From NCBI GenBank assembly GCA_963662795.1, contig OY759746.1, forward strand, positions 1,600,001 to 1,664,000: 64,000 nucleotides of DNA, read 5' to 3'. The notes beneath the pieces are model-generated. The model was not told the DNA's origin and did no database searches. It saw nothing but the letters and a program-made list of their open reading frames with translations. Numbering within the stretch: the stretch's first letter is position 1; each line of letters starts with the position of its first letter. The stretch is from Spirochaetia bacterium (lineage in GTDB: Bacteria; Spirochaetota; Spirochaetia; CADAEX01). Positions 1-64,000 of this stretch are shown one piece after another. Both the position numbers and the translations under genes were made by a program.

Positions 1-337
1 CCCGGGCGAGAAGAAGAAAGTGCCGTACCTCACAAAAGTTTTGAAAGGGTACAGCGGCCCGTTTGTAATCAGCACTGATTACGTTAAAGCCTATCAGGAG
101 CAGATACGCCGTTTTATCCCGGGACATCTCACTGTTCTCGGCACTGACGGATACGGGAGGAGCGATTCAAGGGAAAATCTGCGCCGGTTTTTTGAGGTTG
201 ACAGGTATTATATTGTTGTCGCCTCGCTTGCAGCTCTGCTTGAAGAGGGCAAGATAAAGGCGGAGACGGTTCAGAAGGCAATAAAGAAATACAAGATTGA
301 TCCTGAAAAACTCAACCCAGCGGTCAGCCAGGCCTGA
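1..337 (+). CDS. aceE: Pyruvate dehydrogenase E1 (homodimeric AceE type), C-terminal part; 5' truncated by window edge
   Basis: STDY...LGTDGYGRSDSRENLRRFFEVD is the AceE C-terminal signature. The frame is open back to the window start, and E2 and E3 follow. Confidence 0.93.
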   Translation, partial: PGEKKKVPYLTKVLKGYSGPFVISTDYVKAYQEQIRRFIPGHLTVLGTDGYGRSDSRENLRRFFEVDRYYIVVASLAALLEEGKIKAETVQKAIKKYKIDPEKLNPAVSQA

Positions 338-378
338 AATCTCACAGAGGCCCTTCGGTCCATTAGGAGTAAAAAGAT

Positions 379-1770
379 ATGACAAAAAAGGAAATTGCGG
401 TTCCGGATATTGGTAAATTCGAGAATGTGGATATTGTTGAAGTATATGTTTCAGCAGGCGATGTAATCGCTGTTGAAGACCCAATCCTTTCAATTGAAAG
501 CGACAAGGCTGTAATGGATATACCCTCACCCTTCGCCGGAAAGATTGCAGAGGTTAAGGTAAAAGCGGGAGGCGCTGTCTCGGAAGGTGATATTATCGCT
601 TTGATTGAAACAGATGATGCGGGAGCAGAGAGTAAAAAAGAGGAGCAGAAAAAAACAGTTCCTGAAGCTGCTGCTGAAGGCGGTGAGAAAACAGCTGAGA
701 AGAAGAGTGAAAAGAAACAGACGGAGGTAAAGAAGCCCGGGGAAAAGCTTCCGGCGGAGAAGCAGGCGGAAGCAATAACATTTGCTCCTGAAAGTACTGC
801 CGGTAAAGTGCAGAGGGACGGTAGTGAAGCAGCATCTGTTTATCATGCAACCCCATCAGTGAGAATTCTTGCAAGGGAACTGGGAGTTGATCTGGGATTG
901 ATCAGGGCTACCGGTCCGAAAGGGAGGATCTTAAAGGAAGATCTCTATAAAACAGTCTCATCAGCGATGAAAGGCTATGGCGCATCTTCCTCAGATAGAA
1001 CTACCGGTGCTCCGGGACTGCCGCTTCTGCCTGATGTTTCACCTGAAGATTTTAAGGAATTCGGCCCTCTCGAAGAGGCGCCTCTAGGCAGGATCAAAAA
1101 ACTGTCAGGGACAAAAGTCCACCAGAACTGGACCGGTATTCCGCAGGTCACCCATTTTGAAGAGGCCGATGTTACTGTACTTGAGGATTTCAGAAAAGAG
1201 CTTAACAATGAAAAAAGCAATACCGGGGTAAAGTATACAATGCTGCCGTTTGTCCTTAAGGCGCTTGTGTCTGCGCTGATGGAATATCCTGATTTTAATT
1301 CCTCAATTGATATTGCCGGAAGCAGAATTATAAGAAAAAAATACTATAATATCGGGGTAGCGGTTGATACTCCAGCGGGACTTGTTTTTCCTGTTGTCAA
1401 AAACGCGGACAGAAAAGGGGTAACGGAAATCGCTGAAGAGCTTTCATCTTTAAGCCAGAAAGCGCGGGATAATAAACTCAAACTCAATGAAATTCAGGGC
1501 AGTTCCTTCAGTATCTCAAGCCTTGGGGGAATCGGGGGAACAGGTTTTACCCCAATTGTAAACCATCCCGAGGCGGCGATACTGGGTATTTCAAGGATGT
1601 CTGTTAAACCGGTATGGTCAGGGGACAAATTTGAGCCGAGAAAAGTGCTGCCGTTCTGCATTACCTATGATCACAGGATAATCGACGGAGCGCAGGCTGC
1701 TTATTTTTCAAAGCATCTTTCTGAGCTTATCGGGGATATAAGAAGGATAATACTGGGAAGCCCTGTTTAA
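379..1770 (+). CDS. aceF: Dihydrolipoamide acetyltransferase (PDH E2), single lipoyl domain
   Basis: Lipoyl motif IESDKA, E3-binding ATPSVR..ARE/GPKGRI, catalytic DHRIIDG; AGGAG RBS. Confidence 0.95.
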   Translation: MTKKEIAVPDIGKFENVDIVEVYVSAGDVIAVEDPILSIESDKAVMDIPSPFAGKIAEVKVKAGGAVSEGDIIALIETDDAGAESKKEEQKKTVPEAAAEGGEKTAEKKSEKKQTEVKKPGEKLPAEKQAEAITFAPESTAGKVQRDGSEAASVYHATPSVRILARELGVDLGLIRATGPKGRILKEDLYKTVSSAMKGYGASSSDRTTGAPGLPLLPDVSPEDFKEFGPLEEAPLGRIKKLSGTKVHQNWTGIPQVTHFEEADVTVLEDFRKELNNEKSNTGVKYTMLPFVLKALVSALMEYPDFNSSIDIAGSRIIRKKYYNIGVAVDTPAGLVFPVVKNADRKGVTEIAEELSSLSQKARDNKLKLNEIQGSSFSISSLGGIGGTGFTPIVNHPEAAILGISRMSVKPVWSGDKFEPRKVLPFCITYDHRIIDGAQAAYFSKHLSELIGDIRRIILGSPV

Positions 1771-1825
1771 TAAGGGGAGCTTTTTCGTTACAGTTTTACA
1801 GCAAACAAAAAAAGAGGTAAATATT

Positions 1826-3238
1826 ATGGCAGAAAAAATAAACGCGGATCTTCTTGTTGTCGGGGGCGGCCCCGGCGGATATACAGCAGCCTTCAGGGCC
1901 GCAGACCTGGGCCTTTCAGTAACACTGCTTGAAAAAGAGGAGAGGCTTGGCGGCGTCTGCCTTAATGTCGGCTGCATTCCGTCGAAAACGCTGCTCCATG
2001 CCGCTTCCGTTATTGAGGATGCGGAAAAAATATCGTCATACGGGGTTAAGTACGGAAGGCCGGAAATAGACCTTGATGCGATGAGACAGAACAAGGACGC
2101 AGTCGTGAAAAAACTTACCGGCGGCCTTGAGCTGCTGTGCAACGCAAGGAAAATTAAGATTGTAAAGGGGAGCGGTAAATTCAAAGACAGCAGGACAGTT
2201 GCTGTTGAAGGGAACAGCGAAGTCGCGGAGATAGGTTTTAAAAACTGCATAATTGCCGCCGGCTCACGGCCAGTAAAACTTCCGATATTCCCTGAAGATC
2301 CCGGGATATGGGATTCCACCGGAGCTCTTGAAATAAAAGAAGTGCCTGCAAAGCTTCTTGTTGTCGGAGGGGGGATTATCGGCCTTGAGATGGCGACAGT
2401 CTATCACGCCCTCGGCTCATCCGTTACTGTCGTTGAAATGCTTGACCAGATCATCCCACCAGCTGACGCTGATGTCGTAAAGCCCCTTTTCAGAAAGCTT
2501 AAAAAATCCCTTGAAGCAATTCTTCTTGAGACAGAAATTGTTAAAGCAGAAAAATCAGGGAAATCCTTTACAGTTACAATGAAGGATAAAAAGGGAGCTG
2601 AAAAAACAGTTGTTTATGACAGAATACTTGTCGCTGTCGGCAGAAGGCCTAACACAGCACTTGTCGAACCAGAAAAGGCCGGAATAGAAACTGAAAAAGG
2701 GTTTATCAAAGTCAATGACAGGATGCAGACCAACATTGAGGGGATATACGCGATCGGAGACATTACAGGCAACCCGATGCTTGCACACAGGGCATCGCAT
2801 CAGGGCAAAATCGCGGCCGAAGTGATTTCCGGATTAAAGTCGGCCTTTACGCCGATGACAATCCCATCCGTTGCCTACACAAGCCCTGAGGTAGCGTGGA
2901 TGGGAATCACTGAAAAGGATGCCGCGCGGGACAACATACCGTTTAAAAAAGGCGTCTTTCCATGGGCGGCCAGCGGAAGGGCTTTGAGTGCGGATAACGC
3001 TCTTGGAAGCACGAAGGTCCTCTTTGACCCTGAAACAGGAAGGATAATCGGCGCCGGGATAGCAGGCTATAACGCGGGTGAGCTTATATCGGAAGCTGTC
3101 CTTGCCATGGAGATGGGATGCGACGCCGAGGACATCGGCAGCACTATCCACCCGCACCCGACACTTGCCGAAACCATCGCCTTTGCATCTGAGACTGCAG
3201 CCGGCACTGTCACGGATATCCTCCCCCCCAAAGCCTGA
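1826..3238 (+). CDS. lpdA: Dihydrolipoyl dehydrogenase (E3)
   Basis: GGGPGGY, GGVCLNVGCIPSK redox disulfide, C-terminal HPHPTLAE. Confidence 0.97.
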   Translation: MAEKINADLLVVGGGPGGYTAAFRAADLGLSVTLLEKEERLGGVCLNVGCIPSKTLLHAASVIEDAEKISSYGVKYGRPEIDLDAMRQNKDAVVKKLTGGLELLCNARKIKIVKGSGKFKDSRTVAVEGNSEVAEIGFKNCIIAAGSRPVKLPIFPEDPGIWDSTGALEIKEVPAKLLVVGGGIIGLEMATVYHALGSSVTVVEMLDQIIPPADADVVKPLFRKLKKSLEAILLETEIVKAEKSGKSFTVTMKDKKGAEKTVVYDRILVAVGRRPNTALVEPEKAGIETEKGFIKVNDRMQTNIEGIYAIGDITGNPMLAHRASHQGKIAAEVISGLKSAFTPMTIPSVAYTSPEVAWMGITEKDAARDNIPFKKGVFPWAASGRALSADNALGSTKVLFDPETGRIIGAGIAGYNAGELISEAVLAMEMGCDAEDIGSTIHPHPTLAETIAFASETAAGTVTDILPPKA

Positions 3239-3246
3239 CCCACTAT

Positions 3247-3298
3247 AAAAAAAGCCGTCCGGGAAAATCCTGCATTCTTGTACCGGGCGGCTGTAAAA
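3247..3298. terminator. Hairpin after lpdA, probable terminator
   Basis: AGCCGTCCGG (3253-3262) pairs with CCGGGCGGCT (3283-3292), preceded by an A7 run. Confidence 0.5.
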
Positions 3299-3386
3299 GT
3301 TATCCGAAATTCTGCCTGAACTGCTAAAAATATGATATAAATATATAATCTGAATTGTTTTAATATCCCAGCGCCCCGAGAAAGCC

Positions 3387-3412
3387 ATTGACGCTCACCG
3401 AATAGCGTCAAT
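3387..3412. promoter_or_regulatory. 9-bp perfect inverted repeat upstream of hsdR, candidate operator
   Basis: ATTGACGCT-N8-AGCGTCAAT. Confidence 0.4.
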
Positions 3413-3454
3413 TCCTTGCCGGGTGATAAAGAGGGTAAGAGGCTATTAAAAGGA

Positions 3455-5824
3455 ATGAATAAAAAGAACCTGTCGGAAAGAGATATCTGCACCAAATTTA
3501 TTACTCCCGCCATAGAACAGGCCGGGTGGGATATAGCGACGCAGATTCGGGAAGAATTCCCTTTAACCAACGGCCGGATCATTGTTCGGGGGAAAATACA
3601 TACAAGGGCTGCCAATAAACGGGCCGATTACATTCTCTTTTATAAACCAGGAATCCCCATTGCAGTTGTTGAAGCAAAAGACAACAAACACACAGTTGCT
3701 GATGGCATGCAGCAGGCTTTAAGCTATGCAGGGATGATAGAAGTTCCTTTTGTGTTCAGCTCAAACGGCGATAGGTTTCTTTTTCACAATAAGCTGCAAA
3801 CTGCCGGAAAAGTTGAAACAGAAATTAATATGGAAGACTTTCCCCCTCCAGAGGAATTGTGGCAGATATGGGCGAAACACAGGGGAATCGACACAGAACA
3901 ATCCGCCATTGTAACCCAGGATTACTACAGTGATGCCAGTAATAAAACACCCAGGTATTATCAGCTGCTTGCAATAAATAAAACAATTGAGACAATAGCC
4001 AGGGGGCAAAACAGAATCCTGCTGGTAATGGCTACCGGTACCGGTAAAACATTTACAGCCTTTCAGATTATCTGGCGTTTATGGAAATCCAAAACAAAAA
4101 AGAGAATACTGTTTCTTGCGGATCGCAATATTTTAATTGATCAGACCATGACCAATGACTTTAAACCGTTTGGCAGCGCCATGACAAAGATACAAAAACG
4201 CCAGGCCAATAAATCCTTTGAGATATATTTATCCCTTTATCAGGCCGTCACAGGCACAGAAGATGAACAGAATATATATAAACAGTTCACTCCCGGTTTT
4301 TTTGACCTGATTGTTGTTGATGAATGCCATAGGGGAAGCGCTGCGGAAGACTCCAATTGGCGGCAGATACTGGAATATTTCACATCGGCAACGCAGATTG
4401 GCTTAACAGCGACCCCCAAAGAGACTAAAGATGTTTCAAACATCGACTATTTTGGAGACCCTGTTTATACCTATTCCCTGCGGCAGGGGATTGATGACGG
4501 CTTTCTGGCCCCCTACAAGGTAGTCAGGATTGACCTTGATAAGGATATGACCGGATGGCGGCCTGAAAGAGGAATGACTGATAAATACGGCAATGAGATT
4601 GAAGACCGTATTTACAATCAAAAGGATTTTGACCGCTCCCTGGTTCTTGAAAAGAGGACCGAAGTAGTGGCACGGAAAATATCGGAATTCCTGAAACAGA
4701 CCAGCCGCTATGATAAAACAATTGTCTTTTGTGACAACATCGACCATGCCGAACGGATGAGGCAGGCCCTGGTCAATGAGAATGCCGATATCGCATCTAA
4801 TAATCCAAGGTATGTTATGCGGATCACAGGCGATAATGAAGAAGGGAAAATGGAGCTTGATAACTTTATCTTTCCAGAGTCGAAATATCCTGTAATTGCC
4901 ACAACCTCAAAACTGATGAGTACCGGGGTGGATGCCCAGACCTGTAAGCTGATCGTGCTTGATCAGAGGATACAGTCGATGACCGAGTTTAAGCAGATTA
5001 TCGGCCGCGGTACCAGAATTAATGAAGACTACGATAAATATTATTTTACCATCATTGATTTTAAGAAAGCTACTGAGTTGTTTGCCGACCCTGACTTTGA
5101 CGGCGACCCGGTGCAGATTTACGAACCAAAAAGCATTGATGAAACCCCTGTCCCTCCGGAGGACGTTGAAGAAGATGAAAAAGGTAACACTGAAAATACT
5201 GATGCATCATCTATAAATGGCAATGGTGCCGATTCATCTGATATAACTGAAGACGGTCAAAGGGCAATAAAATACTATGTAGATGATGTCCCGGTAACGG
5301 TGGTGGCTGAGCGTGTGCAATACTTTGATGTCAACGGCAGAGTGATTACCGAGTCACTAAGGGATTATACCAGAAAGGCGCTTTTTAAAGAGTTTTCTTC
5401 TCTGGATGAGTTTTTAAAGCGATGGAACCATGCAGACAAAAAAAGGGCAGTTATTGAAGAACTAAGCCGGCAGGGAGTATTCTTCGAGGCGCTGGCCGAA
5501 GAGGTCGGCCGTGACCTTGATCCTTTTGATATCATCTGTCATGTTGCCTGGGACAAGCCGCCGCTCACACGGAAAGAACGGGCGGAAAATGTGAAAAAGA
5601 GAAACTATTTTGAGAAATACGGTGATCAGGCAAAGATTGTGCTGCAGGCCATGCTGGATAAATACGCTGATGAAGGAATTGTTCACATAGAGGAAACCAA
5701 AATACTGGCTGTCAATCCTTTCAGCTCATTCGGTACGCCAGTGGAGATTATTAATAAGTTCGGCGGCATGGAAAAATACCTAAAGGCCATCCATGAGCTT
5801 GAGCATCAGCTTTACAGCGCTTAA
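3455..5824 (+). CDS. hsdR: Type I restriction enzyme R subunit (EcoAI/EcoEI-like)
   Basis: ADY...VVEAK nuclease motif, MATGTGKT Walker A, DECH box, LTATP, QIIGRGTR. Start placed at ATG 3455 (the ORF track opens at 3416). Confidence 0.95.
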   Translation: MNKKNLSERDICTKFITPAIEQAGWDIATQIREEFPLTNGRIIVRGKIHTRAANKRADYILFYKPGIPIAVVEAKDNKHTVADGMQQALSYAGMIEVPFVFSSNGDRFLFHNKLQTAGKVETEINMEDFPPPEELWQIWAKHRGIDTEQSAIVTQDYYSDASNKTPRYYQLLAINKTIETIARGQNRILLVMATGTGKTFTAFQIIWRLWKSKTKKRILFLADRNILIDQTMTNDFKPFGSAMTKIQKRQANKSFEIYLSLYQAVTGTEDEQNIYKQFTPGFFDLIVVDECHRGSAAEDSNWRQILEYFTSATQIGLTATPKETKDVSNIDYFGDPVYTYSLRQGIDDGFLAPYKVVRIDLDKDMTGWRPERGMTDKYGNEIEDRIYNQKDFDRSLVLEKRTEVVARKISEFLKQTSRYDKTIVFCDNIDHAERMRQALVNENADIASNNPRYVMRITGDNEEGKMELDNFIFPESKYPVIATTSKLMSTGVDAQTCKLIVLDQRIQSMTEFKQIIGRGTRINEDYDKYYFTIIDFKKATELFADPDFDGDPVQIYEPKSIDETPVPPEDVEEDEKGNTENTDASSINGNGADSSDITEDGQRAIKYYVDDVPVTVVAERVQYFDVNGRVITESLRDYTRKALFKEFSSLDEFLKRWNHADKKRAVIEELSRQGVFFEALAEEVGRDLDPFDIICHVAWDKPPLTRKERAENVKKRNYFEKYGDQAKIVLQAMLDKYADEGIVHIEETKILAVNPFSSFGTPVEIINKFGGMEKYLKAIHELEHQLYSA

Positions 5825-5840
5825 AAACGGGAGATATTAA

Positions 5841-7289
5841 ATGCCGATAGGTACTTTGATTAAAACGATTCAGGATATTATGCGGAAAGATGTGGGTGTC
5901 GACGGTGATGCCCAGAGAATCAGCCAGGTGGTCTGGCTTCTGTTTTTGAAAATATTTGATGACAAGGAACAGGAATGGAAACTGACTGTACAAGGGTATA
6001 AGTCGCCACTGCAAACCCGTTTCCAGTGGTCATCCTGGGCTAAAGATGCGGAAGGAATCACGGGAGAAGAGCTGATTGACTTTGTTAACAATGAGCTTTT
6101 CCCTGCCTTAAAGAAACTCGCAACCACAGCCGGAGTAAATACCCGGGGCAGGGTAGTTGGCAGTGTTTTTGAAGATGCCTACAACTATATGAAATCAGGC
6201 ACACTGCTTCGTCAGGTTATAAACACCATTCAGCAGGATGTGGACTTTAATTCATCCAGTGACCGGCACCTGTTTAACGATATTTACGAAAAAATTTTGT
6301 CCGACCTGCAGTCTGCCGGAAATGCAGGGGAGTATTACACGCCCCGAGCGGTTACCCAATTCATGGTGGATATCATCAATCCTCAGCTTGGCGAAAAAAT
6401 TCTCGACCCGGCCTGCGGAACCGGCGGTTTTCTGACCTGCGCTATCGCTCATCTGGACAGGCAGATTAAAACTGCCAAAGATAGGGAGACACTGCAGGAA
6501 ACCATTCATGGTGTTGAGAAAAAGCCGCTTCCCCACATGCTCTCACTTACCAATATGATGCTCCATGGTATAGATGTACCGACCAACATAAGGCATGACA
6601 ATACCTTAAGCCGCCCCTTAAAAGATTACAGCCCCAAAGACCGTGTGGATGTTGTGATTACCAATCCCCCTTTTGGCGGCATGGAAGAGGACGGTATTGA
6701 AAACAATTTCCCCAAAAAATATCAGACCCGCGAGACTGCCGACCTTTTTATGGCACTGATCATGCACCTGTTAAAACACGATACCGGCCGGGCGGCAGTG
6801 GTTCTGCCGGACGGCTTTCTTTTTGGCGAAGGGGTAAAAACCAATCTAAAAAGGGAACTCCTTAATGAGTTTAATCTGCATACCATTGTGCGCCTTCCAA
6901 AGGGTGTCTTCAGCCCCTATACCGGGATTAATACCAATATCCTGTTTTTTACCAAGGGAGATAAAACCAGGGATGTATGGTTTTTCGAGCATCCCTATCC
7001 GGAAGGCTATAAATCCTATTCCCGCTCCAAACCGCTGACTATCGGCGAGTTTGACCTGGAAAAATCCTGGTGGAACAAGCGAAAGGTAACTGAACAGGCC
7101 TGGAAGGTTTCTGTCAAAGAAATCGAATCGCGTAACTATAATCTTGATTTTAAAAACCCCCACCAGGTGGAAATTAACCACGGCGACCCCGATGAACTGA
7201 TGACGGAATATGAGACCATCGTAAAAGAGATGAACGCTACCCGTGATGCATTAAAAAAAGAACTGATGCAGGCCCTGGGGGAAAGGTAG
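5841..7289 (+). CDS. hsdM: Type I RM N6-adenine methyltransferase
   Basis: GEYYTPR, DPACGTGGFL SAM motif, NPPF catalytic motif. Confidence 0.96.
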   Translation: MPIGTLIKTIQDIMRKDVGVDGDAQRISQVVWLLFLKIFDDKEQEWKLTVQGYKSPLQTRFQWSSWAKDAEGITGEELIDFVNNELFPALKKLATTAGVNTRGRVVGSVFEDAYNYMKSGTLLRQVINTIQQDVDFNSSSDRHLFNDIYEKILSDLQSAGNAGEYYTPRAVTQFMVDIINPQLGEKILDPACGTGGFLTCAIAHLDRQIKTAKDRETLQETIHGVEKKPLPHMLSLTNMMLHGIDVPTNIRHDNTLSRPLKDYSPKDRVDVVITNPPFGGMEEDGIENNFPKKYQTRETADLFMALIMHLLKHDTGRAAVVLPDGFLFGEGVKTNLKRELLNEFNLHTIVRLPKGVFSPYTGINTNILFFTKGDKTRDVWFFEHPYPEGYKSYSRSKPLTIGEFDLEKSWWNKRKVTEQAWKVSVKEIESRNYNLDFKNPHQVEINHGDPDELMTEYETIVKEMNATRDALKKELMQALGER

Positions 7290-8662
7290 TGGAATCCAAT
7301 CGAATTGAATATAAAAAAGAGCTGACAGTTTCTCTTGAGAAAGAAGTGGTAGCTTTTCTTAATTCCCGTGATGGCGGTGAGCTTTTTATCGGGGTGGATA
7401 ATAACGGCACTGCTTTAGGGGTAGGCAAAAGTGATCAGCTTCAGCTGGTGATAAAAGACAGAATAAAAAACAATATTCAACCTTCTGCCCTTGGGCTCTT
7501 TGATGTTGTTCTGGAAGTAAAGACTGGTAAGGAAATTATCAGAATAATCGTGGCTGGGGGGTTGGAGAAACCTTATTATCTGCGTAAATATGGCATGACA
7601 GAAAAAGGCTGCTTTATTCGGGTAGGCAGTGCCAGCGAACCTATGTCTCAGGAGATGATTGACTCGTTTTACAGCAGAAGAATCAGAAACACAATTGGGC
7701 GGATGGAGTCAACCCGGCACAATCTGACATTTGAGCAGCTTAAAATCTATTATGAAACCAGGGGACTGCATCTGGGCACCTCGTTTATGCAAAACCTTGA
7801 ACTTCTTACACCGGAAGGGAAACCCAATTTTGCCGCATATCTGCTTGCTGATGAAAATGGTGTCTCAATCCAGGTTGCCAAATACGCTGATAAGGGGAGA
7901 GTCAATCTTGTTGAGAATATTGATTTTGGCCGATGCTCTCTAGTCAAAGCCTGTAAAAACATTATGGACCGGATGAATGTGGAAAACACCATTTATACAC
8001 GGATCAGTGTACCACTGCGGGAAGAACGCCCGATGCTCAATCCGGTTGCAATGCGCGAGGCAGTTGTCAATGCAATTGTCCATAATGACTACTCCAATGG
8101 AGGCGCTCCCAGGTTTGAATTTTTTTCGGATCGTTTGGAGATAACATCATCCGGCGGATTACCTTATGGTCTTGGGATTGATGATTTCTTTGCCGGTCAT
8201 ACTGCTCCCCGTAATAAAGAGATTATGCGGGTTTTCCGTGATCTTGAAATTGTAGAACAGCTTGGTTCAGGCATACCGCGTATTTTAATAGCTTACGGAC
8301 GGGAATGTTTTCAGCTTAGTCAAAACTTTATCCGGTTAGTGTTTCCTTATGCCGTGGGTCTTGTTGAAGATGGAAAGACGCAGCAAGAGTCACAGCAAGA
8401 GTCACAGCAAGAGTCACAGCAAGAGTCACTTGAGATGCGTATTTTGAGTGTTCTCGGGCAGGATTCAAAAAGCAAAAAAGAAATTTCTGAACAATTAGGA
8501 CAAAAACAGGTTTCCGGACAATTAAATGTTGTTATCCGCCGATTGCTTGAAAATAAAATGATTGAATATACTATTCCGGATAAACCCCCAAGCCGCTTGC
8601 AAAAGTACCGTATTACCAAAAAAGGCCGTATCAGTGTAAAAAAAGAGGGCAGCGATGAATAA
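7289..8662 (+). CDS. Schlafen/AlbA_2 domain + HATPase_c_4 + C-terminal winged HTH protein
   Basis: N-terminal ESNRIEYK and AFLNSRDGGELFIGVDNNG (AlbA_2); REAVVNAIVHNDY, DRLEITSSGG, PRN, EQLGSG (HATPase_c_4); C-terminal SKKEISEQLG...IPDKPPSRLQKY (wHTH). GTG start overlaps the hsdM stop. Confidence 0.85.
   Translation: MESNRIEYKKELTVSLEKEVVAFLNSRDGGELFIGVDNNGTALGVGKSDQLQLVIKDRIKNNIQPSALGLFDVVLEVKTGKEIIRIIVAGGLEKPYYLRKYGMTEKGCFIRVGSASEPMSQEMIDSFYSRRIRNTIGRMESTRHNLTFEQLKIYYETRGLHLGTSFMQNLELLTPEGKPNFAAYLLADENGVSIQVAKYADKGRVNLVENIDFGRCSLVKACKNIMDRMNVENTIYTRISVPLREERPMLNPVAMREAVVNAIVHNDYSNGGAPRFEFFSDRLEITSSGGLPYGLGIDDFFAGHTAPRNKEIMRVFRDLEIVEQLGSGIPRILIAYGRECFQLSQNFIRLVFPYAVGLVEDGKTQQESQQESQQESQQESLEMRILSVLGQDSKSKKEISEQLGQKQVSGQLNVVIRRLLENKMIEYTIPDKPPSRLQKYRITKKGRISVKKEGSDE
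8381..8428 (+). repeat. Perfect 12-bp tandem repeat x4 (CAGCAAGAGTCA), encodes (QQES)4 linker
   Basis: Four exact copies at 8381, 8393, 8405 and 8417. Confidence 0.97.
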
Positions 8663-10355
8663 GCAAAGCGCTCAATTGCTTAAAAAACACTTCGATACTG
8701 CCCTTGAAAGCCCGGATGGTATTAAAAAACTAAAGGAGCTTATCCTCACCCTTGCCATGCAGGGCAAACTGGTAAAACAGGACCCCAAAGACCAGCCGGC
8801 AAGTGAGCTTCTTAAAGAGATACAGGCGGAGAAGGAACGGCTGATTGCAGAGGGGAAGATTAAAAAGCAGAAAGAGCTGCCGCCGGTGAAGCCGGGAGAA
8901 GTACCCTATGAAGTGCCGAAGGGGTGGGAGTGGGTGAGAAATGAAGAAATAGTAACTCTTCTTGGAGATGGCATACATGGAACTCCAATATTTGATGATA
9001 ATAGTGAGTTTTTTTTTATTAACGGTAACAATCTTAATGATGGAAAAATCGAAATAAAAGAAAACACTAAACGTGTTTCCGAAAATGAATACATGAAATA
9101 CAAGAAGAACTTGAATTATAGAACTGTTTTTGTTTCAATCAACGGAACAATTGGAAATGTAGCTTTTTATAACAATGAAAAAGTAATATTAGGAAAAAGT
9201 GCATGTTACTTTAATTTGTGTTCTGATATATCAAAGGATTTTATAAAAAAAGTAATTAATAGTAAATATTTTTTAGAATATACTTTTTCTGAAGCGACTG
9301 GGACAACTATAAAAAATGTATCACTAAAAACAATGCGCGAGTTCTTGATCCCACTTCCGCCTCTGGCTGAGCAAAAACGCATTGTTGCTAAAATTGACGA
9401 ACTCATGGCACTCTGCGACAGGCTGGAAAAAAAGCTCAAAGCCAAGAGTGAAAAACTGCTCGCAGTCCACACTGCGGCAATTAACCGCTTGATGAATGCA
9501 GCTGACAAAAATGATTTTGATACATCCTGGCAGTTTATCACATCTCACTTTGACCCGCTCTACAGCGTAAAAGAAAATGTTGCAGAGCTTAAAAAAGCCA
9601 TCCTCACCCTTGCCATGCAGGGCAAACTGGTAAAGCAGGACCCCAAAGACCAGCCGGCCAGTGAACTATTAAAAGAGATACAGGCTGAGAAGGAGCGGCT
9701 CATTAAAGAAGGGAAGATTAAAAAGCAGAAAGAACTGCCGCCCATAAAGCCGGAAAAAGTACCGTATGAGATTCCTGAGGGATGGGTTTGGACGAGATTA
9801 GGGGATATGTGCTTAAAAGTATCAGATGGATTTCACCATTCTGCAAAAAAAATATCGCAAGGAATAAGATACATTTCTGCTACGCATATTAATAACGGAT
9901 GGATAGAATGGGATAGTGGTCTTTTTGTATCTGAAAAAGAATATAATGAATTATTAAAAAAGACTGACTTAAAAAAAGGGGATATATTAATAGTTAATCG
10001 TGGGGCAGGATGTGGTGATGCAGCAATAATAAATATTAATGAAAAATTCTGTTTTCAAAATGCAGCAATTATCGGTTTTACACAAAATTTATTATTTGGA
10101 TCATATCTACTAAAATATATACATAAAAGCAAAGGTTATTTCCTTGAGAAATTTATACAAGGTGGAGCACAACCAATGCTTTCAAATAAATTGCTTGCAA
10201 CACATCCGTTTCCCATCCCCCCCCTTGCTGAACAAAAACGCATTGTCGCCAAAATTGACGAACTCATGGCACTCTGCGGCAGGCTGGAAAATAAGATAGA
10301 CCAGAAAACCGCAAAGCAGACGGCTTTATTTGATGCGGTGCTGGCTGCTATATGA
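8655..10355 (+). CDS. hsdS: Type I RM specificity subunit, two TRDs (long Type IB-like)
   Basis: Duplicated ILTLAMQGKLVKQDP...PYE.P.GW.W and PPLAEQKRIVAKIDELMALC blocks flank two AT-rich variable regions. Confidence 0.95.
   Translation: MNKQSAQLLKKHFDTALESPDGIKKLKELILTLAMQGKLVKQDPKDQPASELLKEIQAEKERLIAEGKIKKQKELPPVKPGEVPYEVPKGWEWVRNEEIVTLLGDGIHGTPIFDDNSEFFFINGNNLNDGKIEIKENTKRVSENEYMKYKKNLNYRTVFVSINGTIGNVAFYNNEKVILGKSACYFNLCSDISKDFIKKVINSKYFLEYTFSEATGTTIKNVSLKTMREFLIPLPPLAEQKRIVAKIDELMALCDRLEKKLKAKSEKLLAVHTAAINRLMNAADKNDFDTSWQFITSHFDPLYSVKENVAELKKAILTLAMQGKLVKQDPKDQPASELLKEIQAEKERLIKEGKIKKQKELPPIKPEKVPYEIPEGWVWTRLGDMCLKVSDGFHHSAKKISQGIRYISATHINNGWIEWDSGLFVSEKEYNELLKKTDLKKGDILIVNRGAGCGDAAIININEKFCFQNAAIIGFTQNLLFGSYLLKYIHKSKGYFLEKFIQGGAQPMLSNKLLATHPFPIPPLAEQKRIVAKIDELMALCGRLENKIDQKTAKQTALFDAVLAAI
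8742..9791 (+). repeat. Direct repeat A within hsdS (8742-8933 and 9600-9791)
   Basis: Near-identical DNA starting ATCCTCACCCTTGCCATGCAGGGCAAACTGG, offset 858 bp. Confidence 0.9.
9366..10291 (+). repeat. Direct repeat B within hsdS (9366-9430 and 10227-10291)
   Basis: GCTGARCAAAAACGCATTGTYGCYAAAATTGACGAACTCATGGCACTCTGCG shared. Confidence 0.9.
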
Positions 10356-10491
10356 CTCCTTACTTTTAACTTTTCCTGAACTAACTGTATCTCCATATAT
10401 TTAATTCAAAGGCAACTTAAACCGGTGGCAAGTGAAAGTAATATTTGGCTTTAATCTGTAAAATAGGTATTTTATACAGAAGGAGTTTAAG

Positions 10492-11223
10492 ATGAATGTT
10501 TTAATTCTTGGAGCAAGCGGCGCGACTGGCAAACAGGTAGTCCTGCAGCTTATTAAAAGAGGAATCAGTTCACGGATAGTTGTCAGGGAAAGCGCTTCTC
10601 TTCCGCAGGAAATAATTGATGCTTCGAATGTTGAAATCATCAAAGGCAGTATTACGGAATTCAGCAGTGAAAAACTTAAGGAGCTTGTGAAAGACTGCAC
10701 GGCTGTGGTATCCTGCCTCGGACACAATATTACATTTAAGGGCATGTTCGGGAAACCCCGTATGCTTGTGTATTCAACCGTAAAAAGGATATGCGGGGCA
10801 GCACAGGAAAATGGAAGTAAAAAACTGAAGTTCGTCCTTATGAGTACAACTGGCTATACAAACAGCGAAAACGGAGAAAAAAATACAACTGGGGAAAAGA
10901 TAGTTTTTTCACTGCTTAAATTACTGCTCCCGCCGCATCTGGATAATATGAAAGCCGCCGATTATCTTTTCAGAAAAATCGGAAAGGATAATGAAAAAAT
11001 AGAATGGACAGCGGTTCGGCCTGACGGATTAATTAATGAAAACACAGAGAGTAAGTACAATGTTTTTGAATCCCTGCAGAGAAGTCCGATATTCAATCCG
11101 GGACAGGTAAGCAGAATTAATGTAAGTCACTTTATGGCGGAACTGTTAACCAGTGAAGAGCTTTGGAAAAAATGGAAGTATAAAACTCCGGTTATTTATA
11201 ACGAAGAGCAGAAAGAAAAATGA
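10492..11223 (+). CDS. Atypical SDR / NAD(P)H-binding protein (flavin reductase/BVR-B-like)
   Basis: ILGASGATG Rossmann motif, WTAVRP, SRINVSHFM; AAGGAG RBS. Confidence 0.85.
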   Translation: MNVLILGASGATGKQVVLQLIKRGISSRIVVRESASLPQEIIDASNVEIIKGSITEFSSEKLKELVKDCTAVVSCLGHNITFKGMFGKPRMLVYSTVKRICGAAQENGSKKLKFVLMSTTGYTNSENGEKNTTGEKIVFSLLKLLLPPHLDNMKAADYLFRKIGKDNEKIEWTAVRPDGLINENTESKYNVFESLQRSPIFNPGQVSRINVSHFMAELLTSEELWKKWKYKTPVIYNEEQKEK

Positions 11224-11262
11224 TAAGATTGGGGAAACCAGGAGTCATAAGAAGGAGGTAAA

Positions 11263-11685
11263 ATGATTTTCGCCAATTTTCTTGCGGTATTGTTCATCCT
11301 TTTGATATCAGCGCACCTTAGCGGGGATGTTGGTTCATTCATAAATATTGACAGTGCAGTCATAGTTGCGGCTGGTTTTGTTTTCTCGTCAATAGCCCTT
11401 TCTGCAGGAAGGTTCAGCCTGCTTCTTAAGGGATTTAGTGAGATATTTAAATTCTCCTCAAATAAAACTCCAGATAATGAAATAAAAAACATGTTTTTCG
11501 GTATATCGGTTATGACAATGGGTGTCGGCATCTGTTCAACCGCGCAGGGCTTTATTTCCGGAACTTTAATAAAATCAGCGTATTCAATTTCAGAAATAAT
11601 TGTATTTTCCTCATTCACTACAATCTATAGTTTTATCCTGGTAGTTTTTATTTTGCTTCCTGTTTCATTCAGGAATATAAAATAG
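11263..11685 (+). CDS. Small membrane protein, N-terminus resembles MotA/PomA
   Basis: About four hydrophobic segments; GDVGSFINIDSAVIV; strong AGGAGG RBS. Confidence 0.6.
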   Translation: MIFANFLAVLFILLISAHLSGDVGSFINIDSAVIVAAGFVFSSIALSAGRFSLLLKGFSEIFKFSSNKTPDNEIKNMFFGISVMTMGVGICSTAQGFISGTLIKSAYSISEIIVFSSFTTIYSFILVVFILLPVSFRNIK

Positions 11686-11808
11686 TGAAATATATTGGAT
11701 TCTATGAATGAATAATATTATGGAAACATATAACTCCTGGCTTTATTGCTTGTTTTTATTTGACTGATGCAATATCACTTATATGTTGTTTTCCTCATCC
11801 TTTCCCGT

Positions 11809-11820
11809 GGAAACGATTCC
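11809..11820. promoter_or_regulatory. LacI-family operator-like palindrome upstream of the MFS gene
   Basis: GGAAACGATTCC with central CG. Confidence 0.4.
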
Positions 11821-11873
11821 CCGGGATTTCATTAGCAATCTGCAGGCTGACAATAATTAAGGAGCTTCATTTC

Positions 11874-13076
11874 ATGAGCGGCATTAAAAATATATATGGC
11901 AAACTTAACCTGCTCTCTTTCGGGATTGCCGGTTTTGTAATGTCTGCAAGAACCAGCGCTTTTTCATCAATCCGGGAAGAGTTTTCCTTAAATTATTCCA
12001 GCATTTCACTTCTTGTCCTTGTCTCGGGGATTATAATGCAGATTTCCACTTTCCTGACAGGCTATAGTTTAAGACGGTTCGGCTACAGGCTTAATACCGC
12101 AGTCTCGCTTTTGATTTTCGGTTCCTCCTTCCTCCTGATTTTTTTATCTGCCGGCTATCCGATGGTCTTTGTCTCATTCTGCATTATGCTTTTCGGGTTC
12201 GGAGCGGTTGTCCTTTCCCTCAACATGCATACAGGTTACCTTGCCGGAAAAAACAACGGGCCTGCGCTTATGAGGCTTCATCTCGGATTTTCAGTCGGCG
12301 CTCTTTTAGGGCCCAAGACAATAAGCTTTTTTATAACAAACGGAATGGACTGGCGGTTTGTCTATATCCCTGCCGCATGTCTTGTTTTTGCAATATCTGT
12401 TATTTATTTTATTCTTCCTGAAAAAAAGATGGAAATGGAAAATGAAAATGAATTATCTGAATCAGGCGTACAGGAAAAAAGTAAAGATACTTCCGCCGAC
12501 TTCAGTGTGGTTGATGGAAAAATCCTGAAAAAGGCCGTGTTTCTGTTTGTTGTTATCTTTATCGCGGGGCAGCTGTGGGAATACGGTTTTGGGACATGGT
12601 TTGTAATATTCTGCAGGCAGCACTTCAGTCTTTCAGAGATCACTTCCTCTACATATCTAACAATATTCTGGGTGTGCTTTCCCGTTAGCAGAATATCTGC
12701 CGGATATATTGTGAAGAAAACAGGGGCAGTCTCCCTGCTTGTGGTTTCGTTTATTTCCATTTTCCTGTTTGTCCTTGCGGGGTTTGTTTTTTCCGCTCCC
12801 CTGTTGTTCAGTCTGACAGATCTGTTTACGGCCCTTATTTACCCTCTCACAATGACTCTGATGCAGCAGACTCTCGGCAGGGAAAGATCCGACCTTATCG
12901 GCGTAATCAGTATGGTAGGCGGTTTTATCAACTATCTGCTTATTGCATCAGCCGGAAGCATCACGGATGTATTCGGAATTGCGGCAGGGTTCGGAAGCAC
13001 GGCGCTCTACCTGCTTGCCGGGGCCTGTGCGTCAATTATACTGGGTGTAAATATTTTATCGAAAAAAATATTATAA
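11874..13076 (+). CDS. MFS transporter (probable sugar permease)
   Basis: About 12 TM segments, RRFG loop, LHLGFSVGALLGP. Start at ATG 11874 after AAGGAG. Confidence 0.85.
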   Translation: MSGIKNIYGKLNLLSFGIAGFVMSARTSAFSSIREEFSLNYSSISLLVLVSGIIMQISTFLTGYSLRRFGYRLNTAVSLLIFGSSFLLIFLSAGYPMVFVSFCIMLFGFGAVVLSLNMHTGYLAGKNNGPALMRLHLGFSVGALLGPKTISFFITNGMDWRFVYIPAACLVFAISVIYFILPEKKMEMENENELSESGVQEKSKDTSADFSVVDGKILKKAVFLFVVIFIAGQLWEYGFGTWFVIFCRQHFSLSEITSSTYLTIFWVCFPVSRISAGYIVKKTGAVSLLVVSFISIFLFVLAGFVFSAPLLFSLTDLFTALIYPLTMTLMQQTLGRERSDLIGVISMVGGFINYLLIASAGSITDVFGIAAGFGSTALYLLAGACASIILGVNILSKKIL

Positions 13077-13346
13077 TTTGAATACGATAAAAGAAATGTG
13101 TAAATACTTTTTACTAAATTGAAAGGTAGTCAATATCTATCCGATTTAATATAACTGATTCATTGCTAGTTGTGGAATTCATCTGGCATTATGTTTTATC
13201 TTATTGAAAATAGTACTTTTTGTAGTTTATCCATATCCTTTTAACTTCCCGCTGCTGAAAAAATATTCAGTATTTAAACCATCACTTAAAATTTATATTT
13301 TTAATTTAGTTTTTAATGTTAATCACTGGTAGTTCAAAATATTTTG

Positions 13347-13404
13347 TTGACAATTTAGGTTTTCATGATATAATACTTATGCTGTTAACAGTTGACAGTT
13401 AACA
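13347..13404 (+). promoter_or_regulatory. Sigma70 promoter followed by GntR-type operator array
   Basis: TTGACA(13347)-16 nt-TATAAT(13369), then GTTAACA-GTTGACA-GTTAACA (13384-13404) containing the palindrome CTGTTAACAG. Confidence 0.75.
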
Positions 13405-13556
13405 AAGTAAAAGAAGAAATTAACATGCCAGTTACAATTACTTTAATGATAACATCTTTTTATTAATGGCTGTTTATGAGTTTGCAAACCTTATTGATGA
13501 TCTTAATAAATATTTAAAACAAAAATATGTTTCGGACTAAACTTATGGAGGATTGT

Positions 13557-14843
13557 ATGTCTAAAATTGTTATAAAGGATATAAAAGCAGGCGAAATAAT
13601 TGATAACAGGGGCATGCCTACCGTGCGCTCGTATGTCCGTGTAAATGATTCAGTCGCCTGGGCTGACGCGCCTAAAGGATCATCTACCGGCTCTTTTGAA
13701 GCTTTTGACCTGAGGGACGGCGGGAAAAGATACAATGGAATGGGTGTTAAAAAGGCAGTTAAAAATATTGAAGAGATAATTGCGCCTGCTTTAAGAAACC
13801 GGGAAGTATCATCATTAAATAAAATTGACAGGATAATGATTGATTTGGACGGCACGGAAAATAAATCAAAGCTGGGGGGGAATGCGATAACTGCAACATC
13901 CCTTGCCGTTGCTAAAGCTGCTGCAAAGGCTTTAGACCTGCCTCTTTATAATTATCTCAATCCGTTCGCGCATGTTCTGCCGGTCCCGCAGGCCTGTTTT
14001 ATAAACGGAGGCGTGCATGCTGACAACGGCCTGGAAACACAGGAAATGTGCGTAATGCCTGTTGGAGTCAATTCCTTTGCGGAAGCAATGGAAGTTTTAA
14101 ATGCTGTCTGGTTTTCATTAAAAGAGGTTTTAAGGAAAAATCTGGGGGGCGGGGCAAGCAATACAGGTGAAGACGGCGGATTCGCACCGCCGATTAATAA
14201 TCTTCACCAGGCAATGGATTATATCCTTGATGCTGTAAAAATTGCGTCATGCGAGGATATAGTTTTATATGGTTTTGACATGGCGGCAAGCGGTTATTTT
14301 CAAACATCAAATAACAGATATTTGTTCCAGGGAAAGGAAAGAACAAGGGAAGATATAATTGACTATTATGATGATCTTCTTGGGAAATACCCAAAGCTTG
14401 TATCCATAGAAGATCCGCTGGATGAAAATGATGTGGAAGGCTGGAGTATATTTACAAAAAAATTTCAGGACAGAATATTGATTATAGGAGATGACTTTTT
14501 TTCCACCAATATCGGCAGACTGAAAATAGGGGTAAAAAATAATGCAGGCAATGCGCTTCTTTGCAAGGTTAATCAAATCGGATCAATATCAGAAACTTTT
14601 GAGGCTGCTGGTTTTGCCCAGAGAAATAACATGTCAGTTGTCATGTCTCCGAGATCCGGTGAGACAGAAGATGATATCCTGTCAGATATAAGTGTTGCCT
14701 TAAACGCCGGGTGTTATAAAACAGGCGGAATGAGAGGAAGCGACAGGGGTTCCAATTACAACCGTTTTCTGGAAATTGAAAAAGAACTTGGAAGTGCTGC
14801 TGTTTATGCAGGAGCAGATTATTGCAGGAAAAATACTAACTAA
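13557..14843 (+). CDS. Enolase paralog with altered active site
   Basis: Full-length enolase motifs (GSSTG, NGGVHA, IEDP, GDD, KVNQIG, RSGETED, KTG), but GDEGG->GEDGG and SHRSG->SPRSG. Start at 13557 after GGAGG. Confidence 0.9.
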   Translation: MSKIVIKDIKAGEIIDNRGMPTVRSYVRVNDSVAWADAPKGSSTGSFEAFDLRDGGKRYNGMGVKKAVKNIEEIIAPALRNREVSSLNKIDRIMIDLDGTENKSKLGGNAITATSLAVAKAAAKALDLPLYNYLNPFAHVLPVPQACFINGGVHADNGLETQEMCVMPVGVNSFAEAMEVLNAVWFSLKEVLRKNLGGGASNTGEDGGFAPPINNLHQAMDYILDAVKIASCEDIVLYGFDMAASGYFQTSNNRYLFQGKERTREDIIDYYDDLLGKYPKLVSIEDPLDENDVEGWSIFTKKFQDRILIIGDDFFSTNIGRLKIGVKNNAGNALLCKVNQIGSISETFEAAGFAQRNNMSVVMSPRSGETEDDILSDISVALNAGCYKTGGMRGSDRGSNYNRFLEIEKELGSAAVYAGADYCRKNTN

Positions 14844-14856
14844 GCAGGTCTCTCAA

Positions 14857-16227
14857 ATGTATGTAAAGAACAGGGAACAGCTCCTATCCCACGGACTGGC
14901 AGAAGCCAGGGAAATGGCGGTCGAAATAATTGAAGCCTGTCTCGAAGCTGTTGATCCGTATAAGGCGGTAATAGATCAGATAAAGATAAATGATGATATA
15001 CTTTATTTTGATGAAAATAAAATTGATCTAAAAAAATTTGATAAAATATATGTGCTGGGCGCGGGAAAAGCGACATATAAAGTGGCAAGGGCAATTGATG
15101 AAATATTTTCCGGCAGAATACATCAGGGGCTTGTTGTTTTAAAAGATACCGATGAGAAAGAACTGAAGAATATCAGGATGATAAAAGGAAGACACCCGTA
15201 TCCGGATGAGAGCAGCTTTATCGCGGGAGAAGAAATAGAAAAAATAATAAAAAAAGTTAAAAAAAATGATCTGGTAATTTCTCTTATTACCGGAGGATCT
15301 TCCGCTTTATGCACAATCCCGGTGGAAGGAGTCAGCAGAAAGGATAAAATTGAAATTAATAAACTGCTTGTAACAAGCGGTGCTGATATTCTGGAAATAA
15401 ATACGGTAAGAAGACATCTTTCAAAAATAAAGGGGGGGTATTTAACCTCCTCGGTCGCCCCCGCGACTGTAATATCCTTAACAGTATCGGATGAAAAAAG
15501 AGACATATCGTGCTGGAATCATGACTGGACAGCGCCGGATAATTCAACTTTTGCAGATGCTGTAACTGTACTGAAAAAATATAAATTATGGGAATTAACA
15601 CCTGAATCCATTAAAAAGTATTTAAGAAATGGCAATAATGATAATGAAACACCCAAGAATATAACAGAAGGACAGGATATATATTATAAAATGGTGGTAA
15701 AGACAGTCGACTTATGGGAAGCCGCAAGAAGAAGGGCTTTGGAGCTGGGATTAACTCCCCAGCTATTGACAACAGTCTTAACCGGTGATTCCCTGAGTGC
15801 CGGGCGTTTCCTTGCATCTGTAGGAATATCCGCGAAAATAAATAATCTGCCGTTGAGCCCTCCATGCATGTTTTTCGTTACCGGCGAAACTTCCGTAAGG
15901 CTGGAAAGCAGTAAAAAATACGGAACCGGGGGCGCTGACCAGGAACTATCATTGGGAGGTTGTATAGATTTAACGGAAGATGAGAAAAATATACTGATCT
16001 GTTCAGTTGATACGGACGGTACTGACGGGCCGACTGATATTGCCGGTGGGATGACAGATTATTCAACAATAAACAGGGTCAGCAAAGCCGGTACTGATTT
16101 TTATGAACTGCTTGATTCACACAGTTCTTCTGAAATATTAAAGGCTTCAGGGGATTTTATTTTAACCGGTACGACCGGGACAAATGTAAATTCTTTTTCT
16201 TTTGTGATTGTTTTAAAGGACGCGTAA
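14857..16227 (+). CDS. Glycerate 2-kinase family (DUF4147/MOFRL, TtuD-like), divergent
   Basis: GAGKA, HPYPD, GGSSAL, GADILEINTVRRHLSKIKGG, TDGTDG, TGTNVN. Confidence 0.88.
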   Translation: MYVKNREQLLSHGLAEAREMAVEIIEACLEAVDPYKAVIDQIKINDDILYFDENKIDLKKFDKIYVLGAGKATYKVARAIDEIFSGRIHQGLVVLKDTDEKELKNIRMIKGRHPYPDESSFIAGEEIEKIIKKVKKNDLVISLITGGSSALCTIPVEGVSRKDKIEINKLLVTSGADILEINTVRRHLSKIKGGYLTSSVAPATVISLTVSDEKRDISCWNHDWTAPDNSTFADAVTVLKKYKLWELTPESIKKYLRNGNNDNETPKNITEGQDIYYKMVVKTVDLWEAARRRALELGLTPQLLTTVLTGDSLSAGRFLASVGISAKINNLPLSPPCMFFVTGETSVRLESSKKYGTGGADQELSLGGCIDLTEDEKNILICSVDTDGTDGPTDIAGGMTDYSTINRVSKAGTDFYELLDSHSSSEILKASGDFILTGTTGTNVNSFSFVIVLKDA

Positions 16228-16246
16228 TCAAAACAAGGAATATAAA

Positions 16247-17503
16247 ATGGATTTACCTGAAATATATAAAATTAAACAGATAATTAACCATCCCTTTATT
16301 GCTGATATTGATAAGGAAATAAGAAAGGAAATCAAGAAAATTGATTTAAGCAAAAAGGAAGGAAAGACAGTTGCGATTACCTGCGGCAGCAGAGGTATAA
16401 CTGACTATTTTTCCATTGTAAAATCTTTAGCTGATGTATTAAAAGAAAATTCAATGAAGCCGTTTATTGTTCCTGCCATGGGAAGTCACGGAGGAGGAAC
16501 GGCGGAAGGACAAAAAAAACTTCTGCACAATCTTGGTTTATCAGAAAAGGAATTAAAAATACCGATAAAATCATCTATGGAAGTTGTCAAAATCGGTGAA
16601 ACGGATGATGTTCCGGTTTATATAGATAAAACAGCAGCTGAAGCCGATTTTATTGTTTTATTTCATATCATAAAGGATCATCCGGATTTTTACCATAATT
16701 CATACGGAACAGGATTTCAGAAGATGCTGACAATCGGTCTTGGAAAATACAAAGGAGCCGATTGTTATCACAGGGCAATTATTTCACACGGCTTTGTAAA
16801 AATTATCAATGATGTTTCGAAGGTCGTTATTGAAAAAACAAATATTCTATTTGCTCTTGGAGTTGTTCAAAACGCATACGGCCGGACGGCAAAAATGGAA
16901 ATCTGCGAAAAAGATAAAATAACAGAAACAGAAAAAAAGCTCTTCAGGCTTGCATTGAAATATACAATGAAAATCCCGTTCGATGAATTTGATATTTTAA
17001 TTATTGATGAAATGGGCAAGGAGTACAGCGGAGCAGGATTTGAAACAAAGATTGTCGGAAGAATTGGTATGCCCTTATTAAGCAGAGAGCCGAAAAAACC
17101 AAAAATAAAACGGATTGTTGTCTGCGATATCACAAAGAAATCCGAGGGGAATGCGATAGGAATCGGAAATGCTGATTTCATAACAAAAAAACTTTATGAT
17201 AAAATAGACTTTAACTCGATGTATATAAACGCAATTGCCGCTTCTGAGGTTGAAGTCGCCAGAATCCCGGTCGTTTTGGAAAATGACAGAAAAGCCGTTG
17301 AAACTGCTATGGCAACAATTGGAAATATTGAAAGTAAAAATATTAAGCTTGTCAGAATAAAAAACACAAAAGAAATGGAGTATCTGTATATTTCAAAAGC
17401 ACTGTTAAAAGAAGTAAATGATTTAAAAAGAAAAACTGAAATAGAAATAATCAAGGAAGATTGTATGTTGCTTGATGAAGCTGATACCCTGGCAGAATTC
17501 TGA
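16247..17503 (+). CDS. LarA/DUF2088-like (lactate racemase domain) protein
   Basis: AITCGSRGI, PAMGSHGGGTAEGQ, KMLTIGLGK, GNAIGIGNAD, VRIKNT. Confidence 0.75.
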   Translation: MDLPEIYKIKQIINHPFIADIDKEIRKEIKKIDLSKKEGKTVAITCGSRGITDYFSIVKSLADVLKENSMKPFIVPAMGSHGGGTAEGQKKLLHNLGLSEKELKIPIKSSMEVVKIGETDDVPVYIDKTAAEADFIVLFHIIKDHPDFYHNSYGTGFQKMLTIGLGKYKGADCYHRAIISHGFVKIINDVSKVVIEKTNILFALGVVQNAYGRTAKMEICEKDKITETEKKLFRLALKYTMKIPFDEFDILIIDEMGKEYSGAGFETKIVGRIGMPLLSREPKKPKIKRIVVCDITKKSEGNAIGIGNADFITKKLYDKIDFNSMYINAIAASEVEVARIPVVLENDRKAVETAMATIGNIESKNIKLVRIKNTKEMEYLYISKALLKEVNDLKRKTEIEIIKEDCMLLDEADTLAEF

Positions 17504-17511
17504 TCAATAAA

Positions 17512-18186
17512 TCAATCATTTTTTAACATGTATTCTTTGATATGCTGAAGTCCTTTTTCCAAATGTTTTTCATATATCTTTTTCGCCTGGTTTATATCAA
17601 TATTTTTAATAGAGTTAAAGATCAATAAGTGCTCTTCAATATTTTCTTTTTTTGCCGGCATGATTAATACATTCTTGTCCATGGCAATACACAGGCTGAG
17701 TTGACATTCCAGATCTTCCCAGATTTTTATAAGCCGTTTGTTGTTTGTTAATTCACAGATTGTTTTGTGGAATTCAAGATCTTTTGATACATGCCCGTTT
17801 ATTGATTTTTGTTTTTTCATTTCGTCTAATATTTTTGATAATTTGTTTAAAATATCCTCATTTATGTTTTTAATAATTTCTTCAACCGCAAGAATTTCTA
17901 TGGCATTTCTTAATTTGAAAATTTCCTCGATATCCCTGATGGTAAATTTTACCACAAATGTTCCTTTATACGGAATTGTATTAACAAGACCTTCTTTTTC
18001 AAGATAACGAAAAGCCTCTCTAATCGGATAACGGCTTATATTCATTTCACGTGATAATCTTGCTTCAGAAATTTTTTCACCGGGTTTTATCCTGCCGCTG
18101 ATAATCGCGCTGCGGATTTCCATTGCGACATCACTGGTTAAAGGTTCTCTTTTTTGGGAATTAAATATATTTGCCATGTTTTGCAA
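17512..18186 (-). CDS. GntR family regulator (FCD domain)
   Basis: KPGEKISE..LS..MNISRYPIREA HTH; DLEFH, EH..I, H FCD motifs. Confidence 0.92.
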   Translation of the reverse strand: MQNMANIFNSQKREPLTSDVAMEIRSAIISGRIKPGEKISEARLSREMNISRYPIREAFRYLEKEGLVNTIPYKGTFVVKFTIRDIEEIFKLRNAIEILAVEEIIKNINEDILNKLSKILDEMKKQKSINGHVSKDLEFHKTICELTNNKRLIKIWEDLECQLSLCIAMDKNVLIMPAKKENIEEHLLIFNSIKNIDINQAKKIYEKHLEKGLQHIKEYMLKND

Positions 18187-18365
18187 TCCATTATTATGAA
18201 AATATTAAATTAACAGGAAATCTTTAATATTATGATATATTAAAAGATTTTATTCTATAGACTGTAATCTGGAAAAATACTTTTATTGCGGATAATACGG
18301 TGTTGGTTTTTACACTGCAATATCAGGCCCGGGAATACAAGAGATAATATATCTGATAATATCCA

Positions 18366-19322
18366 TCAGCTTCTGATTTTGTTTAAAAAAGCCGCCGCCC
18401 GGCTGTAATTCATCCCTTTGGTAAATTCAAAAATCGTGTCCTCACGGTTTCCTTCCGGAAGGGAGGCTTTGACAATAGGGTTTTTTATATAAAAGAGTAT
18501 GTCCTTTATGCTGATTCCGTTTTCAGCGGCATAGGCAAGAAAAGATAGTTCCGTAAAATCTTTTTTCCCGGCATTATACAGATATTCAATACCGTCCTGC
18601 ACCTGCTCAAACGGGCTTTTGGTATAGTGAAAAACCCTTGCAACAGGTTTTTTTTGAGCGATTATGCCGTTCTTTTTAAGTGTTGTTTCCATATCAGATA
18701 TCATTTCTGTTATTTCCTTCCATGGAAAATAAATTCTGAAAAGCATAACCGCTATGTCTGTAAGGTAATTATTCTTGTGAAGGAGGGCCGGGATATCATA
18801 GTTTATAATATAATATTCTTTGTGCTTCTTGATTGAATTACCGTATATTGTCATAAAATCTTCCGGTTCAACCCAGATATTAAACAGCCCTTCCTCATCA
18901 AGGGCGAATTTTTTCATGGCAGTATAGGGGTTTATTATTTTTGCTTTTTTAAAACTGCAGCCGTAGTGGTCTTCAAACATTTTGATCATGTTTGCTGTGA
19001 AATATCTCTTCCCTTTTTCCGCTGCCTTTATTTTGTTGGCGTAATGGTGTTCTATAATATGTTTTGAGTTTATGTAATCACCCGGGTAATTTGCGAGGTA
19101 TACAAGCCTGACATTTTCCGCATATTCCCGGTTTCCCTTTATTACTTTTAAAAGCGAGCTTTCAACCTCAACGCCGTTTGTCTCAGGCCGCAGATAGATA
19201 AAAACATCATTTGTTTTCCCTGTCGGATCCGGTCCAGGATAAGGTACCAGTACCGACGGGTTATGCACTATCCTTTTTTTGCGCGGCTTTTTTATCAAAA
19301 CTTCTTTCCGTACTGTTTCCAT
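18366..19322 (-). CDS. Hypothetical protein, weakly nucleoside-diphosphate-kinase-like
   Basis: 318-aa ORF overlapping the upstream gene; FIYLRPE, IIEHHYA, FHYTKSPFE. Confidence 0.6.
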   Translation of the reverse strand: METVRKEVLIKKPRKKRIVHNPSVLVPYPGPDPTGKTNDVFIYLRPETNGVEVESSLLKVIKGNREYAENVRLVYLANYPGDYINSKHIIEHHYANKIKAAEKGKRYFTANMIKMFEDHYGCSFKKAKIINPYTAMKKFALDEEGLFNIWVEPEDFMTIYGNSIKKHKEYYIINYDIPALLHKNNYLTDIAVMLFRIYFPWKEITEMISDMETTLKKNGIIAQKKPVARVFHYTKSPFEQVQDGIEYLYNAGKKDFTELSFLAYAAENGISIKDILFYIKNPIVKASLPEGNREDTIFEFTKGMNYSRAAAFLNKIRS

Positions 19323-21367
19323 ATCTTGAAAGCTATATTCATCGGTTCAATCATCGGGACAGTATATGTGTGAAAATCTTTTTTATATAAATAATCCCTT
19401 ATACTGAATACATATTGTGAAAATCCTCTCGGAGATACAATCATCGGTTTTGTCATTGAATGCTTCAGGTCAACAAGTCTGTCGGCAAGGTATTCGGAAA
19501 GATAGGGTACCTGTAGATAAAGCGCGGTTATTATACCGTCTACATTCGGGTCCCTGTCTATGATTTTCAAGGCTTCAAGCAGTCTGTCGTCATCGCAGTC
19601 GCCAAGCAAATCTATCGGGTTAGCTCCGAATATATGTTTTGCCTTTATCAGGTCACGAAGGGCTGCCTTTGTCCCGTCACTGAAAACAGCAAGCTTCATC
19701 CCATAGGCGGTTATCTGGTCTGCAATAAGTATTCCGGCTCCTCCTCCGACGCTGACAACGGCAATCCTGTCGTTGTGCGCCATGGGGTTTGTTGTAAGGA
19801 GTGATAATATATTTACCAGGATCTTGGGGTCTTCGGTGAGGGCCTCAATCATATAAAACCCCGCCTGTCTGCAACATGCCCTGAATGCCTCCACATTGCC
19901 GGCAAGGGTTGCTGTATGGGAAAGGGTCGCCTCTGCGCCCCCGCCGACTCCTCCCTTGATTATAAGAACAGGTTTTTTCTTTGTAACCTTTTTTCCGATT
20001 TCAAGGAAATGCTTGCCGTTCTTTATTCCTTCAAGGTATATAGCGATTACAGAAATATTGGGATCATCTCCCATGCTGTCGAGAATTTCAGGAAGGCCTA
20101 CACCGCTTGCGTTTCCTATTGAAACAAGTTTCCCGAGTTTCATGTTATCAGCTTTCATCATTTCAATGATTTCAAGACCCAGCCCTCCGCTTTGCGAGAT
20201 AATTCCGATGCCGTTCGGCTCCTCAATTATGCTGGTCCTGTGCTCGGGGATAAAAAAAGTGTTCATTCCCGAAAAATTGTTTATTGCGCCAAGACAGTTG
20301 GGCCCTACATACGCCACTCCGTACCGGCGGCTTATTTCGACAAGTCTGTCTTCCAGGTCTTTTCTTCCCACTTCCGCAAATCCGTCGCTGAGAATTATTG
20401 CTCCTTTCCCCCCTTTCTTGCAGAACTCTTCAAATTCCCTTACAGTCCCTTCCGCGTTGATTATAAACACCCCTACGTCCGGCGCTTCGGGAAGGTCCCC
20501 GATATTTTTATAGCATTTAAGGCCCATTATATAATCACGCCTGGGATTTATCGGATATAGTCTTTTAATTCTCATGCAGTTTTTAAGAATAATACCGCCC
20601 ATTGTTCCGGGGCGGGATGCGCCCAGCACTGCCATTGACTCGGGGTTAAGCAGAGAGTTAAGGCTGCGTCTTATCTTGTCCGGAATTTCAGGTTCCACTT
20701 CAATAAATACAGGATCTCCTTTTATAACCCTCGCATCGACAAGCGAATACCCGTTTTCATAAAGGACTATCGGGTTGAGGTCTATTTCAAGTATGTCCCT
20801 GTTTTCGGCCATGAGGGCTGATATATTAACGGCAATGGAAATTATTGCCTTTTTATCAAGAGGCTTTCCCCTGAACCCGTCAATTATCTGTCCGGCCCTG
20901 GTGAGAGAGAGCATCTCGTCAACATCTTTTTTCGACAAAAGACCTATCCCCGGAGCTGTGTCTTTTAAAAGCTCTACATATTTTCCTCCGCTTCCGGCAA
21001 TTATCAGCGGCCCGAAAACCGGGTCCTGATGCGCACCGACAAGCACCTCAAAACCGCCCGGGGCCATTTTCTGAAGCAGCAGTTCTTCCTGTTTCCTGTA
21101 ACCAGCTTTGGAGATGTTTCTGTTTATATCCGAGAGTGCTTTTTCAAGTTCATCCCTGTTTCTGATTCCGAGAATAACTGCACCGATATCCGACTTATGA
21201 ACTATTTCTTCAGAATTGGTTTTAAGTACAACAGGATACCCGAGCTTTTCGGCAGCTGCGCCAAGAGAACTGATATCTGCTTTACAGACTTCCCCCGAAA
21301 CAGTGATGTTGTATTTTTCAAGTAATTTTTTTGCTTCTGAAAAACTGATTTGTTTTCTCTCGGACAT
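19295..21367 (-). CDS. ADP-forming acetate/acyl-CoA ligase, fused beta-alpha order
   Basis: N-terminal ATP-grasp (GYPVVLK, HKSDIG, EIDLNP, VDAR), then CoA-binding (GAS, GPNCLG, SQSGG, YLEG), phospho-His SHTATLAG and NPIDL. Confidence 0.9.
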   Translation of the reverse strand: MSERKQISFSEAKKLLEKYNITVSGEVCKADISSLGAAAEKLGYPVVLKTNSEEIVHKSDIGAVILGIRNRDELEKALSDINRNISKAGYRKQEELLLQKMAPGGFEVLVGAHQDPVFGPLIIAGSGGKYVELLKDTAPGIGLLSKKDVDEMLSLTRAGQIIDGFRGKPLDKKAIISIAVNISALMAENRDILEIDLNPIVLYENGYSLVDARVIKGDPVFIEVEPEIPDKIRRSLNSLLNPESMAVLGASRPGTMGGIILKNCMRIKRLYPINPRRDYIMGLKCYKNIGDLPEAPDVGVFIINAEGTVREFEEFCKKGGKGAIILSDGFAEVGRKDLEDRLVEISRRYGVAYVGPNCLGAINNFSGMNTFFIPEHRTSIIEEPNGIGIISQSGGLGLEIIEMMKADNMKLGKLVSIGNASGVGLPEILDSMGDDPNISVIAIYLEGIKNGKHFLEIGKKVTKKKPVLIIKGGVGGGAEATLSHTATLAGNVEAFRACCRQAGFYMIEALTEDPKILVNILSLLTTNPMAHNDRIAVVSVGGGAGILIADQITAYGMKLAVFSDGTKAALRDLIKAKHIFGANPIDLLGDCDDDRLLEALKIIDRDPNVDGIITALYLQVPYLSEYLADRLVDLKHSMTKPMIVSPRGFSQYVFSIRDYLYKKDFHTYTVPMIEPMNIAFKIWKQYGKKF

Positions 21368-21478
21368 TGTTTGGCTCCTTACTTGAAGGGAAATATAATA
21401 TTGCGGTCTATGGTTATTATGCTCTCTTAGGTGAATAATTTCAAATATAATTTTAAGGATAATGAATCCTCAAAAGAC

Positions 21479-21526
21479 TTGAAATTATTGCAAACGTTTA
21501 CTATTATTTAATGGTAAACGTTTGCA
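21479..21526 (+). promoter_or_regulatory. Promoter with two LacI-family operators
   Basis: TTGAAA-17-TATTAT; TGCAAACGTTTAC (21489-21501) and its exact reverse complement GTAAACGTTTGCA (21514-21526). Confidence 0.8.
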
Positions 21527-21565
21527 GAAAGGAAGAGAGCGCCGTAACAGGCCTCAAACCGGAAA

Positions 21566-22567
21566 ATGACCGTAACCATAAAAGATATTGCAGAAAAGGC
21601 AGGTGTATCATACGCCACAGTCTCAAGAGCGTTAAACTATAAATACGGTGTAAACCCCTCGACCCGCCGGCAGATCCTTGAAATAGCGTCCAGCATGAAT
21701 TACAGCCCCAATGCGATAGCCCGGGGACTTGTCAAAAAGCAGACACATACAATCGGCCTTATTATTCCTGATATAACAAATCCTTTTTTCCCGGAGGTTG
21801 CCCGCGGTGTTGAGGATATGTCCGAAAAAATGGGATACAGCATTTTTTTGTGCAATTCAAACTGGGATAAAACCAAGGAAAACCGTTATGTAAAACTCCT
21901 GATTGAAAAAAGGGTTGACGGACTGATTCTTGCCCCGTCTGCAAGTATTATAACTGAAGAGGACAGGCAGATATATTCACGCCTTCCGGTTGTCCTTATG
22001 AGCGGCGTACAGAGCGGATGCGGGACCGCTTCTGTTGTAGTTGACAATGTAAAAGGCGGGTTTATCGCAGGTAAGTATCTTATTGAAAAGGGGAGAAAAA
22101 AACTCTGCTATATAGGGGGAGCTGAAGATTCATTTTCAGTTAAGGAGAGATTTGAAGGGTTTTTTCAGGCAGCAGAAAGCAGTTTTTCAGTCAGCCTTTC
22201 ACCCGACCTTGTGGGGTTCGGTGATTACAGGCAGAAAAGCGGGTACAGGATAATGAAAGAGCTCCTTGAAAGCAGGAATATTCCTGATGCTGTTTTTGCG
22301 TCAAACGACCTTCTTGCGATCGGAGTTATTCAGGCAATAAGGGCATCAGGGCTTAAAGTGCCTGAAGACATTTCCGTGATAGGTTTTGACAATATTGCGG
22401 CGGCAGGATTCGGAGAGGTTGAACTTACAACCATTGAGCACCCCAAGTACAGAATGGGCGAACTTGCCGCCGGAATGCTTCTTGAAAAAATTGACCTGAA
22501 GCCGGAAATGCAGGAAAATAAAAGAGTGGTCCTTGAACCTGAACTTATTATAAGGAGAACAGCCTGA
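21566..22567 (+). CDS. LacI family transcriptional regulator (probable inositol repressor)
   Basis: TIKDIAEKAGVSYATVSRALN, YSPNAIARGL, VPEDISVIGFDN. Confidence 0.95.
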   Translation: MTVTIKDIAEKAGVSYATVSRALNYKYGVNPSTRRQILEIASSMNYSPNAIARGLVKKQTHTIGLIIPDITNPFFPEVARGVEDMSEKMGYSIFLCNSNWDKTKENRYVKLLIEKRVDGLILAPSASIITEEDRQIYSRLPVVLMSGVQSGCGTASVVVDNVKGGFIAGKYLIEKGRKKLCYIGGAEDSFSVKERFEGFFQAAESSFSVSLSPDLVGFGDYRQKSGYRIMKELLESRNIPDAVFASNDLLAIGVIQAIRASGLKVPEDISVIGFDNIAAAGFGEVELTTIEHPKYRMGELAAGMLLEKIDLKPEMQENKRVVLEPELIIRRTA

Positions 22568-22690
22568 TATAGAGGTATTTAAGGATGCACTTCCGGAATG
22601 GCAGTGTCTTAAGCGGTGATGCCGTGAATAGAAAAAAACCTTAAGGCTGATTCTCTTTTTTTAAACTAAATAAAAAAACTGGAGGAAAAG

Positions 22691-23485
22691 ATGGTTATCA
22701 AACAGAACACGGATTTCCCTGAAGGGTATACATCTGTAACTGAACTTGACGGAAAGTTCAGCGAAATGAAAATGGATTTTGGCATTCTTAAAATCAGGAA
22801 AGGGAAAAGCGAAACCTTTAAAGAGAAAAAGGAGAGAGCATATCTCCTTATGACAGGAAAAATTGTATTTGAATGGGAAGGGAAAAAACAGGAAGCATCC
22901 AGAAAGGATTTCTTCAGGGAAAGTCCATATGTCCTTCATGTTCCCGAAAATGTTGAAGTGAAAATTACCGCTCTTGAGGACTGTGAGATCGCAATCCAGA
23001 AAGTTAAAAATACCAGCATTTTTGAGAGCCGTCTTCACACACCTGATGAATGCATTTCGGCGGAATTCGGTAAAGGGACTCTCGGTGAAACATCAACCAG
23101 AATTGTAAGAACCGTTTTTGATGCGGCGACCTCACCAATGTCCGGAATGGTAATGGGTGAGGTAATAAACTTTCCGGGGAAATGGTCAAGCTACCCGCCT
23201 CATGCCCATGCACAGCCTGAAATTTACCACTACAGGTTTTATCCGAAACAGGGTTTTGGTTTTTCAATGCTTGATGACGATGCCTATGTCGTTAAAAACG
23301 GATACACCTGTACGCTGGACCCTGACAAGGTCCACTCCCAGGCTTCAGGCCCCGGATACGCGATGTATTATATATGGATGATTCCCCATATCCCTGAGCA
23401 GAAGTGGTCAAGGGAAACTACATACTTTCACAAAGACCACAAATGGCTGCTTGACGGCGGCGCCAAAATATGGCCGGAGGCATGA
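22691..23485 (+). CDS. iolB: 5-deoxy-glucuronate isomerase
   Basis: GKWSSYPPH, EIYHYRF.P.QGFG; iol context. Confidence 0.9.
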   Translation: MVIKQNTDFPEGYTSVTELDGKFSEMKMDFGILKIRKGKSETFKEKKERAYLLMTGKIVFEWEGKKQEASRKDFFRESPYVLHVPENVEVKITALEDCEIAIQKVKNTSIFESRLHTPDECISAEFGKGTLGETSTRIVRTVFDAATSPMSGMVMGEVINFPGKWSSYPPHAHAQPEIYHYRFYPKQGFGFSMLDDDAYVVKNGYTCTLDPDKVHSQASGPGYAMYYIWMIPHIPEQKWSRETTYFHKDHKWLLDGGAKIWPEA

Positions 23486-23591
23486 ACAGCGGGCAGGTCA
23501 AACGTGCCGGCAGGATATTTCCTGACGCAAAGGCTTCGTAAATTCAAACATTACGAATAACGAAATATAAATTATGGAATGGAGGGAATAA

Positions 23592-25526
23592 ATGGAAACT
23601 ATCCGCCTTACAACAGCACAGGCAATAGTAAAATTTCTTGATAAACAATATGTGGAATTAAACGGCAAAGAAGAAAAATTCGTTAAAGGGTTTTTTATAA
23701 TCCCCGGGCACGGCAATGTTTTAGGTCTTGGACAGGCGCTTGAGGAATCCCCCGGAGATCTTGTTGTGCATCAGGGGAGAAACGAGCAGGGGATGGCCCA
23801 TGCCGCAATAGGTTTTGCCAAGCAGAAGCACAGAAGGCAGATTTATGCCTGCACATCCTCAATCGGCCCGGGAGCAGCCAATATGGTAACAGCGGCGGGA
23901 ACAGCTTCCGCCAACAGAATACCGGTGCTCTTTTTCCCCGGAGATACCTACGCTTCCCGGCAGCCGGATCCTGTACTTCAGCAGGTAGAGCATTTTCATG
24001 ACCTTAATATTACGACTAACGATGCTTTCAAGGGCGTTTGCAGGTTCTGGGACAGGATTAACAGGCCTGAGCAGGCAATGACATCGCTCATTAATGCCAT
24101 GAGGGTCCTTACAGATCCTGCAGAGACAGGAGCTGTAGCCATAGCGCTGCCTCAGGATGTAGAAGGAGAAGCTTACGATTATCCTGTCGATTTTTTTAAA
24201 AAAAGGGTTCACAGGATTGAAAGAAAGGCGCCGACCGCTGAAATGCTTAAAGATGCCGCGGCGGCGTTCAAGGGAAAAAAGAAACCCCTTCTGATCTGCG
24301 GCGGCGGAGTGCGTTATTCGGAAGCACATGATGTGTTTAAAAAGTTTGCGGAAAAACACAACATCCCCTTTGCTGAAACTCAGGCCGGGAAAAGCGCAAT
24401 CCCGTATGACCACTATCTTAACCTCGGGGGAATAGGCACGACCGGCGGACTTGCCGCGAATCTGATCGCTAAAGACGCAGACCTTATTATCGGCGTAGGC
24501 ACCAGGATGGGTGACTTTACGACTGCATCCAAATGGCTTTTCCAGAACAGCGGGGTAGAGTTTTTAAATATCAATATAGCATCCTTTGACGCATACAAGA
24601 TGGATGCCGTGAGGGTAACCGCGGATGCTAAAGCCTCTCTTGCCGCGCTTTCCAGAGAACTTCTCAAGACAGGCTATAAATCCTCATGGAAAAATGAAAT
24701 CAAGGATGCACGGGATAAATGGTTTGCTGAACTTGACAGGCTTTTCAGTGTCGAGTACAGCAGGAAAGGTTTTACTCCTGAAGTTGCCGGACACAGGGAC
24801 AGCATGCTTAAAGAGTTTGCGGATGATTTCGGATGCTGCCTGACTCAGACAAGGATTCTTGGAATCCTTGATGAGATGCTGGATGACAGCGCAATTGTTG
24901 TAGGGTCTTCCGGAAGCCTTCCCGGCGACATGCAGAGGGTATGGAAACCGAAAAAGCCCAATACCTACCATATGGAATACGGCTACTCATGCATGGGATA
25001 CGAAGTGTGCGCATCACTGGGGGTAAAACTTGCCGAACCTTCAAGGGAAGTCTACTCATTTGTCGGAGACGGGTCATACATGATGCTTCATTCAGAACTT
25101 GTAACATCAGTACAGGAAGGGAAAAAAATCAATATCCTTCTTTTTGACAATACCTCTTTCGGCTGCATAAACAATCTGCAGATGGAAAACGGACAGGGAA
25201 ATTTCATGACAGAGTTCAGGTACAGGGATTCGAAGTCAGGTAAACTTGACGGAAAGATCGTCCCTGTTGATTTCGCAATGAACGCCTCTGCCTATGGATG
25301 CAAGACCTATACAGTGAAAAATGAAGAAGAACTGAGGGAAGCAATAAGGGATTCAAAGAAACAGAAGGTTTCGACCCTTATTGATATCAAGGTTTTTCCG
25401 AAGACCATGACACACGGATATGAGGGATTCTGGAGAGTCGGAAGTTCGGAAGCTGCCGTGAATAAAAAGATTGTAAGAAAAAACACAGAGATGAAAAAAG
25501 AGCTTGATAAAGCCCGAAGATATTAA
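23592..25526 (+). CDS. iolD: THcHDO hydrolase (ThDP-dependent)
   Basis: [45 protein letters not shown]. Confidence 0.96.
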
Positions 25527-25542
25527 ACATAAGGAAAAAAAT

Positions 25543-26436
25543 ATGGATAAAAAGAAAGTCAAACTTGCCATGGCCCCGATCGGCTGGACAAACGATGACA
25601 TGCCTGACCTTGGAAGTGAAAACACATTCGAGCAGTGCGTAAGTGAAATGGCGCTTTCAGGATTTACAGGAAGCGAAGTGGGAAATAAGTATCCCAAAAA
25701 CCCGAAAGTACTGAAACAGTATCTTGACCCGCGGGGAATTCAGATTTGCAACCAGTGGTTCAGTTCATTTCTTACAACTGAAAGCCTTTCTTCAGTTAAG
25801 AAAGCGTTCAACGCTCAGCTTAAATTCCTTGAAGCTATGGGAGCATCGGTAATTGGACCTGCTGAACAGGGAAAAAGCATTCAAGGCAAACTCGATGTTC
25901 CTGTTTTCGCGGGCAAACCGACATTCACTGATGATGAATGGAAAAAACTTACAAGCGGTCTTAACGAGCTGGGTAAAATCGCGAAGGAAAAGGGTTTCAG
26001 GCTCTGTTATCACCATCACATGGGAACAGGTGTTCAGACCCTTGAGGAGACAGACAGGCTGATGGAAAATACAGACCCCTCATATGTCTACCTTCTTTTT
26101 GATTCCGGGCATTTTACGTTTTCAGGTGAAGATCCGGTAGCGGCACTTAAAAAACACATTAAAAGGGTAGGCCATGTCCACCTTAAAGATGTAAGACCCA
26201 ATGTGCTTAAAGCTGTAAAATCCAAAAAAATGAGTTTTCTTGACGCGGTCAGGGCCGGAGCTTTTACAATTCCAGGCGATGGATGTATAGATTTTCCTTC
26301 AATTTTTAAAGTACTTGAAGAGGGTAAATACAAGGGCTGGATGGTAGTTGAAGCGGAACAGGATCCCGCAAAAGCCAATCCGTTTGAATATGCTCTAAAG
26401 GCAAGAAAATATATAAGGGAAAATGCGGGTATATAA
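25543..26436 (+). CDS. iolE: Myo-inosose-2 dehydratase
   Basis: [33 protein letters not shown]. Start at ATG 25543. Confidence 0.96.
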
Positions 26437-26524
26437 TGATCAGGCCCTTTAAAGCCGGATAGAAACGCTGCCCCTCAATCGGGGCGGCATCCTGCCTTAG
26501 GCGGGACAATAAAAAGGAGAATAT

Positions 26525-27547
26525 ATGGCAGATAAAATAAGAGTTGGAATAATCGGAGCCGGCAGGATAGGAAAAGTTCATGCTGAAAGCATAGCGTATC
26601 ACATCCCCGAGGCGGAAGTTGTAACAGTTTCTGATCCGTTTGTAAACGCGGATATCGAGAAATTCATGAAAAATCTCGGTGTTAAAAAAGTTACAAATGA
26701 TTACAAAGAGATTATAAATGACAAGGATATTGATGTTGTCCTTATCTGCTCGCCTACAAACACTCACTCCCGGTACAGTATTGAAGCGGCCAACGCAGGA
26801 AAACATATCTTCTGTGAAAAGCCGATAGATATGGATGTTGATAAAATAAAGGAAACAATAAAAGCCGTAGAAAAAGCAGGTGTAAAATTTCAGGTTGGTT
26901 TTAACAGAAGGTTTGACCATAATTTCCTGAAAGTAAAAGGCCTTGTGAAGGAAGGCAAGGTCGGTGATATCCATGTTGTAAGAATTACATCAAGGGACCC
27001 GGCAGCGCCTCCGGCCGAGTATGTAAAAGGCTCGGGTGGTATGTTTATGGATATGACTATTCATGATTTTGATATGGCAAGGTATCTTTCAGGCAGCGAA
27101 GTAGAGGAAGTTTTCGCATACGGTACTGTTTTAGTCGATCCGGCAATCGGTGCGGCAGGAGATATTGATACAGCTGTTGTAACCCTTAAATTCGCAAACG
27201 GGGCGCTTGGAATAATTGAAAACTCAAGACAGGCTATATACGGCTATGACCAGCGGGTTGAGGTTTTCGGAAACAAGGGAGCTGTCGAGGTATCCAATGA
27301 TAAACAGTCATCTGCTGTTTTAAGCACAAAGGAAGGGGTAGCAAGCGAAAAGCCGCTTTATTTCTTTCTCGAAAGATATATGGAATCATTTACTGAGGAA
27401 AAGAGACAGTTTTTTGCAGCTATAAAAAACAATACAGCTCCTCCTGTAGGAGCGTTGGACGGTCTTAAACCCGTGCTTATAGCCAAGGCGGCGCTTAAAT
27501 CTGTTAAGGAAGGCCGGCCTGTCAAAATATCAGAAATAGACAAATAA
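26525..27547 (+). CDS. iolG: Inositol 2-dehydrogenase
   Basis: GAGRIG, CEKP, GFNRRFD, SRDP, DMTIHDFD, YGYDQR. Confidence 0.95.
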   Translation: MADKIRVGIIGAGRIGKVHAESIAYHIPEAEVVTVSDPFVNADIEKFMKNLGVKKVTNDYKEIINDKDIDVVLICSPTNTHSRYSIEAANAGKHIFCEKPIDMDVDKIKETIKAVEKAGVKFQVGFNRRFDHNFLKVKGLVKEGKVGDIHVVRITSRDPAAPPAEYVKGSGGMFMDMTIHDFDMARYLSGSEVEEVFAYGTVLVDPAIGAAGDIDTAVVTLKFANGALGIIENSRQAIYGYDQRVEVFGNKGAVEVSNDKQSSAVLSTKEGVASEKPLYFFLERYMESFTEEKRQFFAAIKNNTAPPVGALDGLKPVLIAKAALKSVKEGRPVKISEIDK

Positions 27548-27566
27548 AAATACAGGGAGGAAAATA

Positions 27567-28946
27567 ATGGAAGCGAAAGAAATGGTAGCTGCCCTGATAA
27601 AAAGGGCAAGGGCGGCGCAGAAGATAGCGGACGGATACAGCCAGGAAAAGGTTGATGAACTTGTAAAGGCGATATCATGGGCTATAATAAAGAAGGAAAA
27701 CTCGGAAAAAATAGCGCGCCTTGCGGTGGATGAATCGCAGCTCGGACACTATGAAGGAAAATACGGAAAGCTGCAGAAGAAAATCCGCGGTGTAGTTCGT
27801 GATGTGGCCGGAGTAAAATCTGTAGGTATAATTGAGCGTGATGAGAAAAAAGGACTCCTTAAAATAGCAAAACCTGTTGGAGTAATAGGGGCGCTTGTCC
27901 CCTGCACAAATCCTGAGGCGACCCCTGTAATCAAGGCGATAAACTCGATCAAGGGAAGAAACGCAATCATCTTCGCGCCGCACCCGAGGACAAAGAAAAC
28001 CAATACCCTTATAGTAAACATTATGAGGGACGCGCTTAAAAGACACGGAGCGCCGGAAGACCTTATAATCGGAATAGAAGAGCCTTCGATGGACGCAAGC
28101 GGAGAGCTTATGGCCCAGTGCGACCTTGTTGTTGCAACAGGCGGGGCAGGGATGGTAAAAGCTGCATATTCATCAGGAACTCCTGCATACGGAGTAGGTG
28201 CCGGAAATGTTGTAGTTGTAGTTGATGAGACAGCGGACTTTAAAGACAGCGCAAAGAAGATAATGCTGAGCAAGACATTTGATCTTGCAACCAGCTGCAG
28301 CGCGGACAATAATATCGTTCTTGTCGATGAGGTTTATGAAAAAATGCTTGATGAGCTTAAGGCAGTGGGCGGGTACATGTGCTCATCCGATGAGAAGGCA
28401 AAGCTTCAGAAGGTAGTCTTTCCAGATAATCATCTCGGACGGGACCATGTCGCACAGAGTGCACAGAAGATAGCATCCCTTGCGGGGTTTAAAATACCTG
28501 AAGGTGTAACCTTCATCCTTGTTGAGGAAGACGGTGTAGGGGCAAGCCATCCGTTCAGCGGAGAGAAGATGAGCGTAATCGCAGCTGTTCATAAAGTAGC
28601 TGATTTTAAGGCCGCGATTGATAAGGTAAACGAGATAACATCCTATCAGGGCGCGGGGCACTCCTGCGGTCTTTACTCAAATGATATGAAGCGGATAGAA
28701 GAATTCGGCGTTAAAACAAAGACGAGCCGTGTAATGATCAGGCAGCCTCAGGTGTTCGGAAACAGCGGAAACTGGGACAACGGTCTTCCATTTACTCTTA
28801 CCCTCGGATGCGGAACATGGGGAGGCAACATCTCAAGCGAGAACATCACCTGGAAGCATTTTATCAATATAACATGGCTTTCGATGCCTATCCCTGAGGT
28901 AATCCCGAAAGATGAGGACCTCTTTGGCGATATCATGAAGGAATAA
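27567..28946 (+). CDS. CoA-acylating aldehyde dehydrogenase (SauS/AdhE-ALDH-like), copy 1
   Basis: PVGVIGALVPCTNP, ATGGAGMVKAAYSSG, SKTFD..TSCSADN, EKMS, LTLGCGTWGGN. Confidence 0.9.
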   Translation: MEAKEMVAALIKRARAAQKIADGYSQEKVDELVKAISWAIIKKENSEKIARLAVDESQLGHYEGKYGKLQKKIRGVVRDVAGVKSVGIIERDEKKGLLKIAKPVGVIGALVPCTNPEATPVIKAINSIKGRNAIIFAPHPRTKKTNTLIVNIMRDALKRHGAPEDLIIGIEEPSMDASGELMAQCDLVVATGGAGMVKAAYSSGTPAYGVGAGNVVVVVDETADFKDSAKKIMLSKTFDLATSCSADNNIVLVDEVYEKMLDELKAVGGYMCSSDEKAKLQKVVFPDNHLGRDHVAQSAQKIASLAGFKIPEGVTFILVEEDGVGASHPFSGEKMSVIAAVHKVADFKAAIDKVNEITSYQGAGHSCGLYSNDMKRIEEFGVKTKTSRVMIRQPQVFGNSGNWDNGLPFTLTLGCGTWGGNISSENITWKHFINITWLSMPIPEVIPKDEDLFGDIMKE

Positions 28947-28973
28947 TCTTTTTAAAAAAATAATGGGAAATCA

Positions 28974-29006
28974 AGGCTGCCTCTTCCTCGGGGGCAGCTT
29001 TTTTTT
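28974..29006 (+). terminator. Rho-independent terminator of the iol operon
   Basis: GGCTGCCTC/GGGGCAGCT stem followed by T8. Confidence 0.85.
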
Positions 29007-29069
29007 GATTAATCTGTCTATACAAATTCCTGATTCACGATTTTTACTATTGAAAAATAAAAGTAAAAA

Positions 29070-29131
29070 TCAAAAAAGAATAATAATAAATCAAAATAAG
29101 ATACGACAGGCTGATTTTTCAATGTGATACT
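29070..29131 (+). promoter_or_regulatory. AraC-type tandem site and promoter 1
   Basis: TCAA half-sites at 29070 and 29091 (21-bp period), TCAAAATAAGATACGACAG, TGnGATACT -10. Confidence 0.65.
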
Positions 29132-29167
29132 GATCTCCTGAAAAAAAATAAGTAAGGAAATAATATC

Positions 29168-30121
29168 ATGATATATAGAAAACTTGGAAATTCGGAGTTG
29201 AATGTATCTGCCGTCGGTCTTGGAACATGGGCTCTGGGCGGTGATTTTTGGGGACAGGTTGATGACCGGAATTCTATTTCAGCAATACAGGCTGGAATAG
29301 ATTCAGGAATTAACCTGATTGATACAGCTCCTGCCTATGGACAGGACCAGCATGCGGAAAAAATTGTTGGCAAAGCCATTAAGGGCAGACGTGAAAAGGT
29401 AATAATTGCCACTAAAGTAGGAACAATCCGCCATCCCGATAGTTTTGAGAGAAATTTAAAACCGGATAATATTATTGCACAGCTTGAAGAATCTCTTGAA
29501 AATCTGGGTGTCGATGTAATTGATCTGTATCAGATTCACTGGCCTGATGCTAAGACGCCACTTGAAGAAAGCTTGAAAACACTGGCAAAAGCTCAAAAAG
29601 ATGGAAAGTTTAAATATTTTGGTGTAGCAAATTTTAATATTGAACAATTGAATCAAGCCCGTGACATTATTGATGTTGTAAGTCTTCAGCCCCCTTTTTC
29701 CCTGTTAAAGAGAAATATTGAAAGTGATATTCTTCCATACTGCCGTAAAAAAAATCTTGGGGTACTGGGTTATGGTGCACTTGCCGGAGGTATTTTAACC
29801 GGAAAATTCCGGGATATGCCTGTTTTTAAGGAAGATGATAAAAGGAGTGATTTTTATCCTTATTACAAGGAACCGCTCTGGGGAAATATTCAGAAACTTC
29901 TGGATGTACTGCGTAAAATTGCTGGTTTGCGAAGTGTTCCTGTTGCGCAGGTTTCAATTAATTGGGCAATACATCAGTCTGGTATAACCAGTTCACTGGT
30001 TGGGGCAAAAACTACCGAGCAGGCCGTATTAAATGCAGGAGCAGCTGACTTTAATTTATCTGAATCGGAATTAGAGGAGATTGATAATGCCTATAATAAA
30101 TTTCTTAAAAAACTGTTGTAG
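29168..30121 (+). CDS. Aldo/keto reductase (IolS/AKR11-like)
   Basis: GLGTW, IDTAPAYG, IATK, IDLYQIHWPD. Confidence 0.92.
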   Translation: MIYRKLGNSELNVSAVGLGTWALGGDFWGQVDDRNSISAIQAGIDSGINLIDTAPAYGQDQHAEKIVGKAIKGRREKVIIATKVGTIRHPDSFERNLKPDNIIAQLEESLENLGVDVIDLYQIHWPDAKTPLEESLKTLAKAQKDGKFKYFGVANFNIEQLNQARDIIDVVSLQPPFSLLKRNIESDILPYCRKKNLGVLGYGALAGGILTGKFRDMPVFKEDDKRSDFYPYYKEPLWGNIQKLLDVLRKIAGLRSVPVAQVSINWAIHQSGITSSLVGAKTTEQAVLNAGAADFNLSESELEEIDNAYNKFLKKLL

Positions 30122-30152
30122 ATTTTTAATGGTTGTAAAAAACATGTAAATA

Positions 30153-30214
30153 TCAATATAGGATAATATAGAGTCAAAATAAAATACGACAGATGATTTT
30201 ATTGGTGAGAAAAT
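30153..30214 (+). promoter_or_regulatory. AraC-type tandem site and promoter 2
   Basis: TCAA at 30153 and 30174; TCAAAATAAAATACGACAG matches site 1 at 18/19; TGnGAAAAT. Confidence 0.65.
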
Positions 30215-30236
30215 TAATAAACTAAAGGGGAATCAC

Positions 30237-30749
30237 ATGGCAAAAAAAATATTGGCTATAGTCTCAAATGATTATGAAGAACTTGAATTATGGTATCCGG
30301 TATTGAGACTGAGAGAAGCCGGATATGTTGTAGATATTGCCGGAGAGAAAAATAAAGAGTCTTATCTGGGAAAACACGGTTTGCCAATACTTAGTACGGT
30401 CAGTTTTGATGAAGTAAATGTGAATGATTATGCAGGTCTGATAATTCCAGGCGGTTGGGCTCCTGATAAACTGAGAAGGTATGAAAAAGTAATCGAAATT
30501 GTACAAATCATGAATCAGCAAAATAAGGTTATTGGGGCAATATGTCATGCTGCCTGGGTTCTTGTTACGGCTGGTATTCTTTCGGGGAGAAAAATGACAA
30601 GTGTTGAATGCATATCCCCTGAATTGAAATATGCCGGAGCTGAGTGGATAAATAAAAGTTGTGTTATAGATGGAAATCTTGTAACCAGCAGAACCCCTCC
30701 TGATTTACCTGATTATATGATTGGATATTTAAATGTACTTGAAAGATAG
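30237..30749 (+). CDS. DJ-1/PfpI family protein (glyoxalase III/deglycase-like)
   Basis: YEELE, IPGGWAPDKLR, AICHA, DGNLVTSRTPPDL. Confidence 0.92.
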   Translation: MAKKILAIVSNDYEELELWYPVLRLREAGYVVDIAGEKNKESYLGKHGLPILSTVSFDEVNVNDYAGLIIPGGWAPDKLRRYEKVIEIVQIMNQQNKVIGAICHAAWVLVTAGILSGRKMTSVECISPELKYAGAEWINKSCVIDGNLVTSRTPPDLPDYMIGYLNVLER

Positions 30750-30788
30750 GCTGAAAAATACAAAAAAATTAAGGAGAACTGTAAAAAT

Positions 30789-31661
30789 ATGGAAATGATT
30801 TTTCAGGTAATAATAAACGGTTTACTTATCGGCGGGTTTTATGCCCTCGTAGGTATCGGGTTGAATGTAATTTTCGGAGTCATGAAAGTTGTAAATTTCA
30901 GTCAGGGTGAATTCTTGATGCTGGGAATGTATGTAACATATGTTTTAAATAAGGTTTTTGGGTTGGATCCATATTTGACATTACCTATTTCTGCCGCCTT
31001 GCTTTTTATGTTAGGCGCGATTGTTCAGAATTATCTTATGACTCCTATAATGAGACAGTCTGGTGATTCAAATCAAATATTCCTGACAGTATCAATTATG
31101 TTCTTATTACAAAATGCATCAATGATGATTTTTTCTGCAGATTACCTGGCTGTAAATACAGATTATGGTATGAAAGGTATTAAGCTTTTTGGTTCCTTAA
31201 TGACTTATCCTAAAGTCATAAGTTTTATTTTTGTACTTATTATAACAATTGCCTTATTTTATTTTTTAAATAAAACTGATACAGGTAAAGCGCTAAGAGC
31301 TACCTCGCAGAACAGTTATGGGGCAAATCTGATCGGTATCAATATAAAAAGAATGTATGTACTTGCTTTCGGACTGGGGACAGGACTTGCAGGTATTGCC
31401 GGTTCGTTGCTTGTCCCTTTTTATTATGTTTTTCCTCATATCGGAGATACATTTACTCCCAGGGCCTTTGTTGTAGTGGTTCTGGGCGGTCTTGGTAATA
31501 TTCCAGGTGCGCTTATTGGAGGTTTAATTTTAGGTCTTTTGGAAACTGCGGGTGGTTTTGTTCTGGGGCCGGCTTTAAAAGAAACTTTTGTATTTATTAT
31601 TTTTATTCTGATTCTTGTAACAAGAGGGCAGATTGAAACAAAAAAGAGGGGATTGGTTTAA
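30789..31661 (+). CDS. Liv-type ABC transporter permease (LivH-like)
   Basis: NGLLIGGFYAL.GIGL..IFGVM.VVNF, GKALRA, VVLGGLG. Confidence 0.92.
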   Translation: MEMIFQVIINGLLIGGFYALVGIGLNVIFGVMKVVNFSQGEFLMLGMYVTYVLNKVFGLDPYLTLPISAALLFMLGAIVQNYLMTPIMRQSGDSNQIFLTVSIMFLLQNASMMIFSADYLAVNTDYGMKGIKLFGSLMTYPKVISFIFVLIITIALFYFLNKTDTGKALRATSQNSYGANLIGINIKRMYVLAFGLGTGLAGIAGSLLVPFYYVFPHIGDTFTPRAFVVVVLGGLGNIPGALIGGLILGLLETAGGFVLGPALKETFVFIIFILILVTRGQIETKKRGLV

Positions 31662-31662
31662 T

Positions 31663-32670
31663 ATGGAAATTTTAAAAACTGATGTAAATCTTAAAAAGGC
31701 CAATTATATCATACTATCAATAATAACGTTACTGGTTTTTATGCTCCCGGTTATTGTTAAAGAGCCTTATCTGCTTCATGTTTTTATCATGCTGTTCTGG
31801 ACAACTGCCTGCAGTCTTGCATGGAATATTATTGGAGGATTTGCCGGACAGTTTTCTCTGGGACATGCTGTTTTTATGGGTTTCGGGGCATACGCTACCG
31901 CGTTCGTACAGACTAAATTGGCTCTTCCTCCCCTTGTCGGATTGGTTATCGGGGTTATATTTGTAGTTGTTGTTTCTGTCATTCTCTTCTATCCATGTTT
32001 TTGTCTTAGGGGGCCATATTTCACAATGGCGACACTTGGAATGACATTAGCTATCAGAAATGCATTTTTAAACTGGGAGATGATTGGTAAAGCAGAAGGA
32101 CTGCTTCTCCCGTTTCGAAGTTCAAATTCCTGGTTCTGGTTCCAGTTTACCGATAAAAAACCTTACTATTTTACTGCTTTGCTGCTGGTTATTTCTTTTA
32201 TTATACTAAGTCTTAAAATATCAAGGTCACGATTCGGTTATGCTCTTAAAGCCATAAAAGAAAATGAAAATACAGCTTCGGCAGTAGGCATTGACAAGAC
32301 CAAGTACAAGTTATACGCCATGGTAACAAGTACTGTTATGATAAGTATATGCGGTAGTTTTTATGCAAACTATATCCGCTTTGTCGATCCAGATGTTATG
32401 GTAATCCCCAGATCAATTGAAATTGTTCTGCCTGTAATAATGGGTGGAATCGGAACAGTTATAGGACCTGTTATAGGCGCGATTATTTTTACTCCGTTAG
32501 CGGAAATATTAAGAACGACTCTTGGCGGTTTTATGGCAGGAGCTCATTATGTAGTTATTGCTGTCATTATGATTTTGATTATAGAATTTAAACCAGACGG
32601 TCTTCATCATTGGTTTATGACACATTATGTTCAGTTGTTGAAAGCAATAACTGGCAGAAAAGAAAAATAA
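31663..32670 (+). CDS. Liv-type ABC transporter permease (LivM-like)
   Basis: WNIIGGFAGQFSLGH, LRGPYF, SRFGYALKAIKENE. Confidence 0.92.
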   Translation: MEILKTDVNLKKANYIILSIITLLVFMLPVIVKEPYLLHVFIMLFWTTACSLAWNIIGGFAGQFSLGHAVFMGFGAYATAFVQTKLALPPLVGLVIGVIFVVVVSVILFYPCFCLRGPYFTMATLGMTLAIRNAFLNWEMIGKAEGLLLPFRSSNSWFWFQFTDKKPYYFTALLLVISFIILSLKISRSRFGYALKAIKENENTASAVGIDKTKYKLYAMVTSTVMISICGSFYANYIRFVDPDVMVIPRSIEIVLPVIMGGIGTVIGPVIGAIIFTPLAEILRTTLGGFMAGAHYVVIAVIMILIIEFKPDGLHHWFMTHYVQLLKAITGRKEK

Positions 32671-32685
32671 TTTTTTGGAGAAATT

Positions 32686-33411
32686 ATGAATTTGTTAAAA
32701 ATACAAGGTGTTTCAAAAGATTTTAAAGGTCTGCACGCTGTTGTAAATGTAAGCTTCAATGTCAATGAAGGAGAAATCGTTGGACTTATTGGTCCCAATG
32801 GTGCCGGGAAAACTACATTATTTAATCTGGTAAGTAGATTTTTACCTGTTAGTTCCGGACGGATTTTTTTTGAAAATACTGAGATAACGAAGAAAAATCC
32901 TGCGACAATAAGCAATATGGGAATTGCAAGAACTTTTCAGATTGTTCAACCTCTTCTGGAGCTGACAGTTCTTGAAAATGTAATGATTGGAGCAATGTTC
33001 GGAAGAAGCAATATCATACACAGAAAAACTGCAGAAAAAAAAGCTGAGGAGATAATAGAATTTACAGGTCTTTCCAGACAAAAAAACGAGCTGGCAAAGG
33101 TTCTCGGAACACCTGGAAGAAAAAGACTGGAGCTGTCAAGAGCTTTGGCTGCTGACCCCAAAATAATGCTGCTGGATGAAGTAATGGCAGGCCTGACTCC
33201 AACAGAAGTAGAAGAGTGTATGGAGTTGATACAGATGATTAATAAAAGAGGTATTACAATCCTGATGGTTGAACATGTTATGAGGGCGGTTATGAATATC
33301 TCACACAGGATTGTTGTACTAAATTACGGAAAAATGATTGCTGAAGGAATACCGGAAGAAATCAGTACAAACAAGGAAGTTATTGAAGTTTATCTCGGAA
33401 AGGATGAGTAA
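32686..33411 (+). CDS. Liv-type ABC ATPase (LivG-like)
   Basis: GPNGAGKTT, ARTFQ, LLDE, VEH. Confidence 0.93.
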   Translation: MNLLKIQGVSKDFKGLHAVVNVSFNVNEGEIVGLIGPNGAGKTTLFNLVSRFLPVSSGRIFFENTEITKKNPATISNMGIARTFQIVQPLLELTVLENVMIGAMFGRSNIIHRKTAEKKAEEIIEFTGLSRQKNELAKVLGTPGRKRLELSRALAADPKIMLLDEVMAGLTPTEVEECMELIQMINKRGITILMVEHVMRAVMNISHRIVVLNYGKMIAEGIPEEISTNKEVIEVYLGKDE

Positions 33412-33412
33412 T

Positions 33413-34120
33413 ATGCTTGATGTTAAAAAATTAAATGTAGCATATGGTGATGTGCAGGTATTGTGGGATATTGATTTTGAAATTAAACAGGGCGAATTAG
33501 TTGCCTTGATAGGTTCAAACGGAGCCGGGAAAACAACAGTTTTAAAAACTATTTCCGGAATTCTCAAGCCAATTAGCGGGGAAATTATTTTTGAAGGACA
33601 GAATCTTGAAAATACCGGTTGTCCAACAGTTACCAGGGCAGGCTTGACACAGGTTCCTGAAGGACGACAAATATTTTATGACATGACTGTTTTGGAAAAC
33701 CTTGAGTTGGGCGGTTATGTTATGAAGGATAAGGAAAATAGAATTGAAAATATTGAAAAAATGCTGAAAATGTTTCCTCGTTTGAATGAAAGAAAGAAAC
33801 AGTTGGCAGGAACACTGAGCGGCGGTGAGCAGCAGATGCTTGCAATTGCCAGGAGTCTTATTCCTAATCCTAAACTGGTTATGCTTGACGAACCATCACT
33901 GGGCCTTGCCCCAAATCTTGTAAGTATGATCTTCGATACAATTAAAATATTAAGAGATGAAATAGGTCTTACCGTATTAATTGTCGAACAGGATGTTAAG
34001 AAAGCATTATCCATAGCTGAAAGAGGTTATGTATTTGAAAACGGTAAAATAGTACATAAAGGCAGTACTGAATCTTTAATTAATGATCCAGACATAAAAA
34101 AAATGTATTTGGGTCTTTAA
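33413..34120 (+). CDS. Liv-type ABC ATPase (LivF-like)
   Basis: GSNGAGKTT, VPEGR, LSGGEQQ, LDEPSLGLAP; alternative start at 33404. Confidence 0.93.
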   Translation: MLDVKKLNVAYGDVQVLWDIDFEIKQGELVALIGSNGAGKTTVLKTISGILKPISGEIIFEGQNLENTGCPTVTRAGLTQVPEGRQIFYDMTVLENLELGGYVMKDKENRIENIEKMLKMFPRLNERKKQLAGTLSGGEQQMLAIARSLIPNPKLVMLDEPSLGLAPNLVSMIFDTIKILRDEIGLTVLIVEQDVKKALSIAERGYVFENGKIVHKGSTESLINDPDIKKMYLGL

Positions 34121-34145
34121 TTTAAATAATTAATGGAGGTTATTT

Positions 34146-35399
34146 ATGAAAAGAATTTTGATTATTCTTTTAGTGCTCTGTGTGAGCGCAGGTGCTTTTG
34201 CAGGTGGCACAAAAGAAGCCGCCGGTGAAAAAGCCGGAGCCGATGTTGTAAAAATAGGTGCTATCTATCCGCTTACAGGCGGAGTTGCACCAATTGGTTT
34301 AAACATCAAGAAAGGTCTGGATTTCGCTGTTGAGGAAATTAATGGAAGTGGCGGAATTATGGGAAAACAGGTTAAAATCATTTATGGTGATTCAACCGGT
34401 GATCCGAAAGTAGGTATGGCTGAAGCAGAGAGACTGATTACACGGGAAGATGTATCAATAATAATTGGTTCTTATCAGAGTTCAGTATCAAATGTAGTTT
34501 CTGAGGTAGCACAGAGATATGAAACACCTAATATTACTGCTATTTCAACAGCTGATGTCATTACAACAAGAGGATATGATTATTTTTTTAGAATGGCTCC
34601 TACAAATATGCTCTTCCTGCGGGACATGATTCAGTATTGTGCAGATGTAAACGATAAATACAAGCTGGGTTATAAAACTGTGGGAATTATTACCGGTAAC
34701 GACCTTCTTGGACAGGAAAGCAGAAAATGGGCAAAATACTGGAGCGAAAAACTTGGCTTGAATGTAATCAGCGAAGTACAGTACACAATTAATGCTGTTG
34801 ATCTTTCTTCTGAAGTTCTTACTGTCAAGAAAGCAAATCCAGATATACTTGTTATTGATCCATATATTTCTGATGCTATACTGATTACCAAAACACTTCA
34901 TGAACAGGGCTTTACACCAAAAATTGTCATTGGAAAAGCAACCGGTCTAATTGATCCAAGTTATATTCCAACAGTTGGGGCTCTTGCAAACGGTGTTACT
35001 ACAGCAACCGAATGGAATGTTGATATTGTGAAAGCAGAAGCTGTGAATGCAAAATTCAACAAGAAATATGGAATTAATATGAATGGGCACTCTGCTGAAG
35101 TTTATACAGCTATGTATATAGTAAAAGAAGCTATTGAGAAAGCAAAGAGCACGGATAGAAAAGCTATAAAAACTGCTCTTGAAGATCTTGAAATAAATGA
35201 AAAATTTTCAAATGGTCAAAAAATAATATTACCTTATGATAAGATTAAATTTGATGACTATGAAAACGCAGCAGGAAAAAATACCAATCAGAATAAATAT
35301 GTCAAGTTAACTGTTGTTCAGATTCAGGATGGTAAATATATAACGGTATGGCCTTTTGAAGCTGCAGCTAAAGAACCAATTGTTCCCTTGAAATGGTAA
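34146..35399 (+). CDS. Liv-type ABC substrate-binding protein
   Basis: Signal peptide; KIGAIYPLTG, EINGSGGI.G, IGSYQSSV, YFFR. Confidence 0.9.
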   Translation: MKRILIILLVLCVSAGAFAGGTKEAAGEKAGADVVKIGAIYPLTGGVAPIGLNIKKGLDFAVEEINGSGGIMGKQVKIIYGDSTGDPKVGMAEAERLITREDVSIIIGSYQSSVSNVVSEVAQRYETPNITAISTADVITTRGYDYFFRMAPTNMLFLRDMIQYCADVNDKYKLGYKTVGIITGNDLLGQESRKWAKYWSEKLGLNVISEVQYTINAVDLSSEVLTVKKANPDILVIDPYISDAILITKTLHEQGFTPKIVIGKATGLIDPSYIPTVGALANGVTTATEWNVDIVKAEAVNAKFNKKYGINMNGHSAEVYTAMYIVKEAIEKAKSTDRKAIKTALEDLEINEKFSNGQKIILPYDKIKFDDYENAAGKNTNQNKYVKLTVVQIQDGKYITVWPFEAAAKEPIVPLKW

Positions 35400-35418
35400 T
35401 TTGATTTTCATGTAAGTC

Positions 35419-35457
35419 ATGACCTTCCGGATATAATCCTGAAGGTCATTATTTTTT
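35419..35457. terminator. Hairpin between the convergent SBP and araC genes
   Basis: ATGACCTTC-C-GGAT / ATCC-T-GAAGGTCAT followed by a T-rich tract. Confidence 0.7.
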
Positions 35458-35466
35458 AAATAATAT

Positions 35467-36312
35467 TCAGTCAAGAATGTTTTTATAATTTTCCCTGTAT
35501 TGAAAGGGCGTGACCATATAGTATTTTTTAAATATTTTATAAAAATGACTTGTACTGTTAAAACCGCAGTCAAAAATTATATCTAAAACTTCAGTTGTAG
35601 TAAAAGCAAGTTTATAAGCAGCCCATGACATTCTTGCCTGTGTTACAACTTCAGTTATGGTTTTACCTGTTCTTTTTTTTAATTCTCTTTCTACATGCTC
35701 AGGCGATTTGTTACAAAGAGACACAAAACCCGGAACCCCTTTTGTGAAAAATTGAGGTTCCTGAATTCTTTTAATGGCATAGTTTAACCATTCTATTGCA
35801 CTGCCTGATTCTGATCCTGAAGCTGATTTAGCTATTACGCTGATCAGGTTGAGCAGGAATCTTTCAAGTTCAAATATTGATTTATCATTACTTGATAAAA
35901 GTCTGTTGAAATTAGTTTCAACCCAGCATTGCTGGAATAAATTCAGTTTAATTATGTCAGGATATTCAGGCTTGCTGTCAAAAAAAAATAATGAGTTATC
36001 GTGATACCTGGTTCTTATATGATTCATGGAATCAATCGGAAAAAAAATATGAAGCAATGAAAAACCTTCGTCATATTCCGGAAAACTATGTATATCAATA
36101 TTTGGTCTGATAAAAAGTAAATCGCCTTTTTTAATTGTCATTTTTTTGTTATTGATCAAGTGTGTTCCTGAGCTGTTTTCTGCATAAAGTATTTCAGCAT
36201 AATCATGTTCATGCGGCGGCAGAAAAGGTTTTATCTCTTTTCTAAGTTGATCAACTTTGTAATATCCAATCAGTGAAGAAGTAATTTCATTAGTCCAATA
36301 TAGTTTGAACAT
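35467..36312 (-). CDS. AraC family regulator with N-terminal cupin domain
   Basis: HEHDYAE...H cupin; SPEHVER, CGFNSTSHFYKIFKK...TPFQYR. Confidence 0.92.
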   Translation of the reverse strand: MFKLYWTNEITSSLIGYYKVDQLRKEIKPFLPPHEHDYAEILYAENSSGTHLINNKKMTIKKGDLLFIRPNIDIHSFPEYDEGFSLLHIFFPIDSMNHIRTRYHDNSLFFFDSKPEYPDIIKLNLFQQCWVETNFNRLLSSNDKSIFELERFLLNLISVIAKSASGSESGSAIEWLNYAIKRIQEPQFFTKGVPGFVSLCNKSPEHVERELKKRTGKTITEVVTQARMSWAAYKLAFTTTEVLDIIFDCGFNSTSHFYKIFKKYYMVTPFQYRENYKNILD

Positions 36313-36375
36313 ATATGATATTTAATATTTATCTAGTGTTAAGTCAACTAAATACGTATATATATTTTAATAATC

Positions 36376-36437
36376 TCAATAAAGGATAATAAATAGTCAA
36401 TTAAAAATAAGATAAAAAAATAAGCCGGTTGTATATT
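36376..36437 (+). promoter_or_regulatory. AraC-type tandem site and promoter 3 (transketolase operon)
   Basis: TCAATAAAGGATAATA at 36376 and a second TCAA at 36397; TATATT 35 nt after the second half-site, the same spacing as sites 1 and 2. Confidence 0.6.
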
Positions 36438-36467
36438 TAATTAACTTAAATATACAAAGGAATACTT

Positions 36468-37301
36468 ATGCTAAAAGAAGATTTAGGTAAATTAATCAAG
36501 ATAGCTCAGGAAATAAGATTGCTGATATTAAAAACAACTCATACTGCCGGGTGCGGTCATACCGGCGGGTCATTATCTGAAGCTGATATCCTTACTGCAT
36601 TATATTTTAATATTATGAACATCGATCCTGCAAATCCGGGAAAAACTGATCGTGACAGATTTATTCTTTCCAAGGGACATGCGACACCCGGATTTTATTC
36701 TACTCTTGCAAGGAGAGGTTTTTTCCCCGTTGAGGTTCTTTCAACTTTTGATAAAGAAGAAAGTATTCTGCAGGGTCATCCTGATATGAATAAAACCCCA
36801 GGTGTTGATATGACAACCGGGTCGCTTGGGCAGGGGCTTTCCTGCGGAGTCGGGATGGCTATCGGCGGTGAAGACAGGAATAATAAATTTTATACATATG
36901 TACTTCTTGGTGACGGTGAATGCCAGGAAGGTCAGGTTTGGGAAACTGCGCTTTTCGCAGGCAGCAGAAAAGTAAAAAGAATAATAGCAATTACTGATTA
37001 TAATAAAGTTCAGCTTGCATCAACTGTTGATGAGACCTCATCTCTGGAACCTCTGGAAGATAAATGGAAAGCATTTGGATGGACTGTACTGAGATGTGAC
37101 GGACATGCTATGGAGAAACTGGTAGAGACATTAAACAGGGCAAAAAAGTTAAGTGAAACAGGACCGGTTGCGATTATTGCAGATACAGTCAAGGGTAAAG
37201 GCGTTTCCTTTATGCAGAATAAATGGCAATGGCACGGTAAGGCTCCGAACAAAGATGAATATGAACAGGCAGTTAACGAAGTATCTGGAGGTATAAAATA
37301 A
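36468..37301 (+). CDS. Split transketolase 1, N-terminal (ThDP-binding) subunit
   Basis: GHTGGSLS, DRFILSKGHA, LQGHP, GSLGQG, GDGE..EG, KGKG, WHG. Confidence 0.93.
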   Translation: MLKEDLGKLIKIAQEIRLLILKTTHTAGCGHTGGSLSEADILTALYFNIMNIDPANPGKTDRDRFILSKGHATPGFYSTLARRGFFPVEVLSTFDKEESILQGHPDMNKTPGVDMTTGSLGQGLSCGVGMAIGGEDRNNKFYTYVLLGDGECQEGQVWETALFAGSRKVKRIIAITDYNKVQLASTVDETSSLEPLEDKWKAFGWTVLRCDGHAMEKLVETLNRAKKLSETGPVAIIADTVKGKGVSFMQNKWQWHGKAPNKDEYEQAVNEVSGGIK

Positions 37302-38242
37302 TGAAAATCGGAGAAGAGATTGCAGGCAGAGTAGCTTTTGGAAAAGCATTGGAAACGCTTGGAGAAAAATATCCGGATTTGGTTGTACTGGATTCCGATG
37401 TATGTGCATCAACGCAGACAAAATATTTTAAGGATAAATACCCGGAGAGATTTTATCAGATTGGAATAGCAGAAGCGACAATGATAGGTGTTTCTGCAGG
37501 ACTTGCAACAACAGGATTTATCCCTTTTGTCTCAGCGTTTGCGATATTTCTGGCGAAGAGAGCCGTTGATCAGATAAGGGTATCAATTGCCTATGCTGAT
37601 TTGAATGTAAAATTAAACGGAGGATATGGCGGACTCCCAACCGGACAGGCCGGGGCTACCCATTCATCGCTTGAAGATATTGCGATAATGAGAGCAATGC
37701 CTAATATGAAAGTATTTGTTCCCGCTGATCCAATGGAAACAGCCAAGGCAACAGAACTTTTAATTCAGACAAAGGGCCCCGCATACCTGCGGACTGTAAG
37801 GTGTCCGGTTCCTGTTATTTTTGACGATAATCACAAGCCCGAGTTTGGAAAGGCAACCGTTATTAATGAAGGAAAAGATATCGTAATAATTTCAACCGGC
37901 ATGATGACGCCAAAAGCGTTATTTGCTTCCGAAAAACTTAAAAAAAGCGGTATACATGCAAGAGTCATTCACATGGGAAGTATAAAACCGATTGACAGGG
38001 CTGCTGTTGTTAAAGCTGCCAAAGAGATAGGGACAATTATAACAATTGAGAACCACAGTATTTATGGCGGCCTCGGCAGCGCTATCGCAGAGATTGTCGG
38101 TGAGGAATATCCATGCAAGGTGAAAAGACTTGGTTTCAGGGATATATTCCCCGAATCAGGTAATGATGAATATCTATTCAGTAAATACGGGATGAATGTT
38201 GAAAACATTGAAGCTGCGGCTAAAAAAGAATTAGGTGTATAA
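37301..38242 (+). CDS. Split transketolase 1, C-terminal subunit
   Basis: GIAEA, RAVDQIR, GATH..LED, ENH...GGLG. Confidence 0.93.
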   Translation: MKIGEEIAGRVAFGKALETLGEKYPDLVVLDSDVCASTQTKYFKDKYPERFYQIGIAEATMIGVSAGLATTGFIPFVSAFAIFLAKRAVDQIRVSIAYADLNVKLNGGYGGLPTGQAGATHSSLEDIAIMRAMPNMKVFVPADPMETAKATELLIQTKGPAYLRTVRCPVPVIFDDNHKPEFGKATVINEGKDIVIISTGMMTPKALFASEKLKKSGIHARVIHMGSIKPIDRAAVVKAAKEIGTIITIENHSIYGGLGSAIAEIVGEEYPCKVKRLGFRDIFPESGNDEYLFSKYGMNVENIEAAAKKELGV

Positions 38243-38243
38243 A

Positions 38244-39260
38244 ATGAAAGCGGTAGTCTGGGAAAATAAGGATGTAATAAACTTAAGTGAAGTTCCGGTT
38301 CCTGTCCCCGGGAAAGATGAAGCTTTAATAAAGGTCATAATGACCGGTATATGCGGATCTGATCTTACGATAATTTCCGGTAAACATCCAAGGGCTAAAA
38401 CTCCAACTGTTATTGGCCATGAATTTATCGGTATAGTTGAAGAAATAAATGGAAAATCAGATTCATTTAGTGTCGGCGACAGGGTTGCTGTCGAACCGCT
38501 GCTTTCATGTGGGCATTGCAAACATTGTCTGAACGGAAACGCCCATGTCTGCGGAACACTAAGGCTTCTGGGCATTGAAGCACCGGGTGCTTTCGCCGGG
38601 TATGCAACAGCACCGTTGAAAAAAATATTTAAGCTTCCTTCCAATATTTCTGATATTTCTGCTGTACTTTTAGAGCCGTTATCTGTAGCAGTGCATACTC
38701 TGAATTACAGCATGCTTCAGAAAGGAGAAGATGTCTCTGTAATTGGCGCCGGCCCCATTGGTTTATTGTGTGCTGAAGTCGCAAGAGCAAAGGGCGCAGG
38801 AAAAATATTTGTTTCTGAGGTTAATGCAGATAGAATTTTGATGGCTCAGAAAATGGGTTTTACAACAATAGATTCAAAAAAAACAGATCCGGTTGATTAT
38901 ATTCTGAAAGATACGAATGGAAAGGGTTCTGAAGTTACAATTGATGCTGCAGGTTCAAAACATACAGGAATGTTATTGATACCGATGACATCAATCAAGG
39001 GAAGAATAATGATGGCAGCCCTTCACAAGGAACCATGTGAAATTAATTTTCAGCAGTTGTCATACAGAGAACAAAAAATAATTGGCATAAGGATATATGC
39101 CGAAGGAGATTTTTCTGAATCTATTAAACTGCTTGAGAATAAAAAAATAAAAATAGAATCACTTGTAACAGGAATTTTCAGCATGGATGAATATCATCTG
39201 GCATTTGATAAAGCTAAAAATGATTCGGCAAGCTGCAAGATTGTAATTCGGCAGGATTAA
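38244..39260 (+). CDS. Zn-dependent polyol/sugar-acid dehydrogenase (MDR)
   Basis: GICGSD, GHE, CGHCKHC...C, EP, GAGPIG. Confidence 0.9.
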   Translation: MKAVVWENKDVINLSEVPVPVPGKDEALIKVIMTGICGSDLTIISGKHPRAKTPTVIGHEFIGIVEEINGKSDSFSVGDRVAVEPLLSCGHCKHCLNGNAHVCGTLRLLGIEAPGAFAGYATAPLKKIFKLPSNISDISAVLLEPLSVAVHTLNYSMLQKGEDVSVIGAGPIGLLCAEVARAKGAGKIFVSEVNADRILMAQKMGFTTIDSKKTDPVDYILKDTNGKGSEVTIDAAGSKHTGMLLIPMTSIKGRIMMAALHKEPCEINFQQLSYREQKIIGIRIYAEGDFSESIKLLENKKIKIESLVTGIFSMDEYHLAFDKAKNDSASCKIVIRQD

Positions 39261-39277
39261 AAATAATTATACAGCAG

Positions 39278-40126
39278 GTGAAATTTGTGAACAATGAATT
39301 ATCTGATTTATTAACTGAAAAAGCATTGAAAATACGACAAAACATCCTGAAAATGGTGGGCATTAAAAAAGCCGGACACCTGGGAGGGGCTGCCTCAATT
39401 GCGGAAATAGTCTCTGCGCTGTATTTTTACAAACTGGGTATTTCGATAAATAATTTTCAGCAATTGGACCGCAACAGGTTTATCATAAGCAAGGGTCATG
39501 CTGTTCTGACTCAATATGCGGCCCTTGCTGAACTTGGATTTTTCCCTGTTGAAGAACTGGGAAAAACAAAGACGCTGAGTGGTCTGTTGCAGGGCCATCC
39601 TGACTTGTCAATTCCGGGGATCGAGGCGGTTACTGGATCGCTTGGGCAGGGACTTTCAATTGCGCTGGGAATGGCATTGTCCATGCGGTTGGATAATATT
39701 GCTAAAAGAGTTTACGTAATTTTGGGTGACGGGGAACTGGCAGAAGGGCAGATTTGGGAAGCAGCCATGGCTGCTAATAATTTTAAAGTTAACAATATTA
39801 CGGCAATTATTGATTATAATAAAATCCAGTCTACAGGAAGAACAGAAGAAGTTTTCAACATACCTTATTTGCGGGATAAGTGGAGTTCCTTTGGATGGAA
39901 TGTTATTGAAATCAATGGACATGATATTAACGGTATTGTCACGGCATTTGATGAAAGTGAGAAAGCAGTTGAAAAACCAACCGTGATTATTGCTGATACT
40001 ATTAAAGGGAAAGGCTTTTCTTTCGCAGAGGACAGTGCCGCATATCATAACACAGAACTATCAGATGATTTGTTTAAAAAGGCATTTGATGAACTTGAAA
40101 TCCGTGCAGGGGAATTAAAGTCATGA
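39278..40126 (+). CDS. Split transketolase 2, N-terminal subunit
   Basis: GHLGG, RFIISKGHA, LQGHP, GSLGQG, GDGELAEG, KGKG; GTG start. Confidence 0.93.
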   Translation: MKFVNNELSDLLTEKALKIRQNILKMVGIKKAGHLGGAASIAEIVSALYFYKLGISINNFQQLDRNRFIISKGHAVLTQYAALAELGFFPVEELGKTKTLSGLLQGHPDLSIPGIEAVTGSLGQGLSIALGMALSMRLDNIAKRVYVILGDGELAEGQIWEAAMAANNFKVNNITAIIDYNKIQSTGRTEEVFNIPYLRDKWSSFGWNVIEINGHDINGIVTAFDESEKAVEKPTVIIADTIKGKGFSFAEDSAAYHNTELSDDLFKKAFDELEIRAGELKS

Positions 40127-41064
40127 GAGAAAACAAAAGTCTGAGAGAAGCCTACGGAAAAACTTTATTAAAACTCGGCAGTGATAATAAAAATATTGTA
40201 GTCCTTGAAGCTGATCTTGGAAAATCAACAAAGTCGAATATCTTCGGCGATAATTTCCCGGAACGTTATTTTCAGATGGGTATTTCGGAACAGAATATGG
40301 CCTCAACAGCTGCCGGTTTTGCATTATCAGGGAAGATACCTTATATACATTCATTTGCGGTGTTTGTTTCCGGAAGAACCTATGATCAGATCCGTAATTC
40401 GATTTGTGTGCCTGATTTAAAAGTGAGAATTTGCGGCTCTTCAAGCGGCTTGTCAGATTATGCTGATGGTAAAACCCATCAGGCACTTGAAGATGTAGCA
40501 ATAATGAGAGCCCTTCCCGCTATGAAGGTGTATTGTCCACTCGACTATCATGAAACTGAAATGATAGTTAAAAAAACCGCAGATATAGAAGGGCCGGTAT
40601 ATCTGAGAATCAATCGAAATGAACTACCTGTTTATTTTAATGGCAGTGAGAATTATGAACTGGGAAAGATTTCGAAAATCAGGGATGGAAATGATATAGT
40701 TGTCTTTGCAAATGGAATAATGGTTTCGCAGGCTGACTTGGCTGCCGGGTTACTTGAGTCTAAAGGACTTTCCGTGAAAATTATTAACGTTAGCAGCATT
40801 AAGCCTATCGATAAAGAAGGAATCATCCGTGAATCCAAAGGGATGAGGGCGGTCTTCGTTGCGGAAGAGCACAATGTTATCGGCGGTCTTGGCAGCGCAG
40901 TAGCAGAAGTCCTGGTGGGATCTTATTCCGGAAATTTTGAAATCATCGGTGTTAATGATGAGTATGGCAGATCTGCAGAAAATTATAATATTCTATTAAA
41001 ACATTATAAGCTGGATTCCATTAGCATTGTTGAAAGAGTAGAAAAAATATTTGGAGGAAAATAA
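40123..41064 (+). CDS. Split transketolase 2, C-terminal subunit
   Basis: LREAYG, EADLGKST, GISEQ, YDQIR, DGKTHQ, EEH...GGLG; the stop overlaps the ALDH start. Confidence 0.93.
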   Translation: MRENKSLREAYGKTLLKLGSDNKNIVVLEADLGKSTKSNIFGDNFPERYFQMGISEQNMASTAAGFALSGKIPYIHSFAVFVSGRTYDQIRNSICVPDLKVRICGSSSGLSDYADGKTHQALEDVAIMRALPAMKVYCPLDYHETEMIVKKTADIEGPVYLRINRNELPVYFNGSENYELGKISKIRDGNDIVVFANGIMVSQADLAAGLLESKGLSVKIINVSSIKPIDKEGIIRESKGMRAVFVAEEHNVIGGLGSAVAEVLVGSYSGNFEIIGVNDEYGRSAENYNILLKHYKLDSISIVERVEKIFGGK

Positions 41065-42443
41065 TGGAAGCGAAAGAAATGGTAGCTGCCCTGATAAAAA
41101 GAGGGAGGGCAGCTCAGAAGATAGCGGACGGATACAGCCAGGAAAAGGTTGATGAACTTGTAAAGGCGATATCATGGGCTATAGTAAAGAAGGAAAACTC
41201 GGAAAAAATAGCGCGCCTTGCGGTGGATGAATCGCAGCTCGGACACTATGAAGGAAAATACGGAAAGCTCCAGAAGAAAATCCGCGGTGTAGTTCGTGAT
41301 GTGGCCGGAGTAAAATCTGTAGGTATAATTGAGCGTGATGAGAAAAAAGGACTCCTTAAAATAGCAAAACCTGTTGGAGTAATAGGGGCGCTTGTCCCCT
41401 GCACAAATCCTGAGGCGACCCCTGTAATCAAGGCGATAAACTCGATCAAGGGAAGAAACGCAATCATCTTCGCGCCGCACCCGAGGACAAAGAAAACCAA
41501 TACCCTTATAGTAAACATTATGAGGGACGCGCTTAAAAGACACGGAGCGCCTGAAGACCTTATAATCGGAATAGAAGAGCCTTCGATGGACGCAAGCGGA
41601 GAGCTTATGGCCCAGTGCGACCTTGTTGTTGCAACAGGCGGGGCAGGGATGGTAAAAGCTGCATATTCTTCCGGTACTCCTGCATACGGAGTAGGTGCCG
41701 GAAACGTTGTAGTTGTAGTTGATGAGACAGCAGACTTTAAAGACAGCGCAAAGAAGATAATGCTGAGCAAGACATTTGATCTTGCAACCAGCTGCAGCGC
41801 GGACAATAATATCGTTCTTGTCGATGAGGTTTATGAAAAAATGCTTGATGAGCTTAAGGCAGTGGGCGGGTACATGTGCTCATCCGATGAGAAGGCAAAG
41901 CTTCAGAAGGTAGTCTTTCCAGATAATCATCTCGGACGAGACCATGTCGCACAGAGTGCACAGAAGATAGCATCCCTTGCGGGGTTTAAAATACCTGAAG
42001 GTGTAACCTTCATCCTTGTTGAGGAAGACGGTGTAGGGGCAAGCCATCCGTTCAGCAGAGAGAAGATGAGCGTAATCGCAGCTGTTCATAAAGTAGCTGA
42101 TTTTAAAGCCGCGATTGATAAGGTAAACGAGATAACATCCTATCAGGGCGCGGGGCACTCCTGTGGACTTTACTCAACTGATATGAAGCGGATAGAAGAG
42201 TACGGTCTTAAAACAAAGACAAGCCGCGTAATGATAAGGCAGCCGCAGGTGTTCGGGAACAGCGGAAACTGGGACAACGGTCTTCCATTTACTCTTACCC
42301 TCGGATGCGGGACATGGGGAGGCAACATCTCAAGCGAGAACATCACCTGGAAGCATTTTATCAACATAACATGGCTTTCGATGCCTATCCCTGAGGTAAT
42401 ACCCAGAGATGAGGACCTCTTCGGCGATATCATGAAGGAATAA
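41064..42443 (+). CDS. CoA-acylating aldehyde dehydrogenase, copy 2
   Basis: 452/459 aa identical to copy 1 by comparing the two translations. Confidence 0.9.
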   Translation: MEAKEMVAALIKRGRAAQKIADGYSQEKVDELVKAISWAIVKKENSEKIARLAVDESQLGHYEGKYGKLQKKIRGVVRDVAGVKSVGIIERDEKKGLLKIAKPVGVIGALVPCTNPEATPVIKAINSIKGRNAIIFAPHPRTKKTNTLIVNIMRDALKRHGAPEDLIIGIEEPSMDASGELMAQCDLVVATGGAGMVKAAYSSGTPAYGVGAGNVVVVVDETADFKDSAKKIMLSKTFDLATSCSADNNIVLVDEVYEKMLDELKAVGGYMCSSDEKAKLQKVVFPDNHLGRDHVAQSAQKIASLAGFKIPEGVTFILVEEDGVGASHPFSREKMSVIAAVHKVADFKAAIDKVNEITSYQGAGHSCGLYSTDMKRIEEYGLKTKTSRVMIRQPQVFGNSGNWDNGLPFTLTLGCGTWGGNISSENITWKHFINITWLSMPIPEVIPRDEDLFGDIMKE

Positions 42444-42481
42444 TCAGGACAAGTATTATTTATAAAGTGTAAAAATATCAG

Positions 42482-42519
42482 GGCTGACATGGAAAAATAC
42501 TCCCTGTCAGCCATTTTTT
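42482..42519 (+). terminator. Rho-independent terminator
   Basis: GGCTGACA/TGTCAGCC stem followed by ATTTTTT. Confidence 0.75.
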
Positions 42520-42733
42520 ATTCTGGAATATTTAAAAAAAATAGTCTTTCCTCTGAAGTACTTAAATCTAAACCTGAATCTAGTCAAGTATTGTTTTTAG
42601 AAAAATAGCATGGATAACCTCTATAGTATATTTTAATACAAATGGAAATTTTTGAGATCTTACTTTTCTAATTTATAATAGTCATTAAATGGAATCAAAT
42701 TAAAATAAGTCGATGTCTTTATGCAAAAAAAAG

Positions 42734-42784
42734 TTGACAAATAGTTTTATAGATTATACTATTTTACTGTTAAACAGTTAAACA
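42734..42784 (+). promoter_or_regulatory. Promoter with GntR/FadR-type operator
   Basis: TTGACA(42734)...TATACT(42755); CTGTT-A-AACAG palindrome within tandem GTTAAACA x2 (42769-42784). Confidence 0.6.
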
Positions 42785-42797
42785 CATAGGGATATTT

Positions 42798-44282
42798 ATG
42801 GTCACTACTTGTAATTATGATTTGACAATTATTGGTGCTGGGATTATTGGAGCGATGATAGCGAAAGAATTGTCACAATATAATATTAAAGTCGCAATTC
42901 TTGAAAAGAAAACTTCACCTGGAAGTGATGTCTCAAAAGCAGGACTTTCAGCGCTTCATTCTCCTGATTTTTGTCCCAATAACTCACTAAAAGAAAAATT
43001 TTGTATTAATGCATTTGATAGATATAAAAATATCTCAGAAGAGTTAAACGTTAGATTTAAGGAATTTGATGAACTTAGACTTGCATTTAAAAATGAAGAT
43101 TTATTGAAATTAGAAAAATATAAAGAATATGGAGAAAGTCTTGGTCTTTATAATTATGAAATATTAAATCAGCAGAATATAAAAAAAATTGAACCTTTTG
43201 TTACAGAAAAAGCAATAGGTGCCTTAAAAATTAAAAAATTAGGAAGTATATATCCTCCTGAATGGTGTTTCGCACTTCTGGAATATGCACAGATAAATGG
43301 AGTAGAGGTTTTTTTAGACACCGAAGTAACAGGCATCGAAAAAATTGGAAATATAGATTGTTCATATGTTGTCAAAACAACAAAAGGTAATTTTCACACA
43401 AAAAGCATAGTTAACTGTGCCGGCCTTTATGTAGATAAAATAGCGGCTATGATTGGAGACAATTATATAAAAATAAATTATGAAAAAGCAACTATGGCAA
43501 TTCTGGATAAATCTGTTTCTTATTTAACAGATAATATGATTTATGGGTCCTTCTCCCCTACACACAGTCAGGTTATTGCTCCAACAGCACATGGGAATTT
43601 AATCATCGGGTTGGGATATTTTACTAAACCCGATAATAAGGAAGATGTAAGTATCGAAAGAGGGAAAATTAAAGAAATTGCAAATATGGCAAAACAGTTA
43701 ATTCCTGGAATTAATGAACGTGATATTATTACCAGTTTTTCAGGAATAAAATCAGAAAATGATTTAACAAATAAAGATTTTTATATTGATTATTCAAAAA
43801 CATCTCCTGGGATCATTCATGTGGTAATTGGTTCCCCCGGTTTGACTGCTGCTCCAGCAATCAGTGAATATGTGAGCAATTTGCTTAATTTTAAGTATTT
43901 TAAATTATTAAAAAAAGAAACAGCAGTTAAAAAAAGGGAAATAATAAAAAGATATTCTGAACTTGATAAAGATGAAGTTAAAAAAATAATAGAGACAAAT
44001 CCAAAGTACGCAAAGATAATTTGTAGATGCGAAAAAATCACTGAAGCAGAAATTATTGAAGCAGTGAGACGCGGTGCAGTGACAGTAGATGCTGTGAAAC
44101 ATTATACCAGAGCAGGTATGGGGAGATGTCAAGGCGGTTTTTGCGGGCCGGCAATATTAAATATTATTTCTCGGGAATTAGAATGTCCAATTATAAAAAT
44201 AAATAAAAACAATAATGATTCAGTGATTGTAAAGGGATACACCAAACAGACAGAAGAAGAGGTTTTGTATGAAAAATATTGA
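42798..44282 (+). CDS. FAD-dependent oxidoreductase with C-terminal BFD-like [2Fe-2S] domain (GlpA/LhgO-like), paralog 1
   Basis: IIGAGIIG, NCAGLY.D, SPGLTAAPAI, CRCE...TRAGMGRCQGGFC. Confidence 0.9.
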   Translation: MVTTCNYDLTIIGAGIIGAMIAKELSQYNIKVAILEKKTSPGSDVSKAGLSALHSPDFCPNNSLKEKFCINAFDRYKNISEELNVRFKEFDELRLAFKNEDLLKLEKYKEYGESLGLYNYEILNQQNIKKIEPFVTEKAIGALKIKKLGSIYPPEWCFALLEYAQINGVEVFLDTEVTGIEKIGNIDCSYVVKTTKGNFHTKSIVNCAGLYVDKIAAMIGDNYIKINYEKATMAILDKSVSYLTDNMIYGSFSPTHSQVIAPTAHGNLIIGLGYFTKPDNKEDVSIERGKIKEIANMAKQLIPGINERDIITSFSGIKSENDLTNKDFYIDYSKTSPGIIHVVIGSPGLTAAPAISEYVSNLLNFKYFKLLKKETAVKKREIIKRYSELDKDEVKKIIETNPKYAKIICRCEKITEAEIIEAVRRGAVTVDAVKHYTRAGMGRCQGGFCGPAILNIISRELECPIIKINKNNNDSVIVKGYTKQTEEEVLYEKY

Positions 44283-45513
44283 TCTAGCTATTATCGGTGG
44301 AGGTCCAGCTGGCTTGGCAGCCGCTATAAAAGCTAAAAAAATGGGAATAAAAGATATAGTAATATTTGAAAGAGATAGTTTCCCTGGTGGTATATTAAAA
44401 CAATGTATCCACAACGGATTTGGGCTTGAAATATTTGATGAAGAATTAAGCGGTCCTGAATATGCTGAAAGATATATTAAACTTGCAGAAAAGGAAAAAA
44501 TAAACATTGAACTTAACAGCATGGTTGTTGATTTAAATAAAGACAAGGAGATAACTGTTGTCAGCCCCTATAGTGGTTATAACGAGTATAAATGCAAGAC
44601 AATTATTTTGAGTATGGGGTGCCGGGAGAGACCACGTGGCGCAACCGACATTGCCGGGACAAGACCGGCTGGCGTATATACAGCCGGACATGCACAGCGG
44701 CTGATAAATATTGAAGGAATTATGCCAGGTTATAAAGTTGTTATTTTCGGTTCTGGTGATATTGGAATGATTATGGCGAGAAGAATGACACTTGAAGGCG
44801 CCAAAGTTGAAGCAGTTTTAGCCAGAAGGCCATATGCCAATGGTTTAACCAGAAATATTGTTCAATGTTTAAATGATTATGATATTCCTTTGCTTTTAAA
44901 GACAGGAATAACAGAAATATATGGCCAATCAAGAGTAGAAGGTGTTGCTATTGTTGAATATGATGAAGGTTTAAATCCAGTTCCTAATACTGAAAAATAT
45001 ATTGAATGTGATACTGTATTACTTTCTGTTGGTCTTGTTCCGGAAAATGAGTTGACGAAATTGACTGGACTAAAAATGGATAATAAAACAGGTGGACCTT
45101 ATATTAATAATTGGTTTGAAACCGCTATTCCAGGATTATTTGCATGCGGTAATGTCGTACATGTAAATGATATAGTTGATAACGTTTCACTGGAAGGAGA
45201 GATCGCGGCAATTGGTGCGTATAATAGACTTAATAATATTAATACGGATAAATCATCAATTAATATTGAGTGCTCGGAAGATACAATAAGCCAAATTATT
45301 CCTCATCAGATAGTCAATTTTGATTATGATGTCAACATCAATTTTAGAGTCCGTAAACCTATGGGAAAAAATATTATAAAGATTGGCAGGTATATGGAAA
45401 AAAAATATTCATTCCAGAAACCGGCTGAAATGATAAGAATAAAAATACCTAAAAAAATACTGAGAGAAATGAAAAATGAGAAAAATGTTAAAATATCCTG
45501 CCAGGAAGTATAA
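44269..45513 (+). CDS. NAD(P)/FAD-dependent oxidoreductase (partner of GlpA-like)
   Basis: GGGPAG, QCIHNGFG, MGCRER, GSGDIG, ACGNVVHV. Confidence 0.9.
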   Translation: MKNIDLAIIGGGPAGLAAAIKAKKMGIKDIVIFERDSFPGGILKQCIHNGFGLEIFDEELSGPEYAERYIKLAEKEKINIELNSMVVDLNKDKEITVVSPYSGYNEYKCKTIILSMGCRERPRGATDIAGTRPAGVYTAGHAQRLINIEGIMPGYKVVIFGSGDIGMIMARRMTLEGAKVEAVLARRPYANGLTRNIVQCLNDYDIPLLLKTGITEIYGQSRVEGVAIVEYDEGLNPVPNTEKYIECDTVLLSVGLVPENELTKLTGLKMDNKTGGPYINNWFETAIPGLFACGNVVHVNDIVDNVSLEGEIAAIGAYNRLNNINTDKSSINIECSEDTISQIIPHQIVNFDYDVNINFRVRKPMGKNIIKIGRYMEKKYSFQKPAEMIRIKIPKKILREMKNEKNVKISCQEV

Positions 45514-45525
45514 AGGGAAAAAATT

Positions 45526-45885
45526 ATGAAGAATGTTAAAGAAATCATCTGTGTAATATGCCCAAATGGATGCGTCATAGAAGTTGGTGAAGAAGATAAT
45601 GAAATTAAGATTAATGGTAAATGTTGTAAGAGAGGTAAAGAATATATTCTTCAGGAATATATAGAACCAAAGCGAGTAATTACAACCACTGTAAAAATAG
45701 TTTCTAAATTAAGAAAAACACTGCCTGTAAAAACTAGTTCAGGTATTTTGAAAAAAGACATCTTTATGTTTATGAACAAAATAAAAAATACTATTGCTGA
45801 ACCTCCGGTTGTTGTTGGACAGATAATATATAAAGATGTTTTTGAAGGAATTGATTTAATATCAGAAGATGAAATAAAAGAATGA
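45526..45885 (+). CDS. DUF1667 CxxC metal-binding protein
   Basis: CVICPNGC...C.RG.EY..QE...PKRVITTTV. Confidence 0.9.
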   Translation: MKNVKEIICVICPNGCVIEVGEEDNEIKINGKCCKRGKEYILQEYIEPKRVITTTVKIVSKLRKTLPVKTSSGILKKDIFMFMNKIKNTIAEPPVVVGQIIYKDVFEGIDLISEDEIKE

Positions 45886-45895
45886 GTAGGCTAAA

Positions 45896-47344
45896 ATGAA
45901 AGATCAAATATTTGATGTCGTGGTTATTGGCGCCGGCATTAGCGGAACTTTTCTGGCAAGAGAATTGAGCCGTTATAAGCTAAAAGTATTATTACTTGAA
46001 AAAGAAAAATCGCCAGGTTTCGGCGGGACAAAAGCGGGATTGTCCCAGATTCATGCCGCTGATTTTTGCCCGGTTAACACCTTGAAGGCAAAATTCTGTC
46101 TTAATGCTGCTTCCCGATTTGAAAAAATATCCAAAGATCTTGACTTGTATTTTAGAAAGACCAGCGAATTATGGCTTGCTTTTAATGATGATGATATAAA
46201 AACAATAAATAATGCTAAAGAAAGGGCGGAAAGCATTGGAACTGAAGGGTTATCAATAATAACCAGAGAAGAAGCTTTAAAAATAGAACCTGGTATCAAT
46301 CCCGCAATTATTGCTGCATTATATGCTAAAAATATGGGAGTTGTATATCCTCCCGAATGGTGTTTCGCTCTAGTTGAAAATTCCATCGAAAACGGGTTGA
46401 TTTATAAATCATCAACAGCTGTTGAAAATATTGAAAGATTACCGAAAGGAACATATAAGATAATTACAAATCAGGGAATATTTGAAACTAATTTTGTTGT
46501 GAATACTGCCGGGCTAAATGCTGATAAAATCGCACATTTAACCAGAGATGATGATTTAGAATTAATTTTCAGAAAAGGAACCATGGTGATTTTTGACAAA
46601 GCGGTATCAGGAATTGTTAATAGTATGATACTTGGTACACCATCTCCTCAGTATAGTAAAAATATTGCACCAACTGCTCATGGAAATATCATTGCTGGAC
46701 TCGGTTATTTTACAAAGCCTGAGAATCAATATGATACATCAATAGAACGCGGCATGATTAATGAAGTAATGAAATTTACAAAACAATTAGTTCCTGCTCT
46801 TTCTATACGCGATATAATAACTTCTTTTGCTGGAATATATGTACTTAATAACAAATGCGATAACGGAGATTATTATATAAATCATTCAAAAAAATCTCCA
46901 GGAGTAATTCATGCACTGATAGGAGCCCCTGGTCTCACCACTGCGCCTGCGGTTGCAGAATATATAATTAAACTTTTAGCAGAAGCAGATTTAAAATTGG
47001 AAAAGAAAAATAATTTTATAGAAAAAAGGAAAGGCATAAAAAAATTCAATGAACTGAATAAAAATGAAATAAAGCAATATATCAGTGATAATAAGATGTG
47101 GGCTAAAATAATCTGCCGTTGTGAAAAGATCAGTGAAGCAGAAATAGTTGAGGCAATCAGAAGGGGCGCAACTACAATTGATGAAATTAAGCATTACACT
47201 CGGGCTGGTATGGGAAGGTGTCAGGGAGGTTTCTGTACACCTGCAATTTTAAAAATACTTGCACGTGAAACAGGATTGCCGATAACTCAAATTACCAAAA
47301 ACAATAATAATTCTATTATGGTTAAGAATTTTACTAAAATATAA
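45896..47344 (+). CDS. FAD-dependent oxidoreductase with BFD-like domain, paralog 2
   Basis: Same architecture as 42798; shares DFCP, YPPEWCFAL, APTAHGN and GLGYFTKP. Confidence 0.9.
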   Translation: MKDQIFDVVVIGAGISGTFLARELSRYKLKVLLLEKEKSPGFGGTKAGLSQIHAADFCPVNTLKAKFCLNAASRFEKISKDLDLYFRKTSELWLAFNDDDIKTINNAKERAESIGTEGLSIITREEALKIEPGINPAIIAALYAKNMGVVYPPEWCFALVENSIENGLIYKSSTAVENIERLPKGTYKIITNQGIFETNFVVNTAGLNADKIAHLTRDDDLELIFRKGTMVIFDKAVSGIVNSMILGTPSPQYSKNIAPTAHGNIIAGLGYFTKPENQYDTSIERGMINEVMKFTKQLVPALSIRDIITSFAGIYVLNNKCDNGDYYINHSKKSPGVIHALIGAPGLTTAPAVAEYIIKLLAEADLKLEKKNNFIEKRKGIKKFNELNKNEIKQYISDNKMWAKIICRCEKISEAEIVEAIRRGATTIDEIKHYTRAGMGRCQGGFCTPAILKILARETGLPITQITKNNNNSIMVKNFTKI

Positions 47345-47410
47345 TAATTATCAATATTACAAATTAATATTGATTTTATTAATATAATAATAGTTTCTAA
47401 GGAGTTATTT

Positions 47411-47788
47411 ATGGTACCAAAGTATCAAGTTAAGAAAAAGATCAGTGATGTCCCCTGGGAAGAGCATTTCATGGATGACGGGGGAAGTAGAATTAAATGG
47501 ATATATACTAGAGAAAATGACGGTACGCCAATTGCTGTCATGTATATTGAACTCAGGGAAGGCTTGTCACTTCCTGAGCATGTACACCGGGATCAACCGG
47601 ATTTAGTTCATGTTCTTGAAGGTGAGGCAACTATGTTTATTGAAGGAGAAGGGGAATTCCCTCTTGAAGCAGGAATGGTTGTAATGGTGCCTCCTAATAC
47701 AAAACACACAATAAAAAACATTAAAAAAACTGTTAAGTTATATAATGTTTTTGCACCTGCAATGCCTTATATGCCTGCGAAAAAATAA
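47411..47788 (+). CDS. Cupin domain protein
   Basis: PEHVH....D....LEG, PPNTKH. Confidence 0.88.
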   Translation: MVPKYQVKKKISDVPWEEHFMDDGGSRIKWIYTRENDGTPIAVMYIELREGLSLPEHVHRDQPDLVHVLEGEATMFIEGEGEFPLEAGMVVMVPPNTKHTIKNIKKTVKLYNVFAPAMPYMPAKK

Positions 47789-48250
47789 AAAGTTTGAGCT
47801 AATTTAAATATAAAAAACATTATATTACCTTTACTTAAAAAGATAATATAATTTATGAATCTTGATGTTAGCTGAATTATTACAAATTATTTATAACCAT
47901 TTTAACCTTAAAGATATTTGATAAAAAATATTTTTAAGTGTTAAGATGGATAATTGTAAATCCTGAAATATTTTAAAAAGGGTTTTAGCAAAGATAGAAT
48001 AACTATTTTTCTGCAAAATAAGTAAAAATATATTTTTAGTAAATTATTCAAATACAAAAAATATATTTAAAAAAGAAACTTAAATATGTCAACCATTAAA
48101 GTGAAAGATGTAAAGTCATGTTTGAAAGTTAGTGTATAAAAAACTTAATAAGAATAATAGTCTGAACAGCTTCTTGAAGTAATGATTAAAATATACATTT
48201 TATGTTTTACCGAAACGGATGATTTGACCTAAAGAACAGGAGTAAAGAAA

Positions 48251-49291
48251 GTGGATAAAACAATGAAGGCCTTTGTCCTTGAAAGATATAACATCCCATT
48301 GGTGTTGAAAGATGTTCCAATGCCGCAGATCGGCGATGATGATGTTCTTGTAAGGGTGAGGGCCGCAGGCATTTGCGGCACCGATTTGAAGATATATACA
48401 GGCAAACTTGACGGTATTATAAAACTGCCGCATATACCGGGTCATGAAGGGGCAGGTGAGATAGTTAAAACAGGAAAGAACGTTAAAAACATAAAACCAG
48501 GGGACCGCGGGATTGTATACCACTACATCCCGTGCAGGGACTGTGAGCTCTGCAGAACAGGTAAGGAGAATATCTGTTTTGAAATCAAAAGGACAGGGTT
48601 TGAACTTGACGGCGCTTTCGCTGAGTATATGGCAATCCCGGCATACAATTTCTGCCCTGTTGATGATGAAAAAGTGTCATGGTCTGAAATGGCAGTCCTC
48701 CCTGATGCGGCCCTTACCCCGTATCATGCGTTAAAAACCCTTGGCAAGGTGAAAAAAGGGGCTAAAGTATTAATTATCGGGCTTGGAGGACTTGGCCTTC
48801 ATGCGGTTATGCTTGGTAAAATGCTCGGCGCTGATGTTGCCGGCGCTGATATCAGGGATAACTCTCTCACTGAGGCTTTGAAGTATAAAGCGGATGTTGT
48901 TTTTAACCCTGTTTCACAGGACCCAGTTTCTGTGATCAGGGAATGGACAGGCGGACACGGCACTGATGTTGTGCTTGACGGGGTCGGAACCGGTTCCACA
49001 TTTCCATGGGCTCTCAAAAGCCTTAAAAAAGGCGGCAAGCTTGTTTTAATGGGATATGATCCGATTAATCCGGTCCCTCTTGACACTCTTGGGATGCACT
49101 ATAACGAATGGGAGATAATTGGGGCCCGGCTTGGGACAAAGCAGGAATTAATTGAGCTGATAAATTATACAAAAAACGGAACTTTAAAACCGATTGTTTC
49201 GTCTGAGTTTGAAATGGCCTCGCTTAACCGGGTTTTTACAGAATCGCTGCTTGACAGCATTTACGGAAGGATAGTTTTTAAAGGTTTATAA
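48251..49291 (+). CDS. Zn-dependent alcohol dehydrogenase
   Basis: GICGTD, GHE, CRDCELC...C, GLGGLG. Confidence 0.9.
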   Translation: MDKTMKAFVLERYNIPLVLKDVPMPQIGDDDVLVRVRAAGICGTDLKIYTGKLDGIIKLPHIPGHEGAGEIVKTGKNVKNIKPGDRGIVYHYIPCRDCELCRTGKENICFEIKRTGFELDGAFAEYMAIPAYNFCPVDDEKVSWSEMAVLPDAALTPYHALKTLGKVKKGAKVLIIGLGGLGLHAVMLGKMLGADVAGADIRDNSLTEALKYKADVVFNPVSQDPVSVIREWTGGHGTDVVLDGVGTGSTFPWALKSLKKGGKLVLMGYDPINPVPLDTLGMHYNEWEIIGARLGTKQELIELINYTKNGTLKPIVSSEFEMASLNRVFTESLLDSIYGRIVFKGL

Positions 49292-49413
49292 TTATTTATT
49301 AAACTTGTTGAATATAAAGATGATATTTTTTAAACGATGCAAAGTTTATAAAAGGATTAGATTTATTGGTATTGCTAAATACAAATTTAATAATTGAAGG
49401 AGAATAAAATCTG

Positions 49414-50490
49414 ATGGTTAATATACCTGAACATATGAAAGCGGTAGTTCTTATGGGGCCTGACAAACTTGAGGTTAGGGACATGAAGGTTCCCGTTCCC
49501 GGGCCTGTGGATGTCCTTATCAGGGTTGAGTCATGCGCATTGTGCGCTTCGGATACAGGGCTGATACACAAGCCTTTTCCGGGCCAGCCTCCATACGGGG
49601 AATTTATTATCGGACATGAGTATTCAGGTACAGTTGCAGCCCTTGGCGGGACTGTTGATGAGTTTGCAGTGGGCGACAGGGTAACGGTGGAAGCGCATAA
49701 CGGATGCGGAAGGTGCAGAAACTGCCGTCTTGGAAACTATACAGGTTGTCTTAATTACGGGGATACCGCCAAAGGCCACAGGGCCAACGGATTTACAACA
49801 AACGGCGGCAATGCCCAGTATGTGATAAACCATATAAATACGGTTCACAAAATAGCGGATAATGTCTCATTCGATGAAGCTTCCCTTGCGACAAACCTGG
49901 GATGTGTATTATACGGATTTGAGACACTCGGCGGATTCATAGCGGGCGATACAATTGTTATTGTCGGCCCGGGTCCTTTGGGCCTTAGCGCTGTACAGGC
50001 TGCAAGGGCACTTGGTGCCGGGAAGATAATACTGCTTGGAACAAGGGACTCAAGACTCAGGATTGCAGAGAATACAGGCGCCGATATTATCATCAATACA
50101 AAAAAACAGGATCCCATGGAAGTAATAATGAGGGAAACAGGCGGAAAGGGGTGCGATATCGCGATAGAGGCATCCGGTTCCGAGGCAGGACTTGGGCTTT
50201 CAATCAAATCAACAAAGAGAATGGGAAAAATCCTGCTTCTGGCTTTCCCCCATAAACCCTTTCCTGCTGATTTTGAAGACCTTGCGCTTAACAATAAACA
50301 TATCTTTACAGTAAGAGGGGAAGGATGGGCGAATGTAGGAAGGGCGGCTGTCTTTTTGAATAAGGGCATTGTTGACCTTAAACCGCTCATTACACACACA
50401 TTTCCTCTTGCAAAAATAAATGAAGCGTTTGACACATTCAACAACAGAATTGACGGCGCGATAAAAGTAATTTCAAAACCCCAGGAGTAG
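49414..50490 (+). CDS. Zn-dependent dehydrogenase (sorbitol/threonine DH-like)
   Basis: CALCASD, GHE, CGRCRNC...C, GPGPLG. Confidence 0.9.
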   Translation: MVNIPEHMKAVVLMGPDKLEVRDMKVPVPGPVDVLIRVESCALCASDTGLIHKPFPGQPPYGEFIIGHEYSGTVAALGGTVDEFAVGDRVTVEAHNGCGRCRNCRLGNYTGCLNYGDTAKGHRANGFTTNGGNAQYVINHINTVHKIADNVSFDEASLATNLGCVLYGFETLGGFIAGDTIVIVGPGPLGLSAVQAARALGAGKIILLGTRDSRLRIAENTGADIIINTKKQDPMEVIMRETGGKGCDIAIEASGSEAGLGLSIKSTKRMGKILLLAFPHKPFPADFEDLALNNKHIFTVRGEGWANVGRAAVFLNKGIVDLKPLITHTFPLAKINEAFDTFNNRIDGAIKVISKPQE

Positions 50491-50495
50491 GTGTA

Positions 50496-51728
50496 ATGTC
50501 TTCTGTTTTACTTATTGCAACCCTTGATACCAAATCGGAAGAAGCCGCCTACGTCAGGGCTCAGATTGAAAGCCATGGAGAGCAGGTGATACTTGCGAAT
50601 ACAGGTGTTTTTCTCCCTTTTGAGGAAAATGCCGAAATAAAAGGGGCAGAGATAGTCAAAGCAGGATGCGGACTTACGATAGAAGAACTTAAGGCGAGGG
50701 GAGACAAGGGACTGAGCATTGAAGCGATTACTAACGGAATAAAGATAATCACTAAAAAACTTTACAGCGAAGGCAGGATCGCGGCAGTGCTTTCAATAGG
50801 CGGGGCTCAAGGGACTGATATTGGAACAGCTGCGATGAGAGAGCTTCCGTTCGGGGTTCCCAAATTCATGGTTTCAACTGTTGCCTCGGGGAAGGCAACT
50901 TTCGGCCCGTTTGTCGGGACAAAAGATATTATCATGATGCATTCGGTATGCGATATTCAGGGACTTAATATAGTCACAAGAAGTGTTTTTGACAATGCGG
51001 CATCCGCTGTATGCGGTATGGTTAAAAACAGGAAGAAGAATCAGGATAAAAGAGCGGGAAAGGCAGGATCAATCGCGGTAAGCATGCTTGGAACGACAAC
51101 CCCCGGAGCCCTTTATGCCAAGGAACTTATTGAAAAAGAGAATTATGATTTTGTAGCGTTCCATCAGAATGGAACAGGCGGTATTGCCATGGAGGAAATG
51201 ATTGAAGAGGGGCTCTTTAAGGGGGTTCTTGATATCAACCTTCATGAAATCGGCGACAGGTATTTCGGGGGACTGCACGGATCGGTAAGGGAAGGGCGTC
51301 TTGAAAGCGCAGGAAAAACCGCTCTTCCCCAGGTTATCGCCCCGGGGAGCATCAACTATACAGTACAGGGCCCGTATGCTGAAGTAAGCGAAGAACTTAA
51401 AAAAAGGCAGCACATTATACATAATTCATTTCTCACCCTTGTAAGACTTACCCCTGATGAACTTTCCGGAGTAGGGAAAATTACAGCAGAAAAAATAAAT
51501 CTTTCAAGAGGCAAGGTGCATGTTTACATACCTCTTAAAGGATTTTCATTTCCTGATTCGGCCGGAAGGGAACACTGGGACCCGGAAGGGAACGCTGCTT
51601 TTACAGACGCTCTGAAGAAGAACTTAAGGAAAGATATTCCGTGTGACGAACTTGATTTACACATAAACGATACGGAATTTATTGATATTGCGGTTAATAA
51701 GCTTTTCAGTTTTATAAAGGAAAAGTGA
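50496..51728 (+). CDS. Tm-1-like ATP-binding domain protein (UPF0261)
   Basis: ATLDTK..E, AMRELPFGVPKFMVST, SVCDIQGLN, GTTTP, FH..GTGG.AME, HN. Confidence 0.9.
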   Translation: MSSVLLIATLDTKSEEAAYVRAQIESHGEQVILANTGVFLPFEENAEIKGAEIVKAGCGLTIEELKARGDKGLSIEAITNGIKIITKKLYSEGRIAAVLSIGGAQGTDIGTAAMRELPFGVPKFMVSTVASGKATFGPFVGTKDIIMMHSVCDIQGLNIVTRSVFDNAASAVCGMVKNRKKNQDKRAGKAGSIAVSMLGTTTPGALYAKELIEKENYDFVAFHQNGTGGIAMEEMIEEGLFKGVLDINLHEIGDRYFGGLHGSVREGRLESAGKTALPQVIAPGSINYTVQGPYAEVSEELKKRQHIIHNSFLTLVRLTPDELSGVGKITAEKINLSRGKVHVYIPLKGFSFPDSAGREHWDPEGNAAFTDALKKNLRKDIPCDELDLHINDTEFIDIAVNKLFSFIKEK

Positions 51729-51763
51729 TTTACTTTAAAGCGGATAATATGCCAGGAGGAATA

Positions 51764-52660
51764 ATGAGCAAGGCTAAGGAAATGCTTTCAGGGGTCTACT
51801 CCCCGATGTGTACTCCATTTAAAAATGATGAAGTAGACTATGCAGGAATGGAAAAAAATGTTGATTTGATGAATTCATCCGGACTCAAGGGTTATTTTGT
51901 ACTTGGAACAAACGGTGAGTTCAAAACAATGTCAGAAGAGGAAAAATTCAAGCTGCTTGGTGTTGTAATAAAAAGAGCGGCGAAAGACAAGGTCGTAATG
52001 GCAGGAACCGGAGCAGAAAGCACCAGGGAAACAATCAGGCTCACAAAAAAAGCGGCAGATTTGGGGGCGGTTATGGTAAGCCTTTTGATGCCCAGTTTTT
52101 TCGCGAAGAAAATTACGGATGATGTGATAATAAGGCATATCACAGAGATTGCAGAGGCATCCCCTGTTCCTGTAGTGCTTTACAACAATCCTTCGGTGGC
52201 GGCGGGAGTCACAATAAGACCTGCTGTTATCAAGGTTGTATCGCAGCATTCCAATGTCGCGGGAATCAAGGATTCAAGCAAGGAAACATGGCCTTTAAAC
52301 GTAGTTTTTAACAGCAGCGGTTTTTCCGTACTGGCAGGCAGCGCGGGGTACTTTTTTGACCTGCTTGACAAGGGCGGTACAGGCGGAGTGCTGTCTCTCG
52401 CGAATGTTTTCCCCGATGCGTGCGCAAAGCTTTACAACCTTTATATTTCAGGTAAAAAAGCGGAAGCGGCAGAGCTTAACAATAAGCTGCTTGATCTCAA
52501 TAAAAAAGTATCAGGTACTTACGGAGTGGCGGGAGTAAAATACGCGATGGACCTTGCGGGCTTTGCAGGGGGAGTAATGCGCAGACCGCTCGGTACCCTG
52601 AATGCTGAACAGAAAAAAACACTTGAAGCTGACCTTAGGGGCAGCGGGTTTTTAAAATAA
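51764..52660 (+). CDS. DHDPS/NAL-family class I aldolase (HOGA-like)
   Basis: TPF, GTNGE, LYNNP, GIKDS Schiff-base Lys. Start at 51764 after AGGAGG. Confidence 0.88.
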   Translation: MSKAKEMLSGVYSPMCTPFKNDEVDYAGMEKNVDLMNSSGLKGYFVLGTNGEFKTMSEEEKFKLLGVVIKRAAKDKVVMAGTGAESTRETIRLTKKAADLGAVMVSLLMPSFFAKKITDDVIIRHITEIAEASPVPVVLYNNPSVAAGVTIRPAVIKVVSQHSNVAGIKDSSKETWPLNVVFNSSGFSVLAGSAGYFFDLLDKGGTGGVLSLANVFPDACAKLYNLYISGKKAEAAELNNKLLDLNKKVSGTYGVAGVKYAMDLAGFAGGVMRRPLGTLNAEQKKTLEADLRGSGFLK

Positions 52661-52686
52661 TAATTATAACCAATGGAGGTTAACAG

Positions 52687-53565
52687 ATGTCATCAGACGG
52701 AATGAAAAGAGGCAAAAGTCAGAATATCCTGGATCTCGGATATACAGATGTAAGGGAACATCTTAAGAAAAACGATACAATTATCGTAAGTATGGGATCG
52801 ATTGAAAAACATGGAGCGCACTGCCCGCTGGGAACAGACAGTTTTACAGCAATGGGTGTTATTGAAGAAGCTGCCAGATTAACAGACACACTTTATACAC
52901 CTTTAATACCTGTCGGATATTCCCCCCACCACATGGGAAGACAGGGCGAAGGAACAGGAACACTTACTTTCTCGGGAGATACTTACAGAAGAATAGTATA
53001 TGATCTTGCGAAAAGCCTTATATACCACGGCTACAACAAACTGGTTTTTGTTACACATCACGGAAGCAACTCCAAGGTAATTGATGATGTACTTAGAAAA
53101 ATCAGGTATGAAACCGGATGTTTTGTCGGATGGTTTAAAACTCCGACAGAAAGAAATTACAGATTTATCGCAGATATCCTTGAAGGAACACCTGAGGAAA
53201 CACCGGGCTGGCACGCAGGTGAGCTTGAGACATCAACAGCATGGGCATACAATCCTGAATCTGTTGCAATGGAACTCGCAAAAGAAGACAGAACACATGC
53301 GCCGAAGTGGATGACAAAAGAGTTTACAAAACATGACGGGTCAGGTTTTGTAACATTCAGGGGCGATGAATGCATGTGGGTACCGATGGAACACCATGAA
53401 TATTCAGATACAGCAACAATTGGAAATCCTTTAAGAGCTTCCAGGGAAAAGGGAGAGAAAATCCTTAAGAGAGGCGGAGAACTTCTCGCGGCTCTTATCG
53501 AAGAAATTAAAAAATTCGATATCAAGGTTCCGGAAGAAAAAAGAGCTTTCAACAACCGCGCGTAG
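52687..53565 (+). CDS. Creatininase-family hydrolase
   Basis: GSIEKHGAH.P.GTD, GYSPHH, HHGSN, HAGELET, GNP..AS.EKG. Confidence 0.88.
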   Translation: MSSDGMKRGKSQNILDLGYTDVREHLKKNDTIIVSMGSIEKHGAHCPLGTDSFTAMGVIEEAARLTDTLYTPLIPVGYSPHHMGRQGEGTGTLTFSGDTYRRIVYDLAKSLIYHGYNKLVFVTHHGSNSKVIDDVLRKIRYETGCFVGWFKTPTERNYRFIADILEGTPEETPGWHAGELETSTAWAYNPESVAMELAKEDRTHAPKWMTKEFTKHDGSGFVTFRGDECMWVPMEHHEYSDTATIGNPLRASREKGEKILKRGGELLAALIEEIKKFDIKVPEEKRAFNNRA

Positions 53566-53596
53566 TAATCGAGGTTTTTGTAAATAATCGACAATA

Positions 53597-53629
53597 CAGA
53601 TACCCCGAGCCGCAAGGTCGGGGTATCTG
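53597..53629. repeat. GC-rich palindrome (REP-like hairpin)
   Basis: CAGATACCCCGA / TCGGGGTATCTG perfect 12-bp stem around a GCAA loop, no U-tract. Confidence 0.7.
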
Positions 53630-53760
53630 ACTGTTAAGAGGCATATCTTTCAGCCGGTCAGATATACTTTAAAAAATCCTGATTCAACTTGCCGAACCGG
53701 TGAGGATTTATATAGATGAATCCTGGTTAATCTTTAAGAAAATATCCTTAGGAGAAAAAT

Positions 53761-54531
53761 ATGAAAAGACTTGAAGGAAGGGTTGCAATTGTAACCGGAT
53801 CAGCGCAGGGAATGGGTCTTGCCATCGCAAAAGCGCTTGGCAATGAAGGCGCAACAATAATAATAACAGACATAAACAGCGAACAGGTTCAAAAAACTGT
53901 TTCAGCTCTTAAAACAGAAGGATATACCGCAGACGGATACAGCATGAACGTTACTGTTGATGCGCAGGTTGGGGAAGTATTTGACGCGGTTAAAAATAAA
54001 TACGGCAAACTGGACATTCTGGTTAATAACGCGGGAGGTGCGCTTAACACCCCGTACAAACTAAATGAGATTGAGGAAAAACACTGGAACCTTGTCCTTG
54101 ATGTAAACCTTAAAGGGGCTTTTTTCTGCTGCAGAAAAGCCATCAATATAATGGCAGAGCAGGGAGGCGGCGCAATTGTAAACATTTCAGCTCTTGCGGC
54201 TCACTACAGGGCAAGCCTCGCAGGCGTCCAGTATACAGCAGCAAAGGCCGGGGTTGAAGGACTTACGAGGCAGCTTGCCTACGACTGGGGCGATAAAAAC
54301 ATCCGGATAACCGGAGTCGCGCCGACTATCACCATGACAGGGGAGCGGGTTAAAGGGCTCTGGGATGACAAGGGTAAGGATGAGCAGGATAAGACACTTA
54401 AAAATATTCCGCTCCGCAGGCTCAGCACACCGCAGGAAATCGCAGCTGCTGTTGTATTCCTGGCATCTGATGAAGCATCATACATAACAGGAATTACACT
54501 TGATGTCAGCGGCGGCAGATATCTCAGATAA
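53761..54531 (+). CDS. Classical SDR oxidoreductase
   Basis: TGSAQGMG, NNAG, YTAAK. Confidence 0.92.
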   Translation: MKRLEGRVAIVTGSAQGMGLAIAKALGNEGATIIITDINSEQVQKTVSALKTEGYTADGYSMNVTVDAQVGEVFDAVKNKYGKLDILVNNAGGALNTPYKLNEIEEKHWNLVLDVNLKGAFFCCRKAINIMAEQGGGAIVNISALAAHYRASLAGVQYTAAKAGVEGLTRQLAYDWGDKNIRITGVAPTITMTGERVKGLWDDKGKDEQDKTLKNIPLRRLSTPQEIAAAVVFLASDEASYITGITLDVSGGRYLR

Positions 54532-54640
54532 CATAAGTCAATAATGGAGTCAAAGAATATATTTATTATGGGGAATATATATTATTTGACAGTTGAACTA
54601 TTGCATAGTACAATTGTTAAACACAAAAGGGGGAAGATGT

Positions 54641-55888
54641 ATGAAGAGATTTATTATTTGTTCAATGTTCTTTTTTATGCTTGCTGGCGCATATGCTGAA
54701 GGAGCAAAAGAAAAAAAAATGGAAAAACCTTCTGAAATTAAATTCGGATTTGGAACTTCATCAACTGGAACATTTGCAGCTGTTGCTCAAGATCAAAACA
54801 GAGGTGCTGAATATGCTACTGAAGAAATTAATACCTCTGGCGGAATTAGTATGCCTTGGGGAAAAGTAAAACTAAATACATTGTTCAGAGATGATGAAAC
54901 AAAGGTTGATGTTGCAGTAAGAAGATTTAGAGAATTGACAGAAGAGGGTATAGTAGGTTTTTCCGGAGCTGTCTATAATCCGATAGCCGGTGCCCTGAAT
55001 GAAGAAAACAAAATTGCAAATATTGTTTATCTACCCGGATGCGTACCCGCCTTGGATAGTTTTCGAAAAGGTAATCCATCAGATGCTACTTATTCACTCG
55101 TTTTTTCCCCATGGACGATTGGCTATGTTACTGTGAAAATAGCAGCTGAAAAGCTGAATGCAAAAACTATTTACTATGTAAACAGATCTGATTCCTGGGG
55201 ACGGACAATACGTGATGGAATGGTTGAAGCCATGAAAAAGTATGATGTTAAATTGATTGGCGAAAGAGAATTTTCAACTGGTACGGTAGACTGGTCAGCC
55301 GCAATTAATGAAGCAAATTCGTTATCTCCTGATGTATTTGCTTCCTGTTTTTACGGAGGAGATTCAGTATCTCTGATGAAACAGGCTCATGATGCCGGAG
55401 TTCAAAAAAGATCAGTACTTTTCAATATATGGACATCAACAGTCATTGGTGTGGCATTGCCAAATGAAGTACTTAAAGATATTCAGGGCCTTACGTTTTT
55501 TTATCATAATTTTGAGGGATATAAAGACAAAAAAGTCGCAGAAGCATCAAAGAAATTTGTAGAAGGATTTCAGAAGAAATTTAATCAGCCTCCTGATTCA
55601 TATGCAGCTATAGCATATATGGCATTTGATCTTTATAGGACAGCCAGTGAGAAAGCAGGATCATTTGAATCCGGTGCTATAGCAAAAGCTATAGGAACCA
55701 ATAGTTTTAATACTATCAAAGGGAAAGGATATTTTAGGGGAAGTCACGAATTTATTGGTGATAATATGGTTTTTTATGTCAAGGGCAAAGACGCTTCAGA
55801 TATGAAAGATAAATATGATGTTTTTAAGATTATAGATTCGTTTGGCGGGGAAGAACTTGTTCCCAGTATGAAATATTTAGGATATTAA
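54641..55888 (+). CDS. Liv-type ABC substrate-binding protein
   Basis: Signal peptide, EINTSGGI, RDDE, type I periplasmic-binding pattern; start at 54641. Confidence 0.85.
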   Translation: MKRFIICSMFFFMLAGAYAEGAKEKKMEKPSEIKFGFGTSSTGTFAAVAQDQNRGAEYATEEINTSGGISMPWGKVKLNTLFRDDETKVDVAVRRFRELTEEGIVGFSGAVYNPIAGALNEENKIANIVYLPGCVPALDSFRKGNPSDATYSLVFSPWTIGYVTVKIAAEKLNAKTIYYVNRSDSWGRTIRDGMVEAMKKYDVKLIGEREFSTGTVDWSAAINEANSLSPDVFASCFYGGDSVSLMKQAHDAGVQKRSVLFNIWTSTVIGVALPNEVLKDIQGLTFFYHNFEGYKDKKVAEASKKFVEGFQKKFNQPPDSYAAIAYMAFDLYRTASEKAGSFESGAIAKAIGTNSFNTIKGKGYFRGSHEFIGDNMVFYVKGKDASDMKDKYDVFKIIDSFGGEELVPSMKYLGY

Positions 55889-55899
55889 ATAAAAAATTC

Positions 55900-55933
55900 A
55901 TGAACAGGCGAATAAATATATTTGCCTGTTCAT
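55900..55933 (+). other. 15-bp intercistronic hairpin after the SBP gene (mRNA stabiliser/attenuator)
   Basis: ATGAACAGGCGAATA / TATTTGCCTGTTCAT, one G:U pair. Confidence 0.7.
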
Positions 55934-55955
55934 TGCATAATTATTGGGAATTACT

Positions 55956-56723
55956 ATGAATACAGACTTTTTAATTGAAGGAAAAAATCTAACTAAAAAT
56001 TTTGGCCTTTTTACAGCTGTTAATGATGTCTCCATTTGTATTAAAAATAAAGAATCAGTTGGAATAATTGGTTCTAATGGTGCTGGAAAAACTACTTTGG
56101 TAAATTTGTTAACTGGTAAAATAATCCCTGATAGAGGTAAAGTAATATTTAATGGAGAAAATATTTCATCTTTTAATGTAGAGAGAAGAGTTAAACTGGG
56201 TATTGTCAGAACATTTCAATTGGTGCATGTGTTTAACAATTTGTCACTTTATGAAAATATTGCATTATCAGCATTTCGAAAAAAAGAAAATAAAAATTTT
56301 TCAGCAATGATGTGTTTTAAAAATCTGAACACCGATGCTAGAATTAAAGATAAAATAGAAGAAACAATAGAAATATTTAATTTTAAAAAAATAAAAAATA
56401 AATTAGTATCCGAACTTTCATTTGGTGTCCAAAGAAAAATTGAAATTGCCATGGCCTGGATAACAGAACCTTCTATTTTTATATTAGATGAACCATTTGC
56501 CGGTATTAATGATTTTGAAATTGATGAAATAATCGAAATCCTTAATAATCTTATCGGAAAAGAAACAATTGTAATTGTTGAGCATAAATTATCTAAATTA
56601 AAAGAAATTGTAGATAAGTTATTTGTAATGCATGACGGCAGTATCATTTGTGAGGGGTCATGTGATGAAGCATTAAATAATGCTGAAGTAAGGAAATCTT
56701 ACTGGAAACTAAATGATGAATAA
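55956..56723 (+). CDS. Liv-type ABC ATPase (LivG-like)
   Basis: GSNGAGKTT, RTFQ, LDEP, VEH. Confidence 0.9.
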   Translation: MNTDFLIEGKNLTKNFGLFTAVNDVSICIKNKESVGIIGSNGAGKTTLVNLLTGKIIPDRGKVIFNGENISSFNVERRVKLGIVRTFQLVHVFNNLSLYENIALSAFRKKENKNFSAMMCFKNLNTDARIKDKIEETIEIFNFKKIKNKLVSELSFGVQRKIEIAMAWITEPSIFILDEPFAGINDFEIDEIIEILNNLIGKETIVIVEHKLSKLKEIVDKLFVMHDGSIICEGSCDEALNNAEVRKSYWKLNDE

Positions 56724-56741
56724 TTGTCGTAAGGTGTCAAT

Positions 56742-57425
56742 ATGAATTTATTAACGGTAGATAAAGTTACAATCGGATATGGTGAATTATTAGTTGTATT
56801 TGATGCAGGAATAAATGTCAATAAAGGAGAGGTCGTTTTTCTTGTGGGACGAAATGGTGCAGGAAAAACAACTCTTTTAAGATGCATAAGCGGATTTATA
56901 AAATCCAGCAGTGGGAATATTGTGTTTAACGGTGAAGATATAAATAACTGTAGTTCTTATAATATTGCTAAAAAAGGATTAAAATATATCAATCAGGAGA
57001 AAAGAGTTTTTTCTGATCTTACAGTACGAGAAAATTTTGAATTAAGTAGTTATGCAACAAAAGATTATGATTGGGAAACAATTCTCAAGTATTTCCCTAA
57101 ATTAAAGATACTTTTTAGCAGAAAAGCTGGGAACCTAAGCGGTGGTGAAAAGCAAATGCTTCTTATGGCAATAGCATTAATCGGTAAACCTGAATTGATA
57201 TTAATGGATGAACCTACCGAGGGTCTCTCTCCTCAGATTATTTTAGATCTTTCCGAGACATTTAAAAAGGTCAGTAAGATAACAACGTTGTTAATTGTCG
57301 AACAGAATATTCCATTGATAACGGATATAGGTGATAGGGTTTATTGCATGCAAGAAGGAAAAATACTTCAACGCAGTTTTGATAAAAACGAAATAAAAGA
57401 ATTCGCTTTTGAAAAATATCTTTAA
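56742..57425 (+). CDS. Liv-type ABC ATPase (LivF-like)
   Basis: GRNGAGKTT, LSGGEKQ, DEPTEGL. Confidence 0.9.
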   Translation: MNLLTVDKVTIGYGELLVVFDAGINVNKGEVVFLVGRNGAGKTTLLRCISGFIKSSSGNIVFNGEDINNCSSYNIAKKGLKYINQEKRVFSDLTVRENFELSSYATKDYDWETILKYFPKLKILFSRKAGNLSGGEKQMLLMAIALIGKPELILMDEPTEGLSPQIILDLSETFKKVSKITTLLIVEQNIPLITDIGDRVYCMQEGKILQRSFDKNEIKEFAFEKYL

Positions 57426-57451
57426 ATAGATTTAGTGGAGAAGAAACGAAA

Positions 57452-58447
57452 ATGAAAAAAATATTAAATATTTTAAATCCTATCATTATTGTTGTTTTTT
57501 TAATTATCTTAAGATATTTGTTCCCTTCGAAAATAACCTTTCTAACTCAAGTCATTATATTTACTGTCTATGTTATGGGCAACAATTTATTGATGGGATA
57601 TATGGGGTATACATCTTTTGGGCAACCAGTTTTTCTTGGAATCGGAGCATATACAATAGCTTTGTATTTTACATATTTTGGCGAGAATATCCTTGTTGCT
57701 TTTTCGTTAGTTTTAATAGTAAGCATTTTCGTTTCAATGGTTATAGGGCCAATATTTTTAAGATTAAAGGGGAATTATTTTACTCTAATTAATGCCGCTT
57801 TTTGTGCTTTGGGGGTTTTCTTTTTTCAAAGAGTTATCCTTACTTATACAAAAGGTGAAGACGGTTTATGGTTCAGAAGTGCAATTAAACCATTATTGAT
57901 AGATTTAAGAAATCCCAAAAGCTTTTTTGTTTTTTCTTTAATTGTTCTGCTGGCTGTTTTATATATATTTATATTCTTAATTGATAATTCTGTTTTTGGT
58001 GTTGCATTAAAAGCATCCAAAAACAATTCATTGAAACTGAAATATTTGGGTTATAGTATTTTTAAAATAAGATTACTTGGATATACGATTTCCATAATCT
58101 ATTCATGCTTAGCCGGGGCGTTATATGCTATTAATCTTGGGTTTGTAAATCAAAGTCTTGGCGATAATTCACGTGCTATTGAAGTACTTCTTGCAACATT
58201 AATAGGGGGAATCGGATCTGTATACGGGCCATTTCTCGGAGCATTATTTTTTACAGGCATTAAAGATATCCTTGGAGTGTTTTTTTCAAGGTGGGAATTT
58301 TTTATAGGATTATTTACTCTATTTGTCCTTTTCAGATTGGATAAAGGTTTTTATGGATATATAGAAAACAGTATAAAAAAATATTATTTAAAGATTTTAT
58401 CTAAAAATAAAATAATTGAAAAAACAGAGCAAGAGAGGGTAAAATGA
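57452..58447 (+). CDS. Liv-type ABC permease (LivM-like)
   Basis: NLLMGYMG..SFGQ..F.GIGAY, RLKGNYF, LIGGIGS. Confidence 0.9.
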   Translation: MKKILNILNPIIIVVFLIILRYLFPSKITFLTQVIIFTVYVMGNNLLMGYMGYTSFGQPVFLGIGAYTIALYFTYFGENILVAFSLVLIVSIFVSMVIGPIFLRLKGNYFTLINAAFCALGVFFFQRVILTYTKGEDGLWFRSAIKPLLIDLRNPKSFFVFSLIVLLAVLYIFIFLIDNSVFGVALKASKNNSLKLKYLGYSIFKIRLLGYTISIIYSCLAGALYAINLGFVNQSLGDNSRAIEVLLATLIGGIGSVYGPFLGALFFTGIKDILGVFFSRWEFFIGLFTLFVLFRLDKGFYGYIENSIKKYYLKILSKNKIIEKTEQERVK

Positions 58448-59319
58448 ACATTTATATCTCGGCAATTATATATGGATTATCTGCAGCTGGAATATTTTTT
58501 ATGGTATCGCTTGCTATTTCTATAGGTTATGGATTGATGAGGATAGTAAATATTGAAGCTCTATTGTATTACTCAATTGGAGCATATGTTTGTTACACAA
58601 TAACGAGTTTGACAAGTAATTTCTTTTTAGGGGCACTTGCAGCAATGGTATCAGGCGGATTACTGGGCTTTGTAGTAGAAACTTTATTGATAAGAAAGAT
58701 ATATAAAAAAGAATCCATGTTTACGATGGTTGCTACTTTCAGTGTACTTATGATGGGAATAGGCATAATTCAATGGATATGGGGTCTGGATGCAAAACCT
58801 GTTACAACCCCAATAAATAAGGTTATTGAAATTGGATTAATGAATGTTCCAATTTACAGAATAGTTATTATTGGTATAGCTATAATCTCTTATATTGGAA
58901 TCGAATTGTTTTTGAATAAAACAATTGCCGGAAAGGCATTGAGGGCTGGAATAGAAAATAGAAATGATGTTGAAGGGCTTGGAATTAATATTAATAAAAT
59001 ATTTACGAGAACTTTTATCATTGCAAGTTGCTTTGCTGGTCTTGCAGGAGCCTTAAATTCTCCTTTAATAATGGTAACACCTTATATGGGCTATGATATG
59101 TTATTGTTTTCATTTATAACGGTTATTCTTGGCGGGTTAGGTAGTATTAAGGGAACTATGGTTGCATCATTAATTATAGGACAAGTTATTAACCTGGGTG
59201 GATTAATATCTGGGAATATTGCCTTTATTGGCCCATTTGTAATTATGTTTATAATAATAATACTAAAACCTAATGGCTTATTTGGAGTTAAATCAAAATC
59301 ATTAGGATATGACGATTAA
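58444..59319 (+). CDS. Liv-type ABC permease (LivH-like)
   Basis: YGLMRIVN, GKALRA, ILGGLGS, KPNGLFG. Confidence 0.9.
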   Translation: MNIYISAIIYGLSAAGIFFMVSLAISIGYGLMRIVNIEALLYYSIGAYVCYTITSLTSNFFLGALAAMVSGGLLGFVVETLLIRKIYKKESMFTMVATFSVLMMGIGIIQWIWGLDAKPVTTPINKVIEIGLMNVPIYRIVIIGIAIISYIGIELFLNKTIAGKALRAGIENRNDVEGLGININKIFTRTFIIASCFAGLAGALNSPLIMVTPYMGYDMLLFSFITVILGGLGSIKGTMVASLIIGQVINLGGLISGNIAFIGPFVIMFIIIILKPNGLFGVKSKSLGYDD

Positions 59320-59527
59320 AAACTGAAGAATGTTATTATTTAATTTGCATAGATAATATTATTGTATTTTTTTAAGATAAATTATTAATTATATAATATA
59401 TTTTATTGCAAACTTGAATATTAGAGTTAATAAAAAATAGACTTGAAAAAAAGTATAATATTGTCGATACTTTATTATTCTATAAAATATTGAGACTTAA
59501 AAAGATTTCTATATGGAATAAACAGTA

Positions 59528-60217
59528 ATGAAATATGAAAAAATGGGAAAAGTAATAATTTCAGAAGAAATTATTACTTATTTTAAAAATAAAATTTTAT
59601 TTAAAGAACTTAAACGTGGTGAAAGACTTCCTTCAGAAGATGAACTGGCTTCAATGATGGGTGTAAGCCGAGGAACAATGAGAGAAGCTTTGAAAGTTCT
59701 AATACACATGGGCCTTGTGGAACGAAAAAACAGAGGTACGTATGTTACGGAATCAAGCCAAAGCATAAGGGATTTATCAGAAGTAAAAACCTATAAAGAC
59801 ATTTTTGATATTATAGAAGTAAGAAAAATAGTAGAGCCAGCATTAGCTAAACTGGCGGCGGAAAATATCAATGCAGAAGTATTAAAAAAATTTGAAAATG
59901 AAATGGAATATATTAATAGTGTTGAAAATATAGAAACTGACGTATTTTGGAAGCATGATGTTGTTTTTCATGATCTAATCTTTACGGCTGCAGGAAATAA
60001 GATCCTTGAGGATTTTATTAAAAGTCTAAAAGACCTGGTCTATAAAAATCAATCTATAATTTTAAATAATGAAGAAGTAAATATTGTTAATAATTCAATA
60101 AAAAATCATAATAAAATATTTGAATCAATAAAAAAAAGAAATGGCAACGATGCATCGAAAATGATGTTAAAACATATAGCAGATATTGAAAAAGTATTAA
60201 AAAAAATTATTTCATAG
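59528..60217 (+). CDS. FadR/GntR family regulator
   Basis: GERLPSE.ELA..MGVSRGTMREAL; D..FH, GN, H FCD motifs. Confidence 0.93.
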   Translation: MKYEKMGKVIISEEIITYFKNKILFKELKRGERLPSEDELASMMGVSRGTMREALKVLIHMGLVERKNRGTYVTESSQSIRDLSEVKTYKDIFDIIEVRKIVEPALAKLAAENINAEVLKKFENEMEYINSVENIETDVFWKHDVVFHDLIFTAAGNKILEDFIKSLKDLVYKNQSIILNNEEVNIVNNSIKNHNKIFESIKKRNGNDASKMMLKHIADIEKVLKKIIS

Positions 60218-60336
60218 ATTTCAAACCGATAAATTCAATTCCTCTAGAAAAAATATAATTTCTCAAAGGTAAAAAATATATTCCATTTTACTTTATTCAT
60301 ATATGCTAATATTGATATAGATTTAAGGAAGGGATA

Positions 60337-60780
60337 ATGAAATATTTATTTATTTTTGCGGCATTCATTGCAGGAACGACAATGCCACTGCAAAGCGCTG
60401 TTAACTCAAAACTTAGCCAATATCTGGACGGTCCTCTTTATGCAGGCTTAATTTCATTTGTCGGAGGAATTGTCTTGCTTGTGGTTTTAATTCTAGCTTC
60501 CGGGGCTGGATTCCCGGCAATGGGCAGTTTATCAGGAATAAAATGGTATTATTATACCGGAGGAATCTATGGTGTAATTGTAATCACAACAATTATGTTT
60601 GCAGCTCCTGTAATAGGCATCGGAAGCACTCTGGTTATGATTGTAACCGGCCAGCTTTTAATGTCTGTCGTTTTTGACTATTTCGGATTTTTCGGTATGC
60701 CGGTCATAGCATTGAGCCCTGCAAGGATTGCAGGGGTGGTCCTTATAATCGCGGGTGTCGCTCTTGTTCAGACAAGGTGA
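60337..60780 (+). CDS. DMT family transporter (YdcZ/DUF606)
   Basis: PLQSAVNSKL, ISFVGG, WYYYTGG, GQL....FDYFG. Confidence 0.88.
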   Translation: MKYLFIFAAFIAGTTMPLQSAVNSKLSQYLDGPLYAGLISFVGGIVLLVVLILASGAGFPAMGSLSGIKWYYYTGGIYGVIVITTIMFAAPVIGIGSTLVMIVTGQLLMSVVFDYFGFFGMPVIALSPARIAGVVLIIAGVALVQTR

Positions 60781-61963
60781 TTTTATTGCAAAGCTGCTGA
60801 AACAAATTATTTCGAAGTTTTTCTATCTTGCTGTGATATCAGTTTTCTGGATTTCACCGGCCAGTCTGTCTGCGCAGGCATCTGAAAAAAAAATTGAAAT
60901 ATCCTATTTCGGTGAAATCGGGTGCAGCCACTGCGATACCTTTATTGAAAAAACAGTCCCTCATCTTGAAAAAGAGTATGGACTTTCGATCAGCGTGAAT
61001 TCCTTTGATATCCTTGCCCCTGATATATATGAGGAATGCGGTAGAATTTTGTCAGAGAAGGGGTATGATTTTATTTATTTCCCGGTTGTCATAATTGGAA
61101 ACAATGTGTATCAGGGGGAAACCGAGATAAAAACATATCTCGGCATGGAACTTGAATACTACAGAATGAACTCTGCATATCAGCCCCGGAAACCCGTGCC
61201 TGCCGGCGGGAGAGATATTAAAAACAGCTCTCTTCCTGCATCAGGCAGATTAAATTCGGCAGCTGTGGTTTTTACGGCAGGGCTTGCTGATGGAATAAAC
61301 CCCTGCGCTTTTACAGTTTTACTTTTTTTCTTTTCATCCCTTACTTTAAGAAAAAAGCTTTATTCCGACTTTCTCAAGGCAGGAGCTGTCTTTATCTCTG
61401 CGGTTTTTATTACCTATATTATGATAGGGTTCGGGTTTTATACCTTCCTCTCTAAAGTTGTCGATTTAAGCGGCGCCAGGTTTGCAGTTAAAATTGCTGT
61501 AACTTTGATTACGGTTTTTTTCGCTGCGGCAAGTTTTTCCGATTATTTAAATCTTAAAAAAGGGAGCAGCTGCGGCAACTCTTCCGTTTTGCTTAAACTG
61601 CCGGATTCTCTTTCCCGCAGAATCCATGAAGCGGTGCGGACAGGGATTAAAAGCACCTCTTCACTTGCAGCTGTATTTGCGGCCGGTATAATTGTTTCTG
61701 TACTTGAGCTGGCCTGTACAGGACAGGTATACCTTCCCTCAATTATTTATATGCTTCAGAAGGGGGACTTGAAATTCGGATTAATTCTGCTGTTAATATA
61801 CAATTCAGGATTTGTTCTGCCGATTATTTCAGTCTATGCGCTTCTTGCCTCAGGATACAGGACAGAGAGAATAAGTTCATTTTTTCAGATGAATATTCAC
61901 ATGTCCAAGGTTTTTCTTGCTGCAGTTTTTGTACTTTTAGCTGCGGCAGTATGGTTTATATGA
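60755..61963 (+). CDS. Thioredoxin-like CxxC domain fused to CcdA/DsbD-like membrane domain
   Basis: GCSHC, GLADGINPCAF, ELACTGQVYLP; start codon uncertain. Confidence 0.8.
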   Translation: MSLLFRQGDFIAKLLKQIISKFFYLAVISVFWISPASLSAQASEKKIEISYFGEIGCSHCDTFIEKTVPHLEKEYGLSISVNSFDILAPDIYEECGRILSEKGYDFIYFPVVIIGNNVYQGETEIKTYLGMELEYYRMNSAYQPRKPVPAGGRDIKNSSLPASGRLNSAAVVFTAGLADGINPCAFTVLLFFFSSLTLRKKLYSDFLKAGAVFISAVFITYIMIGFGFYTFLSKVVDLSGARFAVKIAVTLITVFFAAASFSDYLNLKKGSSCGNSSVLLKLPDSLSRRIHEAVRTGIKSTSSLAAVFAAGIIVSVLELACTGQVYLPSIIYMLQKGDLKFGLILLLIYNSGFVLPIISVYALLASGYRTERISSFFQMNIHMSKVFLAAVFVLLAAAVWFI

Positions 61964-62161
61964 AAATTTTCGTAAGAATATATCCTTTTCCAGCCGAAAG
62001 ATTCGGAAAATACCAGTATAATGCATAAAATGCACTGTAAAATTGCAAAAAAACAAATAAAACATGGGAAAAGTATATTTTTAATGTAAATACCCTTTAA
62101 TCATTAAAATAATACCCGGAAATAGTATATTTTTACTATATATGGCTTGCATTTATTGCAA

Positions 62162-62190
62162 TTGACAGATTTTTTTATTACAACTATAAG
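62162..62190 (+). promoter_or_regulatory. Sigma70-like promoter of livK
   Basis: TTGACA-17-TATAAG. Confidence 0.55.
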
Positions 62191-62229
62191 TATTAAATCC
62201 AAATAAATTTTGGTAAAAAGGAGAAATCT

Positions 62230-63339
62230 ATGAAAAAACTATTCTTGATAGCCATGACTGTACTTTTAGTACTTGCTGGTTGCAGCAAGGAAAGTAAAAC
62301 CATAAAACTTGGTGTTGCCGGTGCTCACTCCGGAGACCTTGCTTCCTATGGTATTCCATCCGTACATGCCGCAGAGCTTGTAGTTGAAATGTACAATGCC
62401 GAAGGCGGAGTAGCAGGCAAGAAAATCGAACTTGTTGTAGAAGATGATCAGTGCAAACCTGAAATTGCTACAAACACGGCATCAAAGCTTGTCGGAGCTG
62501 AAGTAGTAGCTGTTATGGGGCATATCTGCAGCGGAGCTACAAAAGCCGCTCTTGGTATCTATAAGGATTCCAAAATACCAACAATTTCTCCTTCAGCGAC
62601 AAACCCCCCTCTTACACAGAACGGTGATTATCCCAACTTTTTCAGGACAATTGCGCCGGATGATGCACAGGCAAACCTTGCCGTTGATTTTATTATTAAA
62701 TCACTTAACCTTAAAAAGGTCGCAATTCTTCATGATAAAGCCGATTACGGTAAAGGATTCGCTGAACTCTGCAAAGCCGCTGCTGAAGCAAACGGTGTGG
62801 AAGTTGTTCTCTTTGAAGGTGTTAATCCAGGCGCTCCTGACTATTCCGCAGTTGTAAATAAGATCGGTAACTCAGGCGCAGCAGGCGTTATATGGGGAGG
62901 ATATCATCCGGAAGCTTCAAAGCTTGTTCAGCAGATGAAAGACAAGGGAATGAATATTCCTTTTGTTTCTGATGACGGCGTTAAAGATGATACATTTATT
63001 GAAGTAGCAGGAAAATATGCTGAAGGCGTTTATGCAACAGGCCCGATAGATACATCATCAAATCCGATGGCAGTCAAGGCTATTGCAGATCACAAGGCAA
63101 AATATGGCGACGAGCCGGGAGCTTTCTTTCTCAACGCATATGCTGCAACTGTAGCTGTTCTTAATGCAATCGAGAAAAGCGGAAAAACTGATTACGACTC
63201 TATTACCAATGCTCTTAGAAGCGAATATGTTGAAACACCGCTAGGCAAGATCAGTTTTGACAGCAGGGGCGATGCTATCGGTATCGGATTTTCAGTTTAC
63301 CAGGTTCAGAACGGCAAATATGTTGTTGTAAGCCAGTAA
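62230..63339 (+). CDS. livK: Branched-chain amino acid ABC transporter substrate-binding lipoprotein
   Basis: Lipobox LAGC; DDQCKP, GHICSG, SATNP, YGKG, GGYHPE, FD.RGD. Confidence 0.9.
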   Translation: MKKLFLIAMTVLLVLAGCSKESKTIKLGVAGAHSGDLASYGIPSVHAAELVVEMYNAEGGVAGKKIELVVEDDQCKPEIATNTASKLVGAEVVAVMGHICSGATKAALGIYKDSKIPTISPSATNPPLTQNGDYPNFFRTIAPDDAQANLAVDFIIKSLNLKKVAILHDKADYGKGFAELCKAAAEANGVEVVLFEGVNPGAPDYSAVVNKIGNSGAAGVIWGGYHPEASKLVQQMKDKGMNIPFVSDDGVKDDTFIEVAGKYAEGVYATGPIDTSSNPMAVKAIADHKAKYGDEPGAFFLNAYAATVAVLNAIEKSGKTDYDSITNALRSEYVETPLGKISFDSRGDAIGIGFSVYQVQNGKYVVVSQ

Positions 63340-63356
63340 AATAAATAAACTTTTAT

Positions 63357-63413
63357 AAGGCCAGACAATCATATCAGTTGAAAAAACTGAAAACCGGGTT
63401 GTCTGGTCTTTTT
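63357..63413 (+). terminator. Hairpin with U-tract between livK and livH (partial terminator)
   Basis: AAGGCCAGACAATC / GGTTGTCTGGTCTT outer stem, TCAGTT/AACTGA inner stem, T5. Confidence 0.6.
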
Positions 63414-63431
63414 GTGAAGCAGGAATCTTTA

Positions 63432-64000
63432 ATGGATTATTTTTTAAAACTGCTGTTGAGCGGAACAGCGAAGGGCAGTATATATGCTTTGATTGCACTG
63501 GGTTATACCATGGTTTACGGTATAATCAAACTTATCAATTTTGCTCACGGCGAAATATACATGATAGGAGCATTTGTTGCCCTTATGGTCGGAGGAACAC
63601 TGCAGTCCGCAGGGGTAAATCCGGCTGTTATACTGGTTGTATCAACACTTGCCGCAGTATTTTTTGCTGCTGCATATGGTTTGACAATGGAAAAAATCGC
63701 CTATAAGCCGTTAAGATCAGCCCCGCGGCTTTCAATTCTTATCAGCGCCATCGGAATGTCAATGTTCCTTCAGAATCTGGTGCTGCTTTCCCAGACGGAA
63801 AAATATCTCTCTTTTCCTTCCTTTCTGCCTGAGTTCCTTTTCCTGAAGCCTATAAGAGGCTATATAAATTCCACTCAGTTTATAATATTGATCATTACTT
63901 CATTGGTTATGGTTCTTTTAACCATTTTGATAAAATTCACCCTGATCGGCAAGGCAATGAGGGCAACCTCACAGGACAGGGAAATGGCACAGCTTGTAGG
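63432..64000 (+). CDS. livH: Branched-chain amino acid ABC permease, 3' truncated by window edge
   Basis: Translated by eye: MDYFLKLLLSGTAKGSIYALIALGYTMVYGIIKLINFAHGEIYMIG. Confidence 0.92.
   Translation, partial: MDYFLKLLLSGTAKGSIYALIALGYTMVYGIIKLINFAHGEIYMIGAFVALMVGGTLQSAGVNPAVILVVSTLAAVFFAAAYGLTMEKIAYKPLRSAPRLSILISAIGMSMFLQNLVLLSQTEKYLSFPSFLPEFLFLKPIRGYINSTQFIILIITSLVMVLLTILIKFTLIGKAMRATSQDREMAQLV

What the first reader, a model, noticed from the sequence alone, without database searches (positions are those of the whole stretch)
13557..17503. Co-diverged enolase + 2-kinase + LarA-like operon: candidate new 2-hydroxy-acid pathway
Seen: three co-oriented genes under one promoter, each with substitutions at normally conserved positions. 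Enolase has GEDGG and SPRSG. The kinase has GGADQE for GGRNQE, SDEKRDISCWNHDWT for SDVxGDxxxxIASGPT, and TNVNS for TNVND. The LarA-like protein has HIIKDHP for NRIKPHT and GFETKI for GMDxNV. Known: the canonical logic is glycerate -> 2-phosphoglycerate -> PEP, and LarA-superfamily enzymes epimerise 2-hydroxy acids. Inference: the same racemise/phosphorylate/eliminate logic retooled for a C3-substituted analogue. Candidates are 3-sulfolactate (giving PEP + sulfite, the reverse of ComA), tartrate, tetronates or 2,3-dihydroxybutyrate. Full-length ORFs and parallel changes argue for a new specificity rather than decay.
Basis: partly seen in the sequence, partly recalled or inferred. Interest (0 to 1): 0.82.

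Follow-up and report, generated by a model that had tools for sequence, protein, structure and literature searches.

The report
Variant enolase–kinase–LarA hydroxy-acid operon
A three-gene operon encodes extra, altered copies of enolase, a glycerate-2-kinase-type kinase and a nickel-dependent epimerase that recur together in unrelated microbes and probably break down a still unidentified hydroxy acid.

Summary
Window 13557-17503 holds enolase (eno2), a MOFRL kinase (kin2) and a group-22 LarA homologue (LarAH). They sit behind a perfect sigma-70 promoter and beside a convergent GntR/FCD regulator.

- **Paralogues.** The genome also has a canonical enolase (723 against 462 bits) and a canonical-type kinase.
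- **Not private decay.** 119 of the 120 nearest enolase relatives lack His373 (yeast numbering, recalled). Every motif class displayed (116 of 120 aligned rows) has the general acid Glu211 as Asp (GDEGG to xEDGG). Metal ligands, Lys345 and Lys396 are kept.
- **Conserved cassette.** Enolase, kinase and LarAH lie together in 7 of 10 loci of this enolase clade examined. Enolase or kinase neighbours occur only with the window's LarAH sub-clade (5 of 9 loci, against 1 of 71 others).
- **Selection and cofactor.** Among the differences shown, synonymous changes dominate (22 to 2 in larAH). larC, larE and larB are present.

Best reading (0.6): a catabolic cassette that imports, C2-epimerises, 2-phosphorylates and beta-eliminates a 2-hydroxy acid other than glycerate, giving an enol phosphate. 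The substrate is unknown; small neutral 2,3-dihydroxy acids are favoured, not sulfolactate. No description was found in print.

The parts
13347..13374 (+). Sigma-70-type promoter (TTGACA, 16 nt spacer, TATAAT, with TG extension) of the operon.
   Evidence: a 12-of-12 match, the only perfect one in 13000-18400. This is a consensus match only; no transcript data were available.
13383..13404 (.). 22-bp near-perfect palindrome (TGTTAACAGT-TG-ACAGTTAACA) just downstream of the -10 box. Putative operator of the GntR/FCD regulator.
   Evidence: inverted repeat I5, 10-nt arms, 90% complementary, 2 nt apart. The operator role is inferred from its position. A core search (CTGTTAACAG, up to 1 mismatch) gave 3 matches in the window against 1.46 expected, which is not significant.
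13557..14843 (+). eno2: enolase paralogue of the ENOv clade (the variant enolase clade that includes the window). It has Asp at the general-acid position (GEDGG, residues 204-208) and Pro at the His373 position (SPRSG, residues 364-368). Metal ligands, Lys345, Lys396, Glu168, His159 and Ser39 equivalents are kept.
   Evidence: Enolase_N plus Enolase_C, and TIGR01060 at 462 bits; 45% identical to the genome's canonical enolase, which scores 723 bits; clade-wide signature; model pLDDT 90.9.
14857..16227 (+). kin2: MOFRL/DUF4147 kinase paralogue (class II glycerate-2-kinase family). The loop SDVxGDxxxxIASGxT is replaced by SDEKRDISCWNHDWT. The start is uncertain: ATG 14857 matches homologues, with 14776 and 14806 as alternatives.
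   Evidence: It is 31% identical to the genome's other MOFRL kinase.
16247..17503 (+). LarAH: nickel-pincer-cofactor-dependent isomerase of LarA group 22, in the sub-clade with the SGxGF[DE]TK motif. The two catalytic His, the tether Lys and the Ni-ligand His equivalents are kept (H81, H145, K159, H175).
   Evidence: NF052515 at 458.9 bits against a cut-off of 400; invariant columns; model pLDDT 86.7, with the top 15 PDB fold matches listed all LarA-family; the link to enolase and kinase is specific to this sub-clade.
17512..18186 (-). GntR/FCD-family transcription regulator, convergent with larAH. Probable repressor and sensor of the cassette.
   Evidence: GntR plus FCD domains. A GntR/FCD gene accompanies the cassette in L113, L117, L118, L122, L125, L127, L150 and L014.
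11760..13076 (+). MFS transporter upstream of the promoter. Possible uptake system for the substrate; its membership of the cassette is uncertain.
   Evidence: MFS_1, with only weak resemblance to PgtP and lactate transporters. The nearest related cassette, L122, carries a TRAP DctPQM system in place of the MFS carrier.

Best explanation
The operon is a horizontally acquired catabolic cassette for a 2-hydroxy carboxylic acid that is not plain glycerate.

**Proposed steps**
1. The acid enters the cell through the neighbouring MFS carrier. Relatives use a TRAP system instead.
2. It releases the GntR/FCD repressor from the palindrome beside the promoter.
3. LarAH, loaded with the nickel-pincer cofactor made by the genome's larC-larE-larB genes, inverts the C2 hydroxyl to the configuration the kinase accepts.
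4. kin2 phosphorylates the C2 hydroxyl with ATP.
5. eno2 abstracts the C2 proton (Lys345 equivalent, two Mg2+) and expels the C3 substituent. The product is PEP or a C3-substituted PEP analogue.
6. A pyruvate-kinase-type enzyme could recover the phosphate from that product as ATP.

**Shown**
- Gene order, and the status of all three genes as paralogues.
- The conserved signatures, and the conserved three-gene linkage across lineages.
- Purifying selection.
- Presence of the cofactor genes.

**Inferred**
- Every catalytic step.
- The direction of flux.
- The roles of the regulator, operator and transporter.
- The nature of the substrate.

My ranking of substrates is weak. First come small neutral 2,3-dihydroxy acids carrying an extra C3 substituent: tetronates such as erythronate or threonate, 2,3-dihydroxybutyrate, and possibly larger sugar acids. 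Next come 3-amino or 3-thio analogues. 3-Sulfolactate and tartrate come last.
For: **1. Redundancy**
- The genome has a canonical enolase (723 bits on TIGR01060, against 462 for eno2) and a second MOFRL kinase with the canonical motifs.
- That second kinase sits in another cluster with a LarA, a second group-22 LarAH and a TRAP system, but with no enolase.

**2. Targeted active-site change in eno2**
- The Glu211 and His373 positions are replaced. The equivalents of Asp246, Glu295, Asp320, Lys345, Lys396, Glu168, His159 and Ser39 are kept. The numbering is recalled.
- Of the 120 nearest relatives, 119 lack His373: 78 SER, 36 SVR, 2 SPR and 3 SERSGK. The one exception is a 703-aa protein.
- All motif classes displayed, covering 116 of 120 aligned rows, carry ED in place of DE.

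**3. Kinase relatives**
- The commonest loop variants shown among the nearest kinase relatives (86 of 121 rows) all carry W-NxDW. The commonest variants at the GGRNQE position (82 rows) are all GGANQE.

**4. Linkage**
- LarAH accompanies the ENOv enolase (the window's variant clade) in 7 of 10 loci: the window, L113, L116, L118, L122, L124 and L125.
- A MOFRL kinase accompanies it in 9 of 10.
- Among 80 metagenome loci with group-22-like LarAH, any enolase or MOFRL kinase was present in 5 of the 9 loci of the window's sub-clade. Among the 71 others the only case was L150, a truncated LarAH whose N-terminal motif belongs to the same sub-clade.

**5. Selection**
- Of the differences shown (40 of 151), larAH has 22 synonymous and 2 non-synonymous codon changes against a wastewater relative.
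- eno2 has 8 synonymous and 3 non-synonymous changes against a sister strain.

**6. Cofactor**
- larC, larE and larB lie together at C1:2462352-2465187.

**7. Catabolic setting**
- GntR/FCD or IclR regulators and TRAP or MFS carriers accompany the cassette.
- The nearest solved relatives of the L122 and L126 TRAP binding proteins include 4P47 (ligand-free) and 7BBR (2-keto-3-deoxygluconate). PMC11668362 (passages read) places these among homologues otherwise crystallised with pantoate or erythronate.

**8. Distribution**
- The variant enolase is absent from the 40 relatives and from the 400 other same-phylum genomes searched.
- It is present in 5 of 401 genomes of a Desulfobacteria-type class.
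Against: - The only activities known for the enolase subgroup and for MOFRL kinases are 2-phosphoglycerate dehydration and glycerate 2-phosphorylation (PMC2063504, passages read). eno2 still passes the curated enolase cut-off.
- LarA homologues that racemise glycerate are known (PMC11770544, abstract and passages read). A plain L-/D-glycerate route is therefore not excluded.
- Residue 373 varies among sub-clades (Glu, Val, Pro). It may simply be dispensable rather than specificity-determining.
- Neighbour genes differ between lineages and do not point to one substrate. They include MttB-family plus MtaA-like methyltransferases, a dihydroxy-acid dehydratase, and TRAP or MFS carriers.
- No pyruvate-kinase-like gene lies in the window ORFs scanned, 1-42443.
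- No expression data exist and no biochemical test was possible.
- The residue roles in enolase rest on recalled literature, not on a tool result.
- The selection count covers only the 40 of 151 differences that displayed. The wastewater contigs have a depth under 5.
Confidence: 0.6

Rival explanations
1. It is an ordinary L-/D-glycerate utilisation cassette. LarAH racemises L-glycerate, kin2 makes 2-phosphoglycerate, and eno2 is a dedicated but otherwise normal enolase. The substitutions would be neutral or only tune kinetics.
For: - eno2 scores 462 bits on the curated enolase model, above the cut-off of 300.
- All metal, phosphate and carboxylate ligands are kept.
- Characterised MOFRL kinases all give 2-phosphoglycerate and accept some L-glycerate (PMC2063504).
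- Some LarA homologues racemise glycerate (PMC11770544).
- GGxNQE and TNVNS variants also occur in the solved PH0495 protein.
Against: - The general-acid Glu211 and His373 equivalents are replaced in essentially the whole clade.
- The genome already has a canonical enolase and a canonical-type kinase next to another LarAH. The cassette would therefore be fully redundant.
- The kinase loop and the LarAH substrate-facing motif are changed as well.
Confidence: 0.22
2. The cassette removes a non-hydroxyl C3 group, which would give PEP itself. Candidates are ammonia from 2-phospho-isoserine, H2S from 2-phospho-3-mercaptolactate, or sulfite from 2-phospho-3-sulfolactate. The last is the first reader's preferred idea.
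For: - The altered residues are those facing C3 (roles recalled).
- Glu at position 373 in 78 of 120 relatives would suit a cationic leaving group.
- Amino-acid-type neighbours occur near some cassettes, mostly of the sister ENOp clade: aminotransferases, alanine dehydrogenase, an ornithine-cyclodeaminase-family protein, a creatininase-family protein and MttB-family proteins.
Against: - Val or Pro at the same position in the other sub-clades, including the window, does not fit a charged leaving group.
- No cationic residue is gained that could hold a sulfonate.
- No sulfite-handling or ammonia-handling gene lies in the window ORFs scanned, 1-42443.
- The neighbour genes are inconsistent between lineages.
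Confidence: 0.12
3. eno2 is not a lyase in this setting. It might be a regulatory, moonlighting or inhibitor-resistant enolase copy, or it might catalyse another enolate-based reaction such as an isomerisation. In that case the linkage to the kinase and LarAH reflects something other than a linear pathway.
For: - Two catalytic positions are changed.
- Enolases are known moonlighters (recalled).
- Natural phosphonate enolase inhibitors exist (PMC13302981, passage read).
Against: - The base Lys345, Lys396 and all three metal ligands are invariant in the clade.
- The tight three-gene linkage, with catabolic regulators and carriers, argues for a metabolic pathway.
Confidence: 0.06

Closest known systems
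Enolase (phosphopyruvate hydratase, EC 4.2.1.11; TIGR01060, Pfam Enolase_N/Enolase_C)
   Same: - Same two-domain fold: model pLDDT 90.9, and 386 bits to M. jannaschii enolase 2PA6.
- Same metal ligands, catalytic Lys, and phosphate- and carboxylate-binding residues.
   Different: - 45% identical to the host's own enolase and 260 bits lower on the family model.
- GDEGG becomes GEDGG, so the general-acid position is Asp.
- SHRSG becomes SPRSG. LIK becomes LCK.
- KTGSLSRSDR becomes KTGGMRGSDR.
- The residue after the first metal ligand block (Glu251) becomes Gly.
- No solved structure belongs to this clade.
Class II (MOFRL) glycerate 2-kinase, e.g. TM1585 (2B8N), PH0495 (1X3L) and the Thermoproteus tenax enzyme
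   Same: - DUF4147 plus MOFRL architecture.
- The family motif D-x(0,2)-G-x(0,1)-D-[GP]-x(4)-[APS]-[ACDGST] is present as DGTDGPTDIAG (PMC2063504; window sequence).
- 281 bits to 1X3L.
   Different: - The loop SDVxGD....IASGPT is replaced by SD(EK/AI)xDxxxWNxDWTxPD throughout the sub-clade.
- Only 31% identical to the host's other MOFRL kinase.
- Always partnered with a variant enolase.
LarA superfamily group 22 (NF052515; 'unknown function' in Desguin et al. 2020, PMC7583248)
   Same: - Scores above the curated cut-off.
- LarA fold over both domains.
- Catalytic and cofactor residues are kept.
   Different: - The substrate-facing motif GMDTN(V/I) is GF(D/E)TK(I/V) in the enolase-linked sub-clade.
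- The window and its closest relatives also have HIIKDH(P/S) in place of NRIK(K/P)HT.
- The paper lists dehydrogenases, dihydroxy-acid dehydratases, TRAP systems and sugar kinases as typical group-22 neighbours. 'Enolase' does not occur in the group-22 entry of its neighbour table, and 'glycerate kinase' occurs nowhere in its supplements.
Serine-cycle / glycerate branch: hydroxypyruvate to D-glycerate to 2-phosphoglycerate (MOFRL kinase) to PEP (enolase)
   Same: The same kinase-then-enolase logic and the same protein families.
   Different: - In that pathway the housekeeping enolase is used.
- Here a dedicated, altered enolase and an epimerase are fixed in one operon.
- This pathway description is recalled, not taken from a call.
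Sister cassette 'ENOp' found here (L013, L014, L015, L031, L037, L044, L119-L121, L126)
   Same: - An enolase paralogue lacking His373 (SERSGETED) lies next to a MOFRL kinase.
- In 5 of 10 loci there is also a LarA-family gene.
   Different: - It keeps GDEGG.
- It changes the phosphate-side loop: NGGxHAxN becomes NGGKLTxN, and GASTG becomes GRSTG.
- Its kinase has GGPNQE and lacks the WNxDW loop.
- Its regulators are IclR or GntR.
- It forms a separate branch of the tree.

Membership tests
Enolase (EC 4.2.1.11) | Score above the curated family cut-off (TIGR01060, 300 bits). | tested here: met
   462.4 bits. The genome's canonical copy scores 723 bits.
Enolase (EC 4.2.1.11) | Three carboxylate metal ligands (Asp246, Glu295, Asp320) and the catalytic Lys345 and Lys396. 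Numbering is recalled. | tested here: met
   FDMAAS, SIEDPL, GDDFF, CKVNQIG and YKTGG align with the canonical motifs. The columns are invariant in A1.
Enolase (EC 4.2.1.11) | General acid Glu211 within GDEGG. The role is recalled. | tested here: not met
   The motif is GEDGG, with Asp at the aligned position. The same holds in all motif classes displayed, covering 116 of 120 rows.
Enolase (EC 4.2.1.11) | His373 within SHRSGET. The role is recalled. | tested here: not met
   The motif is SPRSGET. Of the 120 nearest relatives, 119 lack the His.
Enolase (EC 4.2.1.11) | Converts 2-phosphoglycerate to PEP. | not testable with these tools
   This needs an enzyme assay.
MOFRL class II glycerate 2-kinase | DUF4147 plus MOFRL domains, and the family motif D-x(0,2)-G-x(0,1)-D-[GP]-x(4)-[APS]-[ACDGST]. 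| tested here: met
   for the domains. The motif comes from PMC2063504 and is present as DGTDGPTDIAG.
MOFRL class II glycerate 2-kinase | Score above the NCBIfam equivalog cut-offs (NF041176 at 550, NF040791 at 670). | tested here: inconclusive
   224 and 164 bits. The genome's canonical-type kinase also scores only 226 and 197 bits, so these archaeal models do not discriminate.
MOFRL class II glycerate 2-kinase | Loop SDVxGDxxxxIASGxT, shared by the solved and canonical members. | tested here: not met
   The loop is SDEKRDISCWNHDWT. The sub-clade consensus is SD..xDxxxWNxDWT.
MOFRL class II glycerate 2-kinase | Phosphorylates D-glycerate at C2. | not testable with these tools
   This needs an enzyme assay.
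LarA superfamily, group 22 | Score above the curated cut-off of NF052515 (400 bits). | tested here: met
   458.9 bits.
LarA superfamily, group 22 | Equivalents of LarA His108 and His174 (catalysis), Lys184 (cofactor tether) and His200 (Ni ligand). | tested here: met
   H81, H145, K159 and H175 are invariant in A3. I mapped them by motif onto the residue table of PMC7583248. The K159-H175 spacing of 16 equals the 184-200 spacing.
LarA superfamily, group 22 | LarA two-domain fold. | tested here: met
   Model pLDDT 86.7. The top 15 PDB fold matches listed are all LarA-family, with probability 1.00 and 387-488 aligned columns.
LarA superfamily, group 22 | Cofactor biosynthesis genes larB, larC and larE in the genome. 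| tested here: met
   All three score above their cut-offs and are adjacent at C1:2462352-2465187.
LarA superfamily, group 22 | Group-22 signature at the substrate-facing positions (GMDTN). | tested here: not met
   The motif is GFETK. The enolase-linked sub-clade has GFDTK.

The most novel reading that the evidence does not exclude
The enolase subgroup, so far known for a single reaction (recalled), may contain at least two functionally divergent clades. These are ENOv, the window's variant clade, and its sister clade ENOp. Each is hard-wired to its own MOFRL 2-kinase and a nickel-pincer epimerase. Together they would form a modular 'epimerise, 2-phosphorylate, eliminate' route. That route would turn 2-hydroxy acids other than glycerate into PEP or PEP analogues, so that the dehydration or elimination costs no net ATP. 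The window's cassette would then be the first tractable example in a complete genome, giving new reactions for all three families at once.
Probability: 0.35. Interest if true: 0.85.

Novelty: new variant of a known kind. Interest (0 to 1): 0.68.

Why it matters
- **Annotation.** Public records seen here name clade members 'phosphopyruvate hydratase' or 'enolase'. A conserved enolase clade lacking two catalytic residues is therefore being mis-annotated, and with it the metabolic models of the genomes that carry it.
- **LarA group 22.** It has no assigned function (PMC7583248). The fixed partnership with a 2-kinase and an enolase-type lyase gives a concrete handle for finding a substrate, at least for this sub-clade.
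- **New reactions.** If the substrate is not glycerate, all three families gain a new reaction. It would also add a new ATP-neutral way of dehydrating or de-functionalising hydroxy acids in anaerobes.
- **Testability.** The genome is closed (one contig, 3.93 Mb) and carries all the cofactor genes, so the hypothesis can be tested directly.

Tried and rejected
- **Kinase scan of genome contigs.** It did reveal the sister ENOp loci.
- **Literature.** Full-text searches for the combination found nothing:
  - LarA + nickel-pincer + enolase: 0 papers.
  - Enolase paralog/homolog/-like + glycerate 2-kinase/MOFRL: 1 irrelevant paper.
  - DUF2088/lactate racemase + glycerate kinase + enolase + gene cluster: 0 papers.
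  - 'Enolase' and 'kinase' are absent from PMC11770544 and PMC12611868.
  - The only 'enolase' hit in the supplements of PMC7583248 is an enolase-superfamily COG outside the group-22 entry.
- **Earlier findings of this scan.** Nothing by place or by sequence.
- **Expression.** No RNA holder was listed for the operon.
- **Solved structures.** None belongs to either variant enolase clade.
- **Composition.** The operon has GC 0.34-0.42 against a genome value of 0.397 +/- 0.05. This gives no signal of foreign origin.
- **Operator core.** The match count in the window is not significant.
- **Organism name.** Cluster look-ups gave none for the host. Protein-atlas taxa for the neighbouring 318-aa protein are commonest in Spirochaetota. 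That is only a hint about the host phylum.
- **Mechanism citation.** The passage on enolase residues in PMC8495383 is garbled, so I did not use it. The residue roles are recalled.
- **Structure models.** I used them only to confirm folds. No pocket analysis or docking was possible.
- **** timed out and was rerun with faster settings.

Full report
**1. What is there**

Window 13557-17503 carries three co-oriented open frames.
- **eno2**, 13557-14843, 428 aa. It has Enolase_N and Enolase_C and scores 462 bits on TIGR01060.
- **kin2**, ending at 16227. It has DUF4147 and MOFRL. ATG 14857 is the start that matches homologues; 14776 and 14806 are alternatives.
- **LarAH**, 16247-17503, 418 aa. It has a weak Lar_N match and scores 458.9 bits on NF052515, 'nickel pincer cofactor-dependent isomerase, group 22', against a cut-off of 400.

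Signals around the genes:
- A 12-of-12 sigma-70 consensus with a TG extension lies at 13347-13374.
- A 22-bp palindrome follows at 13383-13404.
- GGAGG precedes ATG 13557.
- If kin2 starts at 14857, the gaps between the genes are 13 and 19 nt.
- A GntR/FCD regulator converges on larAH at 17512-18186, and an MFS carrier lies upstream at 11760-13076.

**2. The genes are extra copies**

- The same closed genome (3.93 Mb, one contig) has a canonical enolase at C1:2893529-2894803. It scores 723 bits and carries GDEGG and SHRSGETED.
- It also has a second MOFRL kinase with GGRNQE, SDVVGDRLDTIASGLT and TNVCD.
- Pairwise identities are 45% for the enolases, 31% for the kinases and 39% for the two group-22 LarAHs.
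- The second kinase sits in its own cluster at C1:2626924-2636409. That cluster holds TRAP DctPQM, RidA, an iron alcohol dehydrogenase, a LarA-type racemase (474 bits), a second group-22 LarAH (461 bits) and the kinase. It holds no enolase.
- The genome gives 8 Lar_N matches.
- An adjacent larC-larE-larB set lies at C1:2462352-2465187, so the nickel-pincer cofactor can be made.

**3. The substitutions are clade signatures**

*Enolase.*
- Among the 120 nearest relatives, 119 lack the His of SHRSGET: 78 SER, 36 SVR, 2 SPR and 3 SERSGK. The exception is a 703-aa protein.
- In the alignment of 119 relatives plus eno2, all motif classes displayed (116 of 120 rows) read xEDGG[FY]APP in place of GDEGGFAP.
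- The same relatives share LCKVNQIG, KTGG[IM]RGSDRG and QE[FY]CVMP.
- The metal-ligand blocks, Lys345 and Lys396 are unchanged.
- In yeast numbering (recalled, not checked by a tool) the two hits are the general acid Glu211, now Asp, and His373. Both face the C3 hydroxyl of 2-phosphoglycerate.

*Kinase.*
- The commonest loop variants shown (86 of 121 rows) all carry SD..xDxxxWNxDWTxPD. The commonest variants at the GGRNQE position (82 rows) all read GGANQE.
- GGxNQE and TNVNS are not diagnostic, because the solved PH0495 protein has GGPNQE and TNVNS.

*LarAH.*
- The nearest relatives carry NRIK[KH]HT and SGxGFDTKVVGR.
- The window and its three closest relatives have HIIKDH[PS] and GFETK.
- The two catalytic His, the tether Lys and the Ni-ligand His equivalents are invariant. 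I mapped them onto the residue table in the supplement of PMC7583248.
- The LarAH model (pLDDT 86.7) matches only LarA-family structures among the top 15 listed. The eno2 model has pLDDT 90.9.

**4. The three genes travel together**

*Whole-genome searches with the enolase-clade profile.* I call the window's variant enolase clade ENOv.

| Group searched | Genomes with a true ENOv member |
|---|---|
| 41 genomes: the window's own plus 40 relatives | 1 (the window's own; canonical enolases score about 490 bits) |
| 401 genomes of its phylum, including its own | 1 (its own) |
| 401 genomes of a Desulfobacteria-type class | 5 (705-773 bits) |
| 401 genomes of that class's phylum | 0 |

*ENOv loci, ten in all* (the window, L113-L118, L122, L124, L125).
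- A MOFRL kinase is adjacent in 9. The exception is L114.
- A group-22 LarAH is present in 7: the window, L113, L116, L118, L122, L124 and L125.
- It is absent within the 16-20 kb examined in L114 and L115. It is undetermined in L117, where the contig ends.

*The converse test.*
- 80 metagenome loci were chosen by LarAH similarity.
- Any enolase or MOFRL kinase lay on the contig in 5 of the 9 loci whose LarAH belongs to the window's sub-clade (profile score 600 or more, motif ending in K).
- Among the other 71 loci the only case was L150. Its LarAH is cut by the contig end, and its N-terminal motif is that of the same sub-clade.

*Further points.*
- The closest metagenome relative, L122 (LarAH 66% identical), has the window's gene order. 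It also has a GntR/FCD gene and a TRAP DctM-DctP-DctQ system.
- Recurring contig lengths among the three protein searches also point to co-location in many more contigs. This is circumstantial.

**5. Selection**

- A sister strain (coded run X4) carries the operon with 17 differences.
- A wastewater relative (X8) is more diverged.
- Of the 40 differences displayed out of 151, larAH shows 22 synonymous and 2 non-synonymous codon changes. eno2 shows 8 and 3.
- The X8 contigs have a depth under 5, but sequencing errors would not favour third codon positions.

**6. Clues to the substrate**

- *Regulators.* They are of catabolic types: GntR/FCD in the window, L113, L117, L118, L122, L125, L127 and L150, and IclR in the sister clade.
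- *Carriers.* They are MFS or TRAP.
- *TRAP binding proteins.* Those of L122 and L126 are nearest to 4P47, 7BBR, 4NQ8, 4PDH and 4P9K. PMC11668362 (passages read) gives 4P47 as ligand-free and 7BBR as bound to 2-keto-3-deoxygluconate. It describes the other liganded homologues in its set as bound to pantoate or erythronate, and warns that such ligands were co-purified. I did not confirm the ligands of 4NQ8, 4PDH and 4P9K.
- *Group 22 as a whole.* PMC7583248 lists dehydrogenases, dihydroxy-acid dehydratases, TRAP systems and sugar kinases as its usual neighbours. One ENOv locus, L116, has a dihydroxy-acid dehydratase next door.
- *One ENOv sub-clade (SVR).* An MttB-family and an MtaA-like methyltransferase gene follow the cassette in L113, L118 and L124. 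An MttB fragment flanks the lone LarAH in L127. I cannot explain this.
- *Active-site chemistry.* The changed enolase positions become Asp, Glu, Val, Pro or Cys. That argues for more room or a neutral or cationic C3 group rather than an added anion. For this reason I rank sulfolactate and tartrate low. This is inference.

**7. A sister system**

- A second enolase clade, which I call ENOp, keeps GDEGG. It has SERSGETED, NGGKLTxN in place of NGGxHAxN, and GRSTG in place of GASTG.
- It also lies next to a MOFRL kinase (GGPNQE, no WNxDW loop). In 5 of 10 loci a LarA-family gene is also present.
- It occurs in Desulfobacteraceae, Anaerolineaceae, Chloroflexota and Bathyarchaeia.
- The epimerase-kinase-'enolase' template has therefore been used at least twice.

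**8. Verdict**

- The interpretation 'new 2-hydroxy-acid pathway' is the best-supported reading (0.6), but no substrate is shown.
- A plain glycerate route remains possible (0.22).
- I found no description of this cassette or of either variant enolase clade in the searchable literature. Public records seen here name clade members as ordinary enolase.
- PDF supplements and subscription journals were not searchable and could hold relevant data.

Noticed in passing
L013:8617-11359, L037:8643-11359, L014, L015:8666-11341, L031:3863-6579, L044:2186-4916, L119-L121, L126:4287-8550: A second enolase paralogue clade, ENOp. It has SERSGETED, NGGKLT in place of NGGxHA, and GRSTG in place of GASTG, but keeps GDEGG. 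It also lies beside a MOFRL kinase (GGPNQE) and often a LarA-family gene. It occurs in Desulfobacteraceae, Chloroflexota, Anaerolineaceae and Bathyarchaeia. Its neighbours include alanine dehydrogenase, a PanE-like reductase, an ornithine-cyclodeaminase-family gene, a creatininase-family gene and a D-2-hydroxyacid dehydrogenase.
   Followed up: partly
own genome C1:2626924-2636409 (locus L202:6924-16409), outside the window: A second cluster on one strand holds TRAP DctPQM, RidA, an iron alcohol dehydrogenase, a LarA-type racemase, another group-22 LarAH, a 224-aa protein without family and the canonical-type MOFRL kinase. A sigma-54 activator lies upstream. The genome has 8 Lar_N matches in all.
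   Followed up: partly
window 13374-13456: In the sister strain (coded run X4) one contig replaces these 81 bases with 2917 other letters. The replaced stretch includes the palindrome between the promoter and eno2. The sister strain's differences in eno2 are also bunched at 13543-13639.
   Followed up: no
window 14584-16676: One low-depth contig of coded run X7 joins 14584 to 16676. It skips 2091 bases: the end of eno2, all of kin2 and the start of larAH. This could be a deletion variant or an assembly artefact.
   Followed up: no
L113:3039-5609, L118:5920-8384, L124:2976-6927, L127:1-599: MttB-family genes (non-trimethylamine score range) lie directly beside the ENOv cassette in these Desulfobacteria-type contigs. 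MtaA/CmuA-like methyltransferase genes accompany them in L113, L118 and L124. No corrinoid-protein gene was seen next to them.
   Followed up: partly
window 3416-10355: A type I restriction-modification system (HsdR, HsdM, HsdS) has a Schlafen/AlbA_2-HATPase-Fic-C gene inserted between hsdM and hsdS. It lies just upstream of the cassette region.
   Followed up: no
window 21566-30121 and 36468-41064: A LacI-regulated cluster resembles inositol catabolism: KduI/IolB, a TPP enzyme, a xylose-isomerase-like TIM barrel, a GFO/IDH/MocA protein and an aldehyde dehydrogenase. Further on lie two consecutive split transketolase pairs.
   Followed up: no
relatives G003-G019 (genus g2): None of the 9 genomes of a sister genus in the same family gave any match to the enolase profile. 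These genomes are 1.2-1.8 Mb and 74-99% complete.
   Followed up: no
window 18366-19322 (-): A 318-aa protein with no Pfam or NCBIfam match lies between the GntR gene and an ADP-forming acyl-CoA synthetase gene. Its nearest protein-atlas clusters are unnamed and commonest in Spirochaetota.
   Followed up: partly

Follow-up and report, generated by a model that had tools for sequence, protein, structure and literature searches.

An accessory 13.5 kb module in a Spirochaetia genome appears to encode kinase-free, transketolase (TK)-based degradation of a carboxylated sugar acid or deoxy-sugar acid. This is our preferred explanation and a tentative one, to which we give somewhat less than an even chance. 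The substrate is most likely a small, non-phosphorylated, carboxylate-bearing (deoxy)sugar acid. The proposal is built on gene content, on residue classes and their conservation, on the genomic contexts of relatives and on the duplication and insertion history of the locus. To our knowledge, only two examples of a kinase-free pathway that removes two carbons at a time have been studied.

Organisation and history of the locus

Positions 29168-42443 of the 64,000-nucleotide stretch analysed here (the window) carry genes for an aldo-keto reductase (AKR), a DJ-1/PfpI family protein (30237-30749, plus strand; PF01965, 160 bits; TIGR01382, 163 bits against a cut-off of 139), a Liv-type ABC importer, a divergent AraC-family regulator, the split transketolase TK1, a Zn-dependent dehydrogenase (ZnDH), a second split transketolase, TK2, and a CoA-acylating aldehyde dehydrogenase (ALDH2). 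This gene set, first described in a sequence-only reading, agrees with the open reading frames and with their Pfam and NCBIfam families; likewise, no kinase, isomerase or glycosidase Pfam family is found among the island ORFs. The genes do not form a single operon. The AraC gene (35467-36312, minus strand; PF12833, PF00165, PF02311) is divergent from the TK operon and splits AKR-PfpI-ABC from TK1-ZnDH-TK2-ALDH. Within the TK operon, neighbouring genes overlap or are separated by at most 17 nt, which favours the sugar-acid reading.

Immediately upstream of the island is an operon of iolB-like, iolD, iolE and iolG genes (22691-27547, plus strand; NCBIfam) whose last gene is ALDH1 (27567-28946). 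IolD (931 bits, cut-off 715), IolE (424, cut-off 290) and IolG (484, cut-off 355) all pass, and the IolB-like protein (96 bits) falls under its cut-off of 205. Since this operon lies directly upstream, an IolB/KduI-family isomerase is found 5.7 kb upstream of position 29168. The operon is family-wide: together with its ALDH it is conserved in five relatives, with ALDH in the place usually occupied by IolA. A terminator-like hairpin with a 12-bp stem (28973-29001) lies 3' of ALDH1 and 5' of the AKR gene.

ALDH2 (41064-42443, plus strand) is a copy of ALDH1, identical at 452 of 459 positions. The ALDH gene and its ribosome-binding site form a direct repeat (first copy 27546-28949, plus strand) with a period of 13,497 bp; the island lies between the two copies and spans one period. 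In 50-nt windows, repeat identity is 0.84-1.0 across the ALDH gene and 0.2-0.4 outside it. A third ALDH copy, at genome position 2254728, precedes an mmdA-like acyl-CoA decarboxylase cluster by 0.55 kb. The island sits within a 31.4 kb insertion that is missing from both same-genus genomes, and a search of 400 class genomes did not find its exact arrangement. Two other studies provide contigs that hold pieces of the entire island at 89-99.8% identity, in support of the sugar-acid reading, and some of them bridge AKR-PfpI-LivH and AraC-TK1N. Recombination at the ALDH repeat can explain why the island adjoins the iol operon. The upstream operon, the origin of ALDH2 as a 98% copy and the 31.4 kb insertion had all been overlooked in the earlier reading.

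Two split transketolases with different active sites

TK1 comprises a ThDP-binding N subunit (36468-37301, plus strand; PF00456, 171 bits) and a C subunit (37301-38242, plus strand; PF02779, PF02780). TK2 likewise has an N subunit (39278-40126, plus strand; PF00456, 148 bits) and a C subunit (40123-41064, plus strand), the latter classed by residue mapping. The N subunits of the two enzymes are 44% identical and the C subunits 38%. Residues were mapped on E. coli TktA, and all residue reasoning is carried over from the E. coli enzyme. The mapped ThDP and catalytic residues are all kept in both TKs, with His26, His66, His100, Asp155, Asn185 and His261 conserved in the TK1 N subunit. The phosphate-binding His461 is replaced in both (H461Y in TK1, H461S in TK2), and Asp469 is kept in TK2 and replaced in TK1 (D469A), giving the classes RSYAHR for TK1 and RSSDHR for TK2. 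This bears out the earlier view of the two TKs as specialised enzymes unlike one another; the motifs on which it drew are real (LDSDVCAST and GQAGATHS in the TK1 C subunit, LEADLGKST and ADGKTHQ in that of TK2).

RSYAHR is common to 112 of the 120 closest TK1 C-subunit homologues, and RSSDHR to all 11 TK2-like loci fetched. In a quick-version tree of 55 rows, the TK2 class forms a single branch (SH-aLRT 100) and TK1 falls in a clade with an SH-aLRT of 97. A canonical TK encoded elsewhere in the genome scores 807 bits against a cut-off of 682, so neither TK1 nor TK2 is the housekeeping enzyme.

Engineered variants offer a guide to these replacements. With H461S, activity towards non-phosphorylated aldehydes goes up, and with D469A/T the E. 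coli enzyme makes better use of propionaldehyde, which carries no 2-hydroxyl (PMC3657141). The TktA variant R358I/H461S/R520Q cleaves 5-keto-D-gluconate to tartaric semialdehyde (PMC12016104). D469A in TK1 fits an X-CH2-CHO product, and the natural changes in TK1 and TK2 match the engineered ones, in favour of the sugar-acid reading. Other points count against it. Arg358, Ser385 and Arg520 are retained, which may be just for binding a phosphorylated acceptor, and these residues are uninformative on the donor. FGGY kinases lie within 8 kb of TK1-class relatives at two of three spirochaete MAG loci, hence the TK1 class is not always kinase-free.

Relatives of TK2 are found in uncharacterised cassettes whose TKs are 52-57% identical to it and share its RSSDHR signature and clade. 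All three annotated cassettes carry a GntR gene, a TRAP or TTT transporter, an SDR, a TK and a HIBADH-like gene; as in the island, there is no kinase and a dehydrogenase adjoins the TK. In the cassette of this genome itself, the HIBADH-like gene scores above the cut-offs for tartronate-semialdehyde reductase (474 against 397 and 399 against 341 bits). The idea of an anionic substrate, raised in the earlier reading, gains support from these carboxylate-type transporters beside kinase-free TKs. The island differs in having an acylating ALDH where the cassettes carry a reductase, an additional TK of another class, and a Liv-type ABC importer in place of TRAP or TTT. The transporter difference and the absence of a tartronate-semialdehyde reductase from the island argue against the sugar-acid reading.

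Import, redox and acylating enzymes

The importer consists of two LivH/LivM-type permeases and two LivG/LivF-type ATPases (30789-34120, plus strand; PF02653 and PF00005, twice each) with a Peripla_BP_6 substrate-binding protein (34146-35399, plus strand; PF13458, 197 bits). The five-gene cassette also occurs in genome G095 (55-73% identity) and in four other genomes (41-51%). The importer homologues of 41-51% identity have no consistent catabolic neighbours, and the nearest solved structure to the binding protein is 8wch (204 bits), SAR11_0655 with L-pyroglutamate bound; both observations weigh against a sugar acid.

The AKR (29168-30121, plus strand; PF00248, 248 bits) is AKR11-like. Its best NCBIfam model is YdjG (174 bits, under the cut-off of 550), and among solved structures it comes closest to 3n2t, 1pz1 and B. 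subtilis IolS 1pyf (165 bits). The structure nearest to the ZnDH (38235-39260, plus strand; PF08240, PF00107) is E. coli RspB 4ilk (177 bits), which favours the sugar-acid reading. The ZnDH is rare, with close relatives (E<=1e-80) in four of 400 other class genomes; TK-like genes adjoin these relatives in three of the four, and one TK-linked relative is also accompanied by an aldehyde:ferredoxin oxidoreductase. The similarity to RspB and the TK-like neighbours support the earlier interpretation. Its suggestion that AKR and ZnDH replace an isomerase has a precedent in the E. coli apiose cluster, for which PMC13001218 proposes a pair of oxidoreductases in place of the isomerase.

Of the NCBIfam models, SauS, acylating sulfoacetaldehyde dehydrogenase, matches the ALDH best (552-558 bits, with 552 for ALDH2, under the cut-off of 600), and the nearest solved structure to ALDH2 is SucD 8cei (330 bits). 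Its grouping with these acylating dehydrogenases of anionic-end aldehydes is consistent with the predicted action on a final X-CH2-CHO. The grouping, the place of the ALDH in the iol operon and the mmdA-like cluster beside the third copy favour the sugar-acid reading. An ADP-forming acyl-CoA ligase (19295-21367, minus strand; PF13549, PF13607, PF13380) may work with the ALDH copies to form ATP. Among NCBIfam models it scores highest with acetate--CoA ligase of the ADP-forming type (410 bits, under the cut-off of 1200), and it also lies next to the iol operon in genome G001.

Proposed model for sugar-acid degradation

We propose that the substrate would be imported by the Liv-type system and reduced at its aldehyde end by the AKR. 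The RspB-like ZnDH would then oxidise the next-to-last alcohol carbon, giving the HOCH2-CO-CHOH- ketol of a TK donor. Both TKs would remove the ketol C2 unit, presumably to glyceraldehyde 3-phosphate to give xylulose 5-phosphate. TK2, with Asp469 kept and H461S, would leave a 2-hydroxy aldehyde-acid of the tartronate-semialdehyde type. TK1, with D469A and H461Y, would leave an aldehyde without a 2-hydroxyl, of the malonate-semialdehyde or X-CH2-CHO type. The acylating ALDH would convert the aldehyde to acyl-CoA, from which the ADP-forming CoA ligase 8 kb upstream might recover ATP. We infer the substrates, the acceptor and the order of the TKs, sequential or parallel. Parallel use on two related acids, one hydroxylated and one deoxy, fits as well as the sequential removals, each by its own TK, put forward in the earlier reading. 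If use is sequential, the residues suggest that TK2 would act before TK1, opposite to gene order. To finish at malonate semialdehyde, a sequential route would have to start from an unusual C7 acid, which speaks against the sugar-acid reading.

Comparison with known pathways and alternative explanations

The sulfoglycolytic TK pathway of Liu et al. 2021, which PMC9594981 and PMC11659671 review, employs the SqwGH transketolase, the SqwI isomerase and SqwF or SqwD plus SqwKL. Its likeness to the island can be summarised as (i) a split TK on a non-phosphorylated donor and (ii) C2 removals with an aldose-ketose conversion between them, both proposed for the island; (iii) a CoA-acylating dehydrogenase on the final aldehyde, with ATP regained by an ADP-forming ligase; (iv) freedom from kinases. 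It uses one TK twice, whereas the island has two distinct TKs, and a PF02502 isomerase where the island has AKR and ZnDH; the island is without sulfoquinovosidase, sulfoquinovose isomerase and exporter, and its importer is Liv-type. The TKs had been compared with SqwGH and AptAB, and neither appears to belong to either group. Judged by the published SqwH motif, RAFDR (PMC9594981, PMC11659671), TK1 reads RSFYR and TK2 RSFSR. AptB of E. coli SE15, compared as a sequence, shares only 30-31% identity with each of the TK C subunits and reads ATNLHG at six mapped positions. The D-apiose transketolase route, reportedly described by Carter et al. 2018, is said to combine AptAB with an apulose kinase. 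It resembles the island in having a catabolic split TK apart from the pentose-phosphate pathway and differs in requiring an FGGY kinase, which the island lacks. Its E. coli version, with two oxidoreductases proposed for the isomerase (PMC13001218), parallels the AKR and ZnDH arrangement here. The earlier interpretation is supported in part, for the specialised TKs, the redox pair and the anionic-end ALDH.

An isomerase-free variant of the sulfoglycolytic pathway is unlikely. AKR and ZnDH would convert sulfoquinovose to sulfofructose by a polyol route for TK cleavage, the redox pair would re-isomerise the product, the second TK would yield sulfoacetaldehyde, and ALDH and ligase would give sulfoacetate and ATP. 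This chemistry, as reviewed in PMC9594981 and PMC11659671, suits a C6 sugar that loses C2 twice and ends as X-CH2-CHO. The ALDH model and the nearby ADP-forming ligase agree with it, and the TK1 clade groups, with weak support (87), with a putative sulfo-TK clade, a member of which (L033) has genes for a SauS-like ALDH, CoA-ligase subunits, an anion permease and RpiB. However, both TKs miss the SqwH motif, and the ALDH is under the SauS cut-off and is the lineage's own iol-operon enzyme. There is no GH31 sulfoquinovosidase family match in the 98%-complete genome and no PF02502 isomerase or exporter in the island, and the binding protein is Liv-type. The canonical myo-inositol pathway proceeds through IolG, IolE, IolD, IolB, IolC, IolJ and IolA. 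The island is tied to it by adjoining iolB-D-E-G and by an ALDH copied from the gene in the usual IolA place, and set apart from it in that no IolC was found, no gene was identified as IolJ, and relatives with the same iol operon have no island. A TK branch of this pathway, in which IolG, IolE, IolD and IolB make 2-deoxy-5-keto-D-gluconate and a TK replaces the IolC kinase and IolJ aldolase, is also improbable; the products would be a C2 unit and 3-hydroxy-4-oxobutanoate, which ALDH and ligase would turn into a C4 diacid and ATP. Besides the position of iolB-D-E-G-ALDH1 immediately before the island, the best IolC score here is 104 bits against a cut-off of 300, the two same-genus genomes likewise have none above it, and by our own reasoning 2-deoxy-5-keto-gluconate has the ketol end and D-threo configuration required of a TK donor. 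B. subtilis IolS is a relative of the AKR, and IolD-like ThDP enzymes adjoin TK1-class and ZnDH relatives at loci L007, L009 and L074. Yet in G001 and G002 the same iol-ALDH operon is followed directly by YdcZ, and both lack any TK1- or TK2-class gene. The strong hairpin 3' of ALDH1 and the separate regulators (LacI for the iol unit, AraC for the island) divide the two, and their adjacency is explicable by recombination at the repeat. Chemically, this C6 acid permits just one TK cleavage, so the other TK would have no role, nor would AKR and ZnDH.

It is very unlikely that the kinase-free route breaks down a neutral sugar, a deoxy sugar or a polyol, with the ALDH as a general acylating dehydrogenase. 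Such a route could take a 6-deoxyhexose to acetaldehyde, deoxyribose to 3-hydroxypropanal, or a hexose or tetritol to glycolaldehyde. AKR and a sorbitol-dehydrogenase-like ZnDH make up the classic aldose-polyol-ketose route, D469A suits a 2-deoxy aldehyde product, the ligase best matches an acetate--CoA ligase, and one ZnDH relative (L076) occurs with a sugar-type ABC transporter, RbsD/FucU, an aldehyde:ferredoxin oxidoreductase and a TK-like gene. Against this, the nearest characterised relatives of the ALDH use anionic-end aldehydes, TK2-class relatives accompany carboxylate-type transporters and a tartronate-semialdehyde reductase, and the importer is not sugar-type. It is highly improbable that there is no dedicated pathway at all, with the TKs as redundant pentose-phosphate paralogues in a chance insertion mosaic. 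The strain-specific insertion, the recently copied host ALDH and the failure to find the exact arrangement among 400 class genomes would fit such a mosaic. The canonical TK elsewhere, class-specific active-site changes conserved in more than 100 homologues, overlapping operon genes, the recurrent association of ZnDH with TK and the recurrence of the island, junctions bridged, in contigs of other studies all oppose it.

Organisation of the island

The gene content that the sequence-only reading ascribed to the island (29168-42443) is borne out by the ORF list and two family scans. Genes for an AKR and a DJ-1/PfpI protein are followed by those for two Liv-type permeases, two ATPases and a Peripla_BP_6 binding protein, and then by an AraC gene on the opposite strand. 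Beyond it lie the split transketolase TK1, a Zn-dependent dehydrogenase (ZnDH, 38235-39260), the split transketolase TK2 and an aldehyde dehydrogenase of the CoA-acylating type (ALDH2, 41064-42443); suffixes N and C denote transketolase subunits. The earlier claim that the island has no kinase, isomerase or glycosidase also holds, with zero family matches on the ORFs at 29168-42443, and the motifs quoted for TK1C and TK2C were found in the sequences.

The TK operon is densely packed: the pairs TK1N/TK1C, TK1C/ZnDH, TK2N/TK2C and TK2C/ALDH2 overlap, and 17 nt separate ZnDH from TK2N. AKR, PfpI and the importer form their own transcription unit, which runs in the same direction as the TK operon with the divergent AraC gene between the two. 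A terminator-like hairpin (12-bp stem and T-run, 28973-29001) lies between this unit and the upstream genes. The nearest solved relative of the binding protein is an L-pyroglutamate binder. Importer homologues at 41-51% identity show no consistent set of catabolic neighbours, and for the homologue in genome G095 (71-73%) the contig stops at the binding protein.

Active-site classes of the two transketolases

TK1 and TK2 are distinct proteins, with 44% identity between the N subunits and 38% between the C subunits. When residues of E. coli TktA were mapped onto them, the ThDP and catalytic residues His26, His66, His100, Asp155, Asn185, His261, Glu411 and His473 proved to be conserved in both, and Phe434, Phe437, Arg358, Ser385 and Arg520 are likewise kept. 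In TK1 the phosphate-binding His461 and the 2-hydroxyl-binding Asp469 are both replaced, by Tyr and Ala; TK2 has Ser in place of His461 and keeps Asp469. Read at positions 358/385/461/469/473/520, the signature is RSHDHR in canonical transketolases, RSYAHR in TK1 and RSSDHR in TK2.

His461 is described as a phosphate-binding residue in work on engineered transketolase, in which H461S and R520V gave better use of glycolaldehyde and propionaldehyde, and D469A/T better use of propionaldehyde (PMC3657141). The TktA variant R358I/H461S/R520Q splits 5-keto-D-gluconate, giving tartaric semialdehyde (PMC12016104). By analogy, TK2 would suit a non-phosphorylated donor and an aldehyde product that keeps its 2-hydroxyl, and TK1 a donor whose aldehyde product has no 2-hydroxyl. 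As a phosphorylated acceptor may be what the retained arginines bind, they give no clue to the donor.

Among the 120 homologues closest to TK1C, at 58-70% identity, 112 carry RSYAHR and the remaining eight deviate at 469 only; RSSDHR is shared by TK2C and every one of the 11 TK2-like loci that were fetched. When 55 C subunits were placed in a quick maximum-likelihood tree, the TK2 class came out as a single branch (SH-aLRT 100) and TK1C in a 16-row clade (support 97), with a second RSYAHR group (loci L010, L011 and L069) separate from it. Split transketolases of candidate-phyla bacteria carry RSHDHR; RSYDHR, RAHDHR, RAANHR, RADNHR and RGCLHS mark further classes. A scan of the genome collection with TK1C returned mostly generic split transketolases of candidate-phyla bacteria, with only five loci above 60% identity. 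Accessory split transketolases thus fall into several conserved clades, and each clade is marked by particular substitutions where the enzyme recognises the substrate tail.

Every NCBIfam transketolase model scores TK1 and TK2 below its cut-off; the canonical full-length transketolase of the genome, at position 1174017, reaches 807 bits (cut-off 682). There are four accessory split transketolases in the genome. Two more than the island pair lie in L086 (genome 525000-544999) and L087 (genome 778000-797999): one is of TK2 class, in a cassette with GntR, SDR, TRAP and tartronate-semialdehyde reductase genes, and the other, of divergent signature RGCLHS, adjoins an RpiB gene, TRAP transporter genes and an octopine-dehydrogenase-like gene.

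Comparison with SqwGH and AptAB

To our knowledge, as far as reviews tell, SqwGH and AptAB are the only catabolic transketolase systems outside the pentose-phosphate pathway to have been studied biochemically. The island can be likened to the sulfo-TK design, yet it differs from SqwGH in having no PF02502 (RpiB/LacAB) match within 29168-42443, whereas the PF02502 isomerase SqwI adjoins SqwGH. Sulfofructose (SF) transketolases are reported to carry RAFDR where canonical enzymes carry RSFHR (PMC11659671). By motif comparison at 358/385/434/461/520, TK1 reads RSFYR and TK2 RSFSR, neither matching the SqwGH motif. AptB of the E. coli SE15 apiose cluster (locus tag from PMC13001218) is 30-31% identical to either C subunit and has the signature ATNLHG; an FGGY apulose kinase adjoins AptAB, in contrast to the island, which is without any kinase. 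Judged by sequence, with SqwH compared by motif, neither TK1 nor TK2 appears to be a member of the SqwGH or AptAB family.

Locus L063 was not counted as a verified SqwH: it matches the published SqwH motif, but no sulfoquinovose genes are among its neighbours. A cluster in a Victivallaceae MAG (L033, 1507-11846) comprises a GFO/MocA oxidoreductase, a class II aldolase, a SauS-like ALDH (522 bits), CoA-ligase beta and alpha subunits, an anion permease, a split transketolase (RAANHR) and two RpiB/LacAB genes, and looks like an oxidative variant of the sulfo-TK pathway.

Genomic contexts of the relatives

TK2C has matches (E<=1e-85) in 34 of 400 other genomes of the class. All three annotated TK2-class cassettes, one of them in the same genome as the island, combine GntR, an acid transporter of TRAP or TTT type, an SDR, the transketolase and a HIBADH-like gene, and none of the three contains a kinase. 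With 474 bits (cut-off 397) and 399 bits (cut-off 341), the HIBADH-like gene of the own-genome cassette exceeds the thresholds of both models for tartronate-semialdehyde reductase. Five of the 11 TK2-like loci have a distantly related ZnDH upstream, at 30-32% identity. The TK2-class contexts point to a keto-aldonate cleaved to tartronate semialdehyde.

The nearest genomic relatives of TK1C are three spirochaete MAG loci (61-66% identity). A PF02502 isomerase, the SqwI family, follows the TK1-class gene in all three, with GFO/MocA oxidoreductases nearby; IolD-like ThDP enzymes, which at 134-154 bits stay under the cut-off of the IolD model, occur at two of the loci, and FGGY kinases also at two.

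ZnDH is rare, with matches (E<=1e-80) in 4 of 400 other genomes of the class. Three of these relatives adjoin fused TK-like genes of about 700 aa, at one locus together with RbsD/FucU and an aldehyde:ferredoxin oxidoreductase, and the fourth adjoins an IolD-like enzyme. Only one database protein is more than 56% identical to ZnDH across its whole length, a metagenome scan with ZnDH gave nothing above 36% identity, and E. coli RspB is its closest solved relative.

An inserted island behind a native iol operon

Directly upstream of the island, and overlooked by the sequence-only reading, stand genes for LacI, an IolB/KduI-family protein, IolD, IolE, IolG and an acylating aldehyde dehydrogenase (ALDH1, 27567-28946), the last holding the place usual for IolA. 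IolD (931 bits, cut-off 715), IolE (424, 290) and IolG (484, 355) pass their NCBIfam cut-offs; the IolB-like gene reaches 96 bits against 205. No IolC scores above cut-off in the genome (best 104 against 300) or elsewhere in the genus, and neither of the two class II aldolase matches lies beside a kinase match.

ALDH1 and ALDH2 are identical at 452 of 459 residues. The repeat comprises the ribosome-binding site, ORF and stop codon only, with identity in 50-nt windows of 0.84-1.0 inside and 0.2-0.4 outside, and its spacing of 13,497 bp is the exact span of the finding. Three copies, 98-100% identical, start at genome positions 1627567 (window 27567-28946), 1641064 (window 41064-42443) and 2254728 (L098:10729-12108), each ending a different catabolic cluster. 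The third is preceded by a TTT transporter, an SDR, a ThDP enzyme and another SDR, and is followed after 0.55 kb by an mmdA-like Na+-decarboxylase cluster (773 bits against a cut-off of 999). The top NCBIfam model for the enzyme is that of the acylating sulfoacetaldehyde dehydrogenase SauS/SqwD, NF047625 (552 and 558 bits, below the cut-off of 600); among solved structures the nearest is an acylating succinate-semialdehyde dehydrogenase.

The ALDH is native to the lineage: it is found at 96% and 90% identity in two same-genus genomes and at 75-77% in three sister-genus genomes, directly after iolG in all five. In both same-genus genomes the next genes encode YdcZ, a 402-aa protein and a binding protein, whose counterparts in the window lie at 60337-63339. 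Because the ALDH of these relatives runs straight into YdcZ, 28947-60336 represents a 31.4 kb insertion in this strain, island included; genes of TK1 or TK2 class are absent from both same-genus genomes. Four runs from two other studies yielded contigs with pieces of AKR, importer, AraC, TK1, ZnDH, TK2 and ALDH at 89-99.8% identity, and single contigs bridge each of the AKR-PfpI-LivH and AraC-TK1N junctions. The island is therefore real and recurs in close relatives.

At window 18366-28946, genes for a 318-aa protein and an ADP-forming acyl-CoA ligase, on the minus strand, face the LacI-iolB-like-iolD-iolE-iolG-acylating ALDH genes. This module is kept in both same-genus genomes (89-98%), and its iol-ALDH part in the three sister-genus genomes (61-80%). 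An Atlas search with the 318-aa protein gave only unnamed spirochaete clusters.

A proposed pathway and its alternatives

Our tentative reading, to which we give a little less than even weight, is that the island encodes a transketolase pathway that degrades a carboxylated (deoxy)sugar acid without a kinase. In the common design a dehydrogenase would make a ketol, a specialised transketolase would cleave it and a further enzyme would oxidise or reduce the aldehyde, with no kinase. Its recurrence around the TK2 class and the ZnDH family supports the general idea of the sequence-only reading, that C2 units are removed without a kinase by dedicated transketolases from a sugar with an anionic or blocked terminus. 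The steps could be sequential, with TK2 acting first, as the residues suggest, followed by AKR and ZnDH and then TK1, or parallel, with a hydroxylated acid and a deoxy acid sharing the dehydrogenase.

The same mechanism might instead serve sulfoquinovose. Against this stand the failed SqwGH motif test, the identity of the ALDH as an iol enzyme and the lack of any match to the sulfoquinovosidase family GH31 across the whole genome. It might also form a branch of inositol catabolism, given the operon next door; however, relatives have the iol operon but no island, the two units are set apart by a terminator and a separate regulator, and the chemistry permits one cleavage only. The idea that the inositol product 2-deoxy-5-keto-gluconate is cleaved twice in sequence was rejected on our own chemical reasoning, as the neighbour of the carbonyl after one cleavage and isomerisation would have no hydroxyl. 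A neutral deoxy sugar might be another substrate for the same mechanism.

Within the sugar-acid reading, a more specific and rather doubtful proposal is an undescribed kinase-free pathway in which two dedicated transketolases of different active-site classes act on carboxylated sugar acids. The substrates might, for example, be a pentonate together with its 2-deoxy counterpart, or a single longer deoxy acid that is cleaved twice. Tartronate semialdehyde would be the product of one transketolase and malonate semialdehyde that of the other; the pentose-phosphate pool would take up the C2 units, and the aldehyde-acids would be converted to acyl-CoA with a gain of ATP. If this is extended to the relatives, sugar-acid transketolases would include two new and widespread families, the RSSDHR and the RSYAHR clade. 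Among the papers listed by our literature searches, which left out most subscription journals, none describes a transketolase-dependent inositol or sugar-acid route.

If confirmed, the pathway would define new enzyme specificities, explain kinase-free, ATP-sparing use of sugar acids by anaerobes and provide natural counterparts to the engineered E. coli variants H461S and D469A. The locus also illustrates how an operon is put together: a host aldehyde dehydrogenase gene was copied, ribosome-binding site included, to a place behind foreign genes.

Other clusters in the window

The insertion holds a second catabolic cluster (window 48251-60217) with two Zn-dehydrogenases, UPF0261, DHDPS-family and creatininase-family proteins, an SDR, another Liv-type ABC system and a GntR regulator. 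At window 42798-47788, two paralogous GlpO-like FAD oxidoreductases with BFD [2Fe-2S] domains (74% identity over a 72-nt stretch) flank a pyridine-nucleotide-disulfide oxidoreductase and a DUF1667 protein, with a cupin after them. Window 11760-18186 encodes an MFS transporter, an enolase-family protein, a DUF4147/MOFRL (glycerate-kinase-like) protein, a GntR regulator and a protein with a weak LarA N-terminal domain match. A type I restriction-modification system (HsdR, HsdM and HsdS) occupies window 3416-10355, and between hsdM and hsdS lies a gene for a Schlafen/AlbA_2 protein with a Fic-like C-terminal domain.
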